A DNA stretch of 64,000 bases from the NCBI GenBank assembly GCA_965219565.1, contig OZ244780.1, positions 1,346,146 to 1,410,145 on the forward strand, in the 5' to 3' direction. This document shows, piece after piece, positions 1 to 64,000 of this stretch (positions within the stretch are counted from its first letter, which is position 1; every line of letters starts with the position of its first letter). Made by a program: the position numbers and the translations under genes. The notes beneath the pieces are model-generated. The model did not search any database. It was not told the DNA's origin and saw only the letters and a list, made by a program, of their open reading frames with translations. The DNA is from Dehalococcoidia bacterium. GTDB taxonomy: Bacteria > Chloroflexota > Dehalococcoidia > Lucifugimonadales > JAGWBF01.

Positions 1-152
1 TTCTCCCGACAACGAATCTTACGAAATACGGGCGTATGTGAAGAGTCTATTGACACAAACCCAATTAGATAAGATTATTGAAGTGTTCTTCTTCCATCTA
101 TTCAAAGGCAAAAATCGGTTTGAGGGTGTACGAGAGCGGAGAAAGGAGCCAC

Positions 153-1883
153 ATGCCAGATTATGACATTATCATCAAGGGAGGAATGGTTGTTGACGGG
201 ACCAGGGCGCCTCGTTATAGAAGCGACCTGGCGATCAAGAACGGAAAAATCGCCAAGATAGGAGGACTGAAGGGAGCCGGGGCCGCCACGGTCCTGGACG
301 CTTCAGGCCTAATTGTCGCCCCCGGTTTTGTAGACCTTCACACCCACTACGACGCTCAGGTCCAATGGGACCCCTACTGCACCCTATCCGGCTGGCATGG
401 AGTTACCTCCGTGGCCATCGGCAACTGTGGCTTCGGATTCGCTCCGTGTGAACCCGAATATCGGGATAGAGCGATGCTTTCGCTGACTCGCAACGAGGCC
501 ATACCCCTTAAGGCCATGCAAGAGGGGATGTTGTGGGATTGGGTGACGTTCCCTGAGTTCCTGGACAGCTTGGACCGCATCCCCAAGGGAGTGAATCTCC
601 TGAGCTATGTGCCGCTGACGCCCCTTTATGGCTGGGTCATGGGATGGGACGAAGCCAAGAAGAGGCGGCCCACACAGGCGGAGTTGAAGGAGATGTGCAG
701 GCTGGTGCACGAGGGAATGGACGCTGGGGCCTGCGGCTGGAGCGCCCAGGTCTCGGGGCCGGACTCCAACCAGCGAGACTACGACGGTACTCCAATGATT
801 ACCGACATGATGAGCCGTGAGGAAATCCTCGCCTTCGCCCAGGTCTTGGGCGAGCGGGATGAGGGCTACATCGAGTTGACGTACAGGGAGCCGACCGAAG
901 GGCGGGAACCCATACCGGAGCTTACCCTGCAACTCTTTGAGGAAGTGGCCGAGGTGAGCGGCCGGCCAATCATTTACCAGGTGGTCATGCCCAATGTGTC
1001 TGATCCCGGCATACATCGGCAGAGGCTTGACTGGCTGGCGGACTGTGCCCGCAGGGGCCTCAGAGTGTATGGCCAAGGGATGACCACCCGTGGCGGCTTC
1101 GACCTGACCTTCGAGGACTGGAACCTGTTCGACGGGAGCGCCGCTTGGCGAGATGTGACCTTGGGGACGCCAGCCGAGCGTAAAGAGAAGATGCAGGACC
1201 CAGAACACAGGAGGAAACTGCGTGAGGATTGGGACTCGGGCGGACGACCTCACGGGGCTGTCCAACGTGGGTCTGTGGCGGGTTTGGTCGTCCAGAAAGT
1301 GGGCGATCAGAAGTTCGCGGACTACATTGGGCGGTCGGTCCCACAGATTGCACAGATGGAAGGCAAGCACCTCATCGACGCATTGTTGGACTTGGTAGTG
1401 GCCGACGACCTTCAGACCGAGTTCCACGCCGCGGGGGACCGGGACAATTCTGAATACACAGCTGAGATAATGAATGACCCTCACGTGATCCCCGGACTAT
1501 CCGATGGCGGGGCGCACGTCAAGTTCATGACCTTCGGAAGCTTTCCCACAGATGCCCTGGCCTGGATGGTGCGGGATGAGAAGCTGGTGAGCCTGGAGGA
1601 GGCCCACTACAAGTTGAGTTACCTGCCCGCTTTCTTTGGCGGGTTCCAGGACAGAGGAGTTGTTCGCGAGGGCGCCGCTGCAGACCTGGTGGTGTACGAC
1701 CTGGAAAACCTGAAGCTGCTGCCCCCTGAGGTTGCCAGGGACCTGCCCGGAGATGAGTGGCGCAGGATTCAGAAGGCATCCGGGTATCGTTGGATTATGG
1801 TGAACGGCCAGGTGACCTTCGAGGACGGCGAGCCGACGGGAGCGCTGTCAGGCGAGCTGCTCCGCTATGGCAAGGGCGCGTAA
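153..1883 (+). CDS. Amidohydrolase-superfamily N-acyl-D-amino-acid deacylase (D-aminoacylase)-like protein
   Basis: ORF 78..1883. Internal ATG at 153 follows a GAAAGGAG RBS. N-terminus YDIIIKGGMVVDG...APGFVDLHTHYD matches the HxH metal-site start typical of this family. Confidence 0.75.
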   Translation: MPDYDIIIKGGMVVDGTRAPRYRSDLAIKNGKIAKIGGLKGAGAATVLDASGLIVAPGFVDLHTHYDAQVQWDPYCTLSGWHGVTSVAIGNCGFGFAPCEPEYRDRAMLSLTRNEAIPLKAMQEGMLWDWVTFPEFLDSLDRIPKGVNLLSYVPLTPLYGWVMGWDEAKKRRPTQAELKEMCRLVHEGMDAGACGWSAQVSGPDSNQRDYDGTPMITDMMSREEILAFAQVLGERDEGYIELTYREPTEGREPIPELTLQLFEEVAEVSGRPIIYQVVMPNVSDPGIHRQRLDWLADCARRGLRVYGQGMTTRGGFDLTFEDWNLFDGSAAWRDVTLGTPAERKEKMQDPEHRRKLREDWDSGGRPHGAVQRGSVAGLVVQKVGDQKFADYIGRSVPQIAQMEGKHLIDALLDLVVADDLQTEFHAAGDRDNSEYTAEIMNDPHVIPGLSDGGAHVKFMTFGSFPTDALAWMVRDEKLVSLEEAHYKLSYLPAFFGGFQDRGVVREGAAADLVVYDLENLKLLPPEVARDLPGDEWRRIQKASGYRWIMVNGQVTFEDGEPTGALSGELLRYGKGA

Positions 1884-2008
1884 AGCTGAGGTAACCTGGA
1901 CCTGATGTACTGACTCCCAGGCTCATGCCCCCTATCGGCCATGCCCTTGGGGACGAGTCTGAAAGGGGCTCCCCACCGGGTCAGAGGACGATCGGATATA
2001 GGCTAGGT

Positions 2009-2329
2009 CTATTCTGATGGAGTCCCTATCAGGATGTCGTCGCCCTCTATCTTGACCGGATACACTGTGAGTGCTTCCATGGCTGGAGGGGTTATGACCT
2101 CGCCAGTCCTGACGTCGAATGTAGCCCCGTGGAGGGGGCATGCCACCTCGTGTTCATACAGCAGTCCGCGGGACAGCATCCCATCTTCGTGGGTGCATGC
2201 TTCGTTAACGGCGTAGAGCTGGCCATCATAGTTGCATAGCAGTATCCGTTCGCCGGCTATCCTGACCAGCTTCATTTGACCGGGTTTCAGGTCTCCGACC
2301 TCTGCTGCCTTCACAAACTCCTGAGGCAT
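2009..2329 (-). CDS. Rieske [2Fe-2S] ferredoxin-type protein
   Basis: 106 aa with CTHEDG (CxH) and CPLHG (CxxH) cluster-ligand motifs at Rieske spacing. GGAGG-type RBS upstream. Confidence 0.8.
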   Translation of the reverse strand: MPQEFVKAAEVGDLKPGQMKLVRIAGERILLCNYDGQLYAVNEACTHEDGMLSRGLLYEHEVACPLHGATFDVRTGEVITPPAMEALTVYPVKIEGDDILIGTPSE

Positions 2330-2461
2330 GGTCCCTCCTTCATCGCAACGTGGCTATTATGATACCCCACCGGCCACAAAGAACAGCTTCGGTAATAGTT
2401 CTAGTTGGGCTGACCGCTCTGGTTTTCATTGTAAATTGTTGGGGGAGCTTTGGCGAATTGA

Positions 2462-2578
2462 CGGCGTTGACCCCTCTTGCTCCACGGCTATCATTCGGTC
2501 AAATTAGGGGCGAATCAGGGGAATTGGCATAAGCGCAACAGCACGGAGGGCGCCGCTATTGAGCTACGAGTTCGTTTT
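2462..2578 (+). pseudogene. Decayed duplicate of the promoter, leader and first codons of the enoyl-CoA hydratase gene
   Basis: About 115 bp align by eye with 3506..3612 (GGCGTTGACCC..CTTGCTCCA.GGCTATCATTCGGTCAAA.TAGGGG...GCACGGAGGG.GCC). ATGAGCTATGAGTTC of the intact copy is ATTGAGCTACGAGTTC here, so the start codon is lost. Confidence 0.6.
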
Positions 2579-2726
2579 AGGTATGGCGGGGCTGTTGATG
2601 CCTGCCAGAGTTCTTACAGAACTGGTTGGAGCCATCGTTGAAAGTAACAGGGTCGACGACCTTTTTACACAAATCCTTGAATAGGGTTCGCTGAGTTCTC
2701 GTGCTTACCCATAGATGGCAATAGGT

Positions 2727-3101
2727 CTAGGGCGTCGATAATGGAATGGGGCGAAACTCGTCCCTGACTTCCTCGCAAACACGCGCCACTTCATCACTCA
2801 TTACCTTCGATGAGACAGCGCACATGAGCCGCCATACCCTTTGGGTATCAGGCTCAGAGATGACTATCAATAGGACACCTTGAGGCGAGCTCTGTGCCGG
2901 GCCTTGAGCATGACCCCGAGACGTTGCCAGATGTAGACCACCGCGGTGCCAGGTCACGGGCTCGCCGAATTCCGCGCCGACGAATAGCTCAATCCAAGAC
3001 GCCAAAACCCCTGTGGGCCGGGCGTCGCTGTACACTCCGTCCGAATAAGCGGCAATGAGCACTCTTTCCTCATCCTCTGAGGCTGCCACCTTTCCTGACA
3101 T
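2727..3101 (-). CDS. Hypothetical protein
   Basis: 124-aa ORF with non-repetitive composition. Overlaps the 3' part of ORF 2954..3340 in another frame, so one of the two extents is wrong or a frameshift is present. Confidence 0.35.
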   Translation of the reverse strand: MSGKVAASEDEERVLIAAYSDGVYSDARPTGVLASWIELFVGAEFGEPVTWHRGGLHLATSRGHAQGPAQSSPQGVLLIVISEPDTQRVWRLMCAVSSKVMSDEVARVCEEVRDEFRPIPLSTP

Positions 3102-3340
3102 GCTGAAGTCTGGTAGGTCTGGAGGAGCGCCGAGTCGTTCTTAAGCATCTCGATGACTCGCCCATAGGCGACCGGGAGCATGACGTTGAATCCAGGTGGG
3201 ATCTGCCACTCCGAATCAACGGCTATGGTGACAGTGGTTCTTGACGGAGGCTCGGTGTCAGTGGCCCTCCAACACGCGGCGGCAGCGAAAACGACGATGA
3301 ATAATATCGCGACGTCGATGCTCTGATTCCATGTACTCAA
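2954..3340 (-). CDS. Hypothetical protein with N-terminal membrane anchor or signal
   Basis: N-terminus MSTWNQSIDVAILFIVVFAAAACW is hydrophobic. Only the part upstream of about 3100 looks convincingly coding. Confidence 0.3.
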   Translation of the reverse strand: MSTWNQSIDVAILFIVVFAAAACWRATDTEPPSRTTVTIAVDSEWQIPPGFNVMLPVAYGRVIEMLKNDSALLQTYQTSACQERWQPQRMRKECSLPLIRTECTATPGPQGFWRLGLSYSSARNSASP

Positions 3341-3510
3341 TTGACATCAGGCTACGAGAGAATAGTTCCCCTCTATTCAGTGAACTGCTCCGGGAGCTGC
3401 TCCCAAAGGGCCCATCGCGATAAATTAACCAGTCGGGGAACCGGTGACCAACACTAACACAAAGTTGTCGTGTGGTCGATTTGACTGGGGGATGGCTGTT
3501 CTATGCGGCG

Positions 3511-3539
3511 TTGACCCGCTCTTGCTCCAAGGCTATCAT
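3511..3539 (+). promoter_or_regulatory. Sigma70-like promoter for the enoyl-CoA hydratase gene
   Basis: TTGACC (3511-3516), 17-bp spacer, TATCAT (3534-3539), about 55 nt upstream of the ATG at 3594. Confidence 0.45.
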
Positions 3540-3593
3540 TCGGTCAAAGTAGGGGTGAATTGGCCGACGGGCAGCAGCACGGAGGGTGCCACA

Positions 3594-4400
3594 ATGAGCT
3601 ATGAGTTCTTTATCGTGGAGACTGTAGACCATGTCTCCACAGTCACCTTGAACAGGCCGGACAAGCTGAACGCTCTCAGCCATGCCATGACCAGGGAGTT
3701 CCACGTCGTCCTGGACGGCATCGAGGCCCAGTTCCCCGACGTGCGGGCCATCATCGTCACCGGCACGGGAAGGGGCTTTTGTTCCGGGGCCGACGTGGTG
3801 GAACAGCGGGCGTCATTGGACGGAGGCGGAGAGCAGCCTCCTCCGGGCCGGATTCATGCTCCAAGGACCGTGAGCATAACGGCACTGGCGCCCCGGCTTC
3901 GCAGTCTGCCTCAGGCGACCATAGCCGCAGTCAACGGAGTGGCTGCGGGAGCCGGTTTGGCGCTGGCCCTGGCCTGCGACATACGAATCGCGTCCGAGAC
4001 ATCCCGGTTTTCGTCCATTTTCATTAAGCGCTCCCTGATGCCCGACACCGCCGCCTCGTACACTCTGCCGCAGCTGGTGGGGTTCGGAGTGGCTGCCGAG
4101 ATGACTCTCACGGGCCGGATGTATGGAGCGGCTTGGGCCAAGGACAAAGGGCTGGTCAATGACGTTGTGCCGGAAGACGGGTTGATGGAAGAGGCAATGT
4201 CTCTGGCGTCGGAGATCGCTTCTAATCCGCCTCTGGCGGTGCGGGCCGCCAAAGAGCTCATGTACAAGCTGGACGTTGACCTGCAGGATGTAATTGAACG
4301 GGAGATGAACGCAAACCTGCCGCTGCGCCACACCGAGGACAGACTGGAAGCCGCAACGTCCTTCCTAGAGAAGCGGTCCCCGGAGTATAAGGGACGGTAG
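3594..4400 (+). CDS. Enoyl-CoA hydratase/isomerase (crotonase) family protein
   Basis: Start at the internal ATG 3594 (GGAGGG RBS). VTLNRPDKLNAL, FCSGADV and AAVNGVAAGAGLALALACDIRIA are classic crotonase-fold motifs. Confidence 0.85.
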   Translation: MSYEFFIVETVDHVSTVTLNRPDKLNALSHAMTREFHVVLDGIEAQFPDVRAIIVTGTGRGFCSGADVVEQRASLDGGGEQPPPGRIHAPRTVSITALAPRLRSLPQATIAAVNGVAAGAGLALALACDIRIASETSRFSSIFIKRSLMPDTAASYTLPQLVGFGVAAEMTLTGRMYGAAWAKDKGLVNDVVPEDGLMEEAMSLASEIASNPPLAVRAAKELMYKLDVDLQDVIEREMNANLPLRHTEDRLEAATSFLEKRSPEYKGR

Positions 4401-4456
4401 AGGTTCTCGGACCGGCAGCACGGGTGGCCTATATTGCAGACCAGACCCGCTTACGG

Positions 4457-4485
4457 TTGAGCAGACGGCTTCCCGATGATAGAAT
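4457..4485 (+). promoter_or_regulatory. Sigma70-like promoter for the DUF35/thiolase pair
   Basis: TTGAGC (4457-4462), 17-bp spacer, TAGAAT (4480-4485). Same hexamers and spacing as the tRNA-Asn promoter. Confidence 0.45.
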
Positions 4486-4589
4486 CCGTTGCGAAGCATA
4501 GTTCGCCTATTGTCGCCTTTGTGTACAAACACGTCCGTAGGCGGTAAGAGGCGCAGTTCCCTAGAGACACCGAGAAACAGAGGAGAGAC

Positions 4590-5000
4590 ATGACAAAGCA
4601 AGGAGTGGTCCCCGACCAGTTGACCCAGGGTTTCTGGGACGCCGCCAACGAAGGGCGGCTGGCTGTCCAGAACTGTACTACATGCAACAGGCTCCAATTC
4701 CCGGCTCAGGCGGCCTGCGACGAGTGCGGGTCAGGAGACTCCCTGGAGTGGAAGCAGGTGAGCGGCCGGGGCAAGATATACAACTACGGGGTAGTCCACG
4801 ATTGCCCCATCGCTCTGCTCAAAGAGGACTTGCCGTTCAACCTGGCGGTGATCATGTTGGATGACGATTCCGAGATCCTGATGTATTCCCATCTCCCGGG
4901 GATCCCAGTCGACCAGGTCCCGGTGGGGGCTGCCGTTGAGGTCATCTTCGAGGCCACTGCAAACGGCCAGATGGTCCCTGAGTGGAAGGTCGCGGGCTAG
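4590..5000 (+). CDS. DUF35-type Zn-ribbon/OB-fold protein (thiolase partner)
   Basis: 136 aa with CxxC...CxxC rubredoxin-like ribbon (CTTCNRLQFPAQAACDECGS) followed by an OB-like region. Sits immediately upstream of a thiolase-like gene, the usual pairing. Confidence 0.75.
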   Translation: MTKQGVVPDQLTQGFWDAANEGRLAVQNCTTCNRLQFPAQAACDECGSGDSLEWKQVSGRGKIYNYGVVHDCPIALLKEDLPFNLAVIMLDDDSEILMYSHLPGIPVDQVPVGAAVEVIFEATANGQMVPEWKVAG

Positions 5001-5061
5001 AGCCGCCCGACGTTTAAGACAGGTAAGCACAAAAGTTGGCTGATTCAGAAAGGAGAGAACA

Positions 5062-6393
5062 ATGACTACCCAGACTCCTCACGCATCGATGTACAGGGTT
5101 GACGAGGGATTAGGGGTATGGGCACACAAAGGCAAGGTGGCGGCGGTAGGCATAGGCCACTCTCCCACCGCACGTCGCTGGGACGAGGAACCGGAGACCA
5201 GCGTGGGAGCCTGGAGCATCCTGGCCCTCAGGAGAGCAATGGAGGACGCCGGCGTCACACCAGACCAAGTTGACGGCATGGTGGTGGTCCCGGAGACTAC
5301 CACGGGGGCGCACTGGGAACAGGGCAAGCCCATACCAGAAAAGACGCTCAATGCCTTCAATCAGACTAACGACCCTTTGGACGGAATCGCCAAGCTCAGC
5401 GCAGAGTGGCTATTGAAGAACATGCCGGAGCTGACCAACGTCAATTTCACGATGCACGCATCAGCGTGCATGTCTCACGCCTTGGTGGTGGCAGCTCAAG
5501 CAGTGGGCAGCGGCATGGCCAACACCTGCCTGGTGTTGAAGGGTTGGCATAATTTGGAGGGCCGGTACAACCACGGAGGCGTCAGCGCCCAGGACTCGGT
5601 TACTGGGACATTCGCGACGGCGACGGGACGGACCCTCTGGGGAGCGCCGGGCTGCTACGCCACCGCCCTCCAGTTCGCCGAGTACTGCCGCAAATATGGG
5701 AAGAGCCATGAGATGATGGCCCCGTTCATGCGGAACTCCAGGCGGAACGGGCTGCTGTTCCCAGAGGGATACTGGGCCCAACATCGGCCCGAGGAACTGA
5801 CCGTGGAGGACTACCTGAGCGCCCGGTGGATTGCCAAACCGGCGAACCTTTTCGACAACGACATACCCATCATGGCTTCTGCGGCCTACTTGTTTACAAC
5901 GGCCGAGCGGGCCAAGGACATGAAGCAGAAGCCCGTGTACATCCTCAACCACGTGTCCAGCAAGGCCAAGCCCAGGAGCATTCTTCCCAGTCTCGATGAA
6001 GTGGAGGCGGAAACCGCCAAAACGGGACGGAGACTCTACGAGGGGGCGGGAATCACAGCCAACGACCTGTCTTTCGAGAACATGTACGACGGTTTCACCC
6101 TGTTCCACCAGTTCCACGTGGAAGGCTTGGGATACCGGGGCATCAAGTTTGGAGATGCCCTGGACTTTTACCAGACTGACATCAGCATCGAAGGGCCGAG
6201 CCCGATTCTGCCCAGCGGCGGCAACATAGGCGGAGGCCGGAGCCGCTTCTGGATGCATACCGACAGTATGCAACAGATACAGGGACGGGCTGGGGGGCGG
6301 CAGCTCACAGGTGTGAAACCGGAGATAGGAATCTCCGGCGGCCCGATGCCGTTAGGTGGCAACTTCACCGTGTGGAGCGCCAATCCTGACTAG
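5062..6393 (+). CDS. Thiolase-like (SCP-x / lipid-transfer type) protein
   Basis: 443 aa. Family called from overall thiolase-fold length, Gly-rich C-terminus (GGNIGGGRS...GGPMPLGGN) and pairing with DUF35. Not confirmed by search. Confidence 0.65.
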   Translation: MTTQTPHASMYRVDEGLGVWAHKGKVAAVGIGHSPTARRWDEEPETSVGAWSILALRRAMEDAGVTPDQVDGMVVVPETTTGAHWEQGKPIPEKTLNAFNQTNDPLDGIAKLSAEWLLKNMPELTNVNFTMHASACMSHALVVAAQAVGSGMANTCLVLKGWHNLEGRYNHGGVSAQDSVTGTFATATGRTLWGAPGCYATALQFAEYCRKYGKSHEMMAPFMRNSRRNGLLFPEGYWAQHRPEELTVEDYLSARWIAKPANLFDNDIPIMASAAYLFTTAERAKDMKQKPVYILNHVSSKAKPRSILPSLDEVEAETAKTGRRLYEGAGITANDLSFENMYDGFTLFHQFHVEGLGYRGIKFGDALDFYQTDISIEGPSPILPSGGNIGGGRSRFWMHTDSMQQIQGRAGGRQLTGVKPEIGISGGPMPLGGNFTVWSANPD

Positions 6394-6529
6394 TCGACGC
6401 GGCGCTTCGTTAGCTCTAACTTTCTCGCATGAATAGAAAGCGTTGTCCCGCCGATAGGTCCGTCAGTCCTTGGACTGATGAGCAAGCTCGGCGGGGCTGG
6501 CCGATACCCTAAAGAGAGGAACCCGCCTG

Positions 6530-6895
6530 GTGATATTGATAAGTTTCGACATAGACGGCACCCTGGAGGTGGGCGACCCTCCCGGAATACTGACTATGGA
6601 TATGGTGAGGATGGTCCGAGACAAAGGGTTCTTGATAGGTAGTTGTTCGGACCGGCCGGTCAGCATTCAGAGAGCCATTTGGGAGAGCCACAACATCCCG
6701 GTGGACTTTGCCGTGACAAAGCACATGCTTCCCGACGTTAAGGCTAAGTTCGAGGCCGACGTCTACTACCATATCGGCGATAGGGAAGACCTGGACAAGA
6801 AGTATGCACTAGAGGCGGGCTTCGAGTTCCTCTGGCCGAACGAAGCCGCTGAGATGCCCTGGTTCGTGTCAGACGTCAACGCCGGGGCATCGTAA
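6530..6895 (+). CDS. HAD-superfamily hydrolase-like protein
   Basis: GTG start. Motif I FDIDGTL, a Ser motif (GSCSDR) and a late GDxxD (HIGDREDLD). Confidence 0.6.
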   Translation: MILISFDIDGTLEVGDPPGILTMDMVRMVRDKGFLIGSCSDRPVSIQRAIWESHNIPVDFAVTKHMLPDVKAKFEADVYYHIGDREDLDKKYALEAGFEFLWPNEAAEMPWFVSDVNAGAS

Positions 6896-6949
6896 GTCCT
6901 TCATCTCTCCTGAAACGTTACTATCTGCATGGGGGAACCGGGGCTCTTA

Positions 6950-6978
6950 TTGAGCCTACAGCGTCTCAATGATAGAAT
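6950..6978 (+). promoter_or_regulatory. Sigma70-like promoter for tRNA-Asn
   Basis: TTGAGC (6950-6955), 17-bp spacer, TAGAAT (6973-6978), 40 nt upstream of the tRNA 5' end. Confidence 0.45.
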
Positions 6979-7018
6979 CCCTTTTGCAGCATTCTTCGTC
7001 CCCTTGCTGCGCTCACCT

Positions 7019-7093
7019 TCCCCAGTAGCTCAGTGGTAGAGCGGGCGGCTGTTAACCGCTAGGTCGTAGGTTCGAATCCTACCTGGGGAGCCA
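7019..7093 (+). tRNA. tRNA-Asn: tRNA-Asn (anticodon GTT), CCA encoded
   Basis: Hand-folded cloverleaf. Acceptor TCCCCAG/CTGGGGA, D-arm GCTCAGTGGTAGAGC, anticodon loop CTGTTAA, T-arm GTAGG-TTCGAAT-CCTAC, discriminator G and CCA at 7091-7093. Confidence 0.9.
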
Positions 7094-7127
7094 ATCCTCC
7101 TAACACTAAGTACTTCGGCCGTTGTCG

Positions 7128-8735
7128 TTAACCCATTGCTAGCCTGGATTGGCATCGTGATTCCCCTTTCTCAAACGACGTGAGGTTTTCAGTAGGGATG
7201 CCAAGGGTGATGCTGACGTTGTTGTTGTGGTCAATGAGGACCTGATCGACGAGCAACCGCAGGACATCCCGGCGCTTCTCCTGGGGCAGGTCGTCCAGAC
7301 CGTGGCCGAACCTCCCGGCCCATTCAACCAGGTTCTCCATGAGCAGGCGCTTCTCAGACGCCATCGACTCCCTGGCGCGGAGGTCGTTCAGCGTGGCGCG
7401 CGCGGCTTCCAGGCGCTCGGTGATGAACCGCCGCTGCTGGTCGAGCTGGTCCTCGGTGATCTTGCTCGACACGTACAGTCGGATGGCCCTCTCCTCCTCG
7501 ACCTGGACCTTTTGGAGGTCGCGCTCGGCTCCTGCGATCTGGTTGGCGACGCCAAAGTCATCGTGGGCGTCGAGGGACTCGATGCCCGCCACTATAAGCT
7601 CGGGGTTCTGGACCATCTCCTTGACCTGGTTCCACACCAGCTTCTCCAACTGTTCGGCCCTGATCATTGCGGGCTTCCGGCAATCCATGTCCTCTCTGAG
7701 CATCCCGTAGCAGTGGTAGTGCCTCTGAGGGGTGACCCTGGCCTGCTTGCGGACCTTGCCCTTCCGCCTGAAGTAGGTGTGGGTGGAGGAGCGGCAGGCG
7801 AACATTAACCCGCACTCGGCGCAACTGACGAGGTGCTGGAGCAGATAGAATATCTTGGTGTTGCGCTTGGACCGCACCGTCCGCTGCTTCTTGATGGCCT
7901 GAGCGCGGTCCCAGGTCTCCTCGTCCACCAGGGGCGGGAACGGCACCTTGATCCACCTATCTTCCGGCTGCGGGTAGATTCTCTCTCCGGCCTCCGTCAC
8001 GACCCAGCGGGCCTTGCCGTAGTGCCATGCGCCCTTGTAGACCTCCCTGCCGAGAATGGCGCTGACGTATGCCTTGTGCCACCGGGAGCCGGGATTTCTG
8101 AGAGGTGCGTCCTCGCTGGTCATCCGTTCGCAGATTGGCGTCCCGGCCAAACCCTCGTGAACGTACATGTGGAAGATGCGCCGAACGACCTCGGCCTCCG
8201 GCTCGCATATCTCCGGCTTGCCGTCGTCTCCGGTACGATACCCGTAGGGGGGCGCTCCGGCGGGCATCCGGCCCTGCTTGGCCGAGCCGCGCTTGCCCAT
8301 GGTGGACCTCTCCCGGAAGTTGTCCAGCTCGATCTTGCCGATGGCGGCCATGAGGCCGAAGGTCTTCATGTCGATAGCGTCCATGACGGCTTCCAGCTGT
8401 ATCTGATGAGCCTCGACCACTTCCATGAGGGCGGCTGCGGGGTACATGCCCCTGCTGAGGCGGTCGGACTTCCAGCAGACGATGGTGTCGAAGCGTTCCC
8501 GCCTGGCGTCGGCCAGCATCCTCTGGAACTCCGGGCGCTTCTTGGACCATCCCCTGCCCACCTCCTGGTATCGGGCGGTTATGGTCATGCCCTTCTGCTC
8601 GCAGTAGGCTTCCATCTCGCCTGTCTGCTCGGAGATGGAGGTCTTGTCGTCTTCGGCCTGGCTCTTGTCCGAAACGCGGGCGTAGATGGCCGCCCTCTTG
8701 CCGTTCACTCGTTCCCTTGCTCTGGTTCTCGCCAT
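7128..8735 (-). CDS. Large serine recombinase (integrase)
   Basis: Start at ATG 8735 after a GGAGG RBS. AAIYARVSDKSQ carries the catalytic Ser. Also has the resolvase domain, recombinase domain, Cys-rich zinc-ribbon region (CAECG...YHCYG) and a coiled-coil C-terminus. Confidence 0.9.
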   Translation of the reverse strand: MARTRARERVNGKRAAIYARVSDKSQAEDDKTSISEQTGEMEAYCEQKGMTITARYQEVGRGWSKKRPEFQRMLADARRERFDTIVCWKSDRLSRGMYPAAALMEVVEAHQIQLEAVMDAIDMKTFGLMAAIGKIELDNFRERSTMGKRGSAKQGRMPAGAPPYGYRTGDDGKPEICEPEAEVVRRIFHMYVHEGLAGTPICERMTSEDAPLRNPGSRWHKAYVSAILGREVYKGAWHYGKARWVVTEAGERIYPQPEDRWIKVPFPPLVDEETWDRAQAIKKQRTVRSKRNTKIFYLLQHLVSCAECGLMFACRSSTHTYFRRKGKVRKQARVTPQRHYHCYGMLREDMDCRKPAMIRAEQLEKLVWNQVKEMVQNPELIVAGIESLDAHDDFGVANQIAGAERDLQKVQVEEERAIRLYVSSKITEDQLDQQRRFITERLEAARATLNDLRARESMASEKRLLMENLVEWAGRFGHGLDDLPQEKRRDVLRLLVDQVLIDHNNNVSITLGIPTENLTSFEKGESRCQSRLAMG

Positions 8736-8962
8736 GATTCGCCTCCTTATGCTCACATTCCCTGAAACGAAAAAGACCCGCCTCCTGTTGGGAGCGGGTC
8801 TGCGAGTAGTACAATCTATTCGCATCACCTGATCTCAACAGGTGGCGCCACGGCCCGGGGTGTGTCTAGCATCGCCGGGCCAACTTTCTGTCCCCATGAT
8901 ACCCCTATTGGCGGGTCATGGTCAAAGGTCTTGTTGACAGCCGCCGCCGAGGCTGATGACGG

Positions 8963-9196
8963 TCAGGGTATGAGGGGGCCGCATGAGCCGTCGTCCTCGC
9001 CGCCATCCTCCGGCGATGGGTTGGTCGGGGGCTGGCGCTTGGCGTCCTCGGCGGCGTACCTGAGCAGGATGGTGAAGAGGCGTCGCAGCCTGTCCTCGGC
9101 GTCGGGTCCGGGGTTGTAGTTGATCTCCACCACCCTAAGCTCCGGGTCGCCCCCACGCGGCCTCCCTCGTCTTTGTGGGCTGTTCTTATCCTTCAT
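8963..9196 (-). CDS. Hypothetical small basic/acidic protein
   Basis: 77-aa ORF directly upstream of the recombinase. No recognisable motif. Position is compatible with a directionality factor, but that is a guess. Confidence 0.35.
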   Translation of the reverse strand: MKDKNSPQRRGRPRGGDPELRVVEINYNPGPDAEDRLRRLFTILLRYAAEDAKRQPPTNPSPEDGGEDDGSCGPLIP

Positions 9197-9372
9197 ATCG
9201 GTCTATTCCATCGGTCATATCGCGGGGCGCACGTGGTCCCTGCGCTCACGCCCTCGTCTTTGTCGGAAGCCGCCGGTCCGTCGTGTTCGTCCTGATGTCG
9301 GTCGTGCTCCCTTGGCACCTGGGTGCGAGCGTTCTTGAAGCCTGAAGCTGTCCTATCCGGCGTCCGCCGCGT

Positions 9373-9675
9373 CTATGTGGTCCGGACGCCTTTCGCCGGA
9401 TCGCGAAGGGGCACCTTTATGACCCTGATGGGTGGAAGCAGGCGCCCCAGTCCCAGACTCTCGGCCAGGTCCTGCAGGGCGAGGAGATAGTGGGCGCTGG
9501 GCCTTATCCCCGCGTTCCGCCATCGCCACAGGGTGGCGGTGGTGGTGCCCAGCAGCCAGGCGATCTCGTCCCAGGTCTTTCCTGATGCCTCCTTGAAACG
9601 CTCCAGGGCCTGGGGGAAGTCGTCGGGGTAGGCATCGCGGCGGACGCACATGTGGTCCGTGCTCTGGCACTGCAT
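9373..9675 (-). CDS. HTH DNA-binding protein, element-specific family (paralog 1)
   Basis: DDFPQALERFKEASGKTWDEIAWLLGTTTATLWRWRNAGIRPSAHYLLALQDLAESLGLG. Shares this motif string with 9682..10041 and 43485..43874. Confidence 0.6.
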   Translation of the reverse strand: MQCQSTDHMCVRRDAYPDDFPQALERFKEASGKTWDEIAWLLGTTTATLWRWRNAGIRPSAHYLLALQDLAESLGLGRLLPPIRVIKVPLRDPAKGVRTT

Positions 9676-9681
9676 GGGACG

Positions 9682-10041
9682 TCAGTCCTGCCGGTCCTGC
9701 CAGTCCTGCCAGAGGTACAACTGGAATCCGTCCCCCATGAGGATGTCGAGGCCCCCCGGAATGAGGGCCGCAAGCTTCACGAGGGCGTGGTATCCGTCGC
9801 CGTCGGGCTTGACGGGCTTCTTGCCATTCTTCTTGGGCCGCCACCTGTGCAAGCGCTTCCTGTCGATGCCGCCGGCATCGGCGAACTCGTTCCAGGTCAG
9901 GTCGCTGGCCTCCTTCAGGCGTTCGACGCGCTTGGGGAAGTCCTGGGGCAGGGCGCCGCTCTGGTAGGGCGCGACGAGGCCGGCGATCTTGATGCCGGGC
10001 TCCAAGCCGTTGGGTGGCTGAAAGTCACTAGGGTTTTCCAT
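9682..10041 (-). CDS. HTH DNA-binding protein, element-specific family (paralog 2)
   Basis: ATG 10041 after a GAGGAGG RBS. QDFPKRVERLKEASDLTWNEFADAGGIDRKRLHRWR parallels paralogs 1 and 3. Confidence 0.55.
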   Translation of the reverse strand: MENPSDFQPPNGLEPGIKIAGLVAPYQSGALPQDFPKRVERLKEASDLTWNEFADAGGIDRKRLHRWRPKKNGKKPVKPDGDGYHALVKLAALIPGGLDILMGDGFQLYLWQDWQDRQD

Positions 10042-10315
10042 CTTGCTCCTCCTCATCGAGCTTGAAGAGCTCGTGAAAGTCCTCGAATCCGAGGGCCTTG
10101 AGCATCCTTTGGCGGATGCGTCCGGAGGGTGCGCGGCCTGCCGTGACCAGCTTTGACATATAGCCGGAGCTGATCCCTATCTCCTGGGCGAGCCAGTTCT
10201 GGGAGCGGTTCAGCAGCGCCAACCGCGCCCAGAGGGACCGGGCGTCGAGGCGCACGGCTGAGCGTGCTCCCCGCCTCCGGCGGCCTCTCGGTTCTTCGTT
10301 CCGTTCCGGTTCCAT
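10028..10315 (-). CDS. XRE-family helix-turn-helix protein
   Basis: Only the last 95 codons of the spurious 645-aa ORF look real. LWARLALLNRSQNWLAQEIGISSGYMSKLVTAGRAPSGRIRQRMLKAL is a classic Cro/C1 HTH. Confidence 0.7.
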   Translation of the reverse strand: MEPERNEEPRGRRRRGARSAVRLDARSLWARLALLNRSQNWLAQEIGISSGYMSKLVTAGRAPSGRIRQRMLKALGFEDFHELFKLDEEEQDGKP

Positions 10316-10380
10316 GTGTTGAAGACCTCCTTTCGGTACAGGATGGAGCCGCTGCTCCACTCCCTTCCCGCACGGCGTGT

Positions 10381-12012
10381 TCAGCGGGCCAGCAGGACGT
10401 GTGCGGGCTCCCAGTCGCCGGGAGTCCTCCACGCCCTTCCCAGCGGGCCCAGCGCGTCGATGACCGCGCCGTGGGAGACCCACAGGGGCAGGCTGACCCC
10501 GGCGCGGTCCATCTCGTCCCCCGCCACTCTCAGGAAGTTGGTGGCGGCGATGTCGTCGTCGAAGACGATCAGGACGGAGGGCCTGGCGCCGTGGTCGTCG
10601 ATGGGACTGTGAGTTGAGTAATAGCGCAGATAGGGGGCGATGCGCGTCGCCATCGTCGAAGGGCGCACCGCTCTCCTCTCCCACTCCAGGAAGAAGGGCG
10701 AGGCTGCCGGGCCTCTCTTCAGGACGCCGAAGGCGTCGGGGTTGACCGAGCGGTTCCGTCCCTCGTGCCTGAAGTGCCTCGACGCGCTTCTGGGCGGGTC
10801 GACCTGGGCCAGCTCCCACCCCAAGGCGAGGGCCTGCCTTGCCAGGGCTGCGACGAAGGCGTGGACGGCCCCGGTGTGCTCGATGTTCCTGAGCAGCTGG
10901 CGGCTCCTGCCGCCCGAGACGTTGCGCCAGTCGCAGGGGGCTTCGGCGTCCACGGGGGCGACGCTCCACCGTTTCCGTGCGACGGCGACGGAGGTCCGGT
11001 CCCTGCGGGCCAGGAGCGCGATCCCCCGTTCGGTGAGGGCCAGTCGTCCGCTTCCGTCGACGGGCCGGGTCACGAGGCCGAACCCTTCCAGGGGGTTGAC
11101 GAGCTGGGACGCTCGGCGTTCGGAGACGGCCATCAGGCTCGCCAGCTCGGTGCGTAGCAGCCAGGGCCAGTCGTAGATAAGGTCGAGGGCGCGCTTCTCG
11201 GCGGGTTTGAGAAGGACGGGCAGAGCGCGGTCTGCGTCCGGGCCGTCGTTGGCGGGCAGGTCCGCCTGCGAGGGGCGGGCCTCCAACGGCAGCTCTCCAC
11301 CGGGAGCCAGCTGCCCCAGGGCGTTGCGCAGATTGGCGGGGGGGCCGGCGGCGGCGGGGCGCCACACCTCGTCCTCGGGTCCGGCGAGGGCCGCGTCCCG
11401 TTCCAGGGCCAGCAGCGCCTCCACGGTGCGGGGCAGCATCCTGCGGGCGTCTCTGAGCCGCACCTCGTCGGCGACCAGGACGAGGACCGTTCCGGGGCGC
11501 GGCCCGTCCCGCAGCTTCCAGAGCCGCCGTGAGAAACCCGTCCTGTCGGCGGCGTGTCCCTGCCTTGCGATCCCCACGGTCCGCCCTCCGGGGAGGGTCA
11601 AGGCGGCGTCGAGGGGACCGGCCCGGTACAGGCGGAGGCCGACCGGGTGGGCGACTCCGGCAACGGTCGAGGCCAGGCGGTATATGACGGCCAGGGCGTC
11701 CAGCCGGTCCATCAGGATGCGCAGCCACTGGATGGAGACGGGGCGGGAGCGCAGCAGGTCGTCGACGCTGGCGCCCTCGGCCTCGGCCAGCGCGCCCAGG
11801 CCCCTGGCGGTGAGGCGGTAGCGGCGGGTCGGGGGTATCAGGTCCGCCGCGTGGGGCACGTGGGCGACGAGGCCCGCGTCCTCCAGCCTGCCGACTGCCT
11901 CGTAGACCGCGCTCCTCGACGCGCCGGACATGGCGGCCAGCTCCAGCCGGTCGGCGAAGGGGCACGACGCGATGACGCTGAGCGTCTCCCGTTCACTGGC
12001 GTTGATCTTCAT
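10381..12012 (-). CDS. Dual winged-helix protein, replication-relaxation-family-like
   Basis: Two MarR-like wHTH modules (ADRLELAAMSGASRSAVYEAVGRLEDAGLV and LRTELASLMAVSERRASQLVNPLEGFGLV). The C-terminal FFLEWERRAVRPSTMATRIAPYLRYY resembles the Replic_Relax family as I remember it. Overlaps the T4CP gene end by 20 nt. Confidence 0.45.
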   Translation of the reverse strand: MKINASERETLSVIASCPFADRLELAAMSGASRSAVYEAVGRLEDAGLVAHVPHAADLIPPTRRYRLTARGLGALAEAEGASVDDLLRSRPVSIQWLRILMDRLDALAVIYRLASTVAGVAHPVGLRLYRAGPLDAALTLPGGRTVGIARQGHAADRTGFSRRLWKLRDGPRPGTVLVLVADEVRLRDARRMLPRTVEALLALERDAALAGPEDEVWRPAAAGPPANLRNALGQLAPGGELPLEARPSQADLPANDGPDADRALPVLLKPAEKRALDLIYDWPWLLRTELASLMAVSERRASQLVNPLEGFGLVTRPVDGSGRLALTERGIALLARRDRTSVAVARKRWSVAPVDAEAPCDWRNVSGGRSRQLLRNIEHTGAVHAFVAALARQALALGWELAQVDPPRSASRHFRHEGRNRSVNPDAFGVLKRGPAASPFFLEWERRAVRPSTMATRIAPYLRYYSTHSPIDDHGARPSVLIVFDDDIAATNFLRVAGDEMDRAGVSLPLWVSHGAVIDALGPLGRAWRTPGDWEPAHVLLAR

Positions 12013-14575
12013 CCGGACGCTCCTTCCTCTGCGCCTTGCGCCTGCTGGTCCGCTTCCACCGCTCGGGGCCGTGGGGAGTCTTCTTCTCCTCTTGCTGCGG
12101 GCCGCTCTCGCTCAGGGTCTCGACTCCCCTGCGGAACTCCTCCACCTTCCCGTGGCCCTGGGCCTCGGCGTAGGCGAGCTGCTGGGCCGAGACGGTGTAG
12201 GCGGAGCTGGCCTTGCGGATGCGGTCCGCCCCGTCCCGGTCTCCCCTCTCCGGCTTTCTCACCTCCATCGAGAAGGAGTCCATCCGCTCCGTGCCGACGG
12301 TGGCGCGGACGTAGCAGTGGTGCACGGGCAGGGACACGATGTCCTCCTCGGTCACCCGGTCCTTCCCCAGCTCCCACACGAGGTGGCGGGCGTCGGAGCC
12401 GGCGACCTGGAAGACGGCCAGGCACCCGACGTTGGCCAGCAGGGTGTCCCGCATGGTGCGGGAGAGGTCGTCCAGCTTGGCGAGGCTCTGGGTGGCGAGG
12501 ATGAAGGAGGCGCCGAACTTGCCCAGCTCGCTGAGCATCGACTCGTAGTCGACGCCGGGCATGGTCTGCATCTCGTCCACGACCACCAGCGCCCCCCGCC
12601 GCTCCCGGAGCGCCACGGTTCCCTGCTCCCGTATCACGGCGTCCACGAGGTTGAGCAGGGACGCGCCCACCAGGGCGGCCACGTCCCTGCCCACGGTCCC
12701 CTGGGAGGTGGACACCAGCAGGACGCCGCCGTCGAGGATGGTCTCGCGAATGTCGATGGTGGAGCGGCGCTGGCCGAGGATGGCCCGCGCCCTCTTGGAG
12801 GAGGCGTAGTAGGAGAGGCGGGTCTGGACGGGCGCCAGGGCCTCGGCGCGGTACTGGCGGTGCCAGCTGCCGAAGTCCCTGGCCCACCACTCGAGGAGGT
12901 AGGGGTCGGAGACCTTCGCCAGGACGGCGTTGCGGTACGGGTCGTTGGACAACAGGCGCAGCCCGTCCAGGATGGTGTGCTGCTCGTTCTCGTCCGTCTC
13001 GGGGTGCTCGTTGGCCTCGTGGAGGGTCTTGACCGTCTGTTCGAGGATGGACTGCATCCTCGGCCCCCACTGCTCCCAGAGGCCCTTGGCGACGCGCACC
13101 ACCGAGTCGGCGGTGCGGTCCCGGTCGGAGAAGACGCGGGTGTCGAGAAGGTTGATGCCGGGGGAGCGGGAGGCGTCCGACAGGTCGATGACGCGCACCC
13201 TGTCCGTGAGGGAGTCGGGGACGTGTTCGAGGATGCCGTCGACGAGGTCGGTGTGGGGGTCGATGACGACGATGGCGTCGGGGTCCCTGCCCTCGGCCTT
13301 CTCCCGCATCTTGTGGACTGCTATGTGGTGCATGAGGGTGGACTTGCCCATGCGGGTGCGTGCGACGTAGAGGTGATGACGCCGGAGCAGGTCTTCGGGG
13401 AAGTGGACGGGCATGGGCTTGCCCGCGGTGGTGTCTCCCACCAGCGCCCCTCCCCTGATTCCCCTGGCCGAGGGGATAAGCCCCTTCGCGCCGGAGCGCT
13501 CCACCAGGGGCGTCTCGTCGCCTGCGCCGGGCGGGTGCCAGAGGGCGGCGACCTCCCGGACTCCGAGGACGCTGCGCCCGCCGAACAGTCCGGGGCCTGG
13601 CGGGTGGAGCAGGGCCGGGTCCGGCGCGGCGGGCCGGACCTTGTCCACCTTGAACCGCGCGCCTGCGGGGTTGTCGAAGTGGCGGTATGCGGCGGCCACC
13701 GGCCCCAGGAGCTCCCCGGCGCGCTGCTGCCCCGTGTCGGCGGGCAGGACGGCGACGACCTGTATCTCCGCGTCGAAGGCGATGCGCGAGACCTTCTCCC
13801 TGATGAGCAGGGGGTCCTCGACGCGGGACCGGGCCTTCTTCCAGCGGTGCCACGCCCACCCGCCTGCGGTCAGCCCCAGGGCCGTGACCGTGCCCAGGAG
13901 GGCGGCCTTCCACATCTCCCCGTCCTGCACCCACAGGTAGCCCTTCAGGGCCGCAAGCGCGCCCAGGCCGAGGACGGCCATCGTGATGCCGTCCATCTGG
14001 AGGGGCTTGGTCTGGTAGGTGTAGGCGGGCTCTCGCGGCTCCATGCCGGGCCTCTTGTGGGCCTTGTCCATGTGGTGCTGCGACCAGTCGGGGCCGAGGG
14101 AGCGCAGCATCAGCCGGGCCACCACTCGCTCCCCCTCGTTGAGGGCCGACAGCGCTCCCATGAGGGCTATGAGGGGGTCTGAGCCGGGGTCGAGCAGGTC
14201 GTCGTCGCGGAAGGTGCGCAGGGGGACGTACTCGGGGCCGTCGGCCCGCAGGGTCATGCTCCACGCCTGCTCGCCCTCTTCGAGGCGCAGGGGGTCGTCG
14301 GCGGGGTCCACCTTCCGGATGCGGGCCTGGGGGTAGTGGGCTGACATCTGTCCGCGCACCACCCGGTCGTCGAGGCAGCGGGCCATCAGGGTCACGCCGT
14401 CCATGTCCCCCGCCAGCTCCAGGGAGAAGGGCTCGGGGACCGCGATGGACTGGAGGAGGTTCTCGACTCCCAGCAGGGTGCGCTCCCCCGTCCTGGGCGG
14501 CGTCACCGCCAGCAGCACGGGGTCCTTCCTGTCGCCGTCGTTTCCAAACAGGATTTCCTTCGGGTTCAGCTTCAT
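11993..14575 (-). CDS. virD4: Type IV coupling protein (VirD4/TraG/TraD-like ATPase)
   Basis: Start ATG 14575 after an AGAAAGGAAC RBS. Two TM helices mid-protein. Walker A ARTRMGKSTL and Walker B ALVVVDEMQTM. Confidence 0.8.
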   Translation of the reverse strand: MKLNPKEILFGNDGDRKDPVLLAVTPPRTGERTLLGVENLLQSIAVPEPFSLELAGDMDGVTLMARCLDDRVVRGQMSAHYPQARIRKVDPADDPLRLEEGEQAWSMTLRADGPEYVPLRTFRDDDLLDPGSDPLIALMGALSALNEGERVVARLMLRSLGPDWSQHHMDKAHKRPGMEPREPAYTYQTKPLQMDGITMAVLGLGALAALKGYLWVQDGEMWKAALLGTVTALGLTAGGWAWHRWKKARSRVEDPLLIREKVSRIAFDAEIQVVAVLPADTGQQRAGELLGPVAAAYRHFDNPAGARFKVDKVRPAAPDPALLHPPGPGLFGGRSVLGVREVAALWHPPGAGDETPLVERSGAKGLIPSARGIRGGALVGDTTAGKPMPVHFPEDLLRRHHLYVARTRMGKSTLMHHIAVHKMREKAEGRDPDAIVVIDPHTDLVDGILEHVPDSLTDRVRVIDLSDASRSPGINLLDTRVFSDRDRTADSVVRVAKGLWEQWGPRMQSILEQTVKTLHEANEHPETDENEQHTILDGLRLLSNDPYRNAVLAKVSDPYLLEWWARDFGSWHRQYRAEALAPVQTRLSYYASSKRARAILGQRRSTIDIRETILDGGVLLVSTSQGTVGRDVAALVGASLLNLVDAVIREQGTVALRERRGALVVVDEMQTMPGVDYESMLSELGKFGASFILATQSLAKLDDLSRTMRDTLLANVGCLAVFQVAGSDARHLVWELGKDRVTEEDIVSLPVHHCYVRATVGTERMDSFSMEVRKPERGDRDGADRIRKASSAYTVSAQQLAYAEAQGHGKVEEFRRGVETLSESGPQQEEKKTPHGPERWKRTSRRKAQRKERPDEDQRQ

Positions 14576-14592
14576 AGGTGTTGTTCCTTTCT

Positions 14593-16872
14593 CTAATGGC
14601 GTCCGGGCCGCCACTCGATTACCGCCGTCTCCTCCGGCGTGGCCTCGATGCGGACCGGGAATCGCTGGCCTCTTGCCAGCAGGAGGCCGTCCCCACGGGG
14701 GCATGAGAGGAGCCAGCGTTGGAGGTCTTCGGGCAGGTCGAAAGCGTCGCCGACGGCGCTGATGGCGGCGGCGTCCTGCTGGAGCAGCAGCTTGAAGGCG
14801 GCGTTCTGGAGCAGGGCGCGACCGGAGTGGCCGGTGATGGTCCTCGACGTGTCCTCGGAGAGGAGGTCCTGGACGTCCTGCGTTATGAACTGCAACCCCA
14901 GGCGGTGCTTCCGGGCGCGCTTCGCCATAGACACCATGAAGGCCGCGCCCTCGGGGTGCTGCATGATCGACCACACCTCGTCGACCACCAGCAGGCGGGG
15001 CTTGGGGTCCTGGGCGGCGGCGGCCCACACCGTCTCGGTGCAGACCATCGCGGCGGCGGGCCGGAGCTCGGGTTCGAGGAGGCGCAGGTCGAAGACCGTC
15101 ACCAGGGCCTCGCTGCCGAGCAGGTCGTCGCCCTCGTCGGAGAGCAGGTGGCGCAGGCTTCCGGTGGCGAAGGGACGGAGCAGCCTCGCCAGGTCGGGGT
15201 CTCCCGCCTCGCTCTCTTGGAGATACTTGTAAAAATCCCTGAATCCGGTGCGCTCGCGGGGCCTTGCGTAGTAGCCCGCCAGGGCGTGGTCGAGGGATGC
15301 GCGGCGGGCCGCGCCGAGGCTCTCGCCCACCATCACCTCGATGAGGCGTCTCAGGCTGCCGATGCGCTGGAGCATCTCCTCGGAGTCGCCCTTGTCTATA
15401 ACAAAGGGGTTCATCCCCTCGCCCGGCACGCCGGGGGAGAGCACGCGCCCTCCCGCTGCGCGGGCCATGTCCGCGTACTCGCCCTCGGGGTCGATGACGT
15501 AGGCGGTGACGCCGCGCGTGATGCCGCGCAGCACCCCCAGCTTGGTGGCGAAGCTCTTGCCGCTTCCCGAACGTGCCAGGACGGCGGTGTTCGCGTTCAG
15601 GTGCGTGCCGTCCCAGGGGTCGTAGACCACCGCGGAGCAGGCCCGCATGTCGATGCCGTAGAGGGTGCCGCTGCGGGTGTCTAGGTCCGGGGGCGAGAAT
15701 GGGAAGAGCCGGGCTATGCTGGAGGTGTCCAGGCTGCGCCACTCGGCGACGGCGTTCAGGCCCAGGGGCAGCGTGGACAACAGACCCTCCCTCTGCCGGA
15801 AGGCCAGGTTGTCCAGCTTGCCCAGGGTGGCGGCGAAGTGGGCCTTGGCCCGCTGGGTCATCTCCCTCAGCGACGCCTCGTCCCTGGCATGGAGCGTGAC
15901 GGACAGCGAGGCGTGAAAGAGCCGCTCGCGCCCGCGCTGGACCTCGTCGCGGAGACGGGTGATGTCCTCCAGGGCGATCTCCGCCTCGGGGGACATGGTG
16001 CGGCCCCGCTTGAAAGAGAGGCTCTGGGCCGACTCGAAGCGCACCTTCTGCCACTCAAGGGTGCGGGCCGCCTGCTCCGCCGGTATCGGGCCGACGTGGA
16101 CGGACAGGTCCATCGGCGCTCCCGCCGCCATGAGTCCCTGGAGGAAGCCGGGGGCCAGCGACCGGGGCCAGCGTCCCAGGTGCAGGGAACGAGTGAGCTG
16201 GTCGCCCACGCGAACTTCACGCCGGTTGACCTCGACCTCGATGGGCGTCTCCTCGTCGAACTCGGCGGGTGAGCCTCCCAGGGCGGCCGACACGAGGAAC
16301 ATCCGAAGCTGGCGGCCTCGGAGGGGATGGACGGCCAGCCCCGCCCTCGCCAGGAGCCCGCGCAGGTCATCCAGCCGGGCGGCCTCGCACACGGCGTAGA
16401 AGCGCCGGTCGAGGATGCCGTCGCGGGCCTCAAGGTCGGTGAGCAGGCGGCGGAGCGACTCGCTGGCGGCCTTCGTCTGCGGGGGAAGGTCGTCGGGCTG
16501 GGCCTCGTTGAGCTTCTCCCGCATCCGGCCCAGGCGCGGAGGGTGCTGTCTGACGAGCAGCTGCGCCGGGAAGTCCAGGGCGTTGAGCGCCCCGGCGAAG
16601 GCCCCCAGCTTCGGCTCGTCGATCTCAAGGCCCATCACCTCGCACACGCCGAGCTTCACCCCGTCCAGTCGCACCGGGCCGTCGTCGTCCAGGTGCGAGA
16701 GCATGAAGAACAGGGGCAGGTCCGGCGGCGGCTTGGGGGCTGGGGTCTCCGTCGTTGCGCCGGGTTCCGGCTCCGTGGGGAGTCCGCTCTCCGGTATTGC
16801 CGGCGGAGCGGCGGCCCCGTCCGGGGCGCTCCCCGCTCTCCGCCTCGTGATTCGTTCAATCAGCTTCTTCAA
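14593..16872 (-). CDS. virB4: VirB4/TraE-like conjugative ATPase
   Basis: Walker A ARSGSGKSFATK, Walker B LLVVDEVWSIM and RKHRLGLQFITQDVQDL, typical of VirB4-family proteins. Confidence 0.85.
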   Translation of the reverse strand: MKKLIERITRRRAGSAPDGAAAPPAIPESGLPTEPEPGATTETPAPKPPPDLPLFFMLSHLDDDGPVRLDGVKLGVCEVMGLEIDEPKLGAFAGALNALDFPAQLLVRQHPPRLGRMREKLNEAQPDDLPPQTKAASESLRRLLTDLEARDGILDRRFYAVCEAARLDDLRGLLARAGLAVHPLRGRQLRMFLVSAALGGSPAEFDEETPIEVEVNRREVRVGDQLTRSLHLGRWPRSLAPGFLQGLMAAGAPMDLSVHVGPIPAEQAARTLEWQKVRFESAQSLSFKRGRTMSPEAEIALEDITRLRDEVQRGRERLFHASLSVTLHARDEASLREMTQRAKAHFAATLGKLDNLAFRQREGLLSTLPLGLNAVAEWRSLDTSSIARLFPFSPPDLDTRSGTLYGIDMRACSAVVYDPWDGTHLNANTAVLARSGSGKSFATKLGVLRGITRGVTAYVIDPEGEYADMARAAGGRVLSPGVPGEGMNPFVIDKGDSEEMLQRIGSLRRLIEVMVGESLGAARRASLDHALAGYYARPRERTGFRDFYKYLQESEAGDPDLARLLRPFATGSLRHLLSDEGDDLLGSEALVTVFDLRLLEPELRPAAAMVCTETVWAAAAQDPKPRLLVVDEVWSIMQHPEGAAFMVSMAKRARKHRLGLQFITQDVQDLLSEDTSRTITGHSGRALLQNAAFKLLLQQDAAAISAVGDAFDLPEDLQRWLLSCPRGDGLLLARGQRFPVRIEATPEETAVIEWRPGRH

Positions 16873-16891
16873 TTCCGTAGCTTCCTTTGCT

Positions 16892-17242
16892 CTATGGGGT
16901 TGGGAAGGGGACGAGGCCGCTCCTCAGCAGCGCGGCCACGCCTTTGGCCGAGAGCACCAGGACCAGGCCGACCACCGCCATGACGACGGCGGCCTTGGCC
17001 CGGCCCCCGCCGCGCTCCTCGCCTCCCTCGGCCATCAGGACGAAACCCGCCCAGACGATGGCGAAGAGGCAGACGCCGGAGGCGGCGTAGGACATGGCGG
17101 TGAGCACGCGGTCGAACTGCTCCAGCATGGCCTCCTTCGTGTCCGGGGCCGCGCCGGTGGTCGCCAGCGCGACCCCGGCCAGAAGCGTCGCCGTCAGCGC
17201 CCGCCTCACCAGGGCCACTCCCAGCCCAGCCGGTCGAACCAT
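16892..17242 (-). CDS. VirB2/TrbC-like small membrane protein (pilin-like)
   Basis: 116 aa with a signal-like N-terminus followed by two hydrophobic helices separated by a charged loop (EGGEERGGGR). Confidence 0.45.
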   Translation of the reverse strand: MVRPAGLGVALVRRALTATLLAGVALATTGAAPDTKEAMLEQFDRVLTAMSYAASGVCLFAIVWAGFVLMAEGGEERGGGRAKAAVVMAVVGLVLVLSAKGVAALLRSGLVPFPTP

Positions 17243-18924
17243 TCGCTCAGGCCGCCGTCTGCCGGCGTCTGCTCGGCGGGCGGGTCTTCCGGCTTGGGCT
17301 CCGGCAGGGCCAGGGCCTCGTAGGGGTCGTCGGACCCCACGGCGGACGCCAGGCCCAGGGACTCCTCGCGGCTGCGGGTAATGGGCGACCGTTCGACCGT
17401 CTCGGCCTTCACGTGCTCCTTGTGCAGGACATCCACCGTCACGTCTTTGGCGATGGTGGCGCTGGGGACGTAGGCGTAGGCCGTCGCGGTGGCGGACTCT
17501 GTGGCGCCGTCATCGCGGGTGAGCGTCACCGTCTCACTGTCGTAGTCGCTGTCCCCCGGACGATGGAGGTGCACGGTCCTGGTGACCTGCTCCACTCGCT
17601 CCGGGTGGTGGGTGAGCTGCGTCAGCGGAGGGATGGGGATGCGGAGGCTCGCCTCCAGGGTCACGTCCACGCTCACGGCGTGAATCGCCTCACCCGCGCC
17701 GACGCCGAGCCGGAAACGGGTCTCGCCGTTGGGAACGAAGGGGACGCTCGCCTGGGACGCGCCGGTCGCAGCGGCGACGGTCCCCGTGACCGCCGTGACC
17801 TGGGCGTCCATGAGCGCCGTCTGGCTGATGCTCTCGTGCCCGGCCACCATCTGAAGCTCGACCGCCTCCTCGACGGCGGCGGCGCACTCGGACGTGATGA
17901 CGCCATTGACCGCTCCGGGCGTCCAACCCAGGGAGGTCATGCGAAGGTCGCAGAGCTCGCCCTCTATTTCGGGGAGCGGGTACGGGATCTGCTCGGGCTT
18001 GACCGTGAGCGCTCCGGCCTGTCCGAGGGTGTCCTCCCACGAGACGGTGAATGACGGCGCCGGGCCGTGGAGGGGGAGCGAGTAGTCGACGCGCTCCCCC
18101 TCGGCCAGGGACGCCGACCCCCAGAAGCGGAGCCAGCTCCCCTCCGGGCCGCCGTATGCCCTCACGCGCAGGTCGATGTTGGTGGCTGCTCTCAGGGTTA
18201 CGGCGGCCCGGTCGCCGGAGACGGTGAGCGCCTCGACGAATATCCGGCGTCCCTCCACCGGCTCGGTGACCTCGAAGTCGATCTCGTCCCGCCAGGGCTC
18301 GTGGTCGTCTGCCAGGGCCGACTCCGGGACGGCCACGACAGCCGCCGTTAGGACGGCCAGGGCCACCACCGGCATCCAGCCCACGCGGGGCTTCCGATTC
18401 CTCGTCTCTAGGGTCTCGGCCCGGTGGTCCTGGCCGTGACTGTTACGCCCGTCCTTACCCCTGCGCTTGCCGAACCAGCGCATGCGCCCGTTGCGGCGCT
18501 CTTTGTTCTTGCGGGTCTTCCCCTTCTTGCGCAGCCTTCCCAGGCCGCGTCCGGCGCGTTTCGCCATCAGGCTCAGCGGGCCGGGGCCGCTCCTGACCGG
18601 CTGGGCCGGCGCGGGCGGCTCACTCCTCACCAGCTGGGACACCGGCCCGGCGTAGAGCCGAGCCCCCAGCCGGTACTTCAGCAGGTCGGCGGCCACCAGG
18701 GGCAGCCGCCTCCCGCCTATCTTCCCCACCACCATCGCCACGCCGAACAGCCCGAGGACGACGGCTATCGCCGTGCGCACCTCGGACGGGCCTACGGGGG
18801 CGTAGCGGTATGCGCCGTAGGAGATGGCGCACACCGCCATCACCGCCACGATCTGCGGGAAGGTGAACCCCAGCAGCACCCTGTCCTCGGCCTGGACGTG
18901 AGTCGGAACCTCGTGTTCTCTCAT
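17206..18924 (-). CDS. PrgI-like (VirB3-analog) membrane protein fused to a large extracytoplasmic domain
   Basis: ATG 18924 after a GGAGGGAGGAAC RBS. N-terminus EDRVLLGFTFPQIVAVMAVCAI...LPLVAADLLKY resembles PrgI-family proteins. It is followed by a basic linker, a further TM helix and about 380 aa of beta-rich sequence. Confidence 0.5.
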   Translation of the reverse strand: MREHEVPTHVQAEDRVLLGFTFPQIVAVMAVCAISYGAYRYAPVGPSEVRTAIAVVLGLFGVAMVVGKIGGRRLPLVAADLLKYRLGARLYAGPVSQLVRSEPPAPAQPVRSGPGPLSLMAKRAGRGLGRLRKKGKTRKNKERRNGRMRWFGKRRGKDGRNSHGQDHRAETLETRNRKPRVGWMPVVALAVLTAAVVAVPESALADDHEPWRDEIDFEVTEPVEGRRIFVEALTVSGDRAAVTLRAATNIDLRVRAYGGPEGSWLRFWGSASLAEGERVDYSLPLHGPAPSFTVSWEDTLGQAGALTVKPEQIPYPLPEIEGELCDLRMTSLGWTPGAVNGVITSECAAAVEEAVELQMVAGHESISQTALMDAQVTAVTGTVAAATGASQASVPFVPNGETRFRLGVGAGEAIHAVSVDVTLEASLRIPIPPLTQLTHHPERVEQVTRTVHLHRPGDSDYDSETVTLTRDDGATESATATAYAYVPSATIAKDVTVDVLHKEHVKAETVERSPITRSREESLGLASAVGSDDPYEALALPEPKPEDPPAEQTPADGGLSEWFDRLGWEWPW

Positions 18925-18951
18925 GGTCTGTTCCTCCCTCCTCACGTCGGC

Positions 18952-19239
18952 CTAGCTGTCCGATGGGGGTGTGGGTTCGGGCAATACGTCGTCGATTTCG
19001 ATGCCCGGGTCCACGACGGCGTTCATCACCAGCTCCACGACGCCGTAGGCGACCAGGGCCAGGACGATGCCCGCCAAAGCGGTCATCATTGCGCTCTTGC
19101 CTCGCTCCATCTGGTGGGGCGCTCCGCTGGCCGTCAGGTACAGGTACGCGCCGTAGATGAAGAATCCGACGCCGATGGCGCCCACGACGCCCAGCAGGAT
19201 GCCCACCAGGTTCGATATGGTCTGTGTAAGGTCTTCCAT
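18952..19239 (-). CDS. VirB2/TrbC-like small membrane protein (second copy)
   Basis: 95 aa with two hydrophobic helices flanking ASGAPHQMERGKS. Confidence 0.45.
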   Translation of the reverse strand: MEDLTQTISNLVGILLGVVGAIGVGFFIYGAYLYLTASGAPHQMERGKSAMMTALAGIVLALVAYGVVELVMNAVVDPGIEIDDVLPEPTPPSDS

Positions 19240-19411
19240 TCGTTCTTTCTCCTCTCTGCTGCCGGTGGCCCTCTCACGGCCCCGGCGTTCGTCTCTTCGT
19301 TTTTCCGCCTCGGTGACTCCCCGTTAGCTGCACATCTCTCCGCCTCCGTCGTGGTATTGGGCGGCGCGGGTCTCGTCCGCGCCAGTTGTGTTGTCGTGGT
19401 AGTTGTTGGGG

Positions 19412-20392
19412 CTACTCGCCGCTGCTCCTGGGCTCACCGCCGCCGCCGTCTCCGCCTGCCGATGGGGTGGCCATCGAAGCCGCCGAGCTGAGGCCGCTGC
19501 CCGCTGCCGACAGGCCCGCGCTGGCTGCCATCGCTCCCACGGCCATGCCCCCCGGCCCTCCTGCGGCCCCGCCCGCCACCAGCCCGATGGTCTTGGCCGC
19601 GCGCACCATCGACGAGGGGAGGTTCATGCCGAAGTAGAGCATCGAGAGCCAGGAGTCGAAGGTGCCGGAGTTGCCGAGCATCGAAGGGACCCGGGTCGCC
19701 ATGTAGACGAAGGCCAGGGACATGAGCAGCTTCCAGATCAGGTCCTGCACCGGCTCGAAGGCGGCTATCGCGGCGACCTCGTTCAGGAAGCCGAAGCCCA
19801 GGGCTAGGGCGATGAGCTGGATGGCCTGCTGGAACACCGTCGTCATGAAGAGACGCAGCCAGTGCCTTCCCCAGCCCGCCGTGTGGGGCAATATCCACAG
19901 CCCCAACGCGATGGGGGCCAGGGCCAGAAGGATGTCTATCAACGCGAGGCGCAGCACCATCTGGACGATGACGTAGAGGACGAAGAATCCGTAGACCAGG
20001 TAGAGGACCGCCAGCAGCAGGGCCATGCCGACGCTCCCGGCGTTGACTGCGGTCATCAGGGTGCGGAGGGTGGAGCGGAGCATGTCCCCGGCTGTGACGT
20101 TGAGGGAGACGGCGATGAATCCCGACACGGCGTCGGCCACGTCCAGGACCAGGGCGCACCACCAGAGGGACGATGCGGCGGCGACGAGGCCGAGCACGAG
20201 CCGGGGGACCATCTCACGCCATCCCGCCTGCTGGCGCCCCAGGTGCTCGGACACGATAAGGCTGAGGCCCATCCAGCCGAGGATCACCACCAGCGCGCCG
20301 GACGTGATGGCCCAGACGACCATCCACGCCTGGCGCACCAGGTCGTGGGCGTAGGTCAGGTCTGCGGGGGTGCCGGTGAGGATGTCGCTCAT
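19412..20392 (-). CDS. VirB6/TrbL-like polytopic membrane protein
   Basis: 326 aa with at least 6 predicted TM helices by eye and a Gly/Ala-rich C-terminal tail. Sits within the T4SS operon. Confidence 0.6.
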   Translation of the reverse strand: MSDILTGTPADLTYAHDLVRQAWMVVWAITSGALVVILGWMGLSLIVSEHLGRQQAGWREMVPRLVLGLVAAASSLWWCALVLDVADAVSGFIAVSLNVTAGDMLRSTLRTLMTAVNAGSVGMALLLAVLYLVYGFFVLYVIVQMVLRLALIDILLALAPIALGLWILPHTAGWGRHWLRLFMTTVFQQAIQLIALALGFGFLNEVAAIAAFEPVQDLIWKLLMSLAFVYMATRVPSMLGNSGTFDSWLSMLYFGMNLPSSMVRAAKTIGLVAGGAAGGPGGMAVGAMAASAGLSAAGSGLSSAASMATPSAGGDGGGGEPRSSGE

Positions 20393-21012
20393 CTGCCGGA
20401 CTCCCTCCGGCAGTTGTCGGCGTCCTCGCCGCTCGCTCTTTCAACGACGCCGCAGAGGGTCCCGTGGACTCCCTCGATCATCCAGCCGGCGAAGGCCCTC
20501 GCCCAGCGTCCGGGGTTGAGGGCGGACAGAATCTTGTCCCAGATGCGCCCCGGCTGGTAGATGGGGACGACGGCGTAGAAGTCGCCTCTCCTGCCGTCCT
20601 CGGCGACCGCCAGCATCACGAGCAGGTAGGCCCGGTCGCGGTCGAGGTCGGGGTGTTCGTCGAGGTCGGGGTACTCCCACGAGTACTCCCAGACGTCGCC
20701 CCTCTTCTTCTCGCCGCCCTTCACCCGGTACATGGCGCTTATCCAGTCGCCGGTGTCGGCGTCGCGGACGGCGTAGAAGAGGTCCGCGATCTCGCGGTCG
20801 AAGACGGGCCGGGCGACGAACTCGCCCTTCTTCTTGCGCTCCACGAAGTCCCGGTCGGCGTTGACCAGGGTCAGCTCGTTACCGGGCGGGGACTGGGCGC
20901 GGGCGATCCCGCTGGAAGGAATCGCCACCAGCGCCGCCAGGAGCAGTGCGGATGCCAGGGGAATAAACCGCCTAAACGACCGGAGTTTCGATTTCAGCGC
21001 CAACTCGTTCAC
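20389..21012 (-). CDS. Secreted hypothetical protein, first gene of the T4SS operon
   Basis: Signal peptide RRFIPLASALLLAALVAIPSSGIARA. 4-nt overlap with the next gene. Confidence 0.5.
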   Translation of the reverse strand: MNELALKSKLRSFRRFIPLASALLLAALVAIPSSGIARAQSPPGNELTLVNADRDFVERKKKGEFVARPVFDREIADLFYAVRDADTGDWISAMYRVKGGEKKRGDVWEYSWEYPDLDEHPDLDRDRAYLLVMLAVAEDGRRGDFYAVVPIYQPGRIWDKILSALNPGRWARAFAGWMIEGVHGTLCGVVERASGEDADNCRRESGR

Positions 21013-21101
21013 CTCTCTGCGATTTGCTGTGATTCACCGGAGTCGCAACATTCGCAAAAATTGTGAACAACCGGAGGGCGGTTCGGAACCTCCTATGGGG
21101 C

Positions 21102-21133
21102 GGTGCAAACCTGCACCGGGTGCATGAATGCAC
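21102..21133. promoter_or_regulatory. Twin hairpins/palindromes in the divergent intergenic region
   Basis: GGTGCA-aacc-TGCACC (21102-21117) is followed immediately by GTGCAT-ga-ATGCAC (21120-21133). Located between the T4SS operon and the 21439 gene. Confidence 0.35.
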
Positions 21134-21438
21134 GGGCCTGCGAGGGCTTACGAAACACCCCCCTTTGGTGCTGTAGTTGGGGTGTACAGGGAATGGGCTT
21201 TGGTGGCAGAAGGCCAAGCGGGGTCGTGGGCAAGCTGAAACGGGGGTAAATCACCCCCCTACAGGACGTAAACGGGAAGCACTTTTTGGGAAGTCCTCCT
21301 TCCGCTCGGCGATGGGCAAACCCCTGTCCTGAGTGACTGTTTGCAACCCGGCGGAAAAGGGGGCTGATGACCAAAGACCGCGTGACAGGGACGTTTGGCA
21401 ATCGGGGAGACGATGCAGCGAGAAAGGGAGGTCGAAAC

Positions 21439-22272
21439 ATGGAAAACAGAGGTCCGGTCTTCGAGAAGAGCAACAGCGTCGAGAACGTCTATCACCTGCG
21501 TCTGACGGCGCTGCTGCGGGAGCTGGTGCGGGACGGCGGTTTCAAGGGAGCGGCCCAGGCCCTGGACATCGACCAGAGGACAGTGGCCAGGTCGTTCCGG
21601 AGCGGGGCGCTGTCCCGGCGGGTCCGCACCGCGTTGGAGCGGGGGCTGCAAGAGGGAGAGGGCTCGGCGGCGGCGGTGCAGCGGGAGCGCAACGACGGTC
21701 TGGAGGGACGGCTGAAGGACGCGGAGGACAGGGGCGAGGCGTTGGGGAAGGGCCTCGCAGCCGTCCGGGGGGACGTCAAGGCCCTCAGGGACGAGCAGGC
21801 CCAGGGGTTTCGGCAGGTGGAACGGCGGCTGACGCAGGTGGAAGGGCAAGGGGAAGACCGGGGGTCGGCCTCTGACGGTCCTGCCGGCGGGCCGGCGAAG
21901 CGGAGGACCGCACCCTGGCGGGAGTACCCCGACCTGGTGACCCGTGAGCCTGCGGAGGGCGAGGAGGAGGTGTTCGGCGAAGCCTGGCCGCTCATCGCCG
22001 AGTGGCGGGAGCTGAAGGACGCGCACCCGGTCCGTGGCAGGGGCTTCGAGTGGCTGACGGCCGAGGAGCGTCTGCTGGTGATGGAGCTGACGCTGCTCGA
22101 AGAGCACGGCATGACGCTTCCGCCGGAGAAGCAGCCGCTGCGGGACTTCGCTCGGAACGGGCAGATCAACTGGCGCAGGACAGCGCTCTCCGACACGCGG
22201 AGGGCGCTGCGAAGGTGGGAGCTTCTGCTGCGCGTGGGGCGCGTCGTTACCTTCGGCCGCTGGCGTCGGTAG
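21439..22272 (+). CDS. HTH plus coiled-coil protein
   Basis: ATG 21439 after a GGGAGG RBS. GAAQALDIDQRTVARSF is HTH-like and is followed by heptad-like charged repeats. Confidence 0.5.
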   Translation: MENRGPVFEKSNSVENVYHLRLTALLRELVRDGGFKGAAQALDIDQRTVARSFRSGALSRRVRTALERGLQEGEGSAAAVQRERNDGLEGRLKDAEDRGEALGKGLAAVRGDVKALRDEQAQGFRQVERRLTQVEGQGEDRGSASDGPAGGPAKRRTAPWREYPDLVTREPAEGEEEVFGEAWPLIAEWRELKDAHPVRGRGFEWLTAEERLLVMELTLLEEHGMTLPPEKQPLRDFARNGQINWRRTALSDTRRALRRWELLLRVGRVVTFGRWRR

Positions 22273-22515
22273 AGGGTCACTTGCTGCGGCGCAAGTTTGA
22301 GGCAACTTTTATGCCAGAAAAGAGCCACCAAATGACCATCAAATGCAGTGATTCGTGCGGGGGGTCACGTAAGACCTTTTCACGGGGTCTTGGATGCGGT
22401 AATAATTGATGCAGTTTCAGGCTTTTCCAGCGTTTCCCGCCCTAGAAACCTGGGGGCATCTCCCTAAAGCCCGGGTTGCACCACAAAGGTCGCCCAAGAG
22501 GGATGCTGCCGATGC

Positions 22516-22872
22516 GGAGTGATAAAGCCCTTCGCAGGCAGCGCGGGCCGATGGTTGGAGTGATAAGCCCTTCTTCCTCGGCCTCGTCCGGTGGGTTGGA
22601 GTGATAAGTCCTTCTCCCCCTGGACACGTTCGGCGGTCGGAGTGACAAGCCCTTCTGCCGTCGGACACCGTTCAGCGGCTGGGGTTGATCGCCTCGGTCG
22701 CTGGACACCCGGCTGACGGTGGGAGTTGATCGCTCCTCCGTTGGTCGACCGGTCCGGCGGATGGGGTCTGATCGCCTCAGCCGTGGGACCCAGGGGACGG
22801 AGCGCCTTCTGCGCCTCGTCCTCACCCGGTCGGTCGGAGTGCGTTTTCGCCCCGGCCGACTCGACATGCCTG
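22516..22872. repeat. Degenerate tandem array of about 41-bp units (iteron/centromere-like)
   Basis: Units start at 22516, 22557, 22598, 22639, 22681, 22722, 22763, 22799 and 22836. Each has a GGAGTGATAAGCCCTTC or GGRGTTGATCGCC head and an internal TGGACAC-like box. Confidence 0.8.
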
Positions 22873-23122
22873 CGGCATGGCTGACACGCAGCCGGGCCGC
22901 AGCTTCGACACGCGCCGGTCTGCGACTGAGAAGCAGGCTGGCCGCTTCACGTCTCGCAGCTTTCCCCAACTCGGACGGTATCCACCCTGGGCGAGCTGCG
23001 TCTTCTTTCACCCCACTCCGTCTTCCGCGTTCGACGTTCGACCGTAGGCGGAGTGCGTCTTCGGAACGGAGTCAACGGGTTCAACGGCATCGGCATACGA
23101 ATCAGCAAGGAGGTACATCGGC

Positions 23123-23611
23123 ATGGACGAATCACGGACACAGGAACGGTACACGGGACCGAGCGCGCTCAGGATCGCCAACCTGCTGCCGCACCGGGTC
23201 AGCTTCGAGCGGGGCTGGTTCTGGACGACGACGGCGGTCTGTCACGGCGGCAAGTCGGACGGGCTGGCGTTTCGGCAGCGACCGGACGGCAACGGCATCG
23301 ACGTGCGGTGCCACACCGGGGGCTGCTCGGCGGGCGTGGTGATAACCGAGCTTGAGGCGCTCGTTGGGCTGCCCATCTGGACGGCCTACGAGCCGGTGAG
23401 CGACGCGGCGGTCAAGGCCCTTGAGAAGCGGCCCTGGTGGAAGCAGAAGCGGGTCATGGTGGCCGGGGCGGTCGCCCTGGTGATTGCGGCGCCGCTGCTG
23501 ACCCTCGACGTGGAGCTCTTCTTCCTGAACCTCGTCGGGCTGGGCATCGGGGCGCTGCTGCTCCGGCGGTTCATGCCCCGGCGTCCGGTAGGCAGGCCAC
23601 CTCGACGGTGA
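23123..23611 (+). CDS. Cys/His-rich protein with C-terminal transmembrane segments
   Basis: CHGGKSDG...RCHTGGC is a possible zinc site. The hydrophobic stretch is VMVAGAVALVIAAPLL...LVGLGIGALLL. Confidence 0.45.
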   Translation: MDESRTQERYTGPSALRIANLLPHRVSFERGWFWTTTAVCHGGKSDGLAFRQRPDGNGIDVRCHTGGCSAGVVITELEALVGLPIWTAYEPVSDAAVKALEKRPWWKQKRVMVAGAVALVIAAPLLTLDVELFFLNLVGLGIGALLLRRFMPRRPVGRPPRR

Positions 23612-23748
23612 CGGCGGGTCCTCCGAGCCCCTCACAACACATCCCAACACGCAAGGGTCGTCTCCCGTCCGGGGGCGGCCCTTCTTCTTTGCCCGCAGGC
23701 GGGCGCAACCGGCAAGGCAACAAAGCACAGGCACTCAGGAGGTGCACG

Positions 23749-24216
23749 ATGACGACGGCAACACTGGCAACTGGCATTCGGATGGACGCGGCGGACAGGC
23801 CCAGGCGCAGCCTGGAGGAGCTGGTCGACCAGCTCATGGCGGCGATGGGATTCAAGGATGAGGCGGAGACGGCGGAGCCGAGCGCGGTGCGCTCGATCCA
23901 CGAGGCGAGGCGGCTCCGGCAGGCCGGGGACGTCGACACCGCGCTGGCGGTCCTCGCCGGCGTGGACACGACGAAGGCGGAGACGCGGCAGGTCCGGTGG
24001 GCCTTCGCCGAGTGGAAGCAGCTGGTGAAGCGGCGGTTCGGCGGCCGCGGTGCCCTGGTCTACAGCCAGGGCACGGGGCGGGCCGCCGCGCTGGTGCCCA
24101 CCGGAGACGGCGGGACGCTGGAGGTGGTCTCCGCCCTGGGGATGCGCTGGCGGCCGGGCAAGGTCGTCTCGGGGCGCAGCCTCCGGGGCCTGCGTCCCCT
24201 GAACGGGGGTGCGTGA
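23749..24216 (+). CDS. Hypothetical protein
   Basis: ATG 23749 after an AGGAGG RBS. Its stop overlaps the primase ATG (TGATG). Confidence 0.5.
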   Translation: MTTATLATGIRMDAADRPRRSLEELVDQLMAAMGFKDEAETAEPSAVRSIHEARRLRQAGDVDTALAVLAGVDTTKAETRQVRWAFAEWKQLVKRRFGGRGALVYSQGTGRAAALVPTGDGGTLEVVSALGMRWRPGKVVSGRSLRGLRPLNGGA

Positions 24217-25283
24217 TGGTCGCCGCCAACGTGGACATCCCCGCGCTGAAGGCCCGGCACCCGCTGGGCGACACGGTGGAGGCCGCAGGCGTGCGGCTCA
24301 GGGGACGGGGCAGGGTCCGCCAGGGCGTCTGCCCCTTTCACGACGAGGTCGAGGGCAGCTTCACGGTGTACGGCGACTCGGAGCGGTTCTACTGCTTCGG
24401 CTGCGGACTCGGGGGCGACGTGCTGGACTTCATCCAGCAGGCCGAGGGGCTGTCGCTGGCCGAGGCGATCGCGCGGCTGGACGGCAGCCCAGGGCTTGCG
24501 CCCCGGGCCGCTGTTCGTCCAGCCGGAACGCGGCGTCCCCCGTCCGCCGCGCTGCCTCCACGGGACCCCGCCCTGCTGACGGCGGCGGCGCGCTTCTACG
24601 CCGGACGGCTCCGGCGTTCTTCAGAAGCGCGGGAGTACCTGGCCTCGCGGGGCGTCGGCCCGGTCGCCGCAGCCCGCCTGGGTCTCGGCTACTCGCCGGG
24701 CGGCGGGCTGCGGCAGGCCCTGGAGTCCCTCGGCTTCTCCGAGAAGCGCATCAGGGACTCCGGGCTGTTCATGGAGCGGGGAGCGGAGCGGTTCGCCGGC
24801 ATGGTCGTCGTTCCCGACCCTGTATCGAGTACGGGGCAGGCAACCGGCGGCCTCGTCCGCTGGCTCGCCGGGCGGTCGGTCGATCCCGACCGGACACCCC
24901 GCTTCCAGGCCCCTCCCGGCCCCAAGCCGGTGCTCGGACTCGGGCGTCTCGGCCCTGCGCCGCCCTGGGCAGTTGTGGCTGAGGGGTTGTTCGACTGGCT
25001 CTCCCTTACCGGATGGGGTCTTCCCGGCTGCGCCGCTCTCGGCACCCAGGGCGTTGAGAAGGTGGCGGAGGGCTTGCGGGGCTGCCCCCGCGTCTTCCTC
25101 GCCTTTGACGCAGACGACGCGGGCCGCGAGGCGACGGAGCGGCTTCTGACCCTGCTCGGGCGCAGGGCCGCCGCCGTCGCCCTTCCCGCAGGCGTCGGCG
25201 ACGTGGCCGAGCTTGCGGCCCTTCCCCACGGACAGGCCGCCTTCCTTCGCCTGCTCTCACAGGCGGCCCGCTCCGCCCGCTAG
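24216..25283 (+). CDS. DNA primase, CHC2 zinc finger plus Toprim
   Basis: CPFHDEVEGSFTVYGDSERFYCFGCGLGGDVLDF is the DnaG-type CHC2 finger. The C-terminal VVAEGLFDWLSL...FLAFDADDAGREA is Toprim-like. Confidence 0.8.
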   Translation: MVAANVDIPALKARHPLGDTVEAAGVRLRGRGRVRQGVCPFHDEVEGSFTVYGDSERFYCFGCGLGGDVLDFIQQAEGLSLAEAIARLDGSPGLAPRAAVRPAGTRRPPSAALPPRDPALLTAAARFYAGRLRRSSEAREYLASRGVGPVAAARLGLGYSPGGGLRQALESLGFSEKRIRDSGLFMERGAERFAGMVVVPDPVSSTGQATGGLVRWLAGRSVDPDRTPRFQAPPGPKPVLGLGRLGPAPPWAVVAEGLFDWLSLTGWGLPGCAALGTQGVEKVAEGLRGCPRVFLAFDADDAGREATERLLTLLGRRAAAVALPAGVGDVAELAALPHGQAAFLRLLSQAARSAR

Positions 25284-25360
25284 CGGCTCCCCGCCGCTCC
25301 CCAGCGGGCTTTCCCCGGCCCGCTTTCCCCTACTCCCCACTCTTACCCACCCAGAGCCTG

Positions 25361-25380
25361 CCCCCGACTCCGATCGGGGG
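25361..25380 (+). terminator. Intergenic hairpin
   Basis: CCCCCGA-ctccga-TCGGGGG between the primase and annealase genes. Confidence 0.3.
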
Positions 25381-25486
25381 AGGTCCTATGCCCAATGCAC
25401 GACGGGCTCTGCCCGCACAGCTTCCCATAAGGGGATTCCGCATCGGCCATTCGCTACAGGAACAAGACACAAGCAAGGAGATAGAG

Positions 25487-26386
25487 ATGTTCAACAAGAA
25501 CGGAAGCAACAACGGAAACGGGAGCGCGAACGGCGTCCACAAGGACACCGCCCCCGTGTCGAGCACGGGGCAGGCTATTGCCGCCAGGAACGGCAACGGG
25601 CACAAGCCCGACGCCGCAATCGTCAGCGAGCACGAGCTGCTCTGGGACGGGCTCTCGCCCGCCGTCTCACAGGCCCTCGGACAGCCCATCGACCCCGAGC
25701 TGGTCTCCCAGCGGAAGGGGCGCGGCGGCAAGTACTTCGACTACCTAAAAGGCCACGTCGCAATCCACCAGGCCAACGCCATCTTCGGCTTCGGCGGCTG
25801 GGGCTACGATCTGGTCGGAGACGTGACCATGCGGCAGTTCGAGACCGTCGATCCCGAGACCGGAGAGGTGAAGCTCACGTCCGCCTACAGCGCCCCGGTG
25901 CGGGTCACCGTCGCCGGTGCTCCTCCTCGCACGGGCATCGGCTTCCAGTGGGTGACGGAGGAGACCCCGGACGGGCACGAGGTCGCCTCCAAAGCGGCCG
26001 TGACCGACGGCATGAAGAGGGCGCTGCGCACCTTTGGGGATAGGTTTGGGAATGGCCTCTACGGCGACCAGCCCACTGCCAACGTCCCGCCGCAACCGCA
26101 GCGGGTCCCCGCCCGGGCCAACGGCAACCCCGGCCGGAACCAGTCCAACGGCAAGAGCCCCGTTCGGCAGGCCCAGGACAGGCGCAACGAGTCCCAGGAG
26201 GAGATGCTGCGCAGGCGGATCTTCGAGATCGCCGCCGAGCAGGGTTTCGACGATGACGGTGTGCGGACTGCCGTCGTCAACCAGACGGGCAAGAGCATCG
26301 ACGACCTGACGGCCGCCGAGCTCGGGCCGCTGGTCGAGGCCGCCGCCAACAAGCTCCGGCAGATGCAGCAGGCGCAGGCCGCCTAG
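25487..26386 (+). CDS. Rad52/Rad22-family single-strand annealing protein
   Basis: GGKYFDYLKGHVAIHQANAIFGFGGWGYDL and ASKAAVTDGMKRALRTFGDRFGNGLYGD closely parallel the Rad52 core motifs. Confidence 0.8.
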   Translation: MFNKNGSNNGNGSANGVHKDTAPVSSTGQAIAARNGNGHKPDAAIVSEHELLWDGLSPAVSQALGQPIDPELVSQRKGRGGKYFDYLKGHVAIHQANAIFGFGGWGYDLVGDVTMRQFETVDPETGEVKLTSAYSAPVRVTVAGAPPRTGIGFQWVTEETPDGHEVASKAAVTDGMKRALRTFGDRFGNGLYGDQPTANVPPQPQRVPARANGNPGRNQSNGKSPVRQAQDRRNESQEEMLRRRIFEIAAEQGFDDDGVRTAVVNQTGKSIDDLTAAELGPLVEAAANKLRQMQQAQAA

Positions 26387-26412
26387 TCCGCCGGTCGGTC
26401 GGGTTCGGAATC

Positions 26413-26447
26413 GAGCGGGGTTGTCTCCGATGGGGGCAGCCCCGCTC
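26413..26447 (+). terminator. Intergenic GC hairpin followed by a T-rich run
   Basis: GAGCGGGG...CCCCGCTC followed by TTTCATC. Confidence 0.4.
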
Positions 26448-26478
26448 TTTCATCTACAGGATGACAAGGAGGTCTGAA

Positions 26479-26979
26479 ATGACGACGAACGTTACCTACA
26501 CACCCTGGGGCTGGACGCGGGACGTCAAGGAGCTTGCCGAGGGCGTCTGGCGGGTCTCGACGCCGAGCCACGGCGGGCTGAAGCTCAGCACGGAGCGGTG
26601 GGACTCCCTTCCCGCCGAACTGCGGGACGCCATGTACACGCAGACCTTCGCAGAGGAGGACTGCGAGGAGCCCATCGTCAGGACGCTGCTCGGCCTGGGC
26701 GACGAATGCGAGAGGGAGATGGCCCTGAAGGTGGCGGGCTACTTCGACCGGTACGCTCCGGCGCTGCCCCACCTCCGCGACTGCCCGCCGGGAATCCACC
26801 ACCACGCCGTCGCCTACTGGGGCGGCCTCGGCACGGACCCGTTTGAGCGGTTCGACACCTGCATCGAGGCCGAGTCGTTCGTGGGCGACCCGGAGATGGT
26901 GCGGAAGTACGGGCGGATGGAGACCGTCGAGTGTGCCGGGATGCGCCCGCTCTGCCTCGGAAAGGCGGACAGGCCATGA
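26479..26979 (+). CDS. Conserved plasmid/ICE-type hypothetical protein (TPWG...SHGG motif)
   Basis: ATG 26479 after an AAGGAGG RBS. YTPWGWTRDVKELAEGVWRVSTPSHGGLKL resembles a DUF-class family seen on plasmids. Identity is not verifiable here. Confidence 0.45.
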   Translation: MTTNVTYTPWGWTRDVKELAEGVWRVSTPSHGGLKLSTERWDSLPAELRDAMYTQTFAEEDCEEPIVRTLLGLGDECEREMALKVAGYFDRYAPALPHLRDCPPGIHHHAVAYWGGLGTDPFERFDTCIEAESFVGDPEMVRKYGRMETVECAGMRPLCLGKADRP

Positions 26980-27383
26980 CTACGGAGACGCGGGCGAGAC
27001 CCCGCAGCCTTCCCAGCACGACGACCAAGCTCCAGACGGAGATGGGGAACCTCTACGTCACCGTTTCGACGGACGAGGACGGCGAGCCCTTCGAGGTGTT
27101 CGGATGGCTGGGCAAGGGAGGCAGCTTCCAGCACGGAGTCACAGAGCTGGCCTGCCGGTTGATCTCCCTGCACCTGCGGCGCGGGACTCCCCTCGAAGAG
27201 GTGATTGACCAGTGCCGGGGGATTCAGGAGATGCAGCCGTTCTTCAACCAGATGGCCGACGGCACGAGCGTGGCGATCCTCGGACTCGGGGACGGCATCG
27301 CTCACATCCTCAAGGCCCACCTGAAGGCCAAAGAGGAGCGGGAGACGGCGCCGGAACAGGTGGAGGTGCAGGCGGCTGCGTGA
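26976..27383 (+). CDS. TSCPD-like domain protein lacking the usual cysteines
   Basis: The ATGA overlaps the previous stop. GNLYVTVSTDEDGEPFEVFGWLGKGGSF...ELACRLISLHLRRGTPLEEVIDQCRGIQ parallels the C-terminal domain of class II ribonucleotide reductases. Confidence 0.55.
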   Translation: MTTETRARPRSLPSTTTKLQTEMGNLYVTVSTDEDGEPFEVFGWLGKGGSFQHGVTELACRLISLHLRRGTPLEEVIDQCRGIQEMQPFFNQMADGTSVAILGLGDGIAHILKAHLKAKEERETAPEQVEVQAAA

Positions 27384-27407
27384 GTGGCACACACAACGGC
27401 AATCGAA

Positions 27408-27437
27408 GCGGGGCCGTCTCTTCGGGGGCTGCCCCGC
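27408..27437 (+). terminator. Intergenic GC hairpin followed by a T-rich run
   Basis: GCGGGGC...GCCCCGC followed by TTCTTCGTT. Confidence 0.4.
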
Positions 27438-27461
27438 TTCTTCGTTACAGGAGGTGACGAC

Positions 27462-28559
27462 ATGACGACAGAGACGATAGACAGGGCGGAGGTCTTCTCC
27501 CGCCCTGCTGCGCGGTTCGACGCCGAAGGCAACATCGAGGTGCGGGCATCGTCAGCCCTGGGCTGCCGCCGCGCCCTCTGGTACGCCGCGACGGGCTACG
27601 AACCCACCAATCCCCCCAGTGACGACTCGCTGACGGCGATGGAGGCGGGCAACGCCCTGGAGCCGGTGGTGGTGCGGGCGATGGTACGGGCGGGTTGGAA
27701 GGTGGACGCCCCCGATCCCCGTGACCCGCAACAGGTGACCGTGCGCATCGGTCCGAACCTGCTGGTCACGGGGCACCCGGACGGCACGGTGCGGATGCCT
27801 CTCGAACAGGGCGAAGCCGACGTGCCGCAACTGTTCCTCTTCGACGACGAGCCGCAAGCTCCCGCCTACGGCGATCCGATGGTCGTCGAGATCAAGACGC
27901 GGGGACCGGAGGCGTTCCGCCGATGGCAGACGCTGGGAGCGGAGCGCAGCCACCCGGCGGCGGTGGCCCAGGCCGCCTTCTACTCCCTCGGCGAGTTCGG
28001 CGACCTGCGGGACGCGGTCATCGCAACGATGGACACGGGGGCTCGCACCTGGGACTGGGAGCGGATACCGGCCAAGCGGCTGGAGCGGGCCCTCCAGGAT
28101 GCCTGCGAGTGGCTGGGAGAGCTTTCCGCTCACTACGTCCAGAGCGGGCCTGACCCCGACGCGCTGCCGGAGCGGGACTTCTCCGCCACCAGCTGGCAGT
28201 GCCGGTCGTGCCCCTTCCTGGCGGTCTGCCTGCCGGGTGCGGCGGAAACGAGCGAAGAGACGGAGATAGAGGACAAGGAGGTGAGCGACGAAGAGGCACG
28301 GGACGCGGTGGCGGCCTACGCAGAGGCTCAGGAAACCATCAAGGAACCCGAGAAGGCCAAGCGCGCCGCGCTGGACACCCTGAAGGCATGGATGCGCCGA
28401 CAGGGAGACTCCAAGGCGACGGTGGGGGGCCGCACGGTCACCCTCGTCAGCTCGACCAGGTACTCCGTGAACCACCGCAGGCTGAACGAGGCCCTCGACC
28501 CGGAGGTCCGGGCCGAGATCGTCACCGAGAGCGAGTCGGAGTACGTGCGGGTCAGCTAG
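27462..28559 (+). CDS. PD-(D/E)XK nuclease with Cas4-like four-Cys cluster
   Basis: GHPDG, VVEIKT (ExK) and QAAFY (QxxxY). One N-terminal Cys (ALGCRRALWY) plus a C-terminal CRSCPFLAVC (Cx2Cx5C). Confidence 0.65.
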   Translation: MTTETIDRAEVFSRPAARFDAEGNIEVRASSALGCRRALWYAATGYEPTNPPSDDSLTAMEAGNALEPVVVRAMVRAGWKVDAPDPRDPQQVTVRIGPNLLVTGHPDGTVRMPLEQGEADVPQLFLFDDEPQAPAYGDPMVVEIKTRGPEAFRRWQTLGAERSHPAAVAQAAFYSLGEFGDLRDAVIATMDTGARTWDWERIPAKRLERALQDACEWLGELSAHYVQSGPDPDALPERDFSATSWQCRSCPFLAVCLPGAAETSEETEIEDKEVSDEEARDAVAAYAEAQETIKEPEKAKRAALDTLKAWMRRQGDSKATVGGRTVTLVSSTRYSVNHRRLNEALDPEVRAEIVTESESEYVRVS

Positions 28560-28584
28560 ACGCTTCACCTGCTGGGAGCGCAGG

Positions 28585-28624
28585 ACGGGGCTGTTTTCCC
28601 ATCTACGGGGGAGTTCGGCCCCGT
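28585..28624 (+). terminator. Intergenic GC hairpin
   Basis: ACGGGGC...GCCCCGT downstream of the nuclease gene. Confidence 0.35.
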
Positions 28625-28680
28625 TGCATTCAAGACGGGCGCGGCAAGACCGCGCTACTTCACACGCAAGGAGGATCGAA

Positions 28681-29064
28681 ATGTCGAGAACCATCAACAA
28701 AGTCACGCTGCTGGGCCGGGTGGGAACCGACCCGGAGATGCAGTACACCCCCGGCGGCACCGCCGTCACCAAGCTGCGGCTGGCGACCGACCGCTACCGG
28801 AAGGACGCCGAGAACGAGACGGATTGGCACGACGTCGTCTGCTGGAGCAACACCGCCGAGGCGGTGAATCAGTACGTCGCCAAGGGCCAGCGCATCTACG
28901 TCGAGGGCCGCCTCGTTCAGAACAGCTGGGAGGGCGACGACGGCCAGCGCCGCCACCGTACCGAGATTCACGCCTCCGAGGTCGTGTTCCTCGACTCCCG
29001 CAACGGGAACGGCAACGGCGACGCCTCGGACATCGAGCAGCCGGTCGGCGCCTCTCCCTTCTAG
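28681..29064 (+). CDS. ssb: Single-stranded DNA-binding protein
   Basis: NKVTLLGRVGTDPEMQYTPGG...WHDVVCW...YVAKGQRIYVEGRLVQNSWE OB fold, a flexible NGNGNG tail and a terminal PF. Confidence 0.9.
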   Translation: MSRTINKVTLLGRVGTDPEMQYTPGGTAVTKLRLATDRYRKDAENETDWHDVVCWSNTAEAVNQYVAKGQRIYVEGRLVQNSWEGDDGQRRHRTEIHASEVVFLDSRNGNGNGDASDIEQPVGASPF

Positions 29065-29106
29065 TCCCACGACCGAATAGCGACGCCCTCCTGAAGGGCG
29101 CAACCA

Positions 29107-29139
29107 CGGGGCCGTCTCCCTCTACAGGGGTCGGCCCCG
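29107..29139 (+). terminator. Intergenic GC hairpin followed by a T-rich run
   Basis: CGGGGCCG-tctccctctacaggggt-CGGCCCCG followed by CTTTAGTTT. Confidence 0.4.
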
Positions 29140-29174
29140 CTTTAGTTTCCAATCCCACTACGAAGGAGGCCGAC

Positions 29175-29528
29175 GTGATAACGAGCATAACCATGTGGCT
29201 GGCCGTGGGGGAGCGCGGCCTTTCATCGGAGGCCATAGCCCTGACCACCCTCGGCCTGCGGCCCACCGGTCGGCAGGCGTCGTGGCCTCACGACCCCGCC
29301 GACCTGCGGCGTTGCTTGCTTCTCTTGGAAAAGGTGCCTGAAACCCGCGAGGACGGACTTCTGGTCCTGGCGGAGCGGTGTCCCAAGTGGGCCGCCCTGG
29401 TGAAAGTCTGGGACCGCCTGTCGGAGACGCTGCGCTCCGAGACCGGCGACACGCTCCCTCCATACGGCTCAGCGCCCAAGACCTACGCATTGATGGAAGA
29501 GGCGTTGGACTCGGCCACTGGAAGCTGA
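29175..29528 (+). CDS. Hypothetical protein
   Basis: GTG start 7 nt after an AAGGAGG RBS. 117 aa. Confidence 0.45.
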   Translation: MITSITMWLAVGERGLSSEAIALTTLGLRPTGRQASWPHDPADLRRCLLLLEKVPETREDGLLVLAERCPKWAALVKVWDRLSETLRSETGDTLPPYGSAPKTYALMEEALDSATGS

Positions 29529-29601
29529 GCGAACCCTCTCGCGACGTCTGCGAGGAACTACAACCGAACACCGACGCCCGCATCGACGGGCGCACCAACC
29601 A

Positions 29602-29634
29602 CGGGGCCGCTTCCACCTACAGGAGGTGGCCCCG
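29602..29634 (+). terminator. Intergenic GC hairpin followed by a T-rich run
   Basis: CGGGGCC...GGCCCCG with an inner CCACCT/AGGTGG stem. Shares the CAACCACGGGGCCG lead-in with the 29107 hairpin. Confidence 0.4.
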
Positions 29635-29667
29635 CTTCTGTTCTAACCGATAGCTAAGGAGGCCGAC

Positions 29668-30177
29668 ATGACCGCCATCACCGCACAACAGACCGACACG
29701 CTGCTGGACGCGCTGCGCAGCAACCTTCACCTGCTGGGAGAGCTGGCGGTGCGCTACGCCGTCGAGTTCCACCCGGAGCGCTCCACGCAGGACCTGCCCT
29801 CCATCAACTGTCCCGACGACGTGCGCAGGTTGCTGGGGCCGGAGATGGCTCCCCTCGCCCAGGAGCAGCTACGGGTGCTGCTGCTCAACACCAAGAACAA
29901 CGTCGTGGGCCAGCGGGTCGTCTACCAGGGCAACGTCAACTCGTCGATGATCCGGCCGGCCGAGGTGCTGCGCCCCGCCGTCATGGAGGCCGTTCCCAGC
30001 ATCATCGTCTGCCACAACCACCCCTCGCAGGACCCGACGCCCAGCCCGGAGGACGCGGCCATCACCAGGGAGCTGGCGCAGGCGGGCAAGCTGCTGGGCA
30101 TCGAGCTGCTGGACCACGTGGTCATAGGCGGTGAGCGGTTCGTCAGCCTCAAGGAACGGGGGCTGATGGGCGGATAG
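29668..30177 (+). CDS. radC: RadC-like JAB/MPN domain protein
   Basis: VCHNHPSQDPTPSPEDAAITRELAQAGKLLGIELLDHVVIG is the RadC JAMM-type motif. Confidence 0.85.
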   Translation: MTAITAQQTDTLLDALRSNLHLLGELAVRYAVEFHPERSTQDLPSINCPDDVRRLLGPEMAPLAQEQLRVLLLNTKNNVVGQRVVYQGNVNSSMIRPAEVLRPAVMEAVPSIIVCHNHPSQDPTPSPEDAAITRELAQAGKLLGIELLDHVVIGGERFVSLKERGLMGG

Positions 30178-30232
30178 AGAGCCGGTCCCACCCCACAGGA
30201 CGCACGGAAATCAAGAGATGAGAGAGGTAGCC

Positions 30233-30550
30233 ATGACAGACAAAGATATTCGGAAGGCGCCCATCAAGTGGAAGGTTCAGGGGGCCGGGTTCGTAATGGA
30301 AGGCGGGTTCGTAGCCCTGGTGGACAGGGACCCGGACCCGTTTGCCTGCACCGCCTACGACGGCCCCGCGGAGGTCGCGGAGGCCCACCTGAGCACGTGC
30401 CGGGAGACCTGGGCCACCGTGTGGGCCCTGGAGGGCGACACGCTCGAGGAGGCCAGGCAGGCGTTGGCGGAGTCCCGCTTTCGCTGGGTCGCCTACCACG
30501 TGAACGACTGCGAGCTCCTGGACGACCGGCCTCAGGGAGACACGCCCTAG
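30233..30550 (+). CDS. Hypothetical protein
   Basis: ATG 30233 follows GAGAGG. 105 aa with no motif recognised. Confidence 0.4.
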   Translation: MTDKDIRKAPIKWKVQGAGFVMEGGFVALVDRDPDPFACTAYDGPAEVAEAHLSTCRETWATVWALEGDTLEEARQALAESRFRWVAYHVNDCELLDDRPQGDTP

Positions 30551-30646
30551 CGCAAGGAAACCTCATAGACCCCTACCGGGGCTTCACGCGGGAGACACCA
30601 TCCCGCGCTTGCATCACCCACATCAAGGAACGAAAGGAGACTGCCC

Positions 30647-31291
30647 ATGTTGCAGACTCACACCATCGATCCCGAAGACCTGTTCACCATAAGCGCAGGC
30701 GGCTTCAACGCCACCGCCGACGCCTTCGCCCGCGACGACCGGACGGACGGCCTCTGGTTCGTCTCGATGGTCGGCTCCCAGACGGCGCTGAAGGCGATCT
30801 GGGCCTCGCTGCTCAAGCAGCCCCCGGACGTCGCCCACATCATCCGCGGCGCCGACGGGATGGCGCTGTACGGCGGCTACCAGCGCTGCATCATCCCGTA
30901 CGAGACCATCGGAACGTGGACGACGAAGATCGCCCGCCTGCCGGTGACCGGCGGCTGGCACGCCCTCGTGTATACGAAGACGGCGGAGTTCGGCTACGAG
31001 AAGGACAGCTTCCTGCTGCTGGCGCAGTCAGCAGAGGAGGCCCCGGCCCTCCACCACCGCTTCCTGGACAAGCGCAGCCCGCTTCCCCTGCACGGCTCCT
31101 GGGCCGGTTGGCTCTGGGAGCGGGGACTCGCCGAGGAGGAGATAGTCCCCCTCCAGTCCGTGGGCGTTTCCGCCTACCGGTGCTCTCCCAAGGCTCAGAA
31201 GCTCAGGGAGGACCTCTCCGACGCGGTGGCGTCGGGCAGGCTCACGCTGCCCAGGGAGGACCTCGCTGCGGCGGGAGGCGCGACGTCATGA
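30647..31291 (+). CDS. Hypothetical protein
   Basis: 214-aa ORF with an AAGGAG RBS. The next gene's ATG lies inside its stop region. Confidence 0.5.
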   Translation: MLQTHTIDPEDLFTISAGGFNATADAFARDDRTDGLWFVSMVGSQTALKAIWASLLKQPPDVAHIIRGADGMALYGGYQRCIIPYETIGTWTTKIARLPVTGGWHALVYTKTAEFGYEKDSFLLLAQSAEEAPALHHRFLDKRSPLPLHGSWAGWLWERGLAEEEIVPLQSVGVSAYRCSPKAQKLREDLSDAVASGRLTLPREDLAAAGGATS

Positions 31292-31746
31292 TCGACTACC
31301 GCTACGACGACGGCGGACGGGAAGCCGCTGGCTACCGGGGCAAGACCGGCGACTGCGTCGTCCGCGCCATCGCCATCTGCACCGGCGAGGACTACCGCGC
31401 CGTCTACCTCACGATGGCCGAGCACATGAAGCGCAACGGCTACGCCGCCAGCGGCAACGCCTACGCCACACGGGAGCGCAACCGCAAAGCGCCCCACAGC
31501 AAGGGCCAGATCGCCGCCCGGCGCGTCCAGGACCGCGTTCTCGAGGTCTACGGCTTCCGGAAGGTCCGCCTCCCGGCGGGAGCGCGCCCGACGTTCACGG
31601 AGGCGCACCGGCGCTACGGCGACTGCATCGTCGGCACCACGAAGCACGTGGCTGCCATCGTGGACGGCGCACTCCGAGACACATTCGACGGCCGCACCTA
31701 CGAGTGGGAAGTCGAGACGCGCGAGCGCAAGGCCCAGTCCGTCTGA
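31288..31746 (+). CDS. Hypothetical protein with possible Cys...His...Asp arrangement
   Basis: ATGA overlap with the previous gene. GKTGDCVVRAIA and TKHVAAIVDG could form a thiol-peptidase-like triad. Speculative. Confidence 0.4.
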   Translation: MIDYRYDDGGREAAGYRGKTGDCVVRAIAICTGEDYRAVYLTMAEHMKRNGYAASGNAYATRERNRKAPHSKGQIAARRVQDRVLEVYGFRKVRLPAGARPTFTEAHRRYGDCIVGTTKHVAAIVDGALRDTFDGRTYEWEVETRERKAQSV

Positions 31747-31792
31747 GTGCGGCGCCAGGCGACGTAAGAGTAAGCAAGAAAGGAGACACGAC

Positions 31793-32183
31793 ATGAGACT
31801 AGCTGCACAGGCGAAGGGCGGCTACTACCCCACTCCCGAGCGGGTGGTGGACCTGATCGCCGACCTTATTCACACCCCCTCCGGCTACTACTACCGGGAG
31901 CGGGAGTCCCTGCGCATCCTCGACCCCTGCTGCGGGGCCGGGGACGCGCTGAAGAGGCTGGTGGAGGGCCTCAGCCGGCCCAACGCCCTGGCCATGGAGA
32001 CCTTCGGCATCGAGCTGCACCAGGACCGGGCGGAGGAGGCGGAGCGGCGGCTCGACCACGTGCTGGCGGCGGACCTGTTCGCCACCTCGATAGCGAACGG
32101 GGCCTTCGGCCTGCTGTACCTGAACCCGCCCTACGACTACGACTCGGAGGACAAGCGGACGGAGCACGCCTTCCTGACGCATA
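31793..32183 (+). CDS. N6-adenine DNA methyltransferase, exon 1
   Basis: Motif I ILDPCCGAGD and motif IV LNPPYDY. The frame runs into intron GTGCG at 32184 and stops 7 codons later if unspliced. Confidence 0.75.
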
Positions 32184-32693
32184 GTGCGCCGCGTAACGCG
32201 GCATAGGATACCTAGCTCAACTAGGAGGAACTCGGAGGGAGTTCCTGGGCCAACCGACCCACCTGGCGGCGAAAGCCAAAGGGGACAACAGCATGTCGGT
32301 AAAGCGGCTACAGCCCCAAAGCGTTGTAAGGCTGGTTCCGCAAGGCCCGCGCGATACGGTGAAAGCTTGATTGCCTGAACCCCAGTTCTCAGTCGGTGTA
32401 TAAGGACACCCGCCGGTAAAACGCTTGTAACCCGGCGCCACCCATTGCACTGGTCGGCAGTGTGGACCAACGCACCTCCGATGGGTGAACGATGGCTAAC
32501 TAGGTCATTCAAGGGAACGAACGGGGCACCTACAGTCGCGCTAGAACGTCCTATGTCAACGGAACGCGGGATTGCCTACGGGGGGAGACCCCTATGGCAA
32601 CGGAGCCCTCGTAGTAGTCCGAGCCGGGGAAAGCCCGGCACATGGCGAAGGAGGGCAGGTGTCAACGACGGAATACACAGAGAGGTATGCAGA

Positions 32694-34466
32694 ATGCAGA
32701 ACGCCGAAACTGTACTGAACGTCATACGCAAACGCGGAGAACGAGGATTGCCGCTGGAGAACATCTATCGGCTGCTTTACAACCGGAACCTTTACCTGCG
32801 GGCCTACGGTCGCATCTACTCAAACCAGGGAGCTACGACCAAGGGCGTCACCGCAGAAACCATGGATGGTATGTCACTGGCGAAGATCGACCGCATCATC
32901 GAAGCCTTGCGCTACGAGCGGTTCCGATGGACGCCAGTACGACGGGTCAACATTCCCAAGCCTAACGGCACGACCCGCGCCTTGGGCATACCGACTGGGC
33001 CGGACAAGCTGCTGCAAGAGGTCATCCGGATGATTCTGGAAGCCTACTACGAGCCGCAGTTTTCGGACCGCTCCCACGGCTTTCGGCCCCACCGGGGATG
33101 CCACACCGCCTTGAGCGAAGTGGTCCACACCTGGACGGGAACCCGCTGGTTTGTCGAGGGCGATATCAAAGGGTGCTTTGACAACATCGACCACGATGTC
33201 CTGTTGTCGGTGCTTGGAGAGAAGCTTCACGACAACCGATTCCTACGTCTGCTCAAGTACCTACTGAAAGCAGGCTACATCGAGGATTGGAAATACGGCC
33301 GCACGCTGAGCGGGACCCCGCAAGGCGGCATCGTCAGCCCCATCCTCGCCAACATCTACCTAGACCGGTTGGACAAGTACGTTGAGACGGTGCTGATTCC
33401 AGCACACACCCGAGGCAAAGCCCGAAGGCGCAGCCCCTCCTACCGCGCGTCGGCCAGACGCGTGGCAGCGGCTCGGCAGACTGGGAACCACGCTCAGGCG
33501 GCGCAACTGTTCACACAGATGCAACAACTTCCGTCAGGCGACCCCCACGACCCCGGATACCGTCGGTTGCGCTACGTCCGCTACGCGGACGATTTCGTCT
33601 TGGGCTTCATCGGGCCAAAGGCCGAAGCCGAGCAGATACGGGAGGCCTTGGAGACATTCCTGCACGAAACACTCAAGCTGGAGTTATCCAGGGAAAAGAC
33701 TCTCATAACCCATGCCACCAGCCAGGCGGCCAAGTTCCTCGGCTATGAACTCGTGAACCAACAGGCCAATGACAAGCATGTCCGCCACGGACAACGCAAC
33801 GCCAACGGTCGCATCGGTCTACGGGTCCCCGCCAAAGTCATCGAACAACACTGCCAAGCCTACATGCGCCACGGCAAACCGGCACACCGCAGCGTCCTTA
33901 TACACGATGAGGATTACTCCATCGTGGACAGGTATCAAGCGGAGTTCCGGGGCGTCGTCCAGTATTACCTACTGGCCCAGAATGTCTCCCATTTCGAGAG
34001 ACTGCACGGAATCATGCGGGAATCGATTGTCAAGACCCTCATCGCCAAGCACAAGACCCCACGCCGGATACTGCTCCGACGCTACAAGAGCGTCGTACAG
34101 ACCGAAGAGGGCGAACGGGCTTGCCTTGAGGCCGTCAAACAACGGGGCGATGGGAAACGCCCACTGGTGGCACGGTTCGGTGGCATACCCCTGAAGCGGA
34201 ACCGGCAGGCAATTCTAATAGACCGACAGCCTGAACCGTACAGGTTTCACCGTAACGAGCTCGTAAAACGGCTTCTAGCGGACGAATGCGAGATGTGCGA
34301 CTCAACGATGGACGTAGAAGTCCATCACATCCGCGCACTTCGCGACCTGAATGTGAAAGGCCAACGGGAAAAGCCCAAGTGGGTACAAATCATGGCGGCG
34401 CGAAAACGCAAGACCCTCGTGGTCTGTCGTACGTGTCACATGGACATCCACCACGGGCGCAAGTAA
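32694..34466 (+). CDS. Group II intron reverse transcriptase/maturase with HNH endonuclease domain
   Basis: The N-terminus LNVIRKRGERGLPLENIYRLLYNRNLYLRAY is typical of intron-encoded proteins. RT motif YVRYADDFVLGF and a C-terminal CEMCDS...EVHHIRAL...CRTCHMDIHHG. Confidence 0.9.
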   Translation: MQNAETVLNVIRKRGERGLPLENIYRLLYNRNLYLRAYGRIYSNQGATTKGVTAETMDGMSLAKIDRIIEALRYERFRWTPVRRVNIPKPNGTTRALGIPTGPDKLLQEVIRMILEAYYEPQFSDRSHGFRPHRGCHTALSEVVHTWTGTRWFVEGDIKGCFDNIDHDVLLSVLGEKLHDNRFLRLLKYLLKAGYIEDWKYGRTLSGTPQGGIVSPILANIYLDRLDKYVETVLIPAHTRGKARRRSPSYRASARRVAAARQTGNHAQAAQLFTQMQQLPSGDPHDPGYRRLRYVRYADDFVLGFIGPKAEAEQIREALETFLHETLKLELSREKTLITHATSQAAKFLGYELVNQQANDKHVRHGQRNANGRIGLRVPAKVIEQHCQAYMRHGKPAHRSVLIHDEDYSIVDRYQAEFRGVVQYYLLAQNVSHFERLHGIMRESIVKTLIAKHKTPRRILLRRYKSVVQTEEGERACLEAVKQRGDGKRPLVARFGGIPLKRNRQAILIDRQPEPYRFHRNELVKRLLADECEMCDSTMDVEVHHIRALRDLNVKGQREKPKWVQIMAARKRKTLVVCRTCHMDIHHGRK

Positions 34467-34553
34467 TCCACGCAAGCACAGTAGGTAGTGTCCAATCCAC
34501 AACAACTGAATACGACTCCAATAACAGCCTCCTCCCCCGCGTGGTACACTTGA

Positions 34554-35006
34554 ATGACAGCCATTGCCGGGGTTTTGGGCCTATGCCCACTGGAGGTAAT
34601 GGGGCAAATGCTACACCGGGTGAAGGTGTATCCCGCCAAACGCCGCTTCCTAGCAACGCTCGGCCTAACCTTGGTTTCGGGCGTAGGCTTCGTACTGGCC
34701 GTCACTGTACTTGAGAGACCAGACGACACTTGGCGTGCCATGGTTACAGGAGTGATCGCGCTAATGGTCGCCCCCTTCCTCGCTGGCTGGCTATCACCCC
34801 ATCCCAGTTACGTAGCGTTCTTCCCCATCAGTCTGTTTGTCGGACTCTCAGTTGAGACGGCCATACACGGCCCTCTGACGATTGATTCTGACAACTTCTG
34901 GTTCATCGTCGCGCTCACCACAATCTATGGTGGCTTGGCGTCAGTAACGTTCTTGGGCGGGTGGCTGACTCATTACGGCCTCTCCCGTCTGGCAGAGCGC
35001 AGGTAA
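34554..35006 (+). CDS. Four-helix membrane protein encoded inside the intron (domain IV, downstream of the IEP)
   Basis: 150-aa ORF with four clear hydrophobic helices. Two short hairpins follow it before domain V. Confidence 0.45.
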   Translation: MTAIAGVLGLCPLEVMGQMLHRVKVYPAKRRFLATLGLTLVSGVGFVLAVTVLERPDDTWRAMVTGVIALMVAPFLAGWLSPHPSYVAFFPISLFVGLSVETAIHGPLTIDSDNFWFIVALTTIYGGLASVTFLGGWLTHYGLSRLAERR

Positions 35007-35097
35007 AGCGGGCCTACCACCCGTAGGCTCACACTGCCAATCACGTGGTGCCCAAGCACCACGCCTAGCTAACGACACTACCCACATCGACACTGGA

Positions 35098-35131
35098 GAG
35101 CCGGATGCGGTGAAAGCCGCACGTCCGGTTC
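35098..35131 (+). ncRNA. Group II intron domain V
   Basis: GAGCCGGATGCGGTGAAAGCCGCACGTCCGGTTC. The 34-nt helix has a GAAA tetraloop and the catalytic AGC triad position. Confidence 0.8.
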
Positions 35132-35194
35132 GGAGGGGGGCCGACGGAAAAGTGCTCCGGTAACACGGGGTAACTCGCCGGCGGCCTACCCTAC

Positions 35195-35841
35195 CCACGC
35201 GCTACCTGGCCGAGGACGGCCTGCTGGTCTTCATCGTGCCACGGCAGCGCCTCGCGGTCTCGGCCCGGTATCTCTCCACCCACTACGGGCGGATGCAGTG
35301 CTGGGCCTTTCCCGACCCGGAGGGGCAGGTTTTCGACCAGGTGGCGCTGTTCGGCTTCCGGAAGACCGATCCCGTTCCCGACGCCACAGCCGAGAGCAGG
35401 GTGCTGGAGTGGGCGGTGGGTGAGCCGGAGCCCCTGCGCTCCCACGCCTACACGGAGTTCACCCCATCGACGACGCCGGTCGGCGACATCCTCTTCACGA
35501 CCCGGACCGTCGATCCGGTCGCTGCGGCCGCCGAGGCGCGGCGGTCGGGGCTGTGGGCCAGCACGGAGATCACCGACACCCTGTGGCCCGCGAGCGACAA
35601 CCGGACCCGCCCGCTGATGCCCCTCAGACGGGGCCACATGGCGATGCTGGTGGCGGCGGGCTTCCTCAACAACCTGGTGCTCGAAGCCGAGGGCAGGCGC
35701 ATCCTGGTCAAGGGCCGCACCTCGAAGGAGATGGTGATGGTCGAGGACGCCCCGGAGAAGGAGGTCCACCGCGAGAAGCTCAACACGACCGTCGTCGCCC
35801 TGGACCTCGACGACGGGCAGATCGAGGACATCGCAGCGTAG
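35195..35841 (+). CDS. N6-adenine DNA methyltransferase, exon 2
   Basis: Continues ...AFLTH-T-TRYLAEDGLLVFIVPRQRL..., the expected post-NPPY region. The frame is consistent with the exon 1 phase (1 + 2 nt). Confidence 0.7.
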
Positions 35842-35867
35842 TCGGCTCACCCGTAGCCGCACTCACG

Positions 35868-35900
35868 AGGCCCCGTTGGTCTCTCTGGACTGCGGGGCCT
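35868..35900 (+). terminator. Intergenic GC hairpin
   Basis: AGGCCCCG...CGGGGCCT. It is preceded by AGCCGCACTCACGAGGCCC, which recurs at 36182-36200. Confidence 0.35.
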
Positions 35901-35957
35901 TCGCTCTATCGGAACGATTCCCGACAACCCTCATACAAGGAAGGAGAGACCAGGAAG

Positions 35958-36167
35958 ATGCAGACAGCCATGACGCTCGAATCCTGCTGCCGGTGCGAGC
36001 ACCCCATCGCCCCCGGCGAACCGGCCATGCAGACCGCCTCGGTGGACCTCGACGACTACGGCAGGGCCGTGTCCTCCCCGGTGAAGGCGTACCACCTGAG
36101 CGGCCGGTGCTACGACGAGTACAGGGCCGCCGAAGCCGCCCGCAGGGAGGCCCTGAAAGCAGCATAG
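35958..36167 (+). CDS. Small Cys-containing hypothetical protein
   Basis: 69 aa with an AAGGAGAG RBS. CCRCEHP...GRCYDEY is a possible zinc site. Confidence 0.45.
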   Translation: MQTAMTLESCCRCEHPIAPGEPAMQTASVDLDDYGRAVSSPVKAYHLSGRCYDEYRAAEAARREALKAA

Positions 36168-36348
36168 ACGGCTGGATTCCAAGCCGCACTCACGAGGCCC
36201 GCCAACTGTGGCGGTCTTCGCAGATCCAACCAACCGCCTGGGGACGCTTCCAGGAACCCGCGCTCACAAGCGTCCCCACCGGGGGCGTGGTGCGTCCCGG
36301 GTCCCGGCGTCGTCCTCCGGCCCACCACGGAAAAGGAGGACGACTGAA

Positions 36349-38691
36349 ATGAACCTCGGAGGTTTCATAGACACGTTCAAGGACGCGATAGCCAAGAGGG
36401 TGGTCGAGTCCTACCCGCCGCTCTACCGCCCCTCGGAGAACGGCGGCACGCTCCCCAGGCTGCTCCGCAAGCCCCTGGGGGCGCAGGCCGACGCGATCAG
36501 GGGCGCGGCCCTCTCCCTGAAGGCCCACCGGGGCACCACCGTCGTCGGCGAGATGGGCACCGGCAAGACCTTCATCGGCGCGGCAGCGGCATACATGGCG
36601 GGCTTCGAGAGGATTCTCATCATCTGCCCGCCCCACCTGGTGCCCAAGTGGAAGCGGGAGGTGGAGATGACGGTGGCCGGCGTCCGCGCCGCCATCGTCG
36701 AGTCCATCACCGACCTGGAGCGGCTGCGCCTCTCCGTCGGCTCAGGCCCTCTGTTCGCGGTGATGAGCCGGGAGAAGGCCAAGCTGTCCTACCGCTGGAT
36801 GCCCGCCGTGATACAGCGGTGGGCCGTCTCGAAGGGAAGGCTCCTGCGGGAGGAGGAGACGGGGGAGCCCTTCCGAGTCCCCTGCTGCCCCGACTGCACG
36901 GCGCAGATCGTCGACAAGGACGGCGTGCCCCTGACGTTCGCGGACCTGAACCGCCGCAAACACACCTGCGCCGGCTGCTACGCCCCCCTGTGGCAAGCCG
37001 ACAGGTCCGGCCCGGCCCGCTACCCGCTGGCCGACTACATCAAGCACCGGATGAAGGGCTTCTTCGACCTGCTGATCGGCGACGAAGTCCACGAGTTCAA
37101 GGGGCGAAGCTCTGCCCAGGGCATCGCCGCCGGCATCCTCGCAGACGTGTGCGGCAAGTCCCTCAGCCTGACCGGGACGCTCCTCGGCGGATACTCCTCG
37201 ACCATCTTCCACCTGCTCTACAGGTTCTCGCCGGAGATACGGACGGAGTTCGGGCGCTCCGACGAGGGGCGCTGGATCAAGCGGTACGGCTTCGAGGAGG
37301 TCACCGTCGGCAAACCCGACGACGACGCGGTGGAGGACGGGCGCAACAGCCGCCGCCGCAGCTACCGCAAGGTCACCAGGGAAAGGCCGGGCCTGGTGCC
37401 CTCGGCGTTGTTCCACATCATAGGGAACACCGTCTTCCTCAGACTGGCGGACGTCGCCTCCGGCCTGCCGGACTACGAGGAGAAGATCCTCGTGTCCTCG
37501 ATGGACTCGGAGGAGGACGCGACGGGCTACTCCCAGCGCAGCGCCTACAAGCACGTGTTCGAGACGCTGAAGGAGGAGCTGGCGAAGGCGCTGAAATCCG
37601 GCTCGAAGCGGCTGCTGGCGACGTACCTGCAAACCCTCCTCGCCTACCCCGACGGCTGCACCCGGGGCGAGACGGTCTTCGACCCCCGGACCGGCGACGT
37701 CATCGTGCAGGTGCCGCCCCTGTCCGAGGAGAAGCTCTACCCGAAGGAGAAGGCGCTCATCGACCTGGTGGCCGCCGAGCGGCTGGAGGGACGACGGGTG
37801 CTGGTCTACGTCACCCACACTGGGACCAGGGACATCACCGGGCGGATGGACGACTTCCTCACCCGGCACGGGTTCCGGGTGGCGGTGATGAAGGCCGACG
37901 CGGTGGCCCCGAACCGCAGGGAGAAGTGGGTCGCCGACAAGGTGAAGGAGGGCATCGACGTGCTCATCTGCCACCCCAGGCTGGTGCAGACCGGCCTCGA
38001 CCTCATCGACTTCCCGACAATCGTCTGGGACGAAACTGATTACTCGGTGTACGTCGTCCGGCAGGCGTCGCGCCGGTCGTGGCGCATCGGGCAGACCCGC
38101 CCGGTGAAGGTGGTGTTCATGTCCTACCGCAACACCCTCCAGGCCGACGCCCTGAAGCTGGTGGCGAAGAAGATGCAGAGTTCCCTGGCCGTCGAGGGGG
38201 AGCTGCCGGAGGACGGGCTGGCCGCCTATGGCGACGACGGCGACGACATGATGATGGCCCTGGCCCGCAGGATCGTCAGCGGCGAGGAGGAGGACGAGGC
38301 CGAGACGATGCAGGAGGTGTTCGCCCAGGCACGGAACGCCGAGAGCGAGGCCGAGGAGCTGCTGGTGGACGACGGCTGGAAGGTCGTCGAAGTCGAGCCG
38401 GAGGCCATTGCGGTCAACGGCAACGGGAACGGCAACGGCCACCACGGGTCCGACATCTTCGGGCCGACGGTCGAGCTCGTCCCGGTCAACGGCCACGCCA
38501 ACGGCAACGGAGCCAACGGCCACCACGACGAGGAACCGGAGGCGCAGCAGTCGCTGTTCTCCTGGGCCGAGTTCATGGCCGAGGAGCCGGTCAAGCCCAA
38601 GAGCCGCAAGGCCCGGACTCCCTCCCTGTCCCTCTTCGAGTGGGCGGTGGAACAGGAGCGCGAATCGGAGCCGGTCGGCGCAGGACGCTAG
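36349..38691 (+). CDS. SNF2/DEAD-like superfamily 2 helicase
   Basis: ATG after an AAAAGGAGG RBS. Motifs GEMGTGKT, DEVHEFK and QASRRSWRIGQ. Has an inserted CCPDC...CAGC zinc ribbon and an Asn-Gly/His-rich tail. Confidence 0.8.
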   Translation: MNLGGFIDTFKDAIAKRVVESYPPLYRPSENGGTLPRLLRKPLGAQADAIRGAALSLKAHRGTTVVGEMGTGKTFIGAAAAYMAGFERILIICPPHLVPKWKREVEMTVAGVRAAIVESITDLERLRLSVGSGPLFAVMSREKAKLSYRWMPAVIQRWAVSKGRLLREEETGEPFRVPCCPDCTAQIVDKDGVPLTFADLNRRKHTCAGCYAPLWQADRSGPARYPLADYIKHRMKGFFDLLIGDEVHEFKGRSSAQGIAAGILADVCGKSLSLTGTLLGGYSSTIFHLLYRFSPEIRTEFGRSDEGRWIKRYGFEEVTVGKPDDDAVEDGRNSRRRSYRKVTRERPGLVPSALFHIIGNTVFLRLADVASGLPDYEEKILVSSMDSEEDATGYSQRSAYKHVFETLKEELAKALKSGSKRLLATYLQTLLAYPDGCTRGETVFDPRTGDVIVQVPPLSEEKLYPKEKALIDLVAAERLEGRRVLVYVTHTGTRDITGRMDDFLTRHGFRVAVMKADAVAPNRREKWVADKVKEGIDVLICHPRLVQTGLDLIDFPTIVWDETDYSVYVVRQASRRSWRIGQTRPVKVVFMSYRNTLQADALKLVAKKMQSSLAVEGELPEDGLAAYGDDGDDMMMALARRIVSGEEEDEAETMQEVFAQARNAESEAEELLVDDGWKVVEVEPEAIAVNGNGNGNGHHGSDIFGPTVELVPVNGHANGNGANGHHDEEPEAQQSLFSWAEFMAEEPVKPKSRKARTPSLSLFEWAVEQERESEPVGAGR

Positions 38692-38704
38692 ACCGCCACA
38701 CACG

Positions 38705-38739
38705 GGGGTAGGACGCCCATGACACGGGTGTCCTACCCC
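38705..38739 (+). terminator. Intergenic 10-bp-stem hairpin
   Basis: GGGGTAGGAC...GTCCTACCCC between the helicase and Ubl genes. Confidence 0.4.
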
Positions 38740-38831
38740 TGCCAGTCCGAGAGGCCCGAACGGTGTCCCGAACGGGACGCCGCAGACACGGCAACGCAGC
38801 AAGACAGCAACTCTCACAAAGGAGATCAGTC

Positions 38832-39038
38832 ATGGCAAGAGTGTTCGTATACGACGACCGCGAGTTCCCGGACCCCGACCCCGAGATGAGCGTCGACCAG
38901 GTGAAGAGCACGCTCAGCGACTTCTACGGCGAGATCGCCAACGCCTCGGTCAAGGAGACCAAGCGGGGCGACGACACCATCTACGAGTTCCAGCGGCGGG
39001 TGGGCACCAAGGGCGCCTTCACCCTCGCCCGGAGCTAG
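38832..39038 (+). CDS. Ubiquitin-like (beta-grasp-sized) protein, PRTRC protein C-like
   Basis: 68 aa with an AAAGGAG RBS. RVFVYDDREFPDPDPEMSVDQVKSTLSDFYGEI...YEFQRRVGTKG matches my memory of the PRTRC-C family, which ends in GTKG. Here 7 extra residues (AFTLARS) follow. Confidence 0.6.
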   Translation: MARVFVYDDREFPDPDPEMSVDQVKSTLSDFYGEIANASVKETKRGDDTIYEFQRRVGTKGAFTLARS

Positions 39039-39051
39039 AGGAGGGAGTCCG

Positions 39052-39279
39052 ATGGACAACCGGACCTTTGCGGGCCTGCTGGCGGCGACGCCTCCGGCGG
39101 GCCTCAGAATCATCGAGCTCACGGCGGAGCTCACACGGCCCGACGGCTCCTTCGACCTGGACGCCGCGGCCGCACGGCAGGCTGAGGTGGAGACGGCCTG
39201 CACCCAGGCCCAGGACTACGCCTCGGCCACGGGCCGACTGCTGGAGGCGATGCGATGGAAGCTGCTGCCCCGGCGCTGA
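39052..39279 (+). CDS. Hypothetical small protein within the Ubl cassette
   Basis: 75 aa. Its stop overlaps the next ATG (TGATG). Confidence 0.45.
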   Translation: MDNRTFAGLLAATPPAGLRIIELTAELTRPDGSFDLDAAAARQAEVETACTQAQDYASATGRLLEAMRWKLLPRR

Positions 39280-40094
39280 TGAGCGGCCTGGCCGAACGGC
39301 TCCTGCGGCGTCCGCCGTCGCTGCGGGAGCTGGTCACGCTGGTCGGGTACGCCGACGACTACGCATGGTTCGCGGGGCTGGTGCGCCGCCTCTTCCCGAA
39401 TGAGGCGGAGGCGGCGCTCTCGGCCCCCGACGTGCGCACGAGGGTGGAGCGGTTCGCACACCTCTTTGGCGAACGACACTTCCCCCTCTACGCGCCGATG
39501 ATCGAGTTCTGGACGGAGGTCGAGGACGAACCGCCCTGGTCCTGGCTCAGGAGGGGCATCCCCTTCGACCTGATGGGCTTCGGCTACGACGGCCTCCACG
39601 AGATGTGGAACGGCTACCGGGACGGCATCTCGGCAATGGCCCTCCTGGTCAGGCCACCGGACGTCTACTACGACGGCCCCGACGGGCTGCGGGTGGCCTG
39701 GCTGGAGTCGGCCGCCGAGCGCATACCGAAAGAGACCTTGGAGAGAGTTCCCGAAGGGGGCATACCCCTGGAGGACCTCACGGAGGCGCTGAAAGGAACG
39801 AGGTTCGAGGGGGCGGCGCAAGCCTGCTCCTGGGTCCTCGCCGAGACCGGCAACTTCTTCCTCGACCACAACTACGAGGACGGGAGCTACGACGGCTTCG
39901 CCGACCCCTGGGACGACGACATCATCGCCGAGGGCACGGAGGAGTGGCGAAAGGCCAGCGCCCTCATGGACTCGGTGTGCAAACTGGCCGACTGGCTGGA
40001 GGACGACCTCCCCGGCCGCTTCGCGGAGATGCTGGACTTCGTCCTGCCCCGGCTCCCCGAACAAGAACAGGAGGCAACCGACCATGACGACTGA
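39279..40094 (+). CDS. Hypothetical protein within the Ubl cassette (positional equivalent of PRTRC protein F)
   Basis: 271 aa counted from the ATG coupled to the previous stop. Acidic, Trp-rich, with no motif recognised. Confidence 0.5.
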   Translation: MSGLAERLLRRPPSLRELVTLVGYADDYAWFAGLVRRLFPNEAEAALSAPDVRTRVERFAHLFGERHFPLYAPMIEFWTEVEDEPPWSWLRRGIPFDLMGFGYDGLHEMWNGYRDGISAMALLVRPPDVYYDGPDGLRVAWLESAAERIPKETLERVPEGGIPLEDLTEALKGTRFEGAAQACSWVLAETGNFFLDHNYEDGSYDGFADPWDDDIIAEGTEEWRKASALMDSVCKLADWLEDDLPGRFAEMLDFVLPRLPEQEQEATDHDD

Positions 40095-40794
40095 CACAGA
40101 AAAGACCGAGTGGTCCCTTCCGGGCCCGGATGAAATACCCAGGGACAAGCTGAACCTCCAGATGGAAGTCTACGAGGAGACCATCCTGCTGCGGGGCTTC
40201 GAGGGCGAGTCCGTCTGGGTCAAGACCGTATCGGCGGACGAGATCGCCAACGTCTTCACCCAGCACCTGGGTTTCTCCTCGGGGCTGCTTCCCCAGGACG
40301 CCCTCTGGTGGAACCAGGGCGAGACCGGCCAGATGGTGGCCCTCTGGCGGCCGCCGCAGGTCTGGCCGGTGGCCCTGCAACGGGAGGCGTTCAAGTCACC
40401 CGCACGGCTCCGGCTTCCCATGCCGGGGCTGGTCTTCGTCTGCTCGCCGGGCCGTGCGCCCTGGGCCTACGCGGCCCTGGAGCGACCGACGGACCCCGAT
40501 GAGCAGCTCTACCGAATGCCCGCCTTCAACGTCTTCGGCGACGGGCGGGTCTGCCCCGGAAGCCACCGGTTCCCCGAGGAGGTGGCACAGATACCGGAGT
40601 CCTTCTTCCGGTCCTTCTTCTCCCTTACCGGAGATTCAAAGAACCGCTCGAAGAAGCACCCCGACGACCTGCACTCGCTATGGGAGGAGTTGGATGGAAA
40701 GACTGAGTACCCGGTTGAGGACCTTGTTCCCCAGTGCACGGTGGCCCAGGTCATTGCGGCCTCCCAGGGGAGACGGGGCTATGGCTACCGCTAG
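40084..40794 (+). CDS. E2/UBC-like protein, PRTRC protein B-like
   Basis: MPAFNVFGDGRVCPG resembles the HPN...C active-site region of E2 enzymes. Size and position fit PRTRC-B. Confidence 0.55.
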   Translation: MTTDTEKTEWSLPGPDEIPRDKLNLQMEVYEETILLRGFEGESVWVKTVSADEIANVFTQHLGFSSGLLPQDALWWNQGETGQMVALWRPPQVWPVALQREAFKSPARLRLPMPGLVFVCSPGRAPWAYAALERPTDPDEQLYRMPAFNVFGDGRVCPGSHRFPEEVAQIPESFFRSFFSLTGDSKNRSKKHPDDLHSLWEELDGKTEYPVEDLVPQCTVAQVIAASQGRRGYGYR

Positions 40795-41470
40795 AGACGT
40801 ACGAGGCCCGGTGGGCTACCTCGTCAATCACCCAGGCGGGCTGACCGGCGCGCACGGCGTCGGCTACGACTACGTTTTCGGATTGGGCGGCGTCTACGTC
40901 CAGTCCGAGAGCGCACACCTGACGGCGCGGGTGCTCGTCTCCCCCTGCACGGTGCGGGGCCTCGCGCCCGTAACCGAGAAGGCGGAGCTAACGAACGGCC
41001 CCATCCCGGCCCGGCTCTTCGAAATCGGGCTACGCTGGTTCAAAGACGAACCCGACACCGAGCGGTTCTTCGCCGTCAGGTGGGACGGGCGAGCCTACCG
41101 GCTGGTGGTTCCCGAACAGGAAGGGACGGCTTCGTCCCTCAAATACATCCCGCCCGCAGGGGTGGTCGCCGAGTTCCACTCCCACGGAAGCTCCCGCGCC
41201 TTCTTCTCGAAGACCGACGACGGCGACGAGCTGGGCTTCCGCGTCTACGGCGTCGTTGGACGCCTGGACAGCCCCGAACCGGAGCTGAGTCTTCGGGTCG
41301 GCGTCTACGGCCACTTCGCAACGGTGGACTGGTCCCAGATGTTCGACGGGCCTATACCGGGCGTCCGGCTGGTGGACGAAGAGCCGGATTCAACCAATAC
41401 AAGAGACAAGGAGGTGATTGAATGCCTTACCACCTGGACAACGCGTTCCTGCTCGACAATCCCTGGATAA
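40781..41470 (+). CDS. JAB/MPN metallopeptidase, PRTRC protein A-like
   Basis: Intact JAMM motif AEFHSHGSSRAFFSKTDDGDE. The start overlaps the previous gene and the tail overlaps the E1 start by 49 nt. Confidence 0.7.
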   Translation: MATARDVRGPVGYLVNHPGGLTGAHGVGYDYVFGLGGVYVQSESAHLTARVLVSPCTVRGLAPVTEKAELTNGPIPARLFEIGLRWFKDEPDTERFFAVRWDGRAYRLVVPEQEGTASSLKYIPPAGVVAEFHSHGSSRAFFSKTDDGDELGFRVYGVVGRLDSPEPELSLRVGVYGHFATVDWSQMFDGPIPGVRLVDEEPDSTNTRDKEVIECLTTWTTRSCSTIPG

Positions 41471-42237
41471 CGGTGGTCGGCTGCGGTGGGACCGGAGGCT
41501 TCGTCGCCGAGGGTCTGTGCAGACTCTTCCAGGGGCGGCAGGCCACCATCGTCCTGGTCGACCACGACCGGGTGGAGCCCCACAACCTGCTGCGCCAGAA
41601 TTTCTACCCGGAGGATGTCGGGAGATTCAAGAGCCAGGCCCTCGCCGACCGGCTGGCCAAAGCCTACCGGCGTCCCGTGGGCTACTCGGTCTACCCGTTC
41701 CGGGAATACGACGCGCAACCCCACGGGCACGGCTACCCCGGCATCCCCGGCTACGGCGGCAACCTCATCATCGGCTGCGCCGACAACGCCGCAGCACGCA
41801 GGGCGATGGCGGAGTGCCTGCCGGTCGACACGCGCCGGTGGCTCATCGACGCGGGCAACGACACCAACTGGGGACAGGTGCTGGTAGGCAACGTCGCCGA
41901 GCCGGTGACCCTGGAGGAACCGCCCTTCACCGGGGAGACCTGCCACCTGGCGCCCGCGCCCACGCTCCAGCGCCCCGACCTGCTGACGGCGGTGTCGACC
42001 AGGCCGCCGGACGTGGACTGCGCGACGGCCCTCGACCTCACCGACCAGGACCCGACCATCAACCAGATGATGGCGTCCCTGGCGCTACAGGTGGTCCGCC
42101 GCATGGTGGCGGGCACCTGCCCCTTCATGGGCCTCTACCTGGACATGGAGCAGGGAACGGTCACCCCCAGCTACGTCACCCCGGAGGCGGTGGTGCGGGT
42201 GGTCGGGCCCGGCTCCGAGTGGGAGATAGAGGCTTAG
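41422..42237 (+). CDS. ThiF/MoeB/E1-like adenylyltransferase
   Basis: AGGAGG RBS. ITVVGCGGTGGFVAEGL Rossmann loop, VDHDRVEPHNLLRQ and IIGCADNAAARRA. Confidence 0.8.
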   Translation: MPYHLDNAFLLDNPWITVVGCGGTGGFVAEGLCRLFQGRQATIVLVDHDRVEPHNLLRQNFYPEDVGRFKSQALADRLAKAYRRPVGYSVYPFREYDAQPHGHGYPGIPGYGGNLIIGCADNAAARRAMAECLPVDTRRWLIDAGNDTNWGQVLVGNVAEPVTLEEPPFTGETCHLAPAPTLQRPDLLTAVSTRPPDVDCATALDLTDQDPTINQMMASLALQVVRRMVAGTCPFMGLYLDMEQGTVTPSYVTPEAVVRVVGPGSEWEIEA

Positions 42238-42288
42238 AGGTCAACGCACGAGCACACGCTCAGAGAAGAGACAACGAGAGGAGAAACC

Positions 42289-42699
42289 ATGTCTTACGAA
42301 AACGGAAACGCCACGACCCCGCATCAGGTGCGGGGCAGGTTCTGGGAGGACAAGCACAGCGGGCGCCGCAGGCACAAGCTGATGACGAAGGAGCTCGCCA
42401 ATACCATCCCGCCCCTGTACGCCAATGACGGAGCGGACGACCCCGACGCCGTTCTCGCCAGGGTGAAGCTGTTCACCCCATACGCCAACTGGACCTGGTA
42501 CGTGACCGAGTGGGAGGCGGAGACCGGGCTCTGCTTCGGCCTCGTCGAGGGGTTCGAGACCGAGCTGGGCTACTTCTCACTCGACGAGTTGGCGGACGTG
42601 ACCGTGCTCGGCGGCGTCCCCGCCGTGGAGCGGGACCTGTACTGGGAGCCGCAGACCCTCGGCGAGATCAGGAGACAGTCGGCGGGGATGGCGGCCTAG
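42289..42699 (+). CDS. DUF2958-family protein
   Basis: LMTKELANTIPPLY...VKLFTPYANWTWYVTEWE...CFGLVEGFETELGYFSLDEL...VERDLYWEP matches the DUF2958 pattern as I remember it. Confidence 0.65.
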   Translation: MSYENGNATTPHQVRGRFWEDKHSGRRRHKLMTKELANTIPPLYANDGADDPDAVLARVKLFTPYANWTWYVTEWEAETGLCFGLVEGFETELGYFSLDELADVTVLGGVPAVERDLYWEPQTLGEIRRQSAGMAA

Positions 42700-42751
42700 C
42701 GAACGCCGCACAGAAGCGCAATCACAGAATCGACGAAGCAAGGAGAAGACC

Positions 42752-43249
42752 ATGCCTGACGATAACGGAACGGAAGCAACCCACTCGGATGCGCCGAGCG
42801 CAGACGACGGCCTGTTCGGCGATGCGGCGGAGCCCGCGGCGGCCCCGACTGCCGAAGAGCAGGACGCCAATAAGGAGACCGCACAGGACGGCCAGGGCTC
42901 CGATGACGCCGGGGAGCAGGCCGCTGGAGAGGAGATCGAAGCCTCCGAGGACCTCAAGGTCGTCGTGTCCATCAAGGGAGGCAGGGCAACCATCGGGGTG
43001 CAGCAGCCTTCGTCGGACCCGCACATTGAGACGTTCGATGACCTGGACGAGTCCGGGCTTTCGCAGGAAGTCTCGGCGGTGGTCGAGAGGGCGAGGGCCA
43101 GGTGGGAGGACGCACCCAAGCACCCGGCCCACATCAGGCCCGATCCCCCGGCCAGGCGCCGGAACCGGCGCGGGCAGGGGTCGGCGCAGGCTTCAGACGC
43201 CGAGGCAGGGGCAGAGCAGGAGCAACAGCAGACGCTTAGGCTGTTCTAG
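42752..43249 (+). CDS. Acidic low-complexity protein, possibly PRTRC protein E-like
   Basis: A disordered acidic N-terminus is followed by LKVVVSIKGGRATIGVQQP and a basic/acidic tail ending TLRLF. The family assignment is weak. Confidence 0.4.
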   Translation: MPDDNGTEATHSDAPSADDGLFGDAAEPAAAPTAEEQDANKETAQDGQGSDDAGEQAAGEEIEASEDLKVVVSIKGGRATIGVQQPSSDPHIETFDDLDESGLSQEVSAVVERARARWEDAPKHPAHIRPDPPARRRNRRGQGSAQASDAEAGAEQEQQQTLRLF

Positions 43250-43341
43250 GGGTAGGTCCTAGGAGCACGGGACGCGAGAGCGCAAGACACGGGGGGAGGC
43301 CGTTGCCACATCGGCGACGACCTCCCCCAGCACGGCCATGT

Positions 43342-43443
43342 ATGCAGCCTTTTTTGCGTTTCGGGCCGTTCTCGCGTCCGTATGCGGCCCTTTTTGCGTT
43401 TCAGAGGAGACTAACTGACATGGGTGCACCACGAGAGTTAGTC
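43342..43443 (+). repeat. Direct repeat copy A with nested palindrome
   Basis: ATGCRGCC(T)nGCGTTTC occurs twice, followed by GACTAACT-gacat-GGTGCACC-acgag-AGTTAGTC. The core recurs exactly 8000 bp downstream. Confidence 0.75.
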
Positions 43444-43484
43444 AGTAGGGCGGCCGCACGGCTATGCGGTCGAGGTTTCGGGTT

Positions 43485-43874
43485 TCACTCTGAGGCCGTA
43501 GCCGCATCATCGACGCGCCGGTCTCCTCCCGAGGACCTTGCAGCGAGTTGGCGCATTCGGCCTGAGCGAGACCTACAGGCGCTCCCAGCCGAGCGGGGCA
43601 GACCGGGCCGGGTTTCGCGCTGGACGCTCCGGTCGGTGAAGATGTGGCCCAGGCCCAGGTCGTCGGCCAGGTCAAGCAACGCCACCTGATGAGCTAAGTT
43701 GGGCCGCACCCCCTTGTATCTCCAACGTCGTATGGTGAGGGGGTAGGTCCCGAGACGGCGTGCGATCTCCGCCCACGGCAGGCCGGACTCCACCTTGAAC
43801 CGCTCCAGGCGCTGTGGGAAGTCGTCGAGGAATTCGTGGGTCCTTGGGCTGTAGTATGTGTGCGGTCTCAGCAT
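43485..43874 (-). CDS. HTH DNA-binding protein, element-specific family (paralog 3)
   Basis: DDFPQRLERFKVESGLPWAEIARRLGTYPLTIRRWRYKGVRPNLAHQVALLDLADDLGLG. Start chosen at Met104 of ORF 43485..44183. Confidence 0.55.
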   Translation of the reverse strand: MLRPHTYYSPRTHEFLDDFPQRLERFKVESGLPWAEIARRLGTYPLTIRRWRYKGVRPNLAHQVALLDLADDLGLGHIFTDRSVQRETRPGLPRSAGSACRSRSGRMRQLAARSSGGDRRVDDAATASE

Positions 43875-44152
43875 GGCGAGCCGGTCCTTCCAGAGGACGA
43901 TTGCCAAGCCCTCTCCCCGATGGGAACGGCCTGGACGTCCAGTGCGTGAGCGCAAGACCGAGGTGTAGGGGTTCGGTTCGTGACGGCCCCCTGAGTGGGG
44001 TTGCCTACTGTCCATCCCTAGAGCCTGGGCGAATCCACTCCATGTGACGCCATTGGCCTCACGTGTACATCCATGTATGCGTACTTTTTCGTTGCCCGAA
44101 AGTAGCCGCCGCCCAACTGTCAAGATGGCTGCGGCGGCGCCGTCTTCCACGG

Positions 44153-47100
44153 TCAGAGTTCTAGCTTCGACATCGGCGACCAATCCGAAGTTCCGGCCTC
44201 GTTGACGGCCCGGACGCGGAAGTAGTACACCGTCCAGTACGTCGGCAGTCCCGTGACTGTGGCTCCGGACCCGCTAATGGAGACGCCCAGGCCTGCGCCG
44301 TCGTTCGGCAGCGTCGTCCACTCGCCATTCCACCACAGCCCTACCTCGTAGCCAGTGGCGGTCTCAACGTCGTTCCAGTCCAGGGAGGCATTGCCTGCGC
44401 CGTCCAGGCTCCCGGTGGGCGCGTCGGGCGAGTCCGGGGCGACTGCCGGTGGCAGAGCGGCTCTGGTCACGGTGACGGTATAGGTCGTGGCGGTGTTGCC
44501 GTCCTCGGCGGTGACCTCGACGGTGATGACGTTTCTGCCCACATCGAGTGGGATTACCCCGTCGGCGTCGGCCACGCCGTCCAGCTTGACCGCGTAGGCC
44601 GCTCCGTCGTCGCTGACCGTGGGCGTTACCGTGGTTTCCGTCACGTCGTTGTCGACGTTGGCGGCATACTCGGTGGTGGCCGGGTCGAAGGCGCCGATGT
44701 CCACGCCGCTCAGCGTCAGCCTGCTCAGGGCGGCGTCAGTGGAGAGCGGCGGCGCGGCGCGAGTGACGGAGACGGTGTAGGTCTTGGTGCCGTTCCCGTC
44801 CTCGGCGGTGACCTCGACGGTGATGACGTTGCCGCCCACGCCGAGGGGGATTACCCCGTCCTCGTCAGCCACGCCGTCGAGCTTGATTACGTAGCTTGCC
44901 CCGCCGTCGTTGGTCGTCGGGGTCACCGTCGTTTCGTCCATATCGCTGGCGACGTTGGCGGTGTACCTGGTCGTGTCTGATGCGAACGCCAGGGTGACAT
45001 CGCTCAGGGTCAGGCCGCTCAGCGTCGCGTCTGTGGAGGCTGGCTCCGGCTGTTGTTGGTCTGGGGCGTTGACCGTGAAGCCGGCGGTGGCCGACGCCAG
45101 CTTCACGTTGCCGGGGGACGATATGCTGACCTCGACGGTGTAGTCGCCGGGCGCGCAGGACGTGGAGATGGTGCCTGTGCGGACCTCCGGGTCCTCGTCC
45201 ACCTTGTACATGTAGCGGTCGTTGCCCATGCCGCCGCCTACGCAGCCGTCGGCGTTCCTCACGTCGGCCCGGAAGATGTAGTCGGTGTCGGAGGTGTCCG
45301 AGTCGGATTCCAGGTTGGCGAAAGACATGGTGACGGTGACCTCGACGCCTTCGTCCACCGGCCCGGACGGAGAGAGAGCAATCGCCACGGCAGGGCCCGA
45401 GACCGTCAGCGCGGCGCGGGTGACAGTCACCTTATAGGTCTTGACCGCGCTGCCGTCCTCGGCGGTCACTTCTACTGTGATGACGTTGGTGCCCACCGCG
45501 AGAGGGATTACCCCGTCCGCGTCAGCCACGCCGTCGAGCTTGATCGCGTAGGTGGCCCCGCCGTCGTTAGTCGTCGGACTAACCGTCGTCTGCCTCACAT
45601 CGCTGGCGACGCTGGCGGTGTACCCGGTAGTGGCCTGGTCGAACGCGCCGAAGTCGATGCCGCTCAGCGCCAGGTTGCGCAGCGTGGCGTCGGCGGAGAG
45701 CGACGGCGCGGCGCGGGTTACGGTTACGGTGTAGGTCCGCGTGGTGTTCCCGTCCTCGGCGGTGACTTTGACGGCGATGGCGTTGCTCCCCACGGCGAGA
45801 GAGACGGTCCCGTCTTCGTCTGCCGCGCCGTCGAGCTTGATTACGTAGCTTGCCCCGCCGTCGTTGGTCGTCGGGGTAACGGTGGTCTGCGTCACGTCGT
45901 TGGCGACGCTGGCGGTGTACCCGGTAGTGGCTGATGCGAACGTGCCGATGTTGACGCCGCTCAGGGTGAGGCCGTTCAGCGTGGCGTCTGAGGAGGCCGG
46001 CTCCGGCGGTTGTTGGTCTGGGGCGTTGACCGTGAAGCCGGCGGTGGCCGACGCCAGCTCCACGTTGTCGGGAGACGAGATGCTCGCCCGGACGGTGTAG
46101 GCGCCCGCCGGGCAGTCTGCGGAGATGGTCCCCGTGCGGACTTCGGGGTCCTCATCCACCTGGTACATGTAGCGGTCTACGCCCAGGCCGTAGCCCCCCG
46201 CACGGTCCTCGCATTGGTCGGCCCCAACCACGTCGGCGCGGAAGATGTAATCGGTGTCGGAAGTGTTGGAATCAGACTCCAGGTTGGAGAAAGTCATGGT
46301 CACGTCGATTGGCGCGCCAACGGGCGCGGTGGGGGGCGACAGCGCAATCACAGCCGCAGGGCCGGACTCGGCCCGCTCCTCCTCTTCCCCACGCTGCCCC
46401 GGCGCCAAGTTTGCGCTCAGCGGATTGGCCTGGCCAATCTCGAAACCGTCGATCCTTTCCCTTCCGTTCTCATCCCGGCCACCGTCCACGAAAGCCGCCG
46501 AATCCACCGACACGGTGAACACTCGGCTGAACGTGCCGGACCGGGACAAGGTCACCCCCTCGCTGGCCAGGCTGCCCGCCGCTATCGTTACCGTGTGCTG
46601 CGACAGCACCCCGCCGTTGGATACCGACAGGGTGATGGTCATGTCCGCCGGCGCGCCTTGGGCCACCCTGACCGCGATTTCGTAGGTGCTCCGGTCCTGC
46701 TTCAGCACCGGCGTCAGCGTGAAAGGCGTACCCGTGTTGCCTATGAACCATACCGTGTTCAGACTGGAAAGGCCCTCGAACAATCCGTCCGGCAGATCCC
46801 TCAGTTTGTTGTCGAACAGAGCCAGCACCCGCAGAGCGCCCAGGCCCTCGAACACATCGCCCGGCAGTGCGTTCAGTTTATTCCCGTAGAGATACAGCGA
46901 TTCCAGACTGGACAATCCCGCGAAAGCCCCGGCTGGCAGCGTGCGCAGGTTGTTGTTTTCCAAGCTCAAGTCTTTCAGCTTGACCAGGCCCGCGAAAGCC
47001 CCGGCTGGCAGCGTGCGCAGGTTGTTGTTTTCCAGACTCAAGTCTTCCAACTTGCCCAATCCGTTGAAGGCGTCCTCCGGCAGCGTCGCCAGAGCGTTGT

Positions 47101-50100
47101 CGTGCAGGCGCAGCTCTTCGAGTTTGCCTAGGCGCTCAAATCCCGGCAGCGTCGTCAGCGCGTTGTCGTGCAGCAGCAGGGCTTCCAGTTCGACCAGGTC
47201 GCCGAGCACCCCGTCCGGCAGCGCGCTCAGGGCTTTGCTCTCATCGGCGTTCTTGTTGTGGTGTAGGTCCAGGCTCTTCAGCTTGGACAGGCCGTCAAAC
47301 ACGCCCTCGGGCAGCGACAGCAGGTGGTTGTTATCCAGAATCAGCCGCTCCAGGCCGGCCGCGTCGGCAAAAGTATCCGCCGGCAGCGCCGTAAACTCGT
47401 TCTCCCCCAAGTGCAGCAGTTTCAGGGCCGGCAGGCGGGTGAACATATCCGTCGGCAGCGCGGTCAGCGAGTTGTGTTCCAGGTGCAGCTTGTTCAGGCT
47501 CGCTAAGCCGTTGAACACGTCGGCGGGCAGCGCGGTCAGGGAGTTGCGTTCCAGGTGCAGCTCTTGGAGGTTCGCCAGGCCCTGGAAATCCCCGGATTTC
47601 AGCCCGGTAATCCCTTTGTTGATCAGCAGCAGGCTGCCGGTGATACCAGCAAGGTCCTCAGCCGTAACCAACTCGCAGTCGCTGACGTTGGGCAGCAGGG
47701 CCAGAATCCCGTCGCGCACCTGCGGCGTGCGCCCGCAGATGCCCGCCAAGTCGGTTACGGTAACGGTGACGTCCAAGGCGCCGGTATTGGTTCCATCGAA
47801 CGCCTGCACCGTTACGCTGTACACGTTGTCAGCATCGGCGTCCGCCGGGGCCTCGTAGTCGGGGGCAGCGGCGAACACCAGTTCCCCGGCGCTGCCGATG
47901 GAGAAGTCGCCGCCGTCGTCGCCGGACACCGACCAGGTTATGGTTGCGTTGTCTTCCCCGCCCGTTGCCGCGTATGCAGCCACCGGCGCAGCGCCGTTCT
48001 CGGCGTAGTCCGCCGCGACGGGACCGGACATGGCAAGCGGTGTTCCGGAGGTCAGCGTCAGGCTGTCCCCGACGCCAATCCGTATGCCATCGTAGCCCTC
48101 GTAATCATCCTCGTCGAACTCAGCTGACTCCACGCTGACGACGACCTGAGCGTGCCCGTTGCCGGCGGGGGTGAGGGTAATCGCATCGCTGGCCGTCTTG
48201 CCGCCCTCAACCTTGATAGCCGCGCCGGACAGGTCGCCGCCCTCGACCGACAGGCCGACGTCCATGTCGAAGGGCGACCCCTCGGCGACCTTGACCGCCA
48301 CCGCGCCGTCTCCCTGCTGTTCCAACTCCGCGGTAAGCGTGAAAGGCGCTCCGGGATTACCGCTCAGGGTCAGTCGCTCCAGGTTGGAGAGGCCCTCGAA
48401 AAGACCTTCGGGAAGCTCACTCAGATTGTTCTCGTCCAAGCGCAGCAATTGCAGGTTGGAGAGGCCGTCGAACACGCCGGCGGGCTGATCGCTCAGATTG
48501 TTGTCATACAAGTACAGCCGTTGCAGGCTGGTGAGGCCGTCGAATACGCCGTTCGGCAGTGATGCCAGCTGGTTGGAGCCCAAGCCCAGCCGTCGCAGGC
48601 TGGTGAGGCCGTCGAACACGTCCTCGGGCAGGGAAGTCAGATCGTTGTTCCACATGTGCAGCCCTTGCAGGCTGGTGAGGCCGTCGAACACGTCCTCGGG
48701 CAGGGAAGTCAGGTCGTTGTTGTCCAGGTGCAGATCTTTCAGGCTGGTGAGGCCGCTGAAGTCTCCGTCCTGCAATGCGGTTATCCCGGCATCAGACAGC
48801 AATAGGTCGCCTGTAATGCCGGCCAGGTCCGAGCTGGTCACCGCCGCGCAGTCGCTGACGTTGGGCAGCAGGGCCAGAATCCCGTCGCGCACCTGCGGCG
48901 TGCGGTCGCAGATGCCGGAGTTACCGGAGACGGACACGACCACGGTGGTTTCGGCCGTCCCGTCAATGCCGTCGTCGGCCGTGACGGTCAGCTCGTACTC
49001 ACCCGGGGCGACCGACGCACCAATGCCGCGCGTGTAACTGATCACTCCGCTGGTCGAGTCAATCCCGAACCGCGAAGGCCAGTCCCCCGCCTTCGCGTAC
49101 GTGATCGAATCGTTATCCGCGTCGGCCGCGACGACCGTGATGAGATTCGGCACTTCACTCGAATCGCTCTCCATCTCGACCGCGTAAAGCGCCGCGAACT
49201 GCGGCGGCGTGCCGGGAAGATCATAGGCGACGTTGAAGAGTCCCTGCCTGACCCAGATTATGCTGCCGTCGGACCACATGCCGCTTGTAATCATTGTGAG
49301 GAGGTCGTATGGGGATGGAGGGGGAGGAGCTCGTACAATGTCGAAATCGCGGCTCGGCACCCGCGCTTTGGTCTGGAGGTCGAAGGCGTACACTATGCGG
49401 CGTTTCGCTCCTTCGACCCACATCGTCTTTCCGTTGGACCAAAGTCCGGCTGGTGAGCCGACCGAGTACGGTAGGAATGGGGGTTTTCCCCTCGTCCCGG
49501 GAACCGAGAACTCCTCGCTCCGATCTCTCATTCCCGTGGCCATGTTGTACGCGTATACGCGCAAATGATGCCCGGTTACCCACATCGTTTCGCCGTCGGA
49601 CCAGATGCCCCCAGAGGGGTGATCGCGACCGGCTGAGATGTGGTCGTAGTGCGTGAGCCTAATCGTCTTGTCGCTTAGAAGCTTCCAGCTCGATCCGGTC
49701 CGTTGGAAGGCATATAAATAGTGCCTGTTTCCATGACCGCTATCATGTTTTTCGACTGTCAGCCATAGGATTCCATTGCCGTACCAGAGTTCCGGGTTCG
49801 CAAAAGACCCGTATTCGCATATCTTGAAAGTCGAGGGCACTCCATTGCAGGGGCCGATGTTGAAGCCCGCTCCCCTGTCCACCTCGCCCGTCTCCCGGTC
49901 GTAGATCGATACGACCACCCTGGCCAACCTGGCGAGCTCCTCCTCCACCCTTATTGACGCAATCCAGAACCTGTCGGCGCTTCCGTTCGCCGACGTGAAA
50001 CCAGTGGCAAGCGCTTCATTCGTATAGGGCGTTATGAAAGTATGCTCGCGGGTCACCGGGTCTTGCGCCCACGTCTCCGGCGCTGGCGCTGCCGGACGTT

Positions 50101-50638
50101 CAGGAACAACGATAGTGATCAGATACCTGATGATTGTGACGCCATCCGGCGCCGTGACCGTAACCGTCACATCGTTCGAGCCGGTTTGCACGTCGAAGTC
50201 CACCGGACTGGCGCATCCCTTTGAAGAATGGAGCGATTGGTCGAAGGTGATACCAGGAAGGCTGTCCTCACGGTCGATGGCGAGGCTCGCTTGGGGCTGC
50301 GTAGGCCAGGCGCAGATGCTGCTTGACGTGAGATACGAGTCAAGCTCGACTGTCGCCTCATTGTCCTTGTCGAACGCAATGTTCCCGGAAGCTTCTTCGC
50401 CGGGGCCGGGATTGATGATGCTGAAGCCGTCGCCGCCGATGTGGACCTTGTGCAGCGTGGCGTCGTTGGAGGCCGTAGGCGTGGACGTGGGACTGGCGGA
50501 GTTGGTCGGAGCGGGCGTCTGGGCGAGTGCGACGCCGCTCGGAGAGACGGTAGTGAGCGCCAGCGCGATGACCGCCAGCAGAGCCAGCGCGGCGACGGGC
50601 CGGAGAATCGGACGCAGGTTTGGCAATTGGAATGTCAT
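44153..50638 (-). CDS. Giant secreted surface protein with LRR blocks, cadherin-like domains, W-rich propeller-like repeats and a C-terminal FN3
   Basis: 2161 aa with a signal peptide. WSDG.TMWV-type repeats, two LRR blocks (LxxLxLxxNxLxxLPxxxFxGL), at least 6 DATLxxLxLSG cadherin-like beta-sandwich modules and a terminal FN3-like domain. Confidence 0.85.
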   Translation of the reverse strand: MTFQLPNLRPILRPVAALALLAVIALALTTVSPSGVALAQTPAPTNSASPTSTPTASNDATLHKVHIGGDGFSIINPGPGEEASGNIAFDKDNEATVELDSYLTSSSICAWPTQPQASLAIDREDSLPGITFDQSLHSSKGCASPVDFDVQTGSNDVTVTVTAPDGVTIIRYLITIVVPERPAAPAPETWAQDPVTREHTFITPYTNEALATGFTSANGSADRFWIASIRVEEELARLARVVVSIYDRETGEVDRGAGFNIGPCNGVPSTFKICEYGSFANPELWYGNGILWLTVEKHDSGHGNRHYLYAFQRTGSSWKLLSDKTIRLTHYDHISAGRDHPSGGIWSDGETMWVTGHHLRVYAYNMATGMRDRSEEFSVPGTRGKPPFLPYSVGSPAGLWSNGKTMWVEGAKRRIVYAFDLQTKARVPSRDFDIVRAPPPPSPYDLLTMITSGMWSDGSIIWVRQGLFNVAYDLPGTPPQFAALYAVEMESDSSEVPNLITVVAADADNDSITYAKAGDWPSRFGIDSTSGVISYTRGIGASVAPGEYELTVTADDGIDGTAETTVVVSVSGNSGICDRTPQVRDGILALLPNVSDCAAVTSSDLAGITGDLLLSDAGITALQDGDFSGLTSLKDLHLDNNDLTSLPEDVFDGLTSLQGLHMWNNDLTSLPEDVFDGLTSLRRLGLGSNQLASLPNGVFDGLTSLQRLYLYDNNLSDQPAGVFDGLSNLQLLRLDENNLSELPEGLFEGLSNLERLTLSGNPGAPFTLTAELEQQGDGAVAVKVAEGSPFDMDVGLSVEGGDLSGAAIKVEGGKTASDAITLTPAGNGHAQVVVSVESAEFDEDDYEGYDGIRIGVGDSLTLTSGTPLAMSGPVAADYAENGAAPVAAYAATGGEDNATITWSVSGDDGGDFSIGSAGELVFAAAPDYEAPADADADNVYSVTVQAFDGTNTGALDVTVTVTDLAGICGRTPQVRDGILALLPNVSDCELVTAEDLAGITGSLLLINKGITGLKSGDFQGLANLQELHLERNSLTALPADVFNGLASLNKLHLEHNSLTALPTDMFTRLPALKLLHLGENEFTALPADTFADAAGLERLILDNNHLLSLPEGVFDGLSKLKSLDLHHNKNADESKALSALPDGVLGDLVELEALLLHDNALTTLPGFERLGKLEELRLHDNALATLPEDAFNGLGKLEDLSLENNNLRTLPAGAFAGLVKLKDLSLENNNLRTLPAGAFAGLSSLESLYLYGNKLNALPGDVFEGLGALRVLALFDNKLRDLPDGLFEGLSSLNTVWFIGNTGTPFTLTPVLKQDRSTYEIAVRVAQGAPADMTITLSVSNGGVLSQHTVTIAAGSLASEGVTLSRSGTFSRVFTVSVDSAAFVDGGRDENGRERIDGFEIGQANPLSANLAPGQRGEEEERAESGPAAVIALSPPTAPVGAPIDVTMTFSNLESDSNTSDTDYIFRADVVGADQCEDRAGGYGLGVDRYMYQVDEDPEVRTGTISADCPAGAYTVRASISSPDNVELASATAGFTVNAPDQQPPEPASSDATLNGLTLSGVNIGTFASATTGYTASVANDVTQTTVTPTTNDGGASYVIKLDGAADEDGTVSLAVGSNAIAVKVTAEDGNTTRTYTVTVTRAAPSLSADATLRNLALSGIDFGAFDQATTGYTASVASDVRQTTVSPTTNDGGATYAIKLDGVADADGVIPLAVGTNVITVEVTAEDGSAVKTYKVTVTRAALTVSGPAVAIALSPSGPVDEGVEVTVTMSFANLESDSDTSDTDYIFRADVRNADGCVGGGMGNDRYMYKVDEDPEVRTGTISTSCAPGDYTVEVSISSPGNVKLASATAGFTVNAPDQQQPEPASTDATLSGLTLSDVTLAFASDTTRYTANVASDMDETTVTPTTNDGGASYVIKLDGVADEDGVIPLGVGGNVITVEVTAEDGNGTKTYTVSVTRAAPPLSTDAALSRLTLSGVDIGAFDPATTEYAANVDNDVTETTVTPTVSDDGAAYAVKLDGVADADGVIPLDVGRNVITVEVTAEDGNTATTYTVTVTRAALPPAVAPDSPDAPTGSLDGAGNASLDWNDVETATGYEVGLWWNGEWTTLPNDGAGLGVSISGSGATVTGLPTYWTVYYFRVRAVNEAGTSDWSPMSKLEL

Positions 50639-51353
50639 CTTCGTTCGTACGCTCTCTTTAGCATGGTTGGCCTGTCGTGACGCCGCCGGGCGCGCCCGGC
50701 GGCGTTGGGCGGCTGGGGGGCGGTTCGTGGATACGGCTTGCCGAGGTTCCCCGGCTCAGCGCCAATTCGCCGTCCGCTACGCAGATGGTCAGGGTCTGGG
50801 GAGATATGAAGTCGTTTTGGGCAGAGGTAGCCCAAGGGACCGTCAGGAACAGATCGGCGCCCCGAGCATTCGGACGCTCGGCAGTGCAGGTGGGGCAGGT
50901 GGGACAGGTGTGATCGAACCTATCGGACGGGGTTCTAAGGCTATCTAGGTGACGAAAACCGGGCGGGGGGGTCGAAGGATTGCGTTCGTCGAGACGCGGG
51001 TCCACGGCGGCGGATACCGCCGGTGCGCTCTCTGACGCTGCTGCAACTTGTATCCTATGCGGAAGGCAAGTCAATATGACCCCTCTAACGGGCAGACATA
51101 GGCCAAGCGCTCCGGGCAAGTGAAATCGGACGGCGCTTGAGCGCAGTAGATATTTTAGACTACCCATGTGAGTCCAGTGTGATGGTCAACCCCTATTACC
51201 GTGACGTTATTGTGAGTATTTGGCCCGGCTGGTACAATTGAGGCCAGTTGGCCGAGGGCGTCTCGAAGCCGGGCTCCGCATCCGGCCGGGCGCCTGACGA
51301 CGTGGAGCCGGGTGGCGTCCGCAGTCCGGTCAGGGAGGGAAGATGAAGGAAGC

Positions 51354-51441
51354 ATGCGGGCTTTTGCGTTCCAGCAGGTCTATGCCCGTATCCGGGCCGT
51401 GCAGAGAGGACTAACTGACGTGGGTGCGCCACGAGAGTTAG
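51354..51441 (+). repeat. Direct repeat copy B
   Basis: ATGCGGGCTTTTGCGTTCCAG ... GGACTAACTGACGTGGGTGCGCCACGAGAGTTAG. About 34 of 38 core positions are identical to copy A. Confidence 0.75.
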
Positions 51442-51533
51442 CAGGATGTGGAAGAAGGGGTATCGTCGGTCACGCGTAGTCGGTCGAGCGTGTGATTGCG
51501 GCGGAGTGGTCGGTCAGGAGGTTGAAGCGGCGG

Positions 51534-51722
51534 CTAGGGACGTTTCAGAGGAGGAGTGGCGGGGTTTGGCAGGCCCCGCCGGTCATTTTGGGCATACTTC
51601 GCCCGTAGCCGCTCACGCCGGCTGAACCGCCTGGTCTGCTGAGGCGTCATCAACCTGGACATCCGAACCAGGTTGTACGCCGCAGCCTGTGAACTTCTCT
51701 CGGTCAGAACCGCACCATTCAT
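51534..51722 (-). pseudogene. Possible C-terminal remnant of a DDE transposase
   Basis: AAAYNLVRMSRLM resembles the conserved C-terminal helix of IS4/IS5-type transposases. No upstream catalytic region remains. Confidence 0.3.
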
Positions 51723-51742
51723 TTGACGGACTCAATCGACAC

Positions 51743-51776
51743 GGAAAGCTTAAGTACTCGTGGGCGGTCGATTTGG
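51743..51776 (+). repeat. AGTACT-centred sequence, candidate right attachment site (R1)
   Basis: GGAAAGCTTAAGTACTCGTGGGCGGTCGATTTGG is identical at 28 of 34 positions to 56893-56926. It shares the AAGTACT core with the tRNA-side junction at 7108-7114. Confidence 0.4.
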
Positions 51777-52222
51777 GTCCATTCAAGCTAGATCGGACTG
51801 CTAGACAATAGCAAGCCCCACAAGACCCTGCAGGAGAGGGGTGGGGCCGTTGGGAACGAGCGTGGCGCGCAACCAATGCACCAAACCCTGCTAGCCCGTC
51901 CGGATCTAAGCTGACCCATCCCGGATGTATAAGTGGGGCCAACGTGGACGGTATCTGCACCGTCTTCTAGCTTTGGCAGGGCAGCCTGTGAATCTCCCTT
52001 CGGCTCTTGGCTCGTCCACTGTCACCAGTTGGAGCGGAGGAACGCAACCTCCGGTCTCTCGCACCGACACTACAGTCAGCACGTAGCCGGACTACTCCGG
52101 CGCTACCGTCCTCGACGAGGACCCGTCCATGCTAACGACGGAGAGCAGATGCCTCCAACCTAACTATTTGAAATTACATCTAAGGTTGAATATCTTACAT
52201 CGGCGTGGGAATAATCGTCTTC

Positions 52223-52243
52223 TGGTATACTACATGGTATACT
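52223..52243 (+). promoter_or_regulatory. Candidate AbiEi operator
   Basis: TGGTATACT repeated with a 12-bp period (52223-52231 and 52235-52243). Each copy contains the palindrome GTATAC. Ends 12 nt upstream of the ATG. Confidence 0.4.
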
Positions 52244-52254
52244 GTAAGAGCATT

Positions 52255-53124
52255 ATGACATATTCTGCTAAGAGTTCTCTGGCTCCGGTGTATCACGAGA
52301 GCGGTCCGTTTGCTGGCGTGACCGGTCGACGGCGAAAGCAACTGATGACGCTCCATCGGGCGTTCCACGGGCCGTTCGACTCGGCGCAAGCCGCATCGGT
52401 GCTCGACATCGATGTCGATCGTACACGCCGCCTGCTTGCAGCGCTAGCGGGTAGTGGCTGGCTTGCCCGTGTGCGAAGGGGCTGGTACATAGGTGTGCCC
52501 ATAGATGCATCCGCGCCGGGGGAGTGGCGGGAAGACCCCTGGGTGGTTGCGGCAACGCTCTTCTCTCCAGGCTACATCGGCGGGTGGAGCGCTGTTGAGC
52601 ACTGGGGACTGACCGACCAGATCTTCAACGTTATCTACGTTGTTGTGGGACGTAAGGTAGCGCCAACCCGACAGACCTTACAGGGGACTGACTTCCTGAT
52701 ACGAACAGTGCCCGAGCGGGCGCTGTTCGGGACGCGCCGCGTCTGGCGTCAGAGCGTGGCGGTGAATGTGGCGGACCCGCATCGCACGGTGATTGACATT
52801 CTCGATGTCCCGGCCTCCGCAGGCGGTGTCCTGCACGCGTTCGAAGTCCTGCGGGCCTACTTCGAAAGCGAGCACGCCGACCAGGCAAAACTCCTGGAGT
52901 ACGGCGACCGGCTCGATAGGGGCACAATGTTCAAGCGGCTAGGATATCTGGTGGAGAAAGCGGGTATCGCTGACGACGAGTTTGTGGAGGCGTGTCGCAT
53001 CCGAATCACCAAGGGCGTGAGCCGCCTCGATCCCAGTGGATCACCAAAGGGGCGTATCGTAGCTAGGTGGAACCTTCGCGTTAACACCTGGCGACTTGCC
53101 CCCGACAACGGGGATGGGCCGTGA
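52255..53124 (+). CDS. abiEi: AbiEi-family type IV antitoxin / transcriptional regulator
   Basis: N-terminal wHTH (FDSAQAASVLDIDVDRTRRLLAALAGSGWLARVRRGWY) plus the C-terminal AbiEi_4-like region. The stop overlaps the toxin start. Confidence 0.75.
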   Translation: MTYSAKSSLAPVYHESGPFAGVTGRRRKQLMTLHRAFHGPFDSAQAASVLDIDVDRTRRLLAALAGSGWLARVRRGWYIGVPIDASAPGEWREDPWVVAATLFSPGYIGGWSAVEHWGLTDQIFNVIYVVVGRKVAPTRQTLQGTDFLIRTVPERALFGTRRVWRQSVAVNVADPHRTVIDILDVPASAGGVLHAFEVLRAYFESEHADQAKLLEYGDRLDRGTMFKRLGYLVEKAGIADDEFVEACRIRITKGVSRLDPSGSPKGRIVARWNLRVNTWRLAPDNGDGP

Positions 53125-54491
53125 TTACCCGCGCCGACATAAACGACCGCGTTCGCCTCTGGGGACTTCGTGAGGACGTAGTTGAGAAAGACTATGTTCT
53201 CGGCTGGGTCCTCTGGGGCATAGGCACGGATCAACAGCTGGATCGTTCTTGGGTGTTCAAAGGGGGAACATGCCTGAAGAAATGCTACATCGAGACTTAC
53301 CGATTCTCGGAGGACCTTGACTTCACGGTGCTCGAAGATGGGCCTATTGAGCAGGCTGAGGTGCTTGAGGCAATCTCCCGTGTTCTGGATCGGGTAAACC
53401 AGGAGTCCGGTATTGATTTTGCGCTGATGCCTCCCGCTTATCAGAGTCGGCCCCTGGGTCCTTCGGCCGAAGTGCGTGTCTACTATCGGGGGCCCCGAAA
53501 CACTCCCGGCCCGGCAAGGATCAAGTTCGACCTCACAATGGACGAGAAGGTGGTGTGTCCGCCAGTCCTGAGGTCGGTCAGCCATGACTACACCGATGCG
53601 TTGCCCCCGCCAGGGCAGGTCCGCTGCTACAGCTTTGAGGAAGTCTTCGCAGAGAAGCTGCGGGCCATGGGGGAACGTTCCCGCCCGCGGGACCTATACG
53701 ACATAGTCAACCTCTTCCGCCGGCCTGACTTCCGCCCCTATGCCGGTCTCGTCCTCGAGGTTCTCAAGCAGAAGTGCGAGTCCAAAGGCGTATCCGTGCC
53801 CTCAGCCGAGGCTATTAGCGAGTCGCCGATGTTCGAGGAACTGAAGAGCGAGTGGGAGAACATGCTCGCGCACCAGTTGCGAGCCCTGCCGGCGTTTGAC
53901 CACTTCTGGGCCGAGGTGCCGCGCATTTTCGCCTGGCTCAATGGTGCCGAACTAGCTGACGAGCTCGAACTCTGGCCTCTTGCCGAAGGCGAAGAATTTT
54001 GGGAACCACCTCATACATTCTGGACGTCGGGCCAGGGGAGTCGTCTGGAGCCTGTACGGTTCGCTGCGGTCAACCGCCTGCTCGTAAACCTCGGCTACCG
54101 TCAACAACACCGACTGATTGAGCCGTATTCTCTGAGGCAGACGGGGGAAGGTAACATCCTCCTGCACGCCATCCGTGCAGATGGTGGAGGGAATAGGGCA
54201 TACCGGGTTGATCGCATTGAGTCCGCAGAGGTAACGACTCACCCCTTTACACCACGGTTCCTGGTCGAATTCCCTGCATCGGGAACGGTTCCTGCGCCAC
54301 CCTCTCCGAGGCGACACGTCTCGCGGAGCGCAGGGGTGAGGCGATCGAACCGCCCGGAGTATGTCGTCCTCTGCGTTCTTTGCGAGAAGCGATTCCGACG
54401 CACCCGCCGGAGCACGCAACTGCGGCCACATAAAGATCCCAGCGGCTGGGACTGCCCAGGAAGGTCAGGTTACATGGAGAGTGTCGGATAG
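53121..54491 (+). CDS. abiEii: AbiEii/AbiGii nucleotidyltransferase toxin with WYL-like and Cys/His C-terminal extension
   Basis: GTG overlaps the TGA of abiEi. EKDYVLGWVL...FKGGTCLKKCY...RFSEDLDF is the DUF1814 core. The C-terminal LIEPYSLRQTGEGNILLHAIRADGGGNRAYRVDRIESAEV is WYL-like and is followed by CVLCEKRF...HKDPSGWDC. Confidence 0.75.
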   Translation: MITRADINDRVRLWGLREDVVEKDYVLGWVLWGIGTDQQLDRSWVFKGGTCLKKCYIETYRFSEDLDFTVLEDGPIEQAEVLEAISRVLDRVNQESGIDFALMPPAYQSRPLGPSAEVRVYYRGPRNTPGPARIKFDLTMDEKVVCPPVLRSVSHDYTDALPPPGQVRCYSFEEVFAEKLRAMGERSRPRDLYDIVNLFRRPDFRPYAGLVLEVLKQKCESKGVSVPSAEAISESPMFEELKSEWENMLAHQLRALPAFDHFWAEVPRIFAWLNGAELADELELWPLAEGEEFWEPPHTFWTSGQGSRLEPVRFAAVNRLLVNLGYRQQHRLIEPYSLRQTGEGNILLHAIRADGGGNRAYRVDRIESAEVTTHPFTPRFLVEFPASGTVPAPPSPRRHVSRSAGVRRSNRPEYVVLCVLCEKRFRRTRRSTQLRPHKDPSGWDCPGRSGYMESVG

Positions 54492-54651
54492 CTCCCCTGG
54501 AGTGGAACCTCCGGTAGGCTAAAAGATTGGCAGCGTGCAACCATCGTTTACGCGAGATCGTCCAAACGGTATCGCCGAAAGACCAATTCCAGATGACCTA
54601 CATTAAAGAGAAGTCACTCGTCATTTTCGCCAGACCGGATGGAGAACTAGG

Positions 54652-56136
54652 ATGAGCGAGGTCTACAGGTCCAGAAGCACCAAACAGCTGTTGGAAGAAC
54701 CGTACCAGGAACTTCAACGCCAGAGTATCTACTTTGCTAGCCCTGAGCAGCTGAATGATCCCATGGAGGGCTTTCATGATTTTGTTTGGAGCGGAGACAA
54801 GATTGTTTGGACAAATCTATTCAAGCACTACCTGCACTGTCTTCATTGGGCCTATCTACTTGTGACAATCTCTGGAGACGAGATCGCATTTGAAACTGAT
54901 CAAATTCCTATAGCGGGCCGGTGGGATGAACCGCTGACTACTCAGATGAGTGAATTGTTCAGTGAGATATGGAATAGAATATGCGATGAGCTTAGGCTCC
55001 CAGACTTAGTCAAAAAGATAGCAACCACTAGGGGTAAGGTTAGACACAATGAGCTTTTATTCTATCTCGACTGTATGCACCTTCAGGCTATAGAAAGAAT
55101 TCAAGAGGTATATGTTGAGCGTGGACTCGCACCGGAGGCGGAGAGACAACAGGATGAGAGGACCCTTAGTGAGTTCCTCTTAGCTGGCAGCAATTTCTTT
55201 GAGCTAATACCGCAGGTAGAAGCAGAGCATGAGAATTTCTCTGACGTTATGTTCTCGATCTCATATCAAATGAGAGTTGGGCAGCGACTCAGACACAGGT
55301 ACAATCTCCGCTACGCGTCGTCTGAAACATCTCAGCGCAATAGGCAGTTTCTGCTACTTGACTTCCCAACCATCTATGTGGAGCAACTTCATAAGCTCCT
55401 TTGGCCCCAATGGTATGCTGCTTGCTTTGCCCGGAGCTTTAACAACTCTTCATTATGGGCAAACTATGCGAATAGTCATAAGGGCATATGCTTGATCTTC
55501 GATGCCGTCGAAACTAACGACGCGAGCACATTGGAACTGGAACATGTAACAGGCTGGAGCTCCGACGTCAGGAGTGGGAGCAATGAACATTGGGATTTTG
55601 CACCATTGTCATTTCAAGACGTCAGCTACTCCGCTAGGCCCGGTGAGATTGACTTCTTTCGGAATATCGGTATGCTGCCGATATCCGCACTCATGAAGCT
55701 GTGGTATGCCGATGAAGCAGGCAACATCTCTGAATGTGCGTCTCACGTTAAACCTGAGATGGATCTAGGACCTTGGCGTAAGGAACATTGGGCAGACTAT
55801 GAGCGAGATATCATACTCAAGAGTAGAGATTGGGAGCATGAGCAAGAGTGTCGCCTAGTCCTACATGGACTGCTAGAAGATTCGTTAGACGACCGTCGTC
55901 GTACGCTGAAATACGGTTTCCATTCGCTAAAAGGCATCATTTTTGGAATTAGAACTTCCGAAGAAGATAAGATAAAGATCATTGAGGTACTTTATAGGAA
56001 GTGCCAGGAAAACAATCGTGCTGACTTCAAGTTTTTCCAAGCATACTATTCCCCAGAGCACGGGGATATTCGGGAACATGAGATCTCGCTGAAGTTTGCC
56101 GACCTTAGCGAGGCCGGCAATAGTACTTCCGCCTAG
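54652..56136 (+). CDS. DUF2971-family protein
   Basis: IYFASPEQLNDPMEG and SLWANYANSHKGICLIF match the DUF2971 signature. GC is visibly lower than in the neighbours. Confidence 0.6.
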   Translation: MSEVYRSRSTKQLLEEPYQELQRQSIYFASPEQLNDPMEGFHDFVWSGDKIVWTNLFKHYLHCLHWAYLLVTISGDEIAFETDQIPIAGRWDEPLTTQMSELFSEIWNRICDELRLPDLVKKIATTRGKVRHNELLFYLDCMHLQAIERIQEVYVERGLAPEAERQQDERTLSEFLLAGSNFFELIPQVEAEHENFSDVMFSISYQMRVGQRLRHRYNLRYASSETSQRNRQFLLLDFPTIYVEQLHKLLWPQWYAACFARSFNNSSLWANYANSHKGICLIFDAVETNDASTLELEHVTGWSSDVRSGSNEHWDFAPLSFQDVSYSARPGEIDFFRNIGMLPISALMKLWYADEAGNISECASHVKPEMDLGPWRKEHWADYERDIILKSRDWEHEQECRLVLHGLLEDSLDDRRRTLKYGFHSLKGIIFGIRTSEEDKIKIIEVLYRKCQENNRADFKFFQAYYSPEHGDIREHEISLKFADLSEAGNSTSA

Positions 56137-56272
56137 GATCATGTGACTTCCGTCCAATTCGACCTTGGCATCCTCGTTCCTCGGCGACGGTGTGCTGTAC
56201 ACCAGGCCGACCCGGCACAATCAATGCTTTACACCGCAAGCCTTGATGATGGTCCGGCACCATTGCCTCCTC

Positions 56273-56410
56273 CTTCGGCATCCGGTAGCCGCCACGGGGC
56301 TCGGTGAAGATGTAGGTAGGTTTGTCTGCGTCGTCGCTCAAGTTCCGGCGGAGGGTGCTTATGACGGTTCGCATGGGCCAAACGTCCGCGTCGAGATTCG
56401 TGTCCCACAC
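56273..56410 (-). pseudogene. Fragment of an OmpR-type winged-helix (trans_reg_C) domain
   Basis: VWDTNLDADVWPMRTVISTLRRNLSDDADKPTYIFTEPRGGYRM. No receiver or other N-terminal domain is attached. Confidence 0.55.
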
Positions 56411-56418
56411 CCTTGTAA

Positions 56419-56940
56419 CAGACAGTCATAGGTCACCACTCGCCCGGCGTTTGCGCCGGTATCGACCCTCTCGATTCTCAGGAGAGCGAAGGGTTGGAGG
56501 AGCAGATCTCCCAGGCTGAGCGAGACCTGCGGAGCATCCAGACCAGAGAGGAACGCGCCATGACGCTGTTCGTTTCTGGGAGGATCACCAAGCGACTTGA
56601 GAACGTCCGGTCGAAGCTGGACGATTATCGTGCCTGGACGGCGAGCGGAACTGAGAAACTGCGGCTAAAGGAGGCTGTCTTCGCATGGGCGAGGGACGTC
56701 GGCCAGGGTTTGGACGAGTTGACCCCCGAGCAGCGAAAGGAGTTTCTGCAGATGGTCGTGGAAGAGATCATCGTCCACAGCAACGACAAAGTGGACGTCG
56801 CGCTAGCTATACCCATTGGGAATGAGCCCACCAAGGACGATCCTGTTGCCGGCACACCTGAATCATCTCCAGGGGTCAGACACAACAGTTTCGGAAAACT
56901 CAGGTACTCGTGCGTGGTCGAATTGGATGCAACCGGATAG
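56419..56940 (+). pseudogene. 3' relic of a second large serine recombinase gene
   Basis: VCAGIDPLDSQESEGLEEQISQAERDLRSIQTREERAMTLFVSGRIT...LDELTPEQRKEFLQMVVEEIIVH aligns with about residues 405-535 of the intact recombinase. The catalytic and zinc-ribbon parts are absent. Confidence 0.7.
56893..56926 (+). repeat. AGGTACT-centred sequence at the end of the recombinase relic (R2)
   Basis: GGAAAACTCAGGTACTCGTGCGTGGTCGAATTGG, 28 of 34 positions identical to R1. Confidence 0.5.
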
Positions 56941-57080
56941 GCAAAGCGCATCGCTAGACGGATGTGCCCACCTGATATCCTTCCACCGGTCCTATCCTTG
57001 CCTGATGGTCGACCTTGCACGGTATGTGGTACCGACTCTTAGAGGGTGTTTCTAAACGTGTTGCCGAACTCAAACAACCT

Positions 57081-57175
57081 GTCATGCTGAGGGCGAAGCC
57101 CGAAGCATCTCCTGACCAACCAACGCTGAGGGTCGTGAGATTCTTCGCCTGCGCTCCGCTCCGGCTCAGAATGAC
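57081..57175. repeat. Imperfect long inverted repeat (REP/MITE-like)
   Basis: GTCATGCTGAGGGCGAAGCCCGAAGCATCTC ... GAGATTCTTCGCCTGCGCTCCGCTCCGGCTCAGAATGAC. Confidence 0.55.
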
Positions 57176-58104
57176 ATGCTTCGGAAACACCCTCTTAGAT
57201 ATGGTTGCACAGCCCGCGAACCTGACCTTGACGGCCGGCCATACCATCTTCCGGACTTGGCTGGGCATTCTCGGAACCGGCCAAAGCCGTGGCAAGAGTC
57301 ATGGTCGTTCGGGGCTGAGGAACGAGACCTCCCACCTGTCAGTGCGGCGCCACGGGTCTTTTGGCCAGCCTCGCAACCGCCAGTTTCGCCTCAATTCGGA
57401 TACATACTTCCGACCGAGGCCATGTGGGTATAGAGCCGGGCCTTCAAATGGCAGATCCTGTGGGTACTAGGGAAAGGAGAATCTTGGCCAGCTTCCGCAG
57501 GTCGGATCCACCTCAAGAGCGTGTCCATCAGGGCATGGAGGTAGAGATTGAAGGTCCATGTAGACGCTGGTGATCAATGTCTGGTCCACAATAAAGACAG
57601 AGACCGCCTCAGGGGCGGTCTCGACCCTACCGGCGAAGCGATAGGGGTGGTAACCAACGTTACCCAAAGCATCGGCGTATGTCAACTCAGAGAGATCGAG
57701 CCGGTCGCCAACTACCAGAGCGCAACCGACTCATAGGTCGCTATCCCGTCAGAGACTTCACTATGGGGGACATGGGAATCTCGATCCCACCTCCACGACG
57801 ATCTCCCTCCCGTCGGATACCCGTACTGGCTGAAACTGAACAGCACAGACTGATTCGTTGGCGGTCCACCAACCTCCGTGAGGCAGGGCACCCATTCATG
57901 TCCCGCAACAAGGAGGGCACACATGGACCCCCTTATAGGGTACAAGTGCTGTACAAACTTTAGGACGCTGGTCTGAGAGTACCTCAGCACGAAAGGCTGC
58001 TGTGGGATAGGGTTCACCCACTGTACAAAACCGAGAACCTTCGCTCTTTGGACAAAACCGACACGCAACAGTTAGGTGCTTGTCGACAGTCAATTTGGAG
58101 GCAG

Positions 58105-58217
58105 CCAAGTGAGGCGAAGGTGACCAGCGTCTCCTCGTCTGCCAGCGTGAACTCCTCCTCGCTCTCCCCGATGTACATGGCCCCGATGCGCTCGTCCAAG
58201 TGACGGATGGGCGCGGC
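58105..58217 (-). pseudogene. Fragment of a GAF-domain regulator
   Basis: AAPIRHLDERIGAMYIGESEEEFTLADEETLVTFAS resembles the end of GAF domains in sensor regulators. A stop lies directly upstream and the sequence diverges downstream. Confidence 0.45.
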
Positions 58218-58380
58218 TTATTTCGCTAGCCCACGGGGGCGGCTTCAAACCGTTGAACAGAAGAGGTGCGGCGGACATAGCCGGAGGCTACGTCCGGCTG
58301 AGGCCATCTAACGTCAGATACCAAGGGTCAAGCAGCGGTTCGCGTTCTTTAGGCGGCTTTGGCGAGGTTGTTCGATTCCC

Positions 58381-61300
58381 TCACTGCTGACCTCCATGCA
58401 GCTTAGCCGTTGGAAGGCCAAGAATGTAGAACGGCTCTGTGTCTCGACTGTTGGGAAACGCCAGATATCTCGAGTTCTCGGTTCGGAGCTGTTCCAGCCA
58501 AGCGCTGGTTTCGGGTAAGTCAGTTTCAATCGGCGCCATCATCCTGATGGCATCGGCCACGGTGCATCGTTTCAAGCGCCTCTGGGAGGCCGCGAGGGCG
58601 GCGTGGACGTCGTTGCCCTTCACAAGCTCTTCAACAAGAAAGCGGCCCATGACGAAGGCTACTTCCGCCGTCACCTCATTGGTCGTGGCCACTATGGCCT
58701 GCGACCGCAGCGCTTCCATAACGCAGAACCCGGCCGAACCGATCCGGGCAAACGACCGCGAATCGTCCTCATTCGGCAGGCTGATATTGCAGGAGAGAAC
58801 CATCGCGATGTTGGCCCGATGGCGGCATTTGGATAAGAACTCCCCCAGGGTCATCTCACCGTCGTTAAAATGGAAAAGAGCGATAGAGGTCGGATCATCG
58901 CTGAAGGATGTGTGCCAACTCCCAAGAAAGGCTTCCGACTTCCCATCCAGCCACACAGGCCGGTCGCTGTTATCCGGGGTACTCTGCTGAAGATTGCCGG
59001 GGTATCGCTTCCAATGCACCTCGACCTGGCCGACTGGAGGATGAGCCTCTACTGAGTGGGCCAAGCCTTCGCAAAGTATCCTGTCAGGAGAGTTTCCAGA
59101 GGCGCCGACCGCGACACCGTGACTCCCCGGGTCTTCCCTTCTGCGCTGGAACAGTCTGATCAGGTGGCTGGTGGAAACGACATTGGAGACCACCTGTTCG
59201 TCCAGACGGGTCGCCAGTTTATCCAAGAATCTCCTCACCAGCATGGGTAGCCGCCACTTTTCGTGGGTCTCCGGGTCAGTGAGCTTCCATGGCAGAAGCC
59301 GCCATCTTGGCCGCTTCAGGGACCGAAAGGGAATTGCCCAAGCGTCGCCGTCGGCGGCAATGAACAGGTTTTGGAGCTGAAAGGCGCTCCTGGGCAGGTT
59401 GCCAAGGATGCGATGGGACAAAATCATGAGAGTGGAATCTTCCAATGCCGAGCCGTCCCGACGGAGACGGCGAAGCGCGTTGTCTATGTCATATGACGGC
59501 AGTTTTTCGCGCTTCACCCCTCGCGGAGTGACAACGAAGGCGTACCAATCAGTGGGGAGTCCCCATTTCCTGCCGTTAAGCCTAACGAGCTCTATTACCG
59601 CAGCATCTGCTTTTTCCAGGTGGTATCGTATTCGCTCCAGTCCAAGACGCGAGATGCTAGCTGTGCTGGACAGATAGCCCCGTGTGTCATCCACATCTTT
59701 TTGGACTCGAGACTCCTCAATCCTGTTTTCCTCCAGTTTTTCTAACTCAATGAGAAACTCGGCCAAGAGTTCCTCCATCCGGCTGTTGAGTTCCTTATAT
59801 TCGGCGGTATCCGGCGGCGTTTTGTCGATGGCATCAACGACCTGTTGTCTCTCTGAAAGGATCGCTCTCATCCGGGCCTCTAGCTGTCCACGTTTGCCGC
59901 TAAGCTCCTCAAAAAGAGCGCGCTTCTCGGGACTTAGCGATAGCTCCGGAACAAACCCCGCCAACTCGGAGACTGCGCCTGCATGAGTAATTGTTCGGTA
60001 CCTCTGCAACTGGGCGAACACGGTCTCTTCATCAGGTGGGCTAGCATCTGCCGCAGCAAGTTCGGATATCAGGCTCAACTCCGCCACTTGGCTCCAGTTC
60101 CGGTTCCACGGGCGCCGCCAGTACCCTCCCGATGCTTTGTCAGGGCTGAAGTGCTTGCCCTGTTGCTCCCCGGCTCTGCCCCAATAGCCCGGGGTAGGAT
60201 CGTCGAGTGCATCAACGGCTTCCCTGAAGTAACCGCGCGCTCTGGCGAAATCCTGTCTGAGCATCTCAATCCGCCCCAAGGCGGCCAGAGCGCGCGGCAA
60301 TATCCGGTCCGGGGAGTCCGCCATGTTGTCCGGCTCCAATCGGGTCAGGATCTCGTGGGCCGCATCGAGATGCCCTATAGAGAGGACAGGGCATCTACTG
60401 CCCATCTCCACGTAAGCCTCTGCCAGAATTACGCGAGCGTGGTTGGAGAACCATGGCTCACCGGTGGACTCAAGGGCCTTCGCCAGCACGATCGCTCTAT
60501 CCGGCTCTGCCTCTTCAAGCCTATCCTCAGAGCCCTGTCCACTGACCAGGCCTTCCAATAGTTGAACTGCCATGCCGGCGTTCCCTTCTTCTAGTTCCTT
60601 CTCGGCCAACAAGAGATGGAACCTGGCCTTTTCTTCCAACAAACCCAGGTGTTGAGGGTGTTCGATCACCTCCCGCAGGAGCAAAAGTCCCTCCTTGAGC
60701 CCGCTCTCGCCGAGCAGCCTCCCAAGTGTCCAGACTTTGTTTGCATCTGGAAATTTCAAGCTTGCTTCGATTTCCTTCCGCGCCTGGTGGAGTTGTCCGA
60801 GTTGTGCCTGGGCACATCCACGCAGATAAGCGGTGGAACAGACAACGTCATCATCATCAGACCAGTTAGCGATGTGCCCGGCAACTCTCGCCAACTGTGA
60901 GAGCGCAGCAGAAGGGTTGCCATCATCGACCAGCCACCTAACATAAGCGAGGGAAAAAACAAGGTTGCTACGTCTTTCTATTACTTCTACATGCGCCGTG
61001 ACAGAGGGGGCAACAGTTAGGCTCCTAATCTTGGCCATTCGCCCTTGATACAGGGCGAAACTCTCGGAATAATCTCCCTGTCCCATCGAGAAATTTTTGC
61101 TTTCTTCAGCTCCGGCGCTGGTATAGCACGCCCAATATGCCCTTATGCGGAGGACGTTCGAGGCCACCGCTGACAAAATGACATCGGTCGCGCGTTCTAT
61201 CACCCAGTCTGTCATGATTGTGAAGATGGTGGGTTCGTCTTTTAGAGGATTCACGCCTAACAGGCGTTGTGTCTCGGAATGTGTCCAGGTCGCTACCGTT

Positions 61301-61809
61301 ATCATAGCCACGACCGCGGCGCGGTCTCTCCAACCTTCCTCCACGCTATCAATTAGATCGTCGAGGCGGCTCAGGATGCGACTTATGGTGGGACCTGTAC
61401 TCGCGGGGTATGAGGAGCTTTCCAGTCTCTCGATTAGCCTCGGCAAATCGGAGGCGCCATAAACAGTGCTTACCTTAGCAACGCAAGCGTAATGGTTCCC
61501 CAGAGCCAGCCAGACCGAGTTCTTTAGGCCCAGATTGGTGGCAACTTCGAGCGCGAGACGCAGCAGATTGGCTTGCTCCCACTGACTTAGCCCCTCAACG
61601 TCGGGAAACTCAGGTTCTTGCCAATGGGTAACCGCGCCGGTCGCCAAGTCCCGTACTAGGTCCTCAGTCAAGGCGGCGGCCCCCGTGCGCTCGGCCTCGG
61701 CGGCCTTGGCCCTGGTGATGTCCGCTCCGTGCAGGGCTTGCAATCCCTTGCCCTCGTGGTCTCTTGCGTGGTCTATGAGCCACCTCATGACAGCGTCCCG
61801 GTCCGCCAC
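58381..61809 (-). CDS. TPR/helical-repeat protein with C-terminal CHAT (caspase-like) domain
   Basis: 1142 aa with a GTG start one nt after the upstream stop. LFIAADGDAWAIPFRSL, LGSWHTSF (His) and IAMVLSCNIS (Cys) fit the CHAT pattern. A long helical/TPR-like N-terminal region and a coiled coil precede it. Confidence 0.65.
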   Translation of the reverse strand: MADRDAVMRWLIDHARDHEGKGLQALHGADITRAKAAEAERTGAAALTEDLVRDLATGAVTHWQEPEFPDVEGLSQWEQANLLRLALEVATNLGLKNSVWLALGNHYACVAKVSTVYGASDLPRLIERLESSSYPASTGPTISRILSRLDDLIDSVEEGWRDRAAVVAMITVATWTHSETQRLLGVNPLKDEPTIFTIMTDWVIERATDVILSAVASNVLRIRAYWACYTSAGAEESKNFSMGQGDYSESFALYQGRMAKIRSLTVAPSVTAHVEVIERRSNLVFSLAYVRWLVDDGNPSAALSQLARVAGHIANWSDDDDVVCSTAYLRGCAQAQLGQLHQARKEIEASLKFPDANKVWTLGRLLGESGLKEGLLLLREVIEHPQHLGLLEEKARFHLLLAEKELEEGNAGMAVQLLEGLVSGQGSEDRLEEAEPDRAIVLAKALESTGEPWFSNHARVILAEAYVEMGSRCPVLSIGHLDAAHEILTRLEPDNMADSPDRILPRALAALGRIEMLRQDFARARGYFREAVDALDDPTPGYWGRAGEQQGKHFSPDKASGGYWRRPWNRNWSQVAELSLISELAAADASPPDEETVFAQLQRYRTITHAGAVSELAGFVPELSLSPEKRALFEELSGKRGQLEARMRAILSERQQVVDAIDKTPPDTAEYKELNSRMEELLAEFLIELEKLEENRIEESRVQKDVDDTRGYLSSTASISRLGLERIRYHLEKADAAVIELVRLNGRKWGLPTDWYAFVVTPRGVKREKLPSYDIDNALRRLRRDGSALEDSTLMILSHRILGNLPRSAFQLQNLFIAADGDAWAIPFRSLKRPRWRLLPWKLTDPETHEKWRLPMLVRRFLDKLATRLDEQVVSNVVSTSHLIRLFQRRREDPGSHGVAVGASGNSPDRILCEGLAHSVEAHPPVGQVEVHWKRYPGNLQQSTPDNSDRPVWLDGKSEAFLGSWHTSFSDDPTSIALFHFNDGEMTLGEFLSKCRHRANIAMVLSCNISLPNEDDSRSFARIGSAGFCVMEALRSQAIVATTNEVTAEVAFVMGRFLVEELVKGNDVHAALAASQRRLKRCTVADAIRMMAPIETDLPETSAWLEQLRTENSRYLAFPNSRDTEPFYILGLPTAKLHGGQQ

Positions 61810-61810
61810 T

Positions 61811-62566
61811 TTAGCCCCTTTCGATCATCAGCTTGTCATGCGGGTCCCAGTCGATATGCCCAAACACCACCCTCCCCCGATCTAGCCGAAAAGGTCCCGC
61901 CTTTGACGGTCCGCCTCCCGCCGAGACAACACTCAGGGCCAGATTGTCCGGAACTTTCCTGCCTTCGGGCGCCTCAACGTTAACTATGAGACCGTCTTCC
62001 TGAGTCTGCCGATAACTGACCTTGCACTCGAACTCTTTGGACTTGAGTTCGCTCTCTCCTGTATTGAACCTTGGAGAATCCTCTGCAGCGTCACCCAGGG
62101 TTGCCGCTGCGTAGGCCCGGGGCGTACGGAAGATGTCTAGTGGTGCAGAAATGCGCATCACCTGGGGCCGCAGCCGGTCGAGGAACCCCTGAGGGCGCAC
62201 CACTTCCTCCACCCAGAACATGCCGCGCAGAGTGGCCTCTCGCACTCCCAAGAGCTGGCTAAGGGCGTCGAATACATCGTTGGTGATCTCTCTCCTTCGG
62301 GTGAGTCCCAGGGACATAAGCATCAGATAGTACTGGTTGAAAGGTCTGGGTCTGGCGGAGAGGGCGAACTCCCTCCAGGTCTGGTCTCGAAACTGACGCA
62401 CAGTGTTGATAAGGGTAGCCAGCCTGTCGAGCCCCAGTTGTTCATCGGGGTCTACCAAAGACTGACGTCTGGAGGCGGCCTCTCGGGCCAGCTTCACCAT
62501 CAGGTTCTCTTTGTCAGTGTCAAGAGCGCCCTTGTCTTGCGAAAACGGATTGGTTATCGAATGCAT
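61811..62566 (-). CDS. Hypothetical protein between the sigma factor and CHAT genes
   Basis: 251 aa. Helical N-terminal half and beta-rich C-terminal half. Tightly coupled to the CHAT gene. Confidence 0.55.
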   Translation of the reverse strand: MHSITNPFSQDKGALDTDKENLMVKLAREAASRRQSLVDPDEQLGLDRLATLINTVRQFRDQTWREFALSARPRPFNQYYLMLMSLGLTRRREITNDVFDALSQLLGVREATLRGMFWVEEVVRPQGFLDRLRPQVMRISAPLDIFRTPRAYAAATLGDAAEDSPRFNTGESELKSKEFECKVSYRQTQEDGLIVNVEAPEGRKVPDNLALSVVSAGGGPSKAGPFRLDRGRVVFGHIDWDPHDKLMIERG

Positions 62567-62599
62567 AGGTATGGCCTCGCTAAGAATTGTTGTTGTGCG

Positions 62600-63394
62600 C
62601 TATGCCTCTGTTCCGCCCAGGAACGAGCGCAAGCCGTTCCTTAGCGGCTCCAGCGACTCGTCTTTCAGACGCTGGATCCTCTTTTTCGCCGCAGACCGGC
62701 TAATCTGTCTCGCTTTGGCGTACTCCTCGTAGGCCCAGCGCGATAGCCGGTTGCCGATGAGTTCGACGACGAAGTCCACAAGTCTTTCTCTACTGTCTTC
62801 CCCTTCACTAAGCTGAAGATCACCCGGCTCAAGCATCAGATCCTTCATGAAATTGAAGGCATCGAGTTGGGCGCCTTTAATGTCGGCAAGTGCGTTGGCG
62901 AGCAGCTGAGTGACTTCATCTAGAAGCAGACGATCCTGCACGGCGCCAGCCGGGTCTCCAGTGGGGTCAGGGATATCTTCGTCGACCTCGCCGAAGGCGT
63001 CGCCTATCGGACGCTGGCGCCGGTTGGTGGTGTTCTGCTTCCGAAGCAAGTCGATGGTCTTGTGCTTTGCGATCACGGAAACAAAGGCCTTGAAGTGGTC
63101 GCCACTGTCAAAGGTCCACTTGGACGCGTCCCGCTTCCAAAGCGCCATCCAAACCTCGTCGATTACGTCTCCGGTGATTTCGGATTGGGCGTAATTGCCT
63201 TTTGCGGCCCCTAGAGCCACCAACTTGACATGAGGCTCAACAGTCTCCCAGCAATCATCGGACCACGCCGACGGTTTGTTGTAGGACATGAAGGCCCAAA
63301 GGTCCGGTTTGGGTATCCCTTGTTCGGAAGGATTGTCTGGATTCTGCATATCGGATGACTCCGCTATCGCCCCGTCGGAGAGGTCGTCCTGCAC
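62600..63394 (-). CDS. Sigma-70 family (ECF-like) RNA polymerase sigma factor
   Basis: DVIDEVWMALWKRDASKWTFDSGDHFKAFVSVIAKHKTIDLLRKQ is region 2-like. The C-terminal RQISRSAAKKRIQRLK is region 4-like. Confidence 0.6.
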   Translation of the reverse strand: MQDDLSDGAIAESSDMQNPDNPSEQGIPKPDLWAFMSYNKPSAWSDDCWETVEPHVKLVALGAAKGNYAQSEITGDVIDEVWMALWKRDASKWTFDSGDHFKAFVSVIAKHKTIDLLRKQNTTNRRQRPIGDAFGEVDEDIPDPTGDPAGAVQDRLLLDEVTQLLANALADIKGAQLDAFNFMKDLMLEPGDLQLSEGEDSRERLVDFVVELIGNRLSRWAYEEYAKARQISRSAAKKRIQRLKDESLEPLRNGLRSFLGGTEA

Positions 63395-63625
63395 CCGAAC
63401 TCTGACGCCTATTCAGCCAGTCTACCATTAAGGTGTGACCGCAATAAGGCCTACTCTTGCCGCACCCTGTCATTACCTAAACGTACCACCCCAGCAAGCT
63501 GGGACATTTGTCCGGCTCGGGCTTTTACCGTTGCGGAGAGCGCTGGTCGTGGATTCTTCGGAGAGCATGCGTTGTGGGGTGGACGCCGAGCTGCGCAGCT
63601 TTTCCGACCAGAGCATGTGTCGGCA

Positions 63626-64000
63626 TCAATCAACGACTTGCCAAGCGGCGCTCCCGATCGTGTCGCCCTTCAGCAGAATGTCGGCCCAATAGAGCCCTGA
63701 CTCCCAGCGGGCCTCAGGCCCGGGCCCGATGGGTACGTGCCACTGGACCCCGTGAACCGCCGGTTCCCATCCAACGGTCCGGCGCGCCTCCTCGACCCGA
63801 TATCCGTAACTCTCGGAGTATTCGACGACTTCAACGGGAACAACTGACTCCTGCTCGTCGGCGTGGTCCGAAGCAGACCCGGGGGAGAACTCCACAAAGA
63901 GCCTCGACTGTTTATCCCTGCGGTTCGCCGAGAAGCGGTCGACGGGCTGGCCTGGTTCGTAACCGAGGAAGAGGGCCTCCAGCGGAGTATCGAAGTCAGT
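63626..64000 (-). CDS. Hypothetical protein, 5' end outside the window
   Basis: The frame of ORF 63626..63895 stays open upstream to position 64000 (translated by hand). Confidence 0.35.
   Translation of the reverse strand, partial: TDFDTPLEALFLGYEPGQPVDRFSANRRDKQSRLFVEFSPGSASDHADEQESVVPVEVVEYSESYGYRVEEARRTVGWEPAVHGVQWHVPIGPGPEARWESGLYWADILLKGDTIGSAAWQVVD

What the first reader, a model, noticed from the sequence alone, without database searches (positions are those of the whole stretch)
31793..35841. Group II intron interrupting the coding sequence of the ICE methyltransferase
The N6-adenine methyltransferase frame (DPCCGAG ... NPPY) breaks 19 codons after NPPY, exactly at a GTGCG intron 5' end (32184). 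A textbook domain V (35098-35131) and a domain VI ending in ...CTAC define the 3' end at 35194. Joining 32183 to 35195 restores an uninterrupted frame (FLTH-T-TRYLAEDGLLVFIVPRQRL). Bacterial group II introns mostly sit outside genes or behind terminators, so an intron inside a conserved enzyme gene is uncommon. It makes methylase production depend on splicing, a possible timing switch after transfer.
Basis: partly seen in the sequence, partly recalled or inferred. Interest (0 to 1): 0.6.

Follow-up and report, generated by a model that had tools for sequence, protein, structure and literature searches.

The report
Mobile group II intron splitting an ICE methyltransferase gene
A 3-kb self-splicing retroelement (a group II intron related to the lactococcal Ll.LtrB intron) sits precisely inside the coding sequence of a DNA methyltransferase gene on an integrated conjugative element of a Dehalococcoidia bacterium; this is a known kind of arrangement, but the intron also carries an extra membrane-protein gene.

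Summary
Confirmed. Window 32184-35194 (+) is a complete 3,011-nt group II intron. It has a GUGCG 5' end, an Rfam domain V/VI hit (67.5 bits), a bulged branch A at 35188 and an intact LtrA-like RT-maturase-HNH protein.

The ends are fixed to the base in two ways. The same genome holds a second, 100% identical copy in a paralogous methyltransferase gene, whose flanks are only 84-89% identical. An uninterrupted allele in another genome carries the exact 29-nt ligated junction.

Joining the exons gives a 345-aa DUF6094 methyltransferase. It aligns without gaps to many uninterrupted 345-aa homologs (up to 96% identity).

Covariation across 43 intron/site combinations locates EBS1, delta and EBS2. 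This copy pairs at -2 to -6 but is mismatched at -1 and +1, so splicing here may be inefficient. No RNA evidence for splicing could be obtained.

The intron belongs to a Dehalococcoidia family that mostly targets the methyltransferase-helicase genes of this element.

Domain IV also holds a stem-closed 624-nt insert with a conserved 132-aa four-helix membrane-protein ORF. Relatives carry other cargo in the same slot.

The kind is known (Ll.LtrB in a relaxase gene): a new member. The "timing switch" idea is untested.

The parts
31793..32183 (+). Methyltransferase exon 1: 130 codons plus the first base of codon 131. Contains the DPCCGAG and NPPY motifs.
   Evidence: Pfam PF19587 DUF6094 E=5e-16 and N6_Mtase. 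Aligns to residues 1-130 of 345-aa homologs.
32172..32183 (+). IBS2 (32172-32177, TCCTGA) and IBS1 (32178-32183, CGCATA).
   Evidence: Pairing with EBS2 at 5 of 6 positions. Pairing with EBS1 at -2 to -6 (two G-U pairs), with -1 mismatched.
32184..35194 (+). Complete group II intron, 3,011 nt.
   Evidence: 100% identical second copy with different flanks. Identical copy in another genome, L003. Empty-site allele.
32184..32658 (+). Ribozyme domains I-III: 5' GUGCG, DII at about 32572-32600, DIII at about 32605-32656.
   Evidence: RNAalifold on 20 relatives gives 140 pairs, 50 of them with compensatory changes. Single-sequence fold z=-3.9.
32401..32407 (+). EBS2 (UAAGGAC) in a terminal loop of domain I.
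   Evidence: Covaries with exon positions -13 to -7 across the family: own exons pair at a mean of 5.2 of 6, others at 3.9.
32458..32464 (+). delta (C32458) plus EBS1 (AGUGUG) in a terminal loop of domain I.
   Evidence: 38 of 43 distinct intron/site combinations pair at 6-7 of 7 positions with their own exons, against a mean of 4.8 for non-cognate exons.
32694..34466 (+). Intron-encoded protein, 590 aa: RT, maturase (X) and HNH endonuclease.
   Evidence: Pfam RVT_1 1.7e-31, Intron_maturas2 7e-12, AI2M-like HNH 2.5e-13. LtrA (5g2x) E=7e-119 over the full length. YADD present.
34484..35082 (+). Cargo hairpin in domain IV. Arms GGUAGUGUC (34484-34492) and GACACUACC (35074-35082) enclose the insert.
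   Evidence: The arms are exact reverse complements. The same arms flank unrelated inserts in relatives, with compensatory variants in L064 and L012.
34608..35006 (+). Cargo ORF: 132-aa predicted four-helix membrane protein. GGAGG at 34592-34596.
   Evidence: 17 homologs at 64-74% identity align essentially gap-free. An ortholog sits in a diverged intron, L090, where a stop lies directly before the ATG; dN/dS is 0.68. No Pfam family.
35098..35131 (+). Domain V: 34 nt, AGC triad, 2-nt bulge, GAAA loop.
   Evidence: Rfam RF00029. Fold z=-5.2.
35134..35192 (+). Domain VI, with a bulged A at 35188, the seventh base from the 3' end.
   Evidence: MFE and centroid structure.
35195..35841 (+). Methyltransferase exon 2: the last two bases of codon 131, 214 codons and the stop.
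   Evidence: Pfam PF19587 profile 253-313. More than 1,000 homologs at E<=1e-10, mostly 345 aa.

Best explanation
Window 32184-35194 is a mobile group II intron of the LtrA-like (mitochondrial-like, IIA-type) class. It lies in the sense orientation inside codon 131 of a 345-codon DUF6094 N6-adenine DNA methyltransferase gene on an integrated conjugative element of a Dehalococcoidia genome.

Shown: the exact ends; the restored frame; conserved ribozyme domains with covariation; an intact RT-maturase-endonuclease gene; three 100% identical copies in three different methyltransferase alleles; and an uninterrupted allele with the exact junction.

Inferred: the intron arrived recently by retrohoming, that is, reverse splicing of an intron RNA-protein particle into the DNA site followed by reverse transcription. 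The methyltransferase can therefore only be made after the intron splices out of the transcript.

This copy occupies a second-best site. Exon positions -1 and +1 do not pair with EBS1 and delta, whereas the sister copies at ...CCCACT|G do pair. Splicing here is likely but possibly inefficient, which would lower methyltransferase output.

Domain IV also carries a stem-closed passenger gene for a small membrane protein of unknown function.
For: - Rfam domain V/VI hit at 67.5 bits.
- GUGCG 5' end and bulged branch A at 35188.
- Intron-encoded protein with RVT_1, maturase and HNH domains; LtrA E=7e-119 over the full length.
- Second genomic copy 100% identical over exactly 3,011 nt. Its flanks are paralogous at 84-89% identity and differ at -1 and +1.
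- A third identical copy in another genome, in a methyltransferase allele of 73-76% identity.
- Joined exons give 345 aa, gap-free against uninterrupted homologs up to 96% identical.
- Exact 29-nt junction present uninterrupted in G171; the backwards control gave no hits.
- 50 of 140 predicted DI-DIII pairs show compensatory change.
- EBS1, delta and EBS2 covary with the exons across 43 combinations.
- Conjugative-element genes nearby.
Against: - No direct evidence of splicing. Four metatranscriptome runs gave no exon-exon joint and almost no exon cover.
- At this copy delta-delta' is C-C and position -1 is A-A, so only 5 of 7 positions pair, among the weakest of 43 combinations.
- Because the copies are identical and therefore recent, intact exons do not prove that splicing keeps the gene functional.
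- The Rfam D1-D4 models gave no hit even at E<=1, so the class rests on the protein and on the delta-delta' pattern.
Confidence: 0.85

Rival explanations
1. The insertion is in effect a knock-out. At this non-cognate site the intron splices poorly or not at all, so this methyltransferase copy is silent and on its way to becoming a pseudogene.
For: Mismatches at -1 and +1, the two positions that flank both splice sites, whereas the sister copies pair there. Both methyltransferase genes of the genome are interrupted. No spliced RNA was seen (which had little power).
Against: Five contiguous EBS1-IBS1 pairs and 5 of 6 EBS2-IBS2 pairs remain. The intron got in by reverse splicing at this very site, which uses the same pairings. 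The maturase is intact. The exons carry no stop or frameshift.
Confidence: 0.25
2. The intron reached this allele by homologous recombination or gene conversion between the two conjugative elements of the genome, not by retrohoming.
For: Two paralogous methyltransferase-helicase modules with 79-89% identity coexist in one chromosome. The pairing at this site is sub-optimal for retrohoming.
Against: Identity falls from 100% to paralog level exactly at the first base outside the intron on both sides. There is no co-converted exon tract. The same intron is also identical in a third, more distant allele in another genome.
Confidence: 0.08
3. The element has co-opted the intron as a regulator. Splicing would gate or delay methyltransferase production after transfer.
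For: There is a precedent. Splicing of Ll.LtrB controls relaxase supply and conjugation, and the intron down-regulates its host gene (PMC1874635, PMC6003770, PMC7293003).
Against: More than 1,000 homologs were found, mostly of uninterrupted 345-aa length, against four alleles interrupted at this site. The copies are 100% identical, so they are recent. The family inserts at many other sites of the same element. This pattern fits a selfish spread. Nothing was tested about timing.
Confidence: 0.1

Closest known systems
Ll.LtrB intron and its protein LtrA (Lactococcus lactis, in the relaxase gene ltrB of pRS01 and the sex factor)
   Same: The intron protein matches LtrA over its full length (E=7e-119) with RT, X and HNH domains. 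Exon recognition uses EBS1, EBS2 and a delta base next to EBS1. The intron lies in the sense strand of a conjugative-element gene, so the host protein depends on splicing (PMC1874635, PMC6003770).
   Different: The host gene is a DUF6094 methyltransferase, not a relaxase. The host phylum is Chloroflexota (Dehalococcoidia MAGs). Domain IV holds a second gene behind the intron protein. Splicing and mobility are untested here.
Engineered targetrons carrying cargo in the DIVb loop
   Same: The extra gene lies in domain IV downstream of the RT gene, closed off by a stem. The review PMC3898094 reports this as the place where cargo disturbs mobility least.
   Different: Here the cargo is natural and inherited through divergence (ortholog in L090). 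It sits in one of many alternative cargo-bearing relatives. Function and expression are unknown.
Group II intron in orf14 of the conjugative transposon Tn5397 of Clostridioides difficile (from my own knowledge, not checked here)
   Same: A group II intron inside a conserved gene of an integrated conjugative element.
   Different: A different host gene and phylum. No sequence comparison was made here.

Membership tests
Group II intron (Rfam RF00029) | Domain V/VI match above the curated threshold | tested here: met
   67.5 bits against a cut-off of 40, at 35096-35194. Fold z=-5.2.
Group II intron | 5' GUGYG and a bulged branch A 7-8 nt from the 3' end in domain VI | tested here: met
   GTGCG at 32184. 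Unpaired A at 35188.
Group II intron | Conserved DI-DIII secondary structure supported by covariation | tested here: met
   140 consensus pairs, 50 with changes on both sides, in 20 relatives.
Group II intron | RT-maturase ORF in domain IV | tested here: met
   RVT_1, Intron_maturas2 and HNH. LtrA E=7e-119.
Group II intron | EBS1-IBS1 and EBS2-IBS2 pairing with the 5' exon | tested here: met
   Family-wide covariation. At this copy, 5 of 6 positions pair for EBS1 (-1 mismatched) and 5 of 6 for EBS2.
IIA / mitochondrial-like class | A delta base next to EBS1 pairs with +1 of the 3' exon | tested here: inconclusive
   It pairs in most relatives, including the sister copies (C-G), and is counted within the 7-position score. 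At this copy it is C-C.
IIA / mitochondrial-like class | Match to a curated D1-D4 RNA model | tested here: not met
   No Rfam hit at E<=1 on 32100-32800. The models cover only some lineages, so this weighs little.
Mobile intron (retrohoming) | Identical copies at homologous sites with unrelated or diverged flanks, plus an empty site with no duplication | tested here: met
Functional intron | Ligated exons or lariat RNA in cells | not testable with these tools
   Only Logan contigs of four metatranscriptomes were available, and they showed no exon cover.
DUF6094 N6-adenine methyltransferase (PF19587) | Profile match in both exons, contiguous in the profile; motifs DPCCGAG and NPPY | tested here: met
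   Exon 1 matches profile 128-228 and exon 2 matches 253-313. The joined protein is 345 aa and up to 96% identical to homologs.
Integrative conjugative element | Recombinase at a tRNA, relaxase, coupling protein, mating-pore proteins | tested here: met
   tRNA at 7019-7090. Serine recombinase, Replic_Relax, TrwB-like and TrbL/VirB6 proteins. The limits of the element were not mapped.

The most novel reading that the evidence does not exclude
This intron is one member of a Dehalococcoidia lineage of LtrA-like introns with two special features. First, the lineage has radiated by retargeting EBS1 and EBS2 onto many sites of one conjugative-element module: the methyltransferase, and the helicase at its Walker A and DExH motifs and elsewhere. 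Second, it has evolved a stem-closed slot in domain IV that carries interchangeable passenger genes, namely small membrane proteins and lipoproteins that evolve fast. On this reading, natural group II introns act as gene-cassette vehicles that ride on conjugative elements.
Probability: 0.45. Interest if true: 0.7.

Novelty: new member of a known kind. Interest (0 to 1): 0.4.

Why it matters
On its own it is a well-documented example of a known arrangement, a mobile intron inside a conjugation-associated gene, now in an uncultured Chloroflexota lineage. It is useful for correct annotation: the methyltransferase is one 345-aa gene, not two fragments.

The family view is more interesting. Dozens of relatives sit in the methyltransferase and helicase genes of the same element. 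About half carry different extra genes in one stem-closed position of domain IV. If those passengers are expressed, this would be a natural counterpart of engineered cargo-carrying targetrons, and a new route by which small genes spread.

Tried and rejected
- RNA evidence. Four metatranscriptome runs (Logan contigs) were laid on 31793-35841. They covered DI-DIII and DV of related introns, but not the exons and not 34493-35032. No 32183/35195 joint was seen. This has no power for or against splicing.
- Two scans of metagenome contigs with the cargo protein and with its alignment found nothing.
- Rfam D1-D4 models gave no hit.
- The cargo protein has no Pfam family. The protein atlas gave only unnamed clusters below 0.9.
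- Literature searches found no paper on group II introns in Dehalococcoidia or sponge symbionts, and none on natural extra ORFs in bacterial group II introns. The library is incomplete, so this does not show novelty.
- Rejected: that the two methyltransferase ORFs are separate genes. The profile is contiguous and homologs are single 345-aa proteins.
- Rejected: that the second copy is an assembly duplicate. Its flanks are a different paralog.
Full report
**The observation.** The sequence reads ...CTG ACG CAT A|GTGCGCCGCG... at 32183/32184 and ...GGCCTACCCTAC|CCACGCGCTACC... at 35194/35195. Rfam's group II intron model (domains V-VI) matches 35096-35194 at 67.5 bits, against a gathering score of 40. 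Folded alone, 35091-35194 forms the 34-nt domain V helix (35098-35131: AGC triad, 2-nt bulge, GAAA loop). It also forms a domain VI helix with a single unpaired A at 35188, seven bases from the end (z=-5.2). The only slip is the count after NPPY: 16 full codons follow it, and codon 131 is the split one.

**Boundaries.**
- The window's own genome is one 3.18-Mb contig. It holds a second copy that is 100% identical over exactly 3,011 nt, on the other strand about 780 kb away.
- The flanks of the second copy are a paralogous methyltransferase gene. Identity there is 89% upstream and 84% downstream, and jumps to 100% at GTGCG and ...CCTAC.
- The last exon base (A versus T) and the first exon-2 base (C versus G) differ between the two copies.
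- A third identical copy lies in another Dehalococcoidia genome (L003), in an allele only 73-76% identical.
- The predicted ligated junction, TTCCTGACGCATACCACGCGCTACCTGGC, occurs with no mismatch and uninterrupted in a further genome (G171). The reversed control pattern had no hits.
- So the insertion is precise, with no duplication or loss.

**Host gene.**
- Exon 1 and exon 2 match consecutive parts of Pfam DUF6094, an uncharacterised methyltransferase family (profile 128-228 and 253-313). Exon 1 also matches N6_Mtase.
- Exon 2 alone finds more than 1,000 homologs, most of them 345 aa long.
- The joined exons give 345 aa. They align without a gap at the junction to uninterrupted proteins up to 96% identical, which carry T or C at the junction residue.
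- The genome has exactly two such genes. Both are interrupted by the identical intron. Two uninterrupted SNF2-like helicase genes lie just downstream of them.
- Nearby genes support an integrated conjugative element. They include a serine recombinase next to tRNA 7019-7090, a Replic_Relax protein, a TrwB-like coupling protein, TrbL/VirB6, Rad52 and RadC.

**Anatomy and class.**
- The 590-aa ORF at 32694-34466 has RVT_1, the type II intron maturase domain and an AI2M-like HNH endonuclease.
- Its best solved relative is LtrA of Ll.LtrB, over the full length (E=7e-119). Other intron RTs match only in the RT part.
- An RNAalifold consensus of the first ~477 nt from 20 relatives has 140 pairs, 50 of them with compensatory changes. 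It shows two variable terminal loops in domain I, followed by DII and DIII.
- The Rfam D1-D4 models gave nothing. The IIA-like assignment therefore rests on the protein and on the exon-binding pattern.

**Exon recognition.**
- 78 related loci, all from Dehalococcoidia or SAR202 MAGs, provided many different insertion sites.
- The 7-mer in the second variable loop (delta plus EBS1; window C32458 plus AGUGUG 32459-32464) pairs at 6-7 of 7 positions with its own exon (-6..-1, +1) in 38 of 43 distinct intron/site combinations.
- Non-cognate exons average 4.8 even when the best register is allowed, and reach 7 of 7 in 2% of cases.
- The first variable loop (EBS2; window 32401-32407) pairs at a mean of 5.2 of 6 with its own exon, against 3.9 for others.
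- The sister copies at ...CCCACT|G pair at -1 to -4, -6 and +1.
- The window copy at ...CGCATA|C pairs at -2 to -6 (two G-U pairs) but is mismatched at -1 (A-A) and +1 (C-C).
- This is a second-best site, and it is the main reason for caution about splicing efficiency here.

**Family behaviour.** Of 69 family members with both flanks available, the sites are as follows:

| Site | Members |
|---|---|
| Helicase Walker A motif (GTGKTF\|) | 23 |
| Other helicase sites (three with only the downstream flank aligning) | 15 |
| This methyltransferase site | 3, plus the second genomic copy |
| Methyltransferase site at NPPYD\| | 1 in this tally (L076); L071, lacking its 3' flank, sits there too |
| Other ORF-like contexts | 27 |

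Nearly all junctions restore an open frame. Insertion inside a conserved gene is therefore the rule for this lineage, not an oddity.

**The passenger.**
- Most basic relatives have only 15-23 nt between the stop of the intron protein and the domain V flank. The window intron has 624 nt there.
- The insert lies inside a hairpin whose arms, GGUAGUGUC (34484-34492) and GACACUACC (35074-35082), are exact complements.
- The same arms flank unrelated inserts of 330-1,080 nt in about half of the relatives. L064 and L012 have compensatory variants.
- The ORF's true start is ATG 34608, giving 132 aa with four hydrophobic helices and GGAGG 11 nt upstream.
- 17 homologs at 64-74% identity align essentially gap-free.
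- A diverged intron at the helicase Walker A site (L090; intron protein 76% identical) carries the orthologous insert. It is 83% identical in nucleotides and 72% in protein, and has a stop directly before the ATG.
- dN/dS is 0.68 for the passenger, against 0.31 for the intron protein in the same pair.
- Distant homologs (31-50% identity) are free-standing chromosomal genes, one of them in this genome.
- Other introns carry lipoprotein-like ORFs (lipobox L-x-x-C), a DUF3224 protein and a DUF4377 protein. The 13-member lipoprotein group has dN/dS of about 0.9 although its frames stay open.
- The function is unknown.

**Mechanism and rivals.**
- Three identical copies in three diverged alleles imply recent retrohoming. 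By established group II intron biology, that requires an excised intron RNA-protein particle, so the ribozyme and protein were active very recently.
- The intron is in the sense strand. The methyltransferase can be made only from spliced RNA.
- Whether this copy splices well is open. RNA contigs from four sponge-associated metatranscriptomes covered related introns but not these exons.
- The main rival is that the insertion is effectively a knock-out (0.25). Arrival by gene conversion (0.08) is disfavoured by the sharp identity breaks. An adaptive timing switch (0.1) has a precedent in Ll.LtrB (PMC1874635, PMC6003770, PMC7293003), but nothing here supports it beyond analogy.

**Verdict.** This is a real, complete and recently mobile group II intron: a new member of the LtrA-like kind in a new host lineage and a new host gene. 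It is ordinary in kind and well supported, hence a moderate score. The family-wide cargo slot and the specialisation on one conjugative-element module are the parts worth following up.

Noticed in passing
window 34467-35090: A 624-nt insert in domain IV with a 132-aa four-helix membrane-protein ORF, enclosed by a 9-bp stem (34484-34492 / 35074-35082). An ortholog is kept in a diverged intron (L090:1363-1984).
   Followed up: yes
L004, L005, L009-L013, L017-L021, L025-L029, L046-L051, L055-L066, L074, L077-L080 (between the intron-protein stop and domain V): About half of the related introns carry other, mutually unrelated inserts of 330-1,080 nt in the same stem-closed slot. Many encode lipoprotein-like or single-helix proteins. 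One encodes DUF3224 and one DUF4377. The 13-member lipoprotein group has dN/dS near 0.9.
   Followed up: partly
L014:1880-7498, L015:2234-7561+, L016, L079: Head-to-tail tandem arrays of two or three introns with no exon base between them (...CCTAC|GTGCG...), at the helicase Walker A site.
   Followed up: no
L014, L015, L022, L025, L030, L031, L033, L037, L039, L041, L042, L053, L058, L065, L068 (intron position about 375; window equivalent about 32558): A second variable position. Relatives carry 250-620 extra nt between domain I and domain II. An RNA contig in run X21 also shows inserted sequence at 32557/32558.
   Followed up: no
window 32658 to 35094 (joints in runs X19, X20, X22): Metatranscriptome contigs join about 32658 directly to about 35094. 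This suggests ORF-less (domain IV-deleted) relatives of this intron in sponge-associated communities.
   Followed up: no
G000:C1:1647368-1647673 (L089): A free-standing 148-aa paralog (40% identity) of the intron's passenger protein elsewhere in the same chromosome, with no intron sequence within 1.5 kb. It may represent the kind of host gene that was captured.
   Followed up: partly
window 32688-32698: A small hairpin (UGCA-GAA-UGCA) holds the start codon of the intron protein. Relatives show CUCA...UGAG at the same place. It is reminiscent of the DIVa protein-binding site of Ll.LtrB.
   Followed up: no
window 44153-50638 (-): A very long ORF of 2,161 aa, with coding-like GC3, inside or next to the conjugative element. 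It was not examined.
   Followed up: no
window 35958-36167 and 36208-38691: A 69-aa Cys-rich ORF and an 827-aa SNF2-like helicase (ResIII and Helicase_C) directly downstream of the methyltransferase. In relatives the helicase gene is the most frequent target of this intron family, but here it is uninterrupted.
   Followed up: partly

Follow-up and report, generated by a model that had tools for sequence, protein, structure and literature searches.

A conserved membrane-protein gene carried within domain IV of a mobile group II intron in a Dehalococcoidia bacterium

Bacterial group II introns are regarded as selfish elements whose only gene is that for their own mobility protein. In the 64,000-nt stretch of Dehalococcoidia DNA analyzed here (the window), such an intron holds an additional open reading frame (ORF; 34554-35006) between the stop codon of its intron-encoded protein (IEP; 34466) and domain V (DV; 35096), which raises the question of what a second ORF is doing at this place and whether it travels with the intron. 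The original prediction put the spacer at about 630 nt, close to the 629 nt that were measured, and offered two readings of it, a cargo gene hitch-hiking in a retroelement or a nested insertion. From the coding sequence, the RNA structure around it, and the related introns, we consider it very likely that the locus as a whole is explained by a passenger-gene cassette, complete in itself, that sits in domain IVb of a mobile Ll.LtrB-type group II intron. The features of the locus are listed in Table 1.

Table 1. Coordinates of the intron, its cargo gene, and the interrupted host gene within the window
Feature	Position	Strand	Evidence
Exon 1, ICE DUF6094 N6-methyltransferase	31793..32183	+	Pfam DUF6094, E 5e-16
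Group II intron, Ll.LtrB/ML-like, 3,011 nt	32184..35194	+	GTGCG 5' end; Rfam DV/DVI; end-to-end homologue alignment; intron-less alleles
Delta and EBS1 loop	32458..32464	+	Read by eye; fits two sister sites better than the window site
DI/DII linker, second cargo site, unoccupied here	32558..32560	+	Domain assignment by eye; 226-760 nt in 10 relatives
Domain IV basal stem, 5' strand	32656..32663	+	Covaries with 3' strand in 35/35 introns read
IEP, 590 aa: RT (YADD), maturase, HNH	32694..34466	+	Pfam; LtrA 5G2X, E 7e-119
Cargo-closing stem, 5' strand	34484..34492	+	Pair probability ~1.0; kept in nearly all loaded introns
Extended -10 promoter-like motif, TGnTACACT	34542..34550	+	Conserved in homologues
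Shine-Dalgarno-like GGAGGT	34592..34597	+	Sequence; conserved
Cargo gene, 132-aa four-helix membrane protein	34608..35006	+	Homologues, dN/dS, AlphaFold2, neutral simulation
Two hairpins 3' of cargo, no U-tract	35012..35063	+	MFE fold
Cargo-closing stem, 3' strand	35074..35082	+	Fold; conservation
Domain IV basal stem, 3' strand	35089..35095	+	Covariation
Domains V and VI	35096..35194	+	Rfam RF00029, 67.5 bits
Exon 2, methyltransferase	35195..35841	+	Pfam DUF6094; spliced frame

The intron shows the hallmarks of a mobile group II intron (GUGYG 5' end, DV/DVI, and AY 3' end), and its IEP, encoded within domain IV, has an intact RT-X-En arrangement. Domain boundaries were set by eye and by covariation. 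LtrA (5G2X) was the best full-length PDB match of the IEP, and by this match, the closest among solved IEPs, the intron is assigned to class ML/IIA, Ll.LtrB-like. It lies in an ICE, whose genes in the window include a serine recombinase (7128-8828) and relaxase-like, coupling, VirB4-like, VirB6-like, primase, and Rad52-like genes. When the intron was removed, the two exons joined into an open frame of 345 aa for a DUF6094 protein, and contigs of the sample also hold intron-less alleles of this methyltransferase. At the window site (32178-32195), EBS1 is mismatched at exon position -1 and delta at +1, whereas L008 and L006, the sister sites, show good EBS/IBS pairing; the window copy therefore looks like a near-cognate insertion, and because of the same mismatches its splicing, and with it that of the methyltransferase, may be poor and inefficient. 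Elsewhere, the ICE contains genes for a prokaryotic ubiquitin, an E2 family D protein, and ThiF with a JAB-like ORF (38763-42237), and a 2,161-aa LRR/cadherin-like surface protein with internal repeats is encoded at 44153-50638. An AbiEii nucleotidyltransferase gene, with a weak WYL match, lies at 53121-54491.

The ORF of the spacer had been described as a 150-aa protein with four hydrophobic helices. Its frame is open over that length, but the product is very probably 132 aa from ATG 34608, since this ATG is the start of most of the 19 homologues, is directly preceded by an in-frame TAG in three of them (L002, L007, and L013), and lies 10 nt 3' of GGAGGT, while ATG 34554 is at or before the inferred transcription start. 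The longer form was dropped on these grounds. The AlphaFold2 model of the 132-aa form (pLDDT 74) has helices at 9-34, 38-62, 66-87, and 94-131, which agree with the hydropathy peaks and bear out the four helices. Searches for a known relative gave no Pfam family (best E value, 0.056), no fold match by Foldseek in the PDB (best E value, 0.65), and no clear match in the Atlas structure search (best 0.87 or less; TM 0.60 or less), and the ESM Atlas search of the protein pointed to no function. An extended -10 motif of the type found here occurs in 18 of 20 cargo leaders compared with 2.3 expected, although the leaders are not independent; a sigma-70 scan found no -35/-10 pair. From this motif, we infer that the cargo is expressed. 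Both small hairpins noted 3' of the gene (35012-35028 and 35044-35063) were present in the MFE fold, and a terminator scan made no call on the + strand. In addition, a Logan contig from a run that is possibly the source sample covers 34440-35103 with zero differences, and the cargo is encoded in two Dehalococcoidia GTDB records, one of them with a near-identical intron.

The 19 close homologues of the cargo share 63-74% identity; a scan of JGI metagenomes found no relative. The median pairwise dN/dS of the cargo was 0.40 (range, 0.25 to 0.71), compared with 0.21 to 0.35 for the IEP. Thirteen distinct copies contain no stops, and indels are in-frame within the ORF and frameshifting in its flanks. 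In a neutral simulation, a frame kept open in four lineages was beyond expectation (p ~0.002). Both tests that had been named as able to overturn the ORF, that of conservation and selection and the comparison of spacers in related introns described below, came out in its favor, and the cargo is a real conserved gene under purifying selection. The highest dN/dS values (0.37 to 0.71) fell on the window lineage, where selection may thus be relaxed.

Two nested stems place this gene inside domain IV. The basal stem of the domain occurs in two types, and its strands, 1.8 to 2.7 kb apart, agree in type in all 35 readable introns; the type in the window is found in 19 of 19 loaded introns and the other in 13 of 16 empty ones. 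The inner 9-bp stem forms with a pair probability of about 1 in the window intron and in almost every loaded relative. It recurs in a lineage with an IEP C terminus that is only about 50% identical, where wobble pairs are seen and the extensions differ. Its variants combine G-U wobbles with compensatory extension. The cargo is looped out within domain IV by this 9-bp stem of its own.

The same 9-bp inverted repeat, which resembles IS6-type ends, surrounds unrelated cargos, and the cargos have a cassette-like appearance, as would be expected if the insert were an independent mini-element (a MITE, a mobile insertion cassette, or an integron-like cassette) and the repeat its DNA recombination end. 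However, the spacer contains no transposase, no target duplication, and no second domain V. Genome-wide, the repeat shows no enrichment (11 occurrences versus 7.5 expected), with only one other pair of it outside introns. Wobble pairs and variable extension suit an RNA stem, the breakpoints of cargo exchange described below vary and often lie inside the IEP, and copies outside introns carry ribozyme remnants rather than the paired repeat. Because target duplication, transposase, and genome-wide enrichment are all lacking, we interpret the repeat as a stem in the RNA rather than as the ends of an IS. An IS, a MITE, and a mobile insertion cassette were rejected accordingly, a twintron was rejected on the single DV in the window, and the mini-element explanation is largely refuted and highly improbable. 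Of the two original readings, that of a nested insertion is thus not supported.

The loaded intron has moved recently into diverged targets. A second loaded copy in the same genome (L008; G000 C1, ~600.7-603.7 kb) is identical across all 3,011 nt and interrupts a paralogous methyltransferase of a related ICE, several related ICE segments being present in this genome; a third, in another genome, differs at 1 nt in 3,011. All three interrupt paralogous methyltransferases at one shared position with precise junctions, and the exons of these genes share only 75-86% identity, with differences that reach the junctions themselves. Since the introns match while the exons differ up to the junctions, the pattern fits retrohoming rather than co-conversion. 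The same cargo is found at the same position in introns L001-L003, L007, L013-L015, and L105, and it is carried by introns that have three different EBS1 sequences and lie in at least four target genes. Being conserved, under purifying selection, inside domain IV, and copied with the intron, the ORF is the hitch-hiking cargo gene that the original prediction had proposed. In run X1 of the same sample, contig joints at 32661-35091 and 32726-35089 suggest ORF-less derivatives of the intron family.

Alignment with related introns, proposed at the outset as a check, separated the 46 distinct 3' ends into 23 sister introns with at most 27 nt between IEP stop and DV and 23 with 374-911 nt. As half of the relatives are without a domain IV cargo, the intron does not need one. 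The 23 long spacers encode about ten unrelated ORFs, nearly all of which, judged by eye, have a lipobox, signal anchor, or transmembrane helices. These cargo types are scattered over the IEP tree, thereby indicating cargo swapping. Three intron pairs (L003/L048, L047/L073, and L053/L054) differ in cargo but share 95-100% identity along the greater part of the intron, and L007 and L013 have cargos that are 98.5% identical with divergent IEPs (dS 0.41). The exchange breakpoints fall at different places in the stem and the final ~200 nt of the IEP, as would be better explained by homologous recombination or template switching than by a site-specific system. Since the intron sequences are mosaic throughout, swapping may be a by-product of general recombination. 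Three lipoprotein cargos have a common promoter and signal peptide with different mature domains. The same sharing, with a terminator-like hairpin in addition, is seen among the lipoprotein cargos in the spacers of L047, L049, L050, L062, and L073, whose mature domains also differ, and it suggests that domains are shuffled inside the slot. In the L088 spacer, a lipoprotein cargo is antisense and lacks the inner stem and sense promoter motif that are usual elsewhere. At L095 (5778-7219), an IS-type transposase splits a lipoprotein cargo just past its leader, and no DV was found nearby.

A gene can be real and still be carried to no effect, if it was captured by accident in a tolerant loop, is slowly decaying there, and owes its signal of selection to chromosomal phases. 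The excess of cargo over IEP dN/dS, up to 0.71 on the window branch, would fit such a neutral hitch-hiker, as would the IS that breaks the cargo of L053, the loss of cargo from three introns with the loaded-type basal stem, and a cargo-less relative about ten times deeper in the sample. Against this, the intron-borne copies L001, L004, L015, and L014 themselves show dN/dS of 0.29 to 0.44, promoter and RBS are conserved alongside the stop-free frames of the 13 copies, and near-uniform membrane and lipoprotein cargos (by eye) are unexpected from random capture. We therefore regard neutral carriage as improbable and retain the reading of a selected passenger gene.

A second site in these introns also receives candidate genes. 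In 10 of the 32 full introns (L051, L052, L055, L056, L060, L061, L063, L066, L080, and the second intron of L003), 226-760 nt are inserted in the 3-nt linker that follows the domain I closing helix. Nine of these inserts contain an antisense ORF of 64-201 aa with a membrane-type appearance, bounded by complementary ends, and four of the ORFs form one family (44-83% identity). Most of the introns concerned have nothing in their domain IV slot: domain IV alone was occupied in 16 full introns, the second site alone in 9, both in 1, and neither in 6 (Fisher p 0.002 for exclusivity, a value overstated because kin are not independent). A small protein kept through many retrohoming events could be thought to serve the intron itself, for example as a membrane tether of the RNP or a regulator, and the cargos are indeed nearly all envelope proteins, with one at either site in 26 of the 32. 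However, the cargos are mutually unrelated and many are outward-facing lipoproteins, six introns are without any, and the family of the window cargo lives freely in chromosomes; we find a role for the intron hardly credible.

Of 101 genomes searched, 20, this one among them, contain free-standing members of the distant family of the cargo (25-45% identity, often with a C-terminal extension). Those distant homologues that were scanned had no DV next to them. Their neighbors are transposases, SRAP, recombinases, and adhesin domains, which show only a location in variable islands. This free-standing family, common in such islands of these genomes, is the likely source from which the gene would have been captured once. 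Among the copies of the close family, five are intron remnants truncated at the 5' end that retain DV/DVI (L010, L012, L017, L101, and L102), and three are without a ribozyme (L005, L011, and L100). One of the latter, L005, equals L010 minus a clean deletion of ~217 nt that takes out DV/DVI. Truncated and ribozyme-free copies group with the full introns L004 and L105 (support, 100/98). In AU tests, a clade restricted to full introns was rejected (p 0.002), and a tree with the ribozyme-free copies outside all ribozyme-bearing ones was not (p 0.11). The derivation of ribozyme-free copies from intron-borne ones is thus favored, though not proven, and because the opposite polarity was not rejected, it is likely but unproven that truncated copies leave the cargo gene in chromosomes. 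At L012 (4769-4846), an inverted duplicate of its own DV/DVI precedes the 5'-truncated copy.

Among known systems, the intron resembles Ll.LtrB/LtrA of Lactococcus lactis (class ML, IIA) in its RT-maturase-HNH IEP, its target in a gene of a conjugative element, and exon recognition by delta/EBS1. It differs in the promoter-bearing cassette with a closing stem of its own and in the second cargo site of its relatives; we know of no second natural gene in domain IV of Ll.LtrB. In passenger transposons, mobile insertion cassettes, and LINE-type transduction, unrelated genes likewise travel with a mobile element and may be left behind by it. Unlike in these, the carrier here is a ribozyme retroelement, and RNA structure instead of DNA ends delimits its internal cargo. 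In engineered targetrons, domain IVb is reported to be the best location for cargo, with efficiency falling above ~1,000 nt (PMC3898094). The natural cargos occupy the same place as those of engineered cargo targetrons (Ll.LtrB and EcI5; RAM markers), at 374-911 nt, but they have arisen naturally, with the IEP kept in cis, the cargo in sense, an evolved looping stem, and exchange among lineages. The part of the review by Zimmerly and Semper (2015; PMC4424553) considered here describes variants with extra sequence or a non-RT ORF in a group II intron (LAGLIDADG-encoding, twintrons, 3'-extended, and ORF-less); the ORFs of these variants, unlike the present cargo, are mobility proteins or nested introns, and no passenger genes are listed within that part, while the word "cargo" is absent from the review. 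No report of a natural cargo-carrying group II intron was found in a literature search that covered mostly papers outside subscription.

In the mechanism that we propose, the 9-bp closing stem would keep the cargo from disturbing ribozyme folding, and the cargo would be reverse-transcribed together with the intron in retrohoming. In the DNA copy, the extended -10 promoter of the cargo would drive its expression independently of splicing. Co-resident introns would exchange cargos by recombination or RT template switching in conserved flanks (the HNH-coding end and the stem on one side, the stem and DV on the other), with variable breakpoints. The protein would most likely reside in the host membrane, where a modest benefit to the host or the ICE would offset the cost of the intron. 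Our best guess at this benefit, a tentative one that may well be wrong, is that the protein would exclude or protect against incoming elements or phage. It is possible, at somewhat less than an even chance, that the lineage forms an RNA-based gene-cassette system with two insulated and largely exclusive sites (domain IVb in sense and the DI/DII linker in antisense), which carries and exchanges cell-envelope genes and seeds them into chromosomes, the cargo keeping the introns tolerated in ICE genes.

Loaded introns may thus act as natural gene-delivery vehicles. Their naturally evolved designs (closing stem, size range, and second site) are on offer for the cargo limit of targetrons, and near-identical pairs of loaded and empty introns make the cost and benefit of a cargo directly testable. 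If this lineage does routinely carry, swap, and deposit selected host-type genes, retrohoming would be a route of horizontal gene transfer.

Follow-up and report, generated by a model that had tools for sequence, protein, structure and literature searches.

A predicted ubiquitin-like conjugation operon of the PRTRC-like/6d type in an ICE of a marine Dehalococcoidia bacterium

What purpose does a set of ubiquitin-like conjugation genes serve at the end of an ICE? Six co-directional genes at 38832-42237 (plus strand) of the window, as we call the whole 64,000-nucleotide stretch analysed here, were predicted to encode a ubiquitin-like protein (Ubl), an E2-like protein, a JAB peptidase, an E1 enzyme and two proteins initially listed as unknowns. 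The cassette type itself has long been known (as PRTRC or "6d"); here, judging from its sequence, it is intact in a mobile element of the Dehalococcoidia. On balance, we favour an intact Ubl protein-conjugation operon of the PRTRC-like/6d type that may serve its ICE.

The operon and its element

The source genome is that of a marine, SAR202-like Dehalococcoidia (Chloroflexota). The element was inserted beside a tRNA-Asn gene, followed by genes for a serine recombinase, a Replic_Relax relaxase, VirB4 and TrbL and then for a primase, Rad52, SSB, RadC, a methyltransferase (MTase) and a helicase; this gene content bears out its annotation as an ICE. SSB, recombination genes, an orphan N6-methylase and the SNF2 helicase share one operon with the cassette, which is the last module of the element (Table 1). 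Homology to related elements (blastn) ended at 43362-43404, placing the conserved end of the element at about 43.4 kb. The DUF2958 gene was syntenic in nearly all cassette-bearing loci and located elsewhere in cassette-less relatives; the acidic 165-aa protein (dN/dS 0.37) had no family match.

Open reading frames and junctions were checked, and the six genes and their overlaps lay where the initial annotation had placed them. Neighbouring genes overlap or, between the Ubl gene and the next, are 13 nt apart. The 75-aa gene ends in a TGATG (39277-39281) that holds the ATG at 39279 of the alpha-protein gene, orf279; the more likely predicted start of this gene is the upstream ATG at 39255, which follows a GGAGG by 7 nt. 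The remaining overlaps are 11 nt (40084-40094), 14 nt (40781-40794) and 49 nt (41422-41470). A Shine-Dalgarno-like sequence precedes every cassette gene start, for example AAGGAGGTGAT ahead of the E1 ATG. Based on GC3 (0.80-0.96 in the named frames) and dN/dS (0.23-0.36 against 18 related loci), all six genes, both unknowns included, are real and under purifying selection.

Table 1. Features of the cassette and its operon neighbours (window coordinates).
Feature	Coordinates	Strand	Evidence or remark
SNF2/ResIII-type helicase	36208..38691	+	ResIII, Helicase_C; phrog_62 DNA helicase 116 bits; directly upstream
Ubl precursor, 68 aa	38832..39038	+	PRTRC_C 49.3 bits (NCBIfam, cut-off 45.95); Prok_Ub 56.7 bits (Pfam, cut-off 25)
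Small protein, 75 aa	39052..39279	+	Conserved cassette member
All-alpha protein, 279 aa (271 aa from ATG 39279)	39255..40094	+	AF2 model
E2-like protein, 236 aa	40084..40794	+	Prok-E2_D 63.4 bits (cut-off 25); PRTRC_B 70.5 bits (below its cut-off); candidate catalytic Cys157
JAB/JAMM metallopeptidase, 229 aa	40781..41470	+	PRTRC_A 49.8 bits (below its cut-off); Prok-JAB 22.7 bits (cut-off 25)
ThiF-type E1 adenylating enzyme, 271 aa	41422..42237	+	PRTRC_ThiF 102.4 bits (below its cut-off); ThiF 55.1 bits (cut-off 28.1)
DUF2958 protein, 136 aa	42289..42699	+	Pfam DUF2958 43.8 bits; next in same operon
Acidic protein, 165 aa	42752..43249	+	Final operon gene; syntenic in related loci
Terminator-like hairpin and T-run	43372..43387	+	End of operon and of conserved element DNA

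Components and proposed reaction

The 68-aa product, described initially as a Ubl, exceeded the cut-offs of both PRTRC_C and Prok_Ub. Its predicted mature form ends at Gly61 (...EFQRRVGTKG), followed by a 7-aa tail, AFTLARS. EFQRRVGTKG was invariant in 78 related loci, where the tail differed in sequence and in length (4-11 aa); five distant cassettes kept [KR]R[VA]GTKG ahead of tails of 5-92 aa, and canonical PRTRC_C ends in GAKG plus AYAQI. An invariant GTKG C-terminus with a freely varying tail would be the signature of a Ubl precursor. From the conserved residues, together with the known chemistry of the E1, E2 and JAMM families, the following reaction can be proposed.

Maturation would fall to the JAMM peptidase, cutting after Gly61 and removing the tail. 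Its motif, which the initial annotation had called intact, is complete: HSHGSSRAFFSKTD supplies HxH-x7-S-x2-D (H133, H135, S143, D146), E94 is the upstream Glu, and all five residues were invariant in seven cassettes, including canonical PRTRC_A of the Cupriavidus metallidurans plasmid pMOL28. The peptidase also has an N-terminal JAB-N domain (R59, W86) and is the least conserved component of the cassette. The E1 would then adenylate Gly61 with ATP and take the Ubl onto Cys200. Its annotation as a ThiF/E1 adenylating enzyme held, with a ThiF match above cut-off and an invariant ATP site; the Gly-rich loop (GCGGTGG, residues 20-26), R58, K70, D121 and the candidate catalytic Cys200 were all unchanged in eight cassettes, pMOL28 among them.

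From the E1, the Ubl would pass to Cys157 of the E2-like protein and be attached to a lysine on one target or several, a mark that the same JAMM peptidase could reverse. Residues 148-159 of the E2-like protein (FNVFGDGRVCPG) include Cys157, within the motif P146-x2-N149-x4-G154-x2-C157-x-G159, in which the spacing from Asn to Cys is that of the classical HPN...C. An E2-like active-site region with a Cys, as first described, was thus recovered: among 55 diverse relatives, down to 28% identity, Cys157 was present in 54, G154 and P146 in all, and H161, a subclade-specific residue, in 27. A UBC fold had been expected. The AF2 model was confident (pLDDT 91.6), but Foldseek returned no UBC/E2 structure from the PDB (best TM about 0.15), nor did a profile search of PDB sequences match an E2; only the active-site motif aligned, placed on HPN..G.IC of classical E2s by hhalign (P 3.8e-4, 20 columns only, 36% probability).

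The nearest solved relatives of the E1 by sequence are MccB, UBA5, Uba4 and ThiF, and would fit a different chemistry, in which a ThiS/MoaD-like Ubl thiocarboxylate donates sulfur for nucleic-acid or cofactor modification and the JAB only matures the carrier, as in CysO/Mec+. Sulfur carriers that depend on a JAMM peptidase for maturation are known, and DNA-modification genes are linked to the cassettes (the MTase here, DndB in locus L081). We nevertheless consider a sulfur carrier highly improbable: every cassette has an E2-like protein whose Cys is nearly invariant, none of those examined contained a rhodanese, a cysteine desulfurase or a sulfur-inserting enzyme, and the Ubl ends in GTKG, not GG.

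The all-alpha and 75-aa proteins would be the likeliest specificity factors, regulators or substrates of a conjugation system. The former (pLDDT 87.9, 16 helices) had no fold match in the PDB and no detectable homology to PRTRC_F of pMOL28; it holds the position both of that protein and of the novel alpha-helical protein of 6d. It is 29% identical (E 6e-29) to its L081 counterpart, and YFPL, TGNxFLD and W..W motifs were conserved in family alignments A3 and A5. The 75-aa protein (dN/dS 0.36) matched nothing in Pfam, NCBIfam, PADLOC or PHROG. By position and sequence (phmmer/hmmsearch), homologues were found in L081, L084, L086 and L087, and in L088 the Ubl continues in frame into the homologue as a fusion; in some relatives the JAMM cut would also free a fused small protein.

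Distribution and possible role

Of the 80 closest helicase loci, 39 carried the complete cassette and about six a damaged copy; in cassette-less relatives the element block stops right after the helicase. The claim that the cassette is embedded in the early-gene block stands for orientation and contiguity; the cassette is, however, a terminal, variably present module that this element family can do without, and not universal backbone. Within the window, 40000-41450 is 95-99% identical to L012 and the flanks 99-100% identical to L036, the result of an exchange of the E2-JAB pair by recombination between co-resident elements. Farther afield, the six-gene core recurs on unrelated plasmids and very large contigs (302-528 kb) and also on a prophage; genes for SSB, primase, helicase, methylase or ribonucleotide reductase (RNR) are its usual neighbours. 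Despite deep divergence, it was kept in L081 and L082, on a prophage with integrase, primase and terminase (L084), on a 302-kb contig with RNR and SSB (L087), on a 528-kb circular contig (L088), on a Pseudanabaena plasmid with SSB upstream (L089) and on a Chlorohelix plasmid with a helicase and a C5-MTase downstream (L091).

An accessory end module of this kind, being variably present, fits defence as well as anti-defence. As defence or exclusion cargo, the cassette would mark proteins from incoming phages or rival elements and protect host cell and ICE, like Bil or type II CBASS; every bacterial Ubl system of known role (CBASS Cap2/3, Bil) is antiviral (PMC11601596). The decay of some copies and the prophage-borne cassette agree with such a role, and the recombination of E2-JAB and the low conservation of JAB would suit an arms race. 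Yet dN/dS was 0.28-0.32 for E2 and JAB, with no positive selection at the whole-gene level. PADLOC does not list the cassette as a defence system, and no cassette-specific model matched: the Ubl, small, alpha, E2 and JAB proteins gave nothing, and the CBASS E1-E2 models, like NF058523 of NCBIfam, matched the E1 over about 70 residues, the nucleotide-binding stretch only. Recognisable defence genes (AbiEi/AbiEii, at 52-54.5 kb) lie elsewhere, outside the conserved block, while the cassette continues a replication, recombination, methylase and helicase operon rather than sitting in a defence island, and copies on plasmids and very large contigs adjoin an SSB, RNR, primase or replication gene. 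Defence is a rather unlikely role on this evidence.

Such elements occur in multiple copies in these genomes and persist there stably, and canonical PRTRC comes with a ParB-family gene. Both could suggest a role in addiction, with E1 and E2 opposing JAB on some cellular protein and loss of the element doing harm, or in partition or copy control, as speculated by Iyer et al. 2006 (PMC1779556). The absence of ParB noted initially was confirmed: the large ORFs of the window had no Pfam or NCBIfam match to ParB, and pMOL28 PRTRC ParB, E and F had no tblastn match at E<1 anywhere in the 64 kb. Nothing resembling a toxin was recognised among the components, and close relatives with damaged or absent cassettes argue against strong addiction. 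We regard this role as very unlikely.

Service to the mobile element in entry, establishment or replication remains the role that we tentatively consider most likely, given the shared operon with SSB, recombination genes, methylase and helicase and similar neighbours on unrelated elements; the cassette might, for example, modify proteins, of host or element, that deal with DNA on entry. Leading regions have orphan MTases and SSBs among their hallmark families (PMC11541004), a parallel that would make this a possible leading region, no oriT having been located. An anti-defence or establishment role is a reasonable guess.

Relation to known systems

The best profile matches were to the PRTRC C, B, A and ThiF models and to Pfam Prok_Ub, Prok-E2_D and ThiF. 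The initial assignment to PRTRC held as kinship, PRTRC_C exceeding its curated cut-off; it did not hold strictly, as B, A and ThiF reached about 50-70% of theirs and E, F and ParB were missing. For these reasons we class the cassette as a divergent relative or sister group, for which the "6d" operon type is the better description. No functional study of the PRTRC/6d type was found in the searchable literature, in line with the earlier statement that PRTRC had never been functionally characterised.

Canonical PRTRC (NCBIfam TIGR03734-TIGR03742) shares the gene order Ubl(C), a protein of ~280-380 aa, E2-like(B), JAB(A) and ThiF; in pMOL28 the order is C-F-B-A-ThiF with an N6-methylase upstream, and an N6-methylase likewise lies near the cassette here. 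Conjugative elements as carriers and a Ubl ending in G-x-K-G plus a short tail are also common to both. The present cassette differs in its lack of a ParB-family gene, protein E and a recognisable protein F, in the extra 75-aa gene between Ubl and alpha protein, in its E2 loop (CPGSH versus CxGxxxFPxC with a 4-residue insert) and in its host phylum, Chloroflexota. An alpha-helical protein, rapidly diverging there as here, is already part of the 6d operon of Iyer, Burroughs and Aravind 2006 (PMC1779556), which is also alike in its small Ubl with a conserved C-terminal Gly, E2-like protein with Cys and without the HPN His, JAB with a JAB-N domain, stand-alone E1 without rhodanese, and mobile, sporadic distribution. 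The downstream His called "absolutely conserved" in that paper is subclade-specific here (H161), the sixth conserved small protein is absent from its description, and the species that it lists include no Dehalococcoidia.

In Bil (BilABCD), too, Ubl, E2, JAB and E1 are encoded separately and an E3 is lacking, the E2 presumably choosing the target; the E1 here is a single 271-aa ThiF domain, and the cassette lacks sequence matches to defence models. Type II CBASS Cap2/Cap3 (6b) and 6A-MBL have a similar E1 nucleotide-binding region and a JAB partner, but E1 and E2 are fused there and the substrate is a CD-NTase, whereas here there is a dedicated Ubl and no CD-NTase or MBL gene. Bub (6E/DUF6527) works through oxyester intermediates on Ser/Tyr and has a serine protease, DUF6527, in contrast to the conserved Cys and JAMM peptidase here. 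Eukaryotic ubiquitin ends in RGG, not GTKG; its precursors, C-terminally extended or fused to ribosomal proteins, have a conserved Gly and then a dispensable tail, as here, and the Ubl with its fused partner in L088 can be likened to them by analogy only, with JAMM processing presumed.

Gene structure of the cassette and its place in the element

The six genes and their junctions, as read from the open reading frames and overlaps in the sequence, agree with those of the initial annotation (see table). The Ubl gene is separated from orf75 by a 13-nt gap containing AGGAGG, the orf75/orf279 junction includes TGATG at 39277-39281, and the remaining junctions overlap by 11, 14, and 49 nt; a Shine-Dalgarno sequence was found at every start. 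The ATG at 39255, which GGAGG precedes, is the likelier start of orf279 when compared with the TGATG; homologues measure 279-282 aa. Third-position GC was 0.80-0.96 in all six frames, and dN/dS, estimated against 18 related loci, was 0.23-0.36 for each gene, including the two whose products had been listed as unknowns; purifying selection acts on all of the cassette genes.

The cassette is held within a high-GC island (0.66-0.71 vs about 0.58 in the flanks) that starts beside a tRNA-Asn gene (7019-7093) and that, on its gene content, is an integrative conjugative element (ICE). Its assignment to the early-gene block of an ICE was borne out by the tRNA-Asn-adjacent island and the gene order, in which the cassette extends a transcription unit of replication, recombination, methylase, and helicase genes. 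Upstream of the methylase, the annealing protein, DUF7007 protein, TSCPD-like protein, exonuclease, and SSB form a recombination module (25388-29064).

Coordinates of the cassette genes and of other features of the element
Feature	Position	Strand	Remarks
Large serine recombinase	7128-8828	-	
Replic_Relax relaxase	10381-12012	-	
VirB4-like ATPase	14593-16872	-	
TrbL/VirB6	19412-20392	-	
Primase	23997-25283	+	
Rad52-like (Rad52/22-family) annealing protein	25388-26386	+	
DUF7007 protein	26461-26979	+	
TSCPD-like domain protein	26931-27383		Similar to C-terminus of B12-dependent RNR
RecE/Cas4-like exonuclease	27384-28559	+	PHROG matches only
SSB	28624-29064	+	
RadC	29668-30177	+	
DUF6094 N6-methylase	from 31793	+	Interrupted by group II intron
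SNF2-type helicase	36208-38691	+	
Ubl cassette	38832-42237	+	
Ubl	38832-39038	+	68 aa; ATG internal to ORF starting 38763
Small protein (orf75)	39052-39279	+	75 aa
Alpha protein (orf279)	39255-40094	+	279 aa
E2-like	40084-40794	+	236 aa
JAB	40781-41470	+	229 aa; within ORF starting 40454
E1	41422-42237	+	271 aa
DUF2958 protein	42289-42699	+	
Acidic 165-aa protein	42752-43249	+	
Terminator-like hairpin	43372-43387	+	

Several other features of the island were recorded. The DUF6094/N6-adenine methylase gene (31793-35841) is split by a group II intron at ~32182-35195, which encodes an RT/maturase/HNH protein (32445-34466) and matches Rfam Intron_gpII at 35096-35194; exon 1 (31793-~32181) and exon 2 (~35196-35841) together give an in-frame 344-aa protein with NPPY. 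Alleles without the intron were found at four related loci (L007, L012, L039, and L040), and a fifth (L036) carries the intron at the identical site. An ORF at 30268-31746 (492 aa) was rejected as probably a spurious alternative frame, a high-GC artefact with the wrong codon-position GC; the likely genes there are 30218-30550 (110 aa) and 30647-31291 (214 aa), both without a family match, and a third frame appears to be coding at ~31250-31790. The 140-nt spacer between the helicase and Ubl genes, the least conserved stretch in comparison with L012 (59%), contains a hairpin at ~38705-38740 with a perfect 10-bp stem (GGGGTAGGAC...GTCCTACCCC) and no T-run.

Repeats were observed in three places. 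Three 25-nt direct repeats (GGTTGGAGTGATAAGCCCTTCTTCC-like) with a spacing of 41 nt lie at 22553-22659, intergenic and downstream of an ORF at 21367-22272, between the T4SS block on the reverse strand and the replication/recombination block on the forward strand; they might represent iterons, an operator, or a candidate oriT. Two copies of a 47-nt repeat, 81% identical and each with a GC-rich hairpin (GGGGCCG...CGGCCCC) inside, follow the SSB gene (29101-29147) and precede the RadC gene (29596-29642). Finally, a 40-nt direct repeat (90% identical) is found at 43402-43441 and 51402-51441, exactly 8000 nt apart, bracketing a 2161-aa leucine-rich-repeat and cadherin-like protein (44153-50638, reverse strand) and a 232-aa ORF. 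The homology of related elements to the window ends at ~43365-43404, and the segment between the 40-nt repeats may be a nested insertion or att-like site. An AbiEi antitoxin/AbiEii nucleotidyltransferase toxin pair (type IV toxin-antitoxin/abortive infection; 52129-54491) lies outside of the conserved element block; a DUF2971 protein comes next, in DNA of low GC (0.50).

Family membership and candidate catalytic residues

In profile searches against curated cut-offs, the Ubl exceeded those of both PRTRC_C (TIGR03738; 49.3 bits vs 45.95) in NCBIfam and Prok_Ub (56.7 bits vs 25) in Pfam. The corresponding PRTRC profiles were still the top NCBIfam matches of the other three proteins, which fell below the cut-offs: PRTRC_B (TIGR03737) for the 236-aa protein (70.5 bits vs 131.45), PRTRC_A (TIGR03735) for the JAB protein (49.8 vs 101.8), and PRTRC_ThiF (TIGR03736) for the E1 (102.4 vs 144.75). 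Pfam assigned the 236-aa protein to Prok-E2_D (63.4 bits vs 25) and the E1 to ThiF, its only domain (55.1 vs 28.1); the JAB protein scored 22.7 bits vs 25 for Prok-JAB. The 75-aa and 279-aa proteins had no match in Pfam, NCBIfam, PADLOC, or PHROGs, and none of the five non-E1 proteins was matched in PADLOC or PHROGs. On the strength of the NCBIfam and Pfam matches, the PRTRC/Ubl family assignment made in the initial annotation was right in kind, but only the Ubl passes a PRTRC cut-off, and the enzymes belong to a divergent sister group of PRTRC. Neighboring ORFs yielded no NCBIfam or Pfam match to ParB, protein E, or protein F, and tblastn with the versions from pMOL28, the Cupriavidus metallidurans plasmid with the canonical PRTRC cassette, found nothing at E<1 in the whole window; the reported lack of ParB thus holds throughout the window.

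The Ubl C-terminus carries a clear pattern. EFQRRVGTKG was invariant in 78 related loci, whereas the residues beyond Gly61 varied freely in sequence and length (4 to 11 aa); in five distant cassettes [KR]R[VA]GTKG was kept with tails of 5 to 92 aa, and PRTRC_C of pMOL28 ends in GAKG+AYAQI. The combination of an invariant GTKG and free-running tails is the signature of a precursor trimmed to expose its glycine. At one locus (L088 8797-9207), located on a circular metagenome contig of 528 kb, the Ubl runs in frame past its GTKG into the small protein, recalling ubiquitin fusion precursors. In the Ubls of a prophage (L084 8467-8928) and of a metagenome contig (L086 115-534), GTKG is followed by C-terminal extensions of 78-92 aa that are unrelated. 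The predicted beta-grasp fold of the 68-aa Ubl derives from its Prok_Ub family membership; no relative of the Ubl was found among PDB sequences.

The active-site stretch noticed in the E2-like protein, FNVFGDGRVCPG, corresponds to residues 148-159 of the 236-aa protein. A HMMER search (E<=1e-3) recovered relatives in 882 clusters at 50% identity, and residues were surveyed across 55 aligned full-length relatives, the most distant of them 28% identical. P146 and G154 were invariant, and N149, C157, and G159 were each present in 54 of the 55, the lone exception at C157 and G159 being an apparently frameshifted sequence; the candidate catalytic Cys is thus conserved among homologues. The motif of the window is P-A-F-N, not H-P-N. 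The spacing from Asn149 to Cys157 is 8, the same Asn-to-Cys spacing as in the HPN...C loop of classical E2s (UbcH5), and hhalign against six classical E2s picked exactly the active-site stretch (P 3.8e-4, 20 columns, probability 36%). H161 was confined to the subclade of the window (27/55); the other subclade has a His or Asp ~25 residues downstream. The AF2 model was confident (pLDDT 91.6, pTM 0.80), with a helix at 51-61, a beta-meander at 73-113 with another three strands, the active-site loop (146-160), and three helices, an order of elements that, as modeled, is compatible with a UBC core bearing extra strands. Foldseek of this model against the PDB returned no chain at E<=1e-3, no E2 turned up when PDB sequences were searched by profile, and in BFVD four uncharacterised phage proteins were matched (best TM 0.59). 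The putative E2 label thus rests on the active-site motif and Pfam family membership.

The JAB motif was indeed intact: HSHGSSRAFFSKTD is a complete JAMM motif, and E94, H133, H135, S143, and D146 were invariant in seven cassettes, pMOL28 among them. The JAB-N residues R59 and W86 are present in the window and in most but not all of the seven. For the JAB protein, as for the E2-like protein, sequence and profile searches of the PDB detected no solved relative. In the E1, the Gly-rich loop, R58, Q59, K70, D121, and a single Cys (C200) were invariant in eight cassettes. The 279-aa protein was modeled as all-alpha (AF2; 16 helices, pLDDT 87.9), and Foldseek of the model against the PDB gave no match, with nuclear receptors and ferritins scoring a TM of about 0.1; the predicted fold agrees with the 'novel alpha-helical protein' of the 2006 description and gives no functional lead. 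It is 29% identical to its counterpart on a metagenome contig (L081; E 6e-29) and shares YFPL, TGNxFLD, and W...W motifs with its other counterparts. It occupies the position of F in pMOL28; homology of its family to PRTRC_F was not demonstrable by hhalign (probability 0.1%). Likewise, the 75-aa protein showed no detectable homology to PRTRC_E; small-protein homologues were recovered by phmmer/hmmsearch at four distant loci (L081, L084, L086, and L087).

Distribution, exchange, and variable presence

The order of Ubl, a 73-85-aa protein, a 245-299-aa protein, E2-like, JAB, and E1 was found on metagenome contigs (L081/L082, L086, L087, and L088) with E2-like proteins just 35-47% identical, on a prophage with integrase, ParA, primase, and terminase genes (L084/L085), and on a Pseudanabaena plasmid (L089); the JAB gene of L088, overlooked by the gene caller, sits at 10275-11258. 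Both former unknowns are conserved parts of the six-gene core, not filler, and the core holds across phyla and element types. The E2-like protein had 1187 database matches, the best 120 all at least 77% identical, and 118 stretches of GTDB species genomes encode a relative. The best 80 of these 118 were nearly all from Dehalococcoidia, SAR202, or Chloroflexota MAGs, often in two or three copies per genome, and gene order from the SSB to the 165-aa protein was retained in these loci. The host is accordingly placed in Dehalococcoidia, and an actinobacterial host, which the high GC content had suggested, was rejected. Among related loci, the Ubl was the most conserved cassette protein (83-100%) and the JAB the least (mostly 67-94%). 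In the plasmid collection searched, an E1 of this type was located on 188 plasmids, of which 84 are conjugative, 30 mobilizable, and 74 non-mobilizable. Neighboring genes also recur: SSB (L087, L089), primase (L084), helicase (window, L081, and a Chlorohelix plasmid, L091), DNA methylases (window, pMOL28, L091), and ribonucleotide reductase (L087).

The cassette is mosaic. The regions 38350-39950 and 42100-43000, covering the Ubl, small protein, alpha protein, E1 C-terminus, DUF2958, and orf165 DNA, were 99-100% identical to L036, whereas 40000-41450 (E2 and JAB) was 95-99% identical to L012 and only 73-95% to L036. The E2-JAB pair was therefore exchanged by recombination between co-circulating elements. 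Species genomes contain 518 relatives of the helicase used as an anchor, and a single Dehalococcoidia contig can carry four or more copies; the elements bearing it are highly multi-copy and modular. A complete, ordered cassette was present in just 39 of the 80 closest helicase loci, and the cassette as a universal backbone of the element was rejected on that count. It was damaged in about 6 of the 80 (as at L101, where a reverse-transcriptase gene lies between JAB and E1) and missing from about 35; in the two cassette-less loci examined (L153 and L106), the high-GC3 element block stops directly after the helicase. The cassette is a terminal accessory module in one branch of the element family. 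This accessory, occasionally decaying distribution and the swapping of the E2-JAB pair, along with the precedent of Bil and CBASS, are points in favor of a role in defence or exclusion, which we judge somewhat less likely than the element-serving role favored below.

Possible role and comparison with known systems

From what was observed, namely the genes present and their arrangement as an operon, the purifying selection on them, the conserved state of the named residues, and the precursor signature, we infer the following order of events. The JAMM peptidase would cut the Ubl precursor after Gly61, in line with the established chemistry of its family; the E1, by ThiF/E1 chemistry, would adenylate Gly61 and hold the Ubl on Cys200; by UBC chemistry, the Ubl would then pass to Cys157 of the E2-like protein and on to a target lysine; and the JAMM peptidase could take it off again. 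No E3 was recognisable in the cassette, and the conserved 75-aa and 279-aa accessory proteins are the natural candidates for specificity factors, regulators, or substrates.

Tentatively, we favor a role in which the cassette serves the element itself at entry, establishment, or replication. This preference follows from the operon context, from the recurrence of a ssDNA, replication, and methylation neighborhood on unrelated elements, from the lack of cassette-specific models in defence databases, and from the position of the recognisable defence cargo, AbiEi/AbiEii, outside of the conserved block. It also follows from the orphan methylases and SSBs, which are hallmark genes of leading regions (PMC11541004). 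A more specific form of the element-serving role, likewise tentative, is that of an offensive tool of mobile elements: expressed with the SSB, methylase, and helicase establishment genes, the cassette would tag proteins of the host or of rival elements in the newly entered cell, perhaps disabling defence or DNA-repair factors, with the 75-aa and 279-aa proteins acting as E3-like substrate selectors. Addiction or maintenance, and a function of the Ubl as sulfur carrier, were judged less likely.

Bacterial Ubl conjugation is a young experimental field, in which CBASS Cap2/3, Bil, and Bub have been dissected; the Bub paper calls other operon families uncharacterised. Literature searches by PRTRC, Pfam/TIGRFAM identifiers, and bacterial Ubl systems found PRTRC only in genome-annotation mentions, and one preprint mistakes the acronym for a pilus system; within the literature searched, the statement that this type has never been functionally characterised stands. 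The cassette fits neither the PADLOC models nor the architectures of Bil (tandem-domain E1), CBASS Cap2-Cap3 (E1-E2 fusion with CD-NTase), or Bub (DUF6527 protease). The sole PADLOC match was of a ~70-residue nucleotide-binding stretch of the E1 to CBASS E1-E2, and neither a CD-NTase nor DUF6527 was found in the window. The canonical order in pMOL28 is ParB-E-C-F-B-A-ThiF, from which the cassette differs in having no ParB, no E, and no recognisable F.

The best-fitting published description is the 6d operon, a type predicted already in 2006. In that account (PMC1779556) the Ubl is small and ends in a Gly that is conserved, the alpha-helical protein diverges rapidly, the E2-like protein keeps the Cys and lacks the His of HPN, the JAB carries JAB-N at its N-terminus, and the E1 stands alone. 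The window agrees with it on these points: the Ubl is small and stand-alone, its GTKG kept without exception across 78 close and 5 distant cassettes; the E2-like protein has the conserved Cys and lacks the His of HPN; the JAB has the full JAMM site and the JAB-N Arg and Trp; the E1 stands alone and has no rhodanese; and an alpha-helical protein is present (AF2 model). The downstream His called 'absolutely conserved' in 6d occurs as H161 in the window but in just 27 of 55 relatives. The cassette is real, intact, and well conserved, a divergent ParB-less branch in an unusual host, and not a new kind of system, its architecture having been described in 2006 and captured by Pfam and TIGRFAM. To that description the window contributes a clean six-gene core, a precursor-processing signature, named candidate catalytic residues, exchange of E2-JAB as a unit, and a recurring ssDNA/replication/methylation neighborhood. 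Together with its relatives, it offers details that lend themselves to testing, namely the processing site and the catalytic residues, a sixth conserved gene, and modular exchange of E2-JAB. The bacterial Ubl roles known so far (CBASS, Bil) are in immunity. If the cassette serves the element against its host, the picture of bacterial ubiquitination as purely defensive would be reversed, and, were it an offensive tool, it would be the first such system in bacteria to act on behalf of the invader and not for host immunity.
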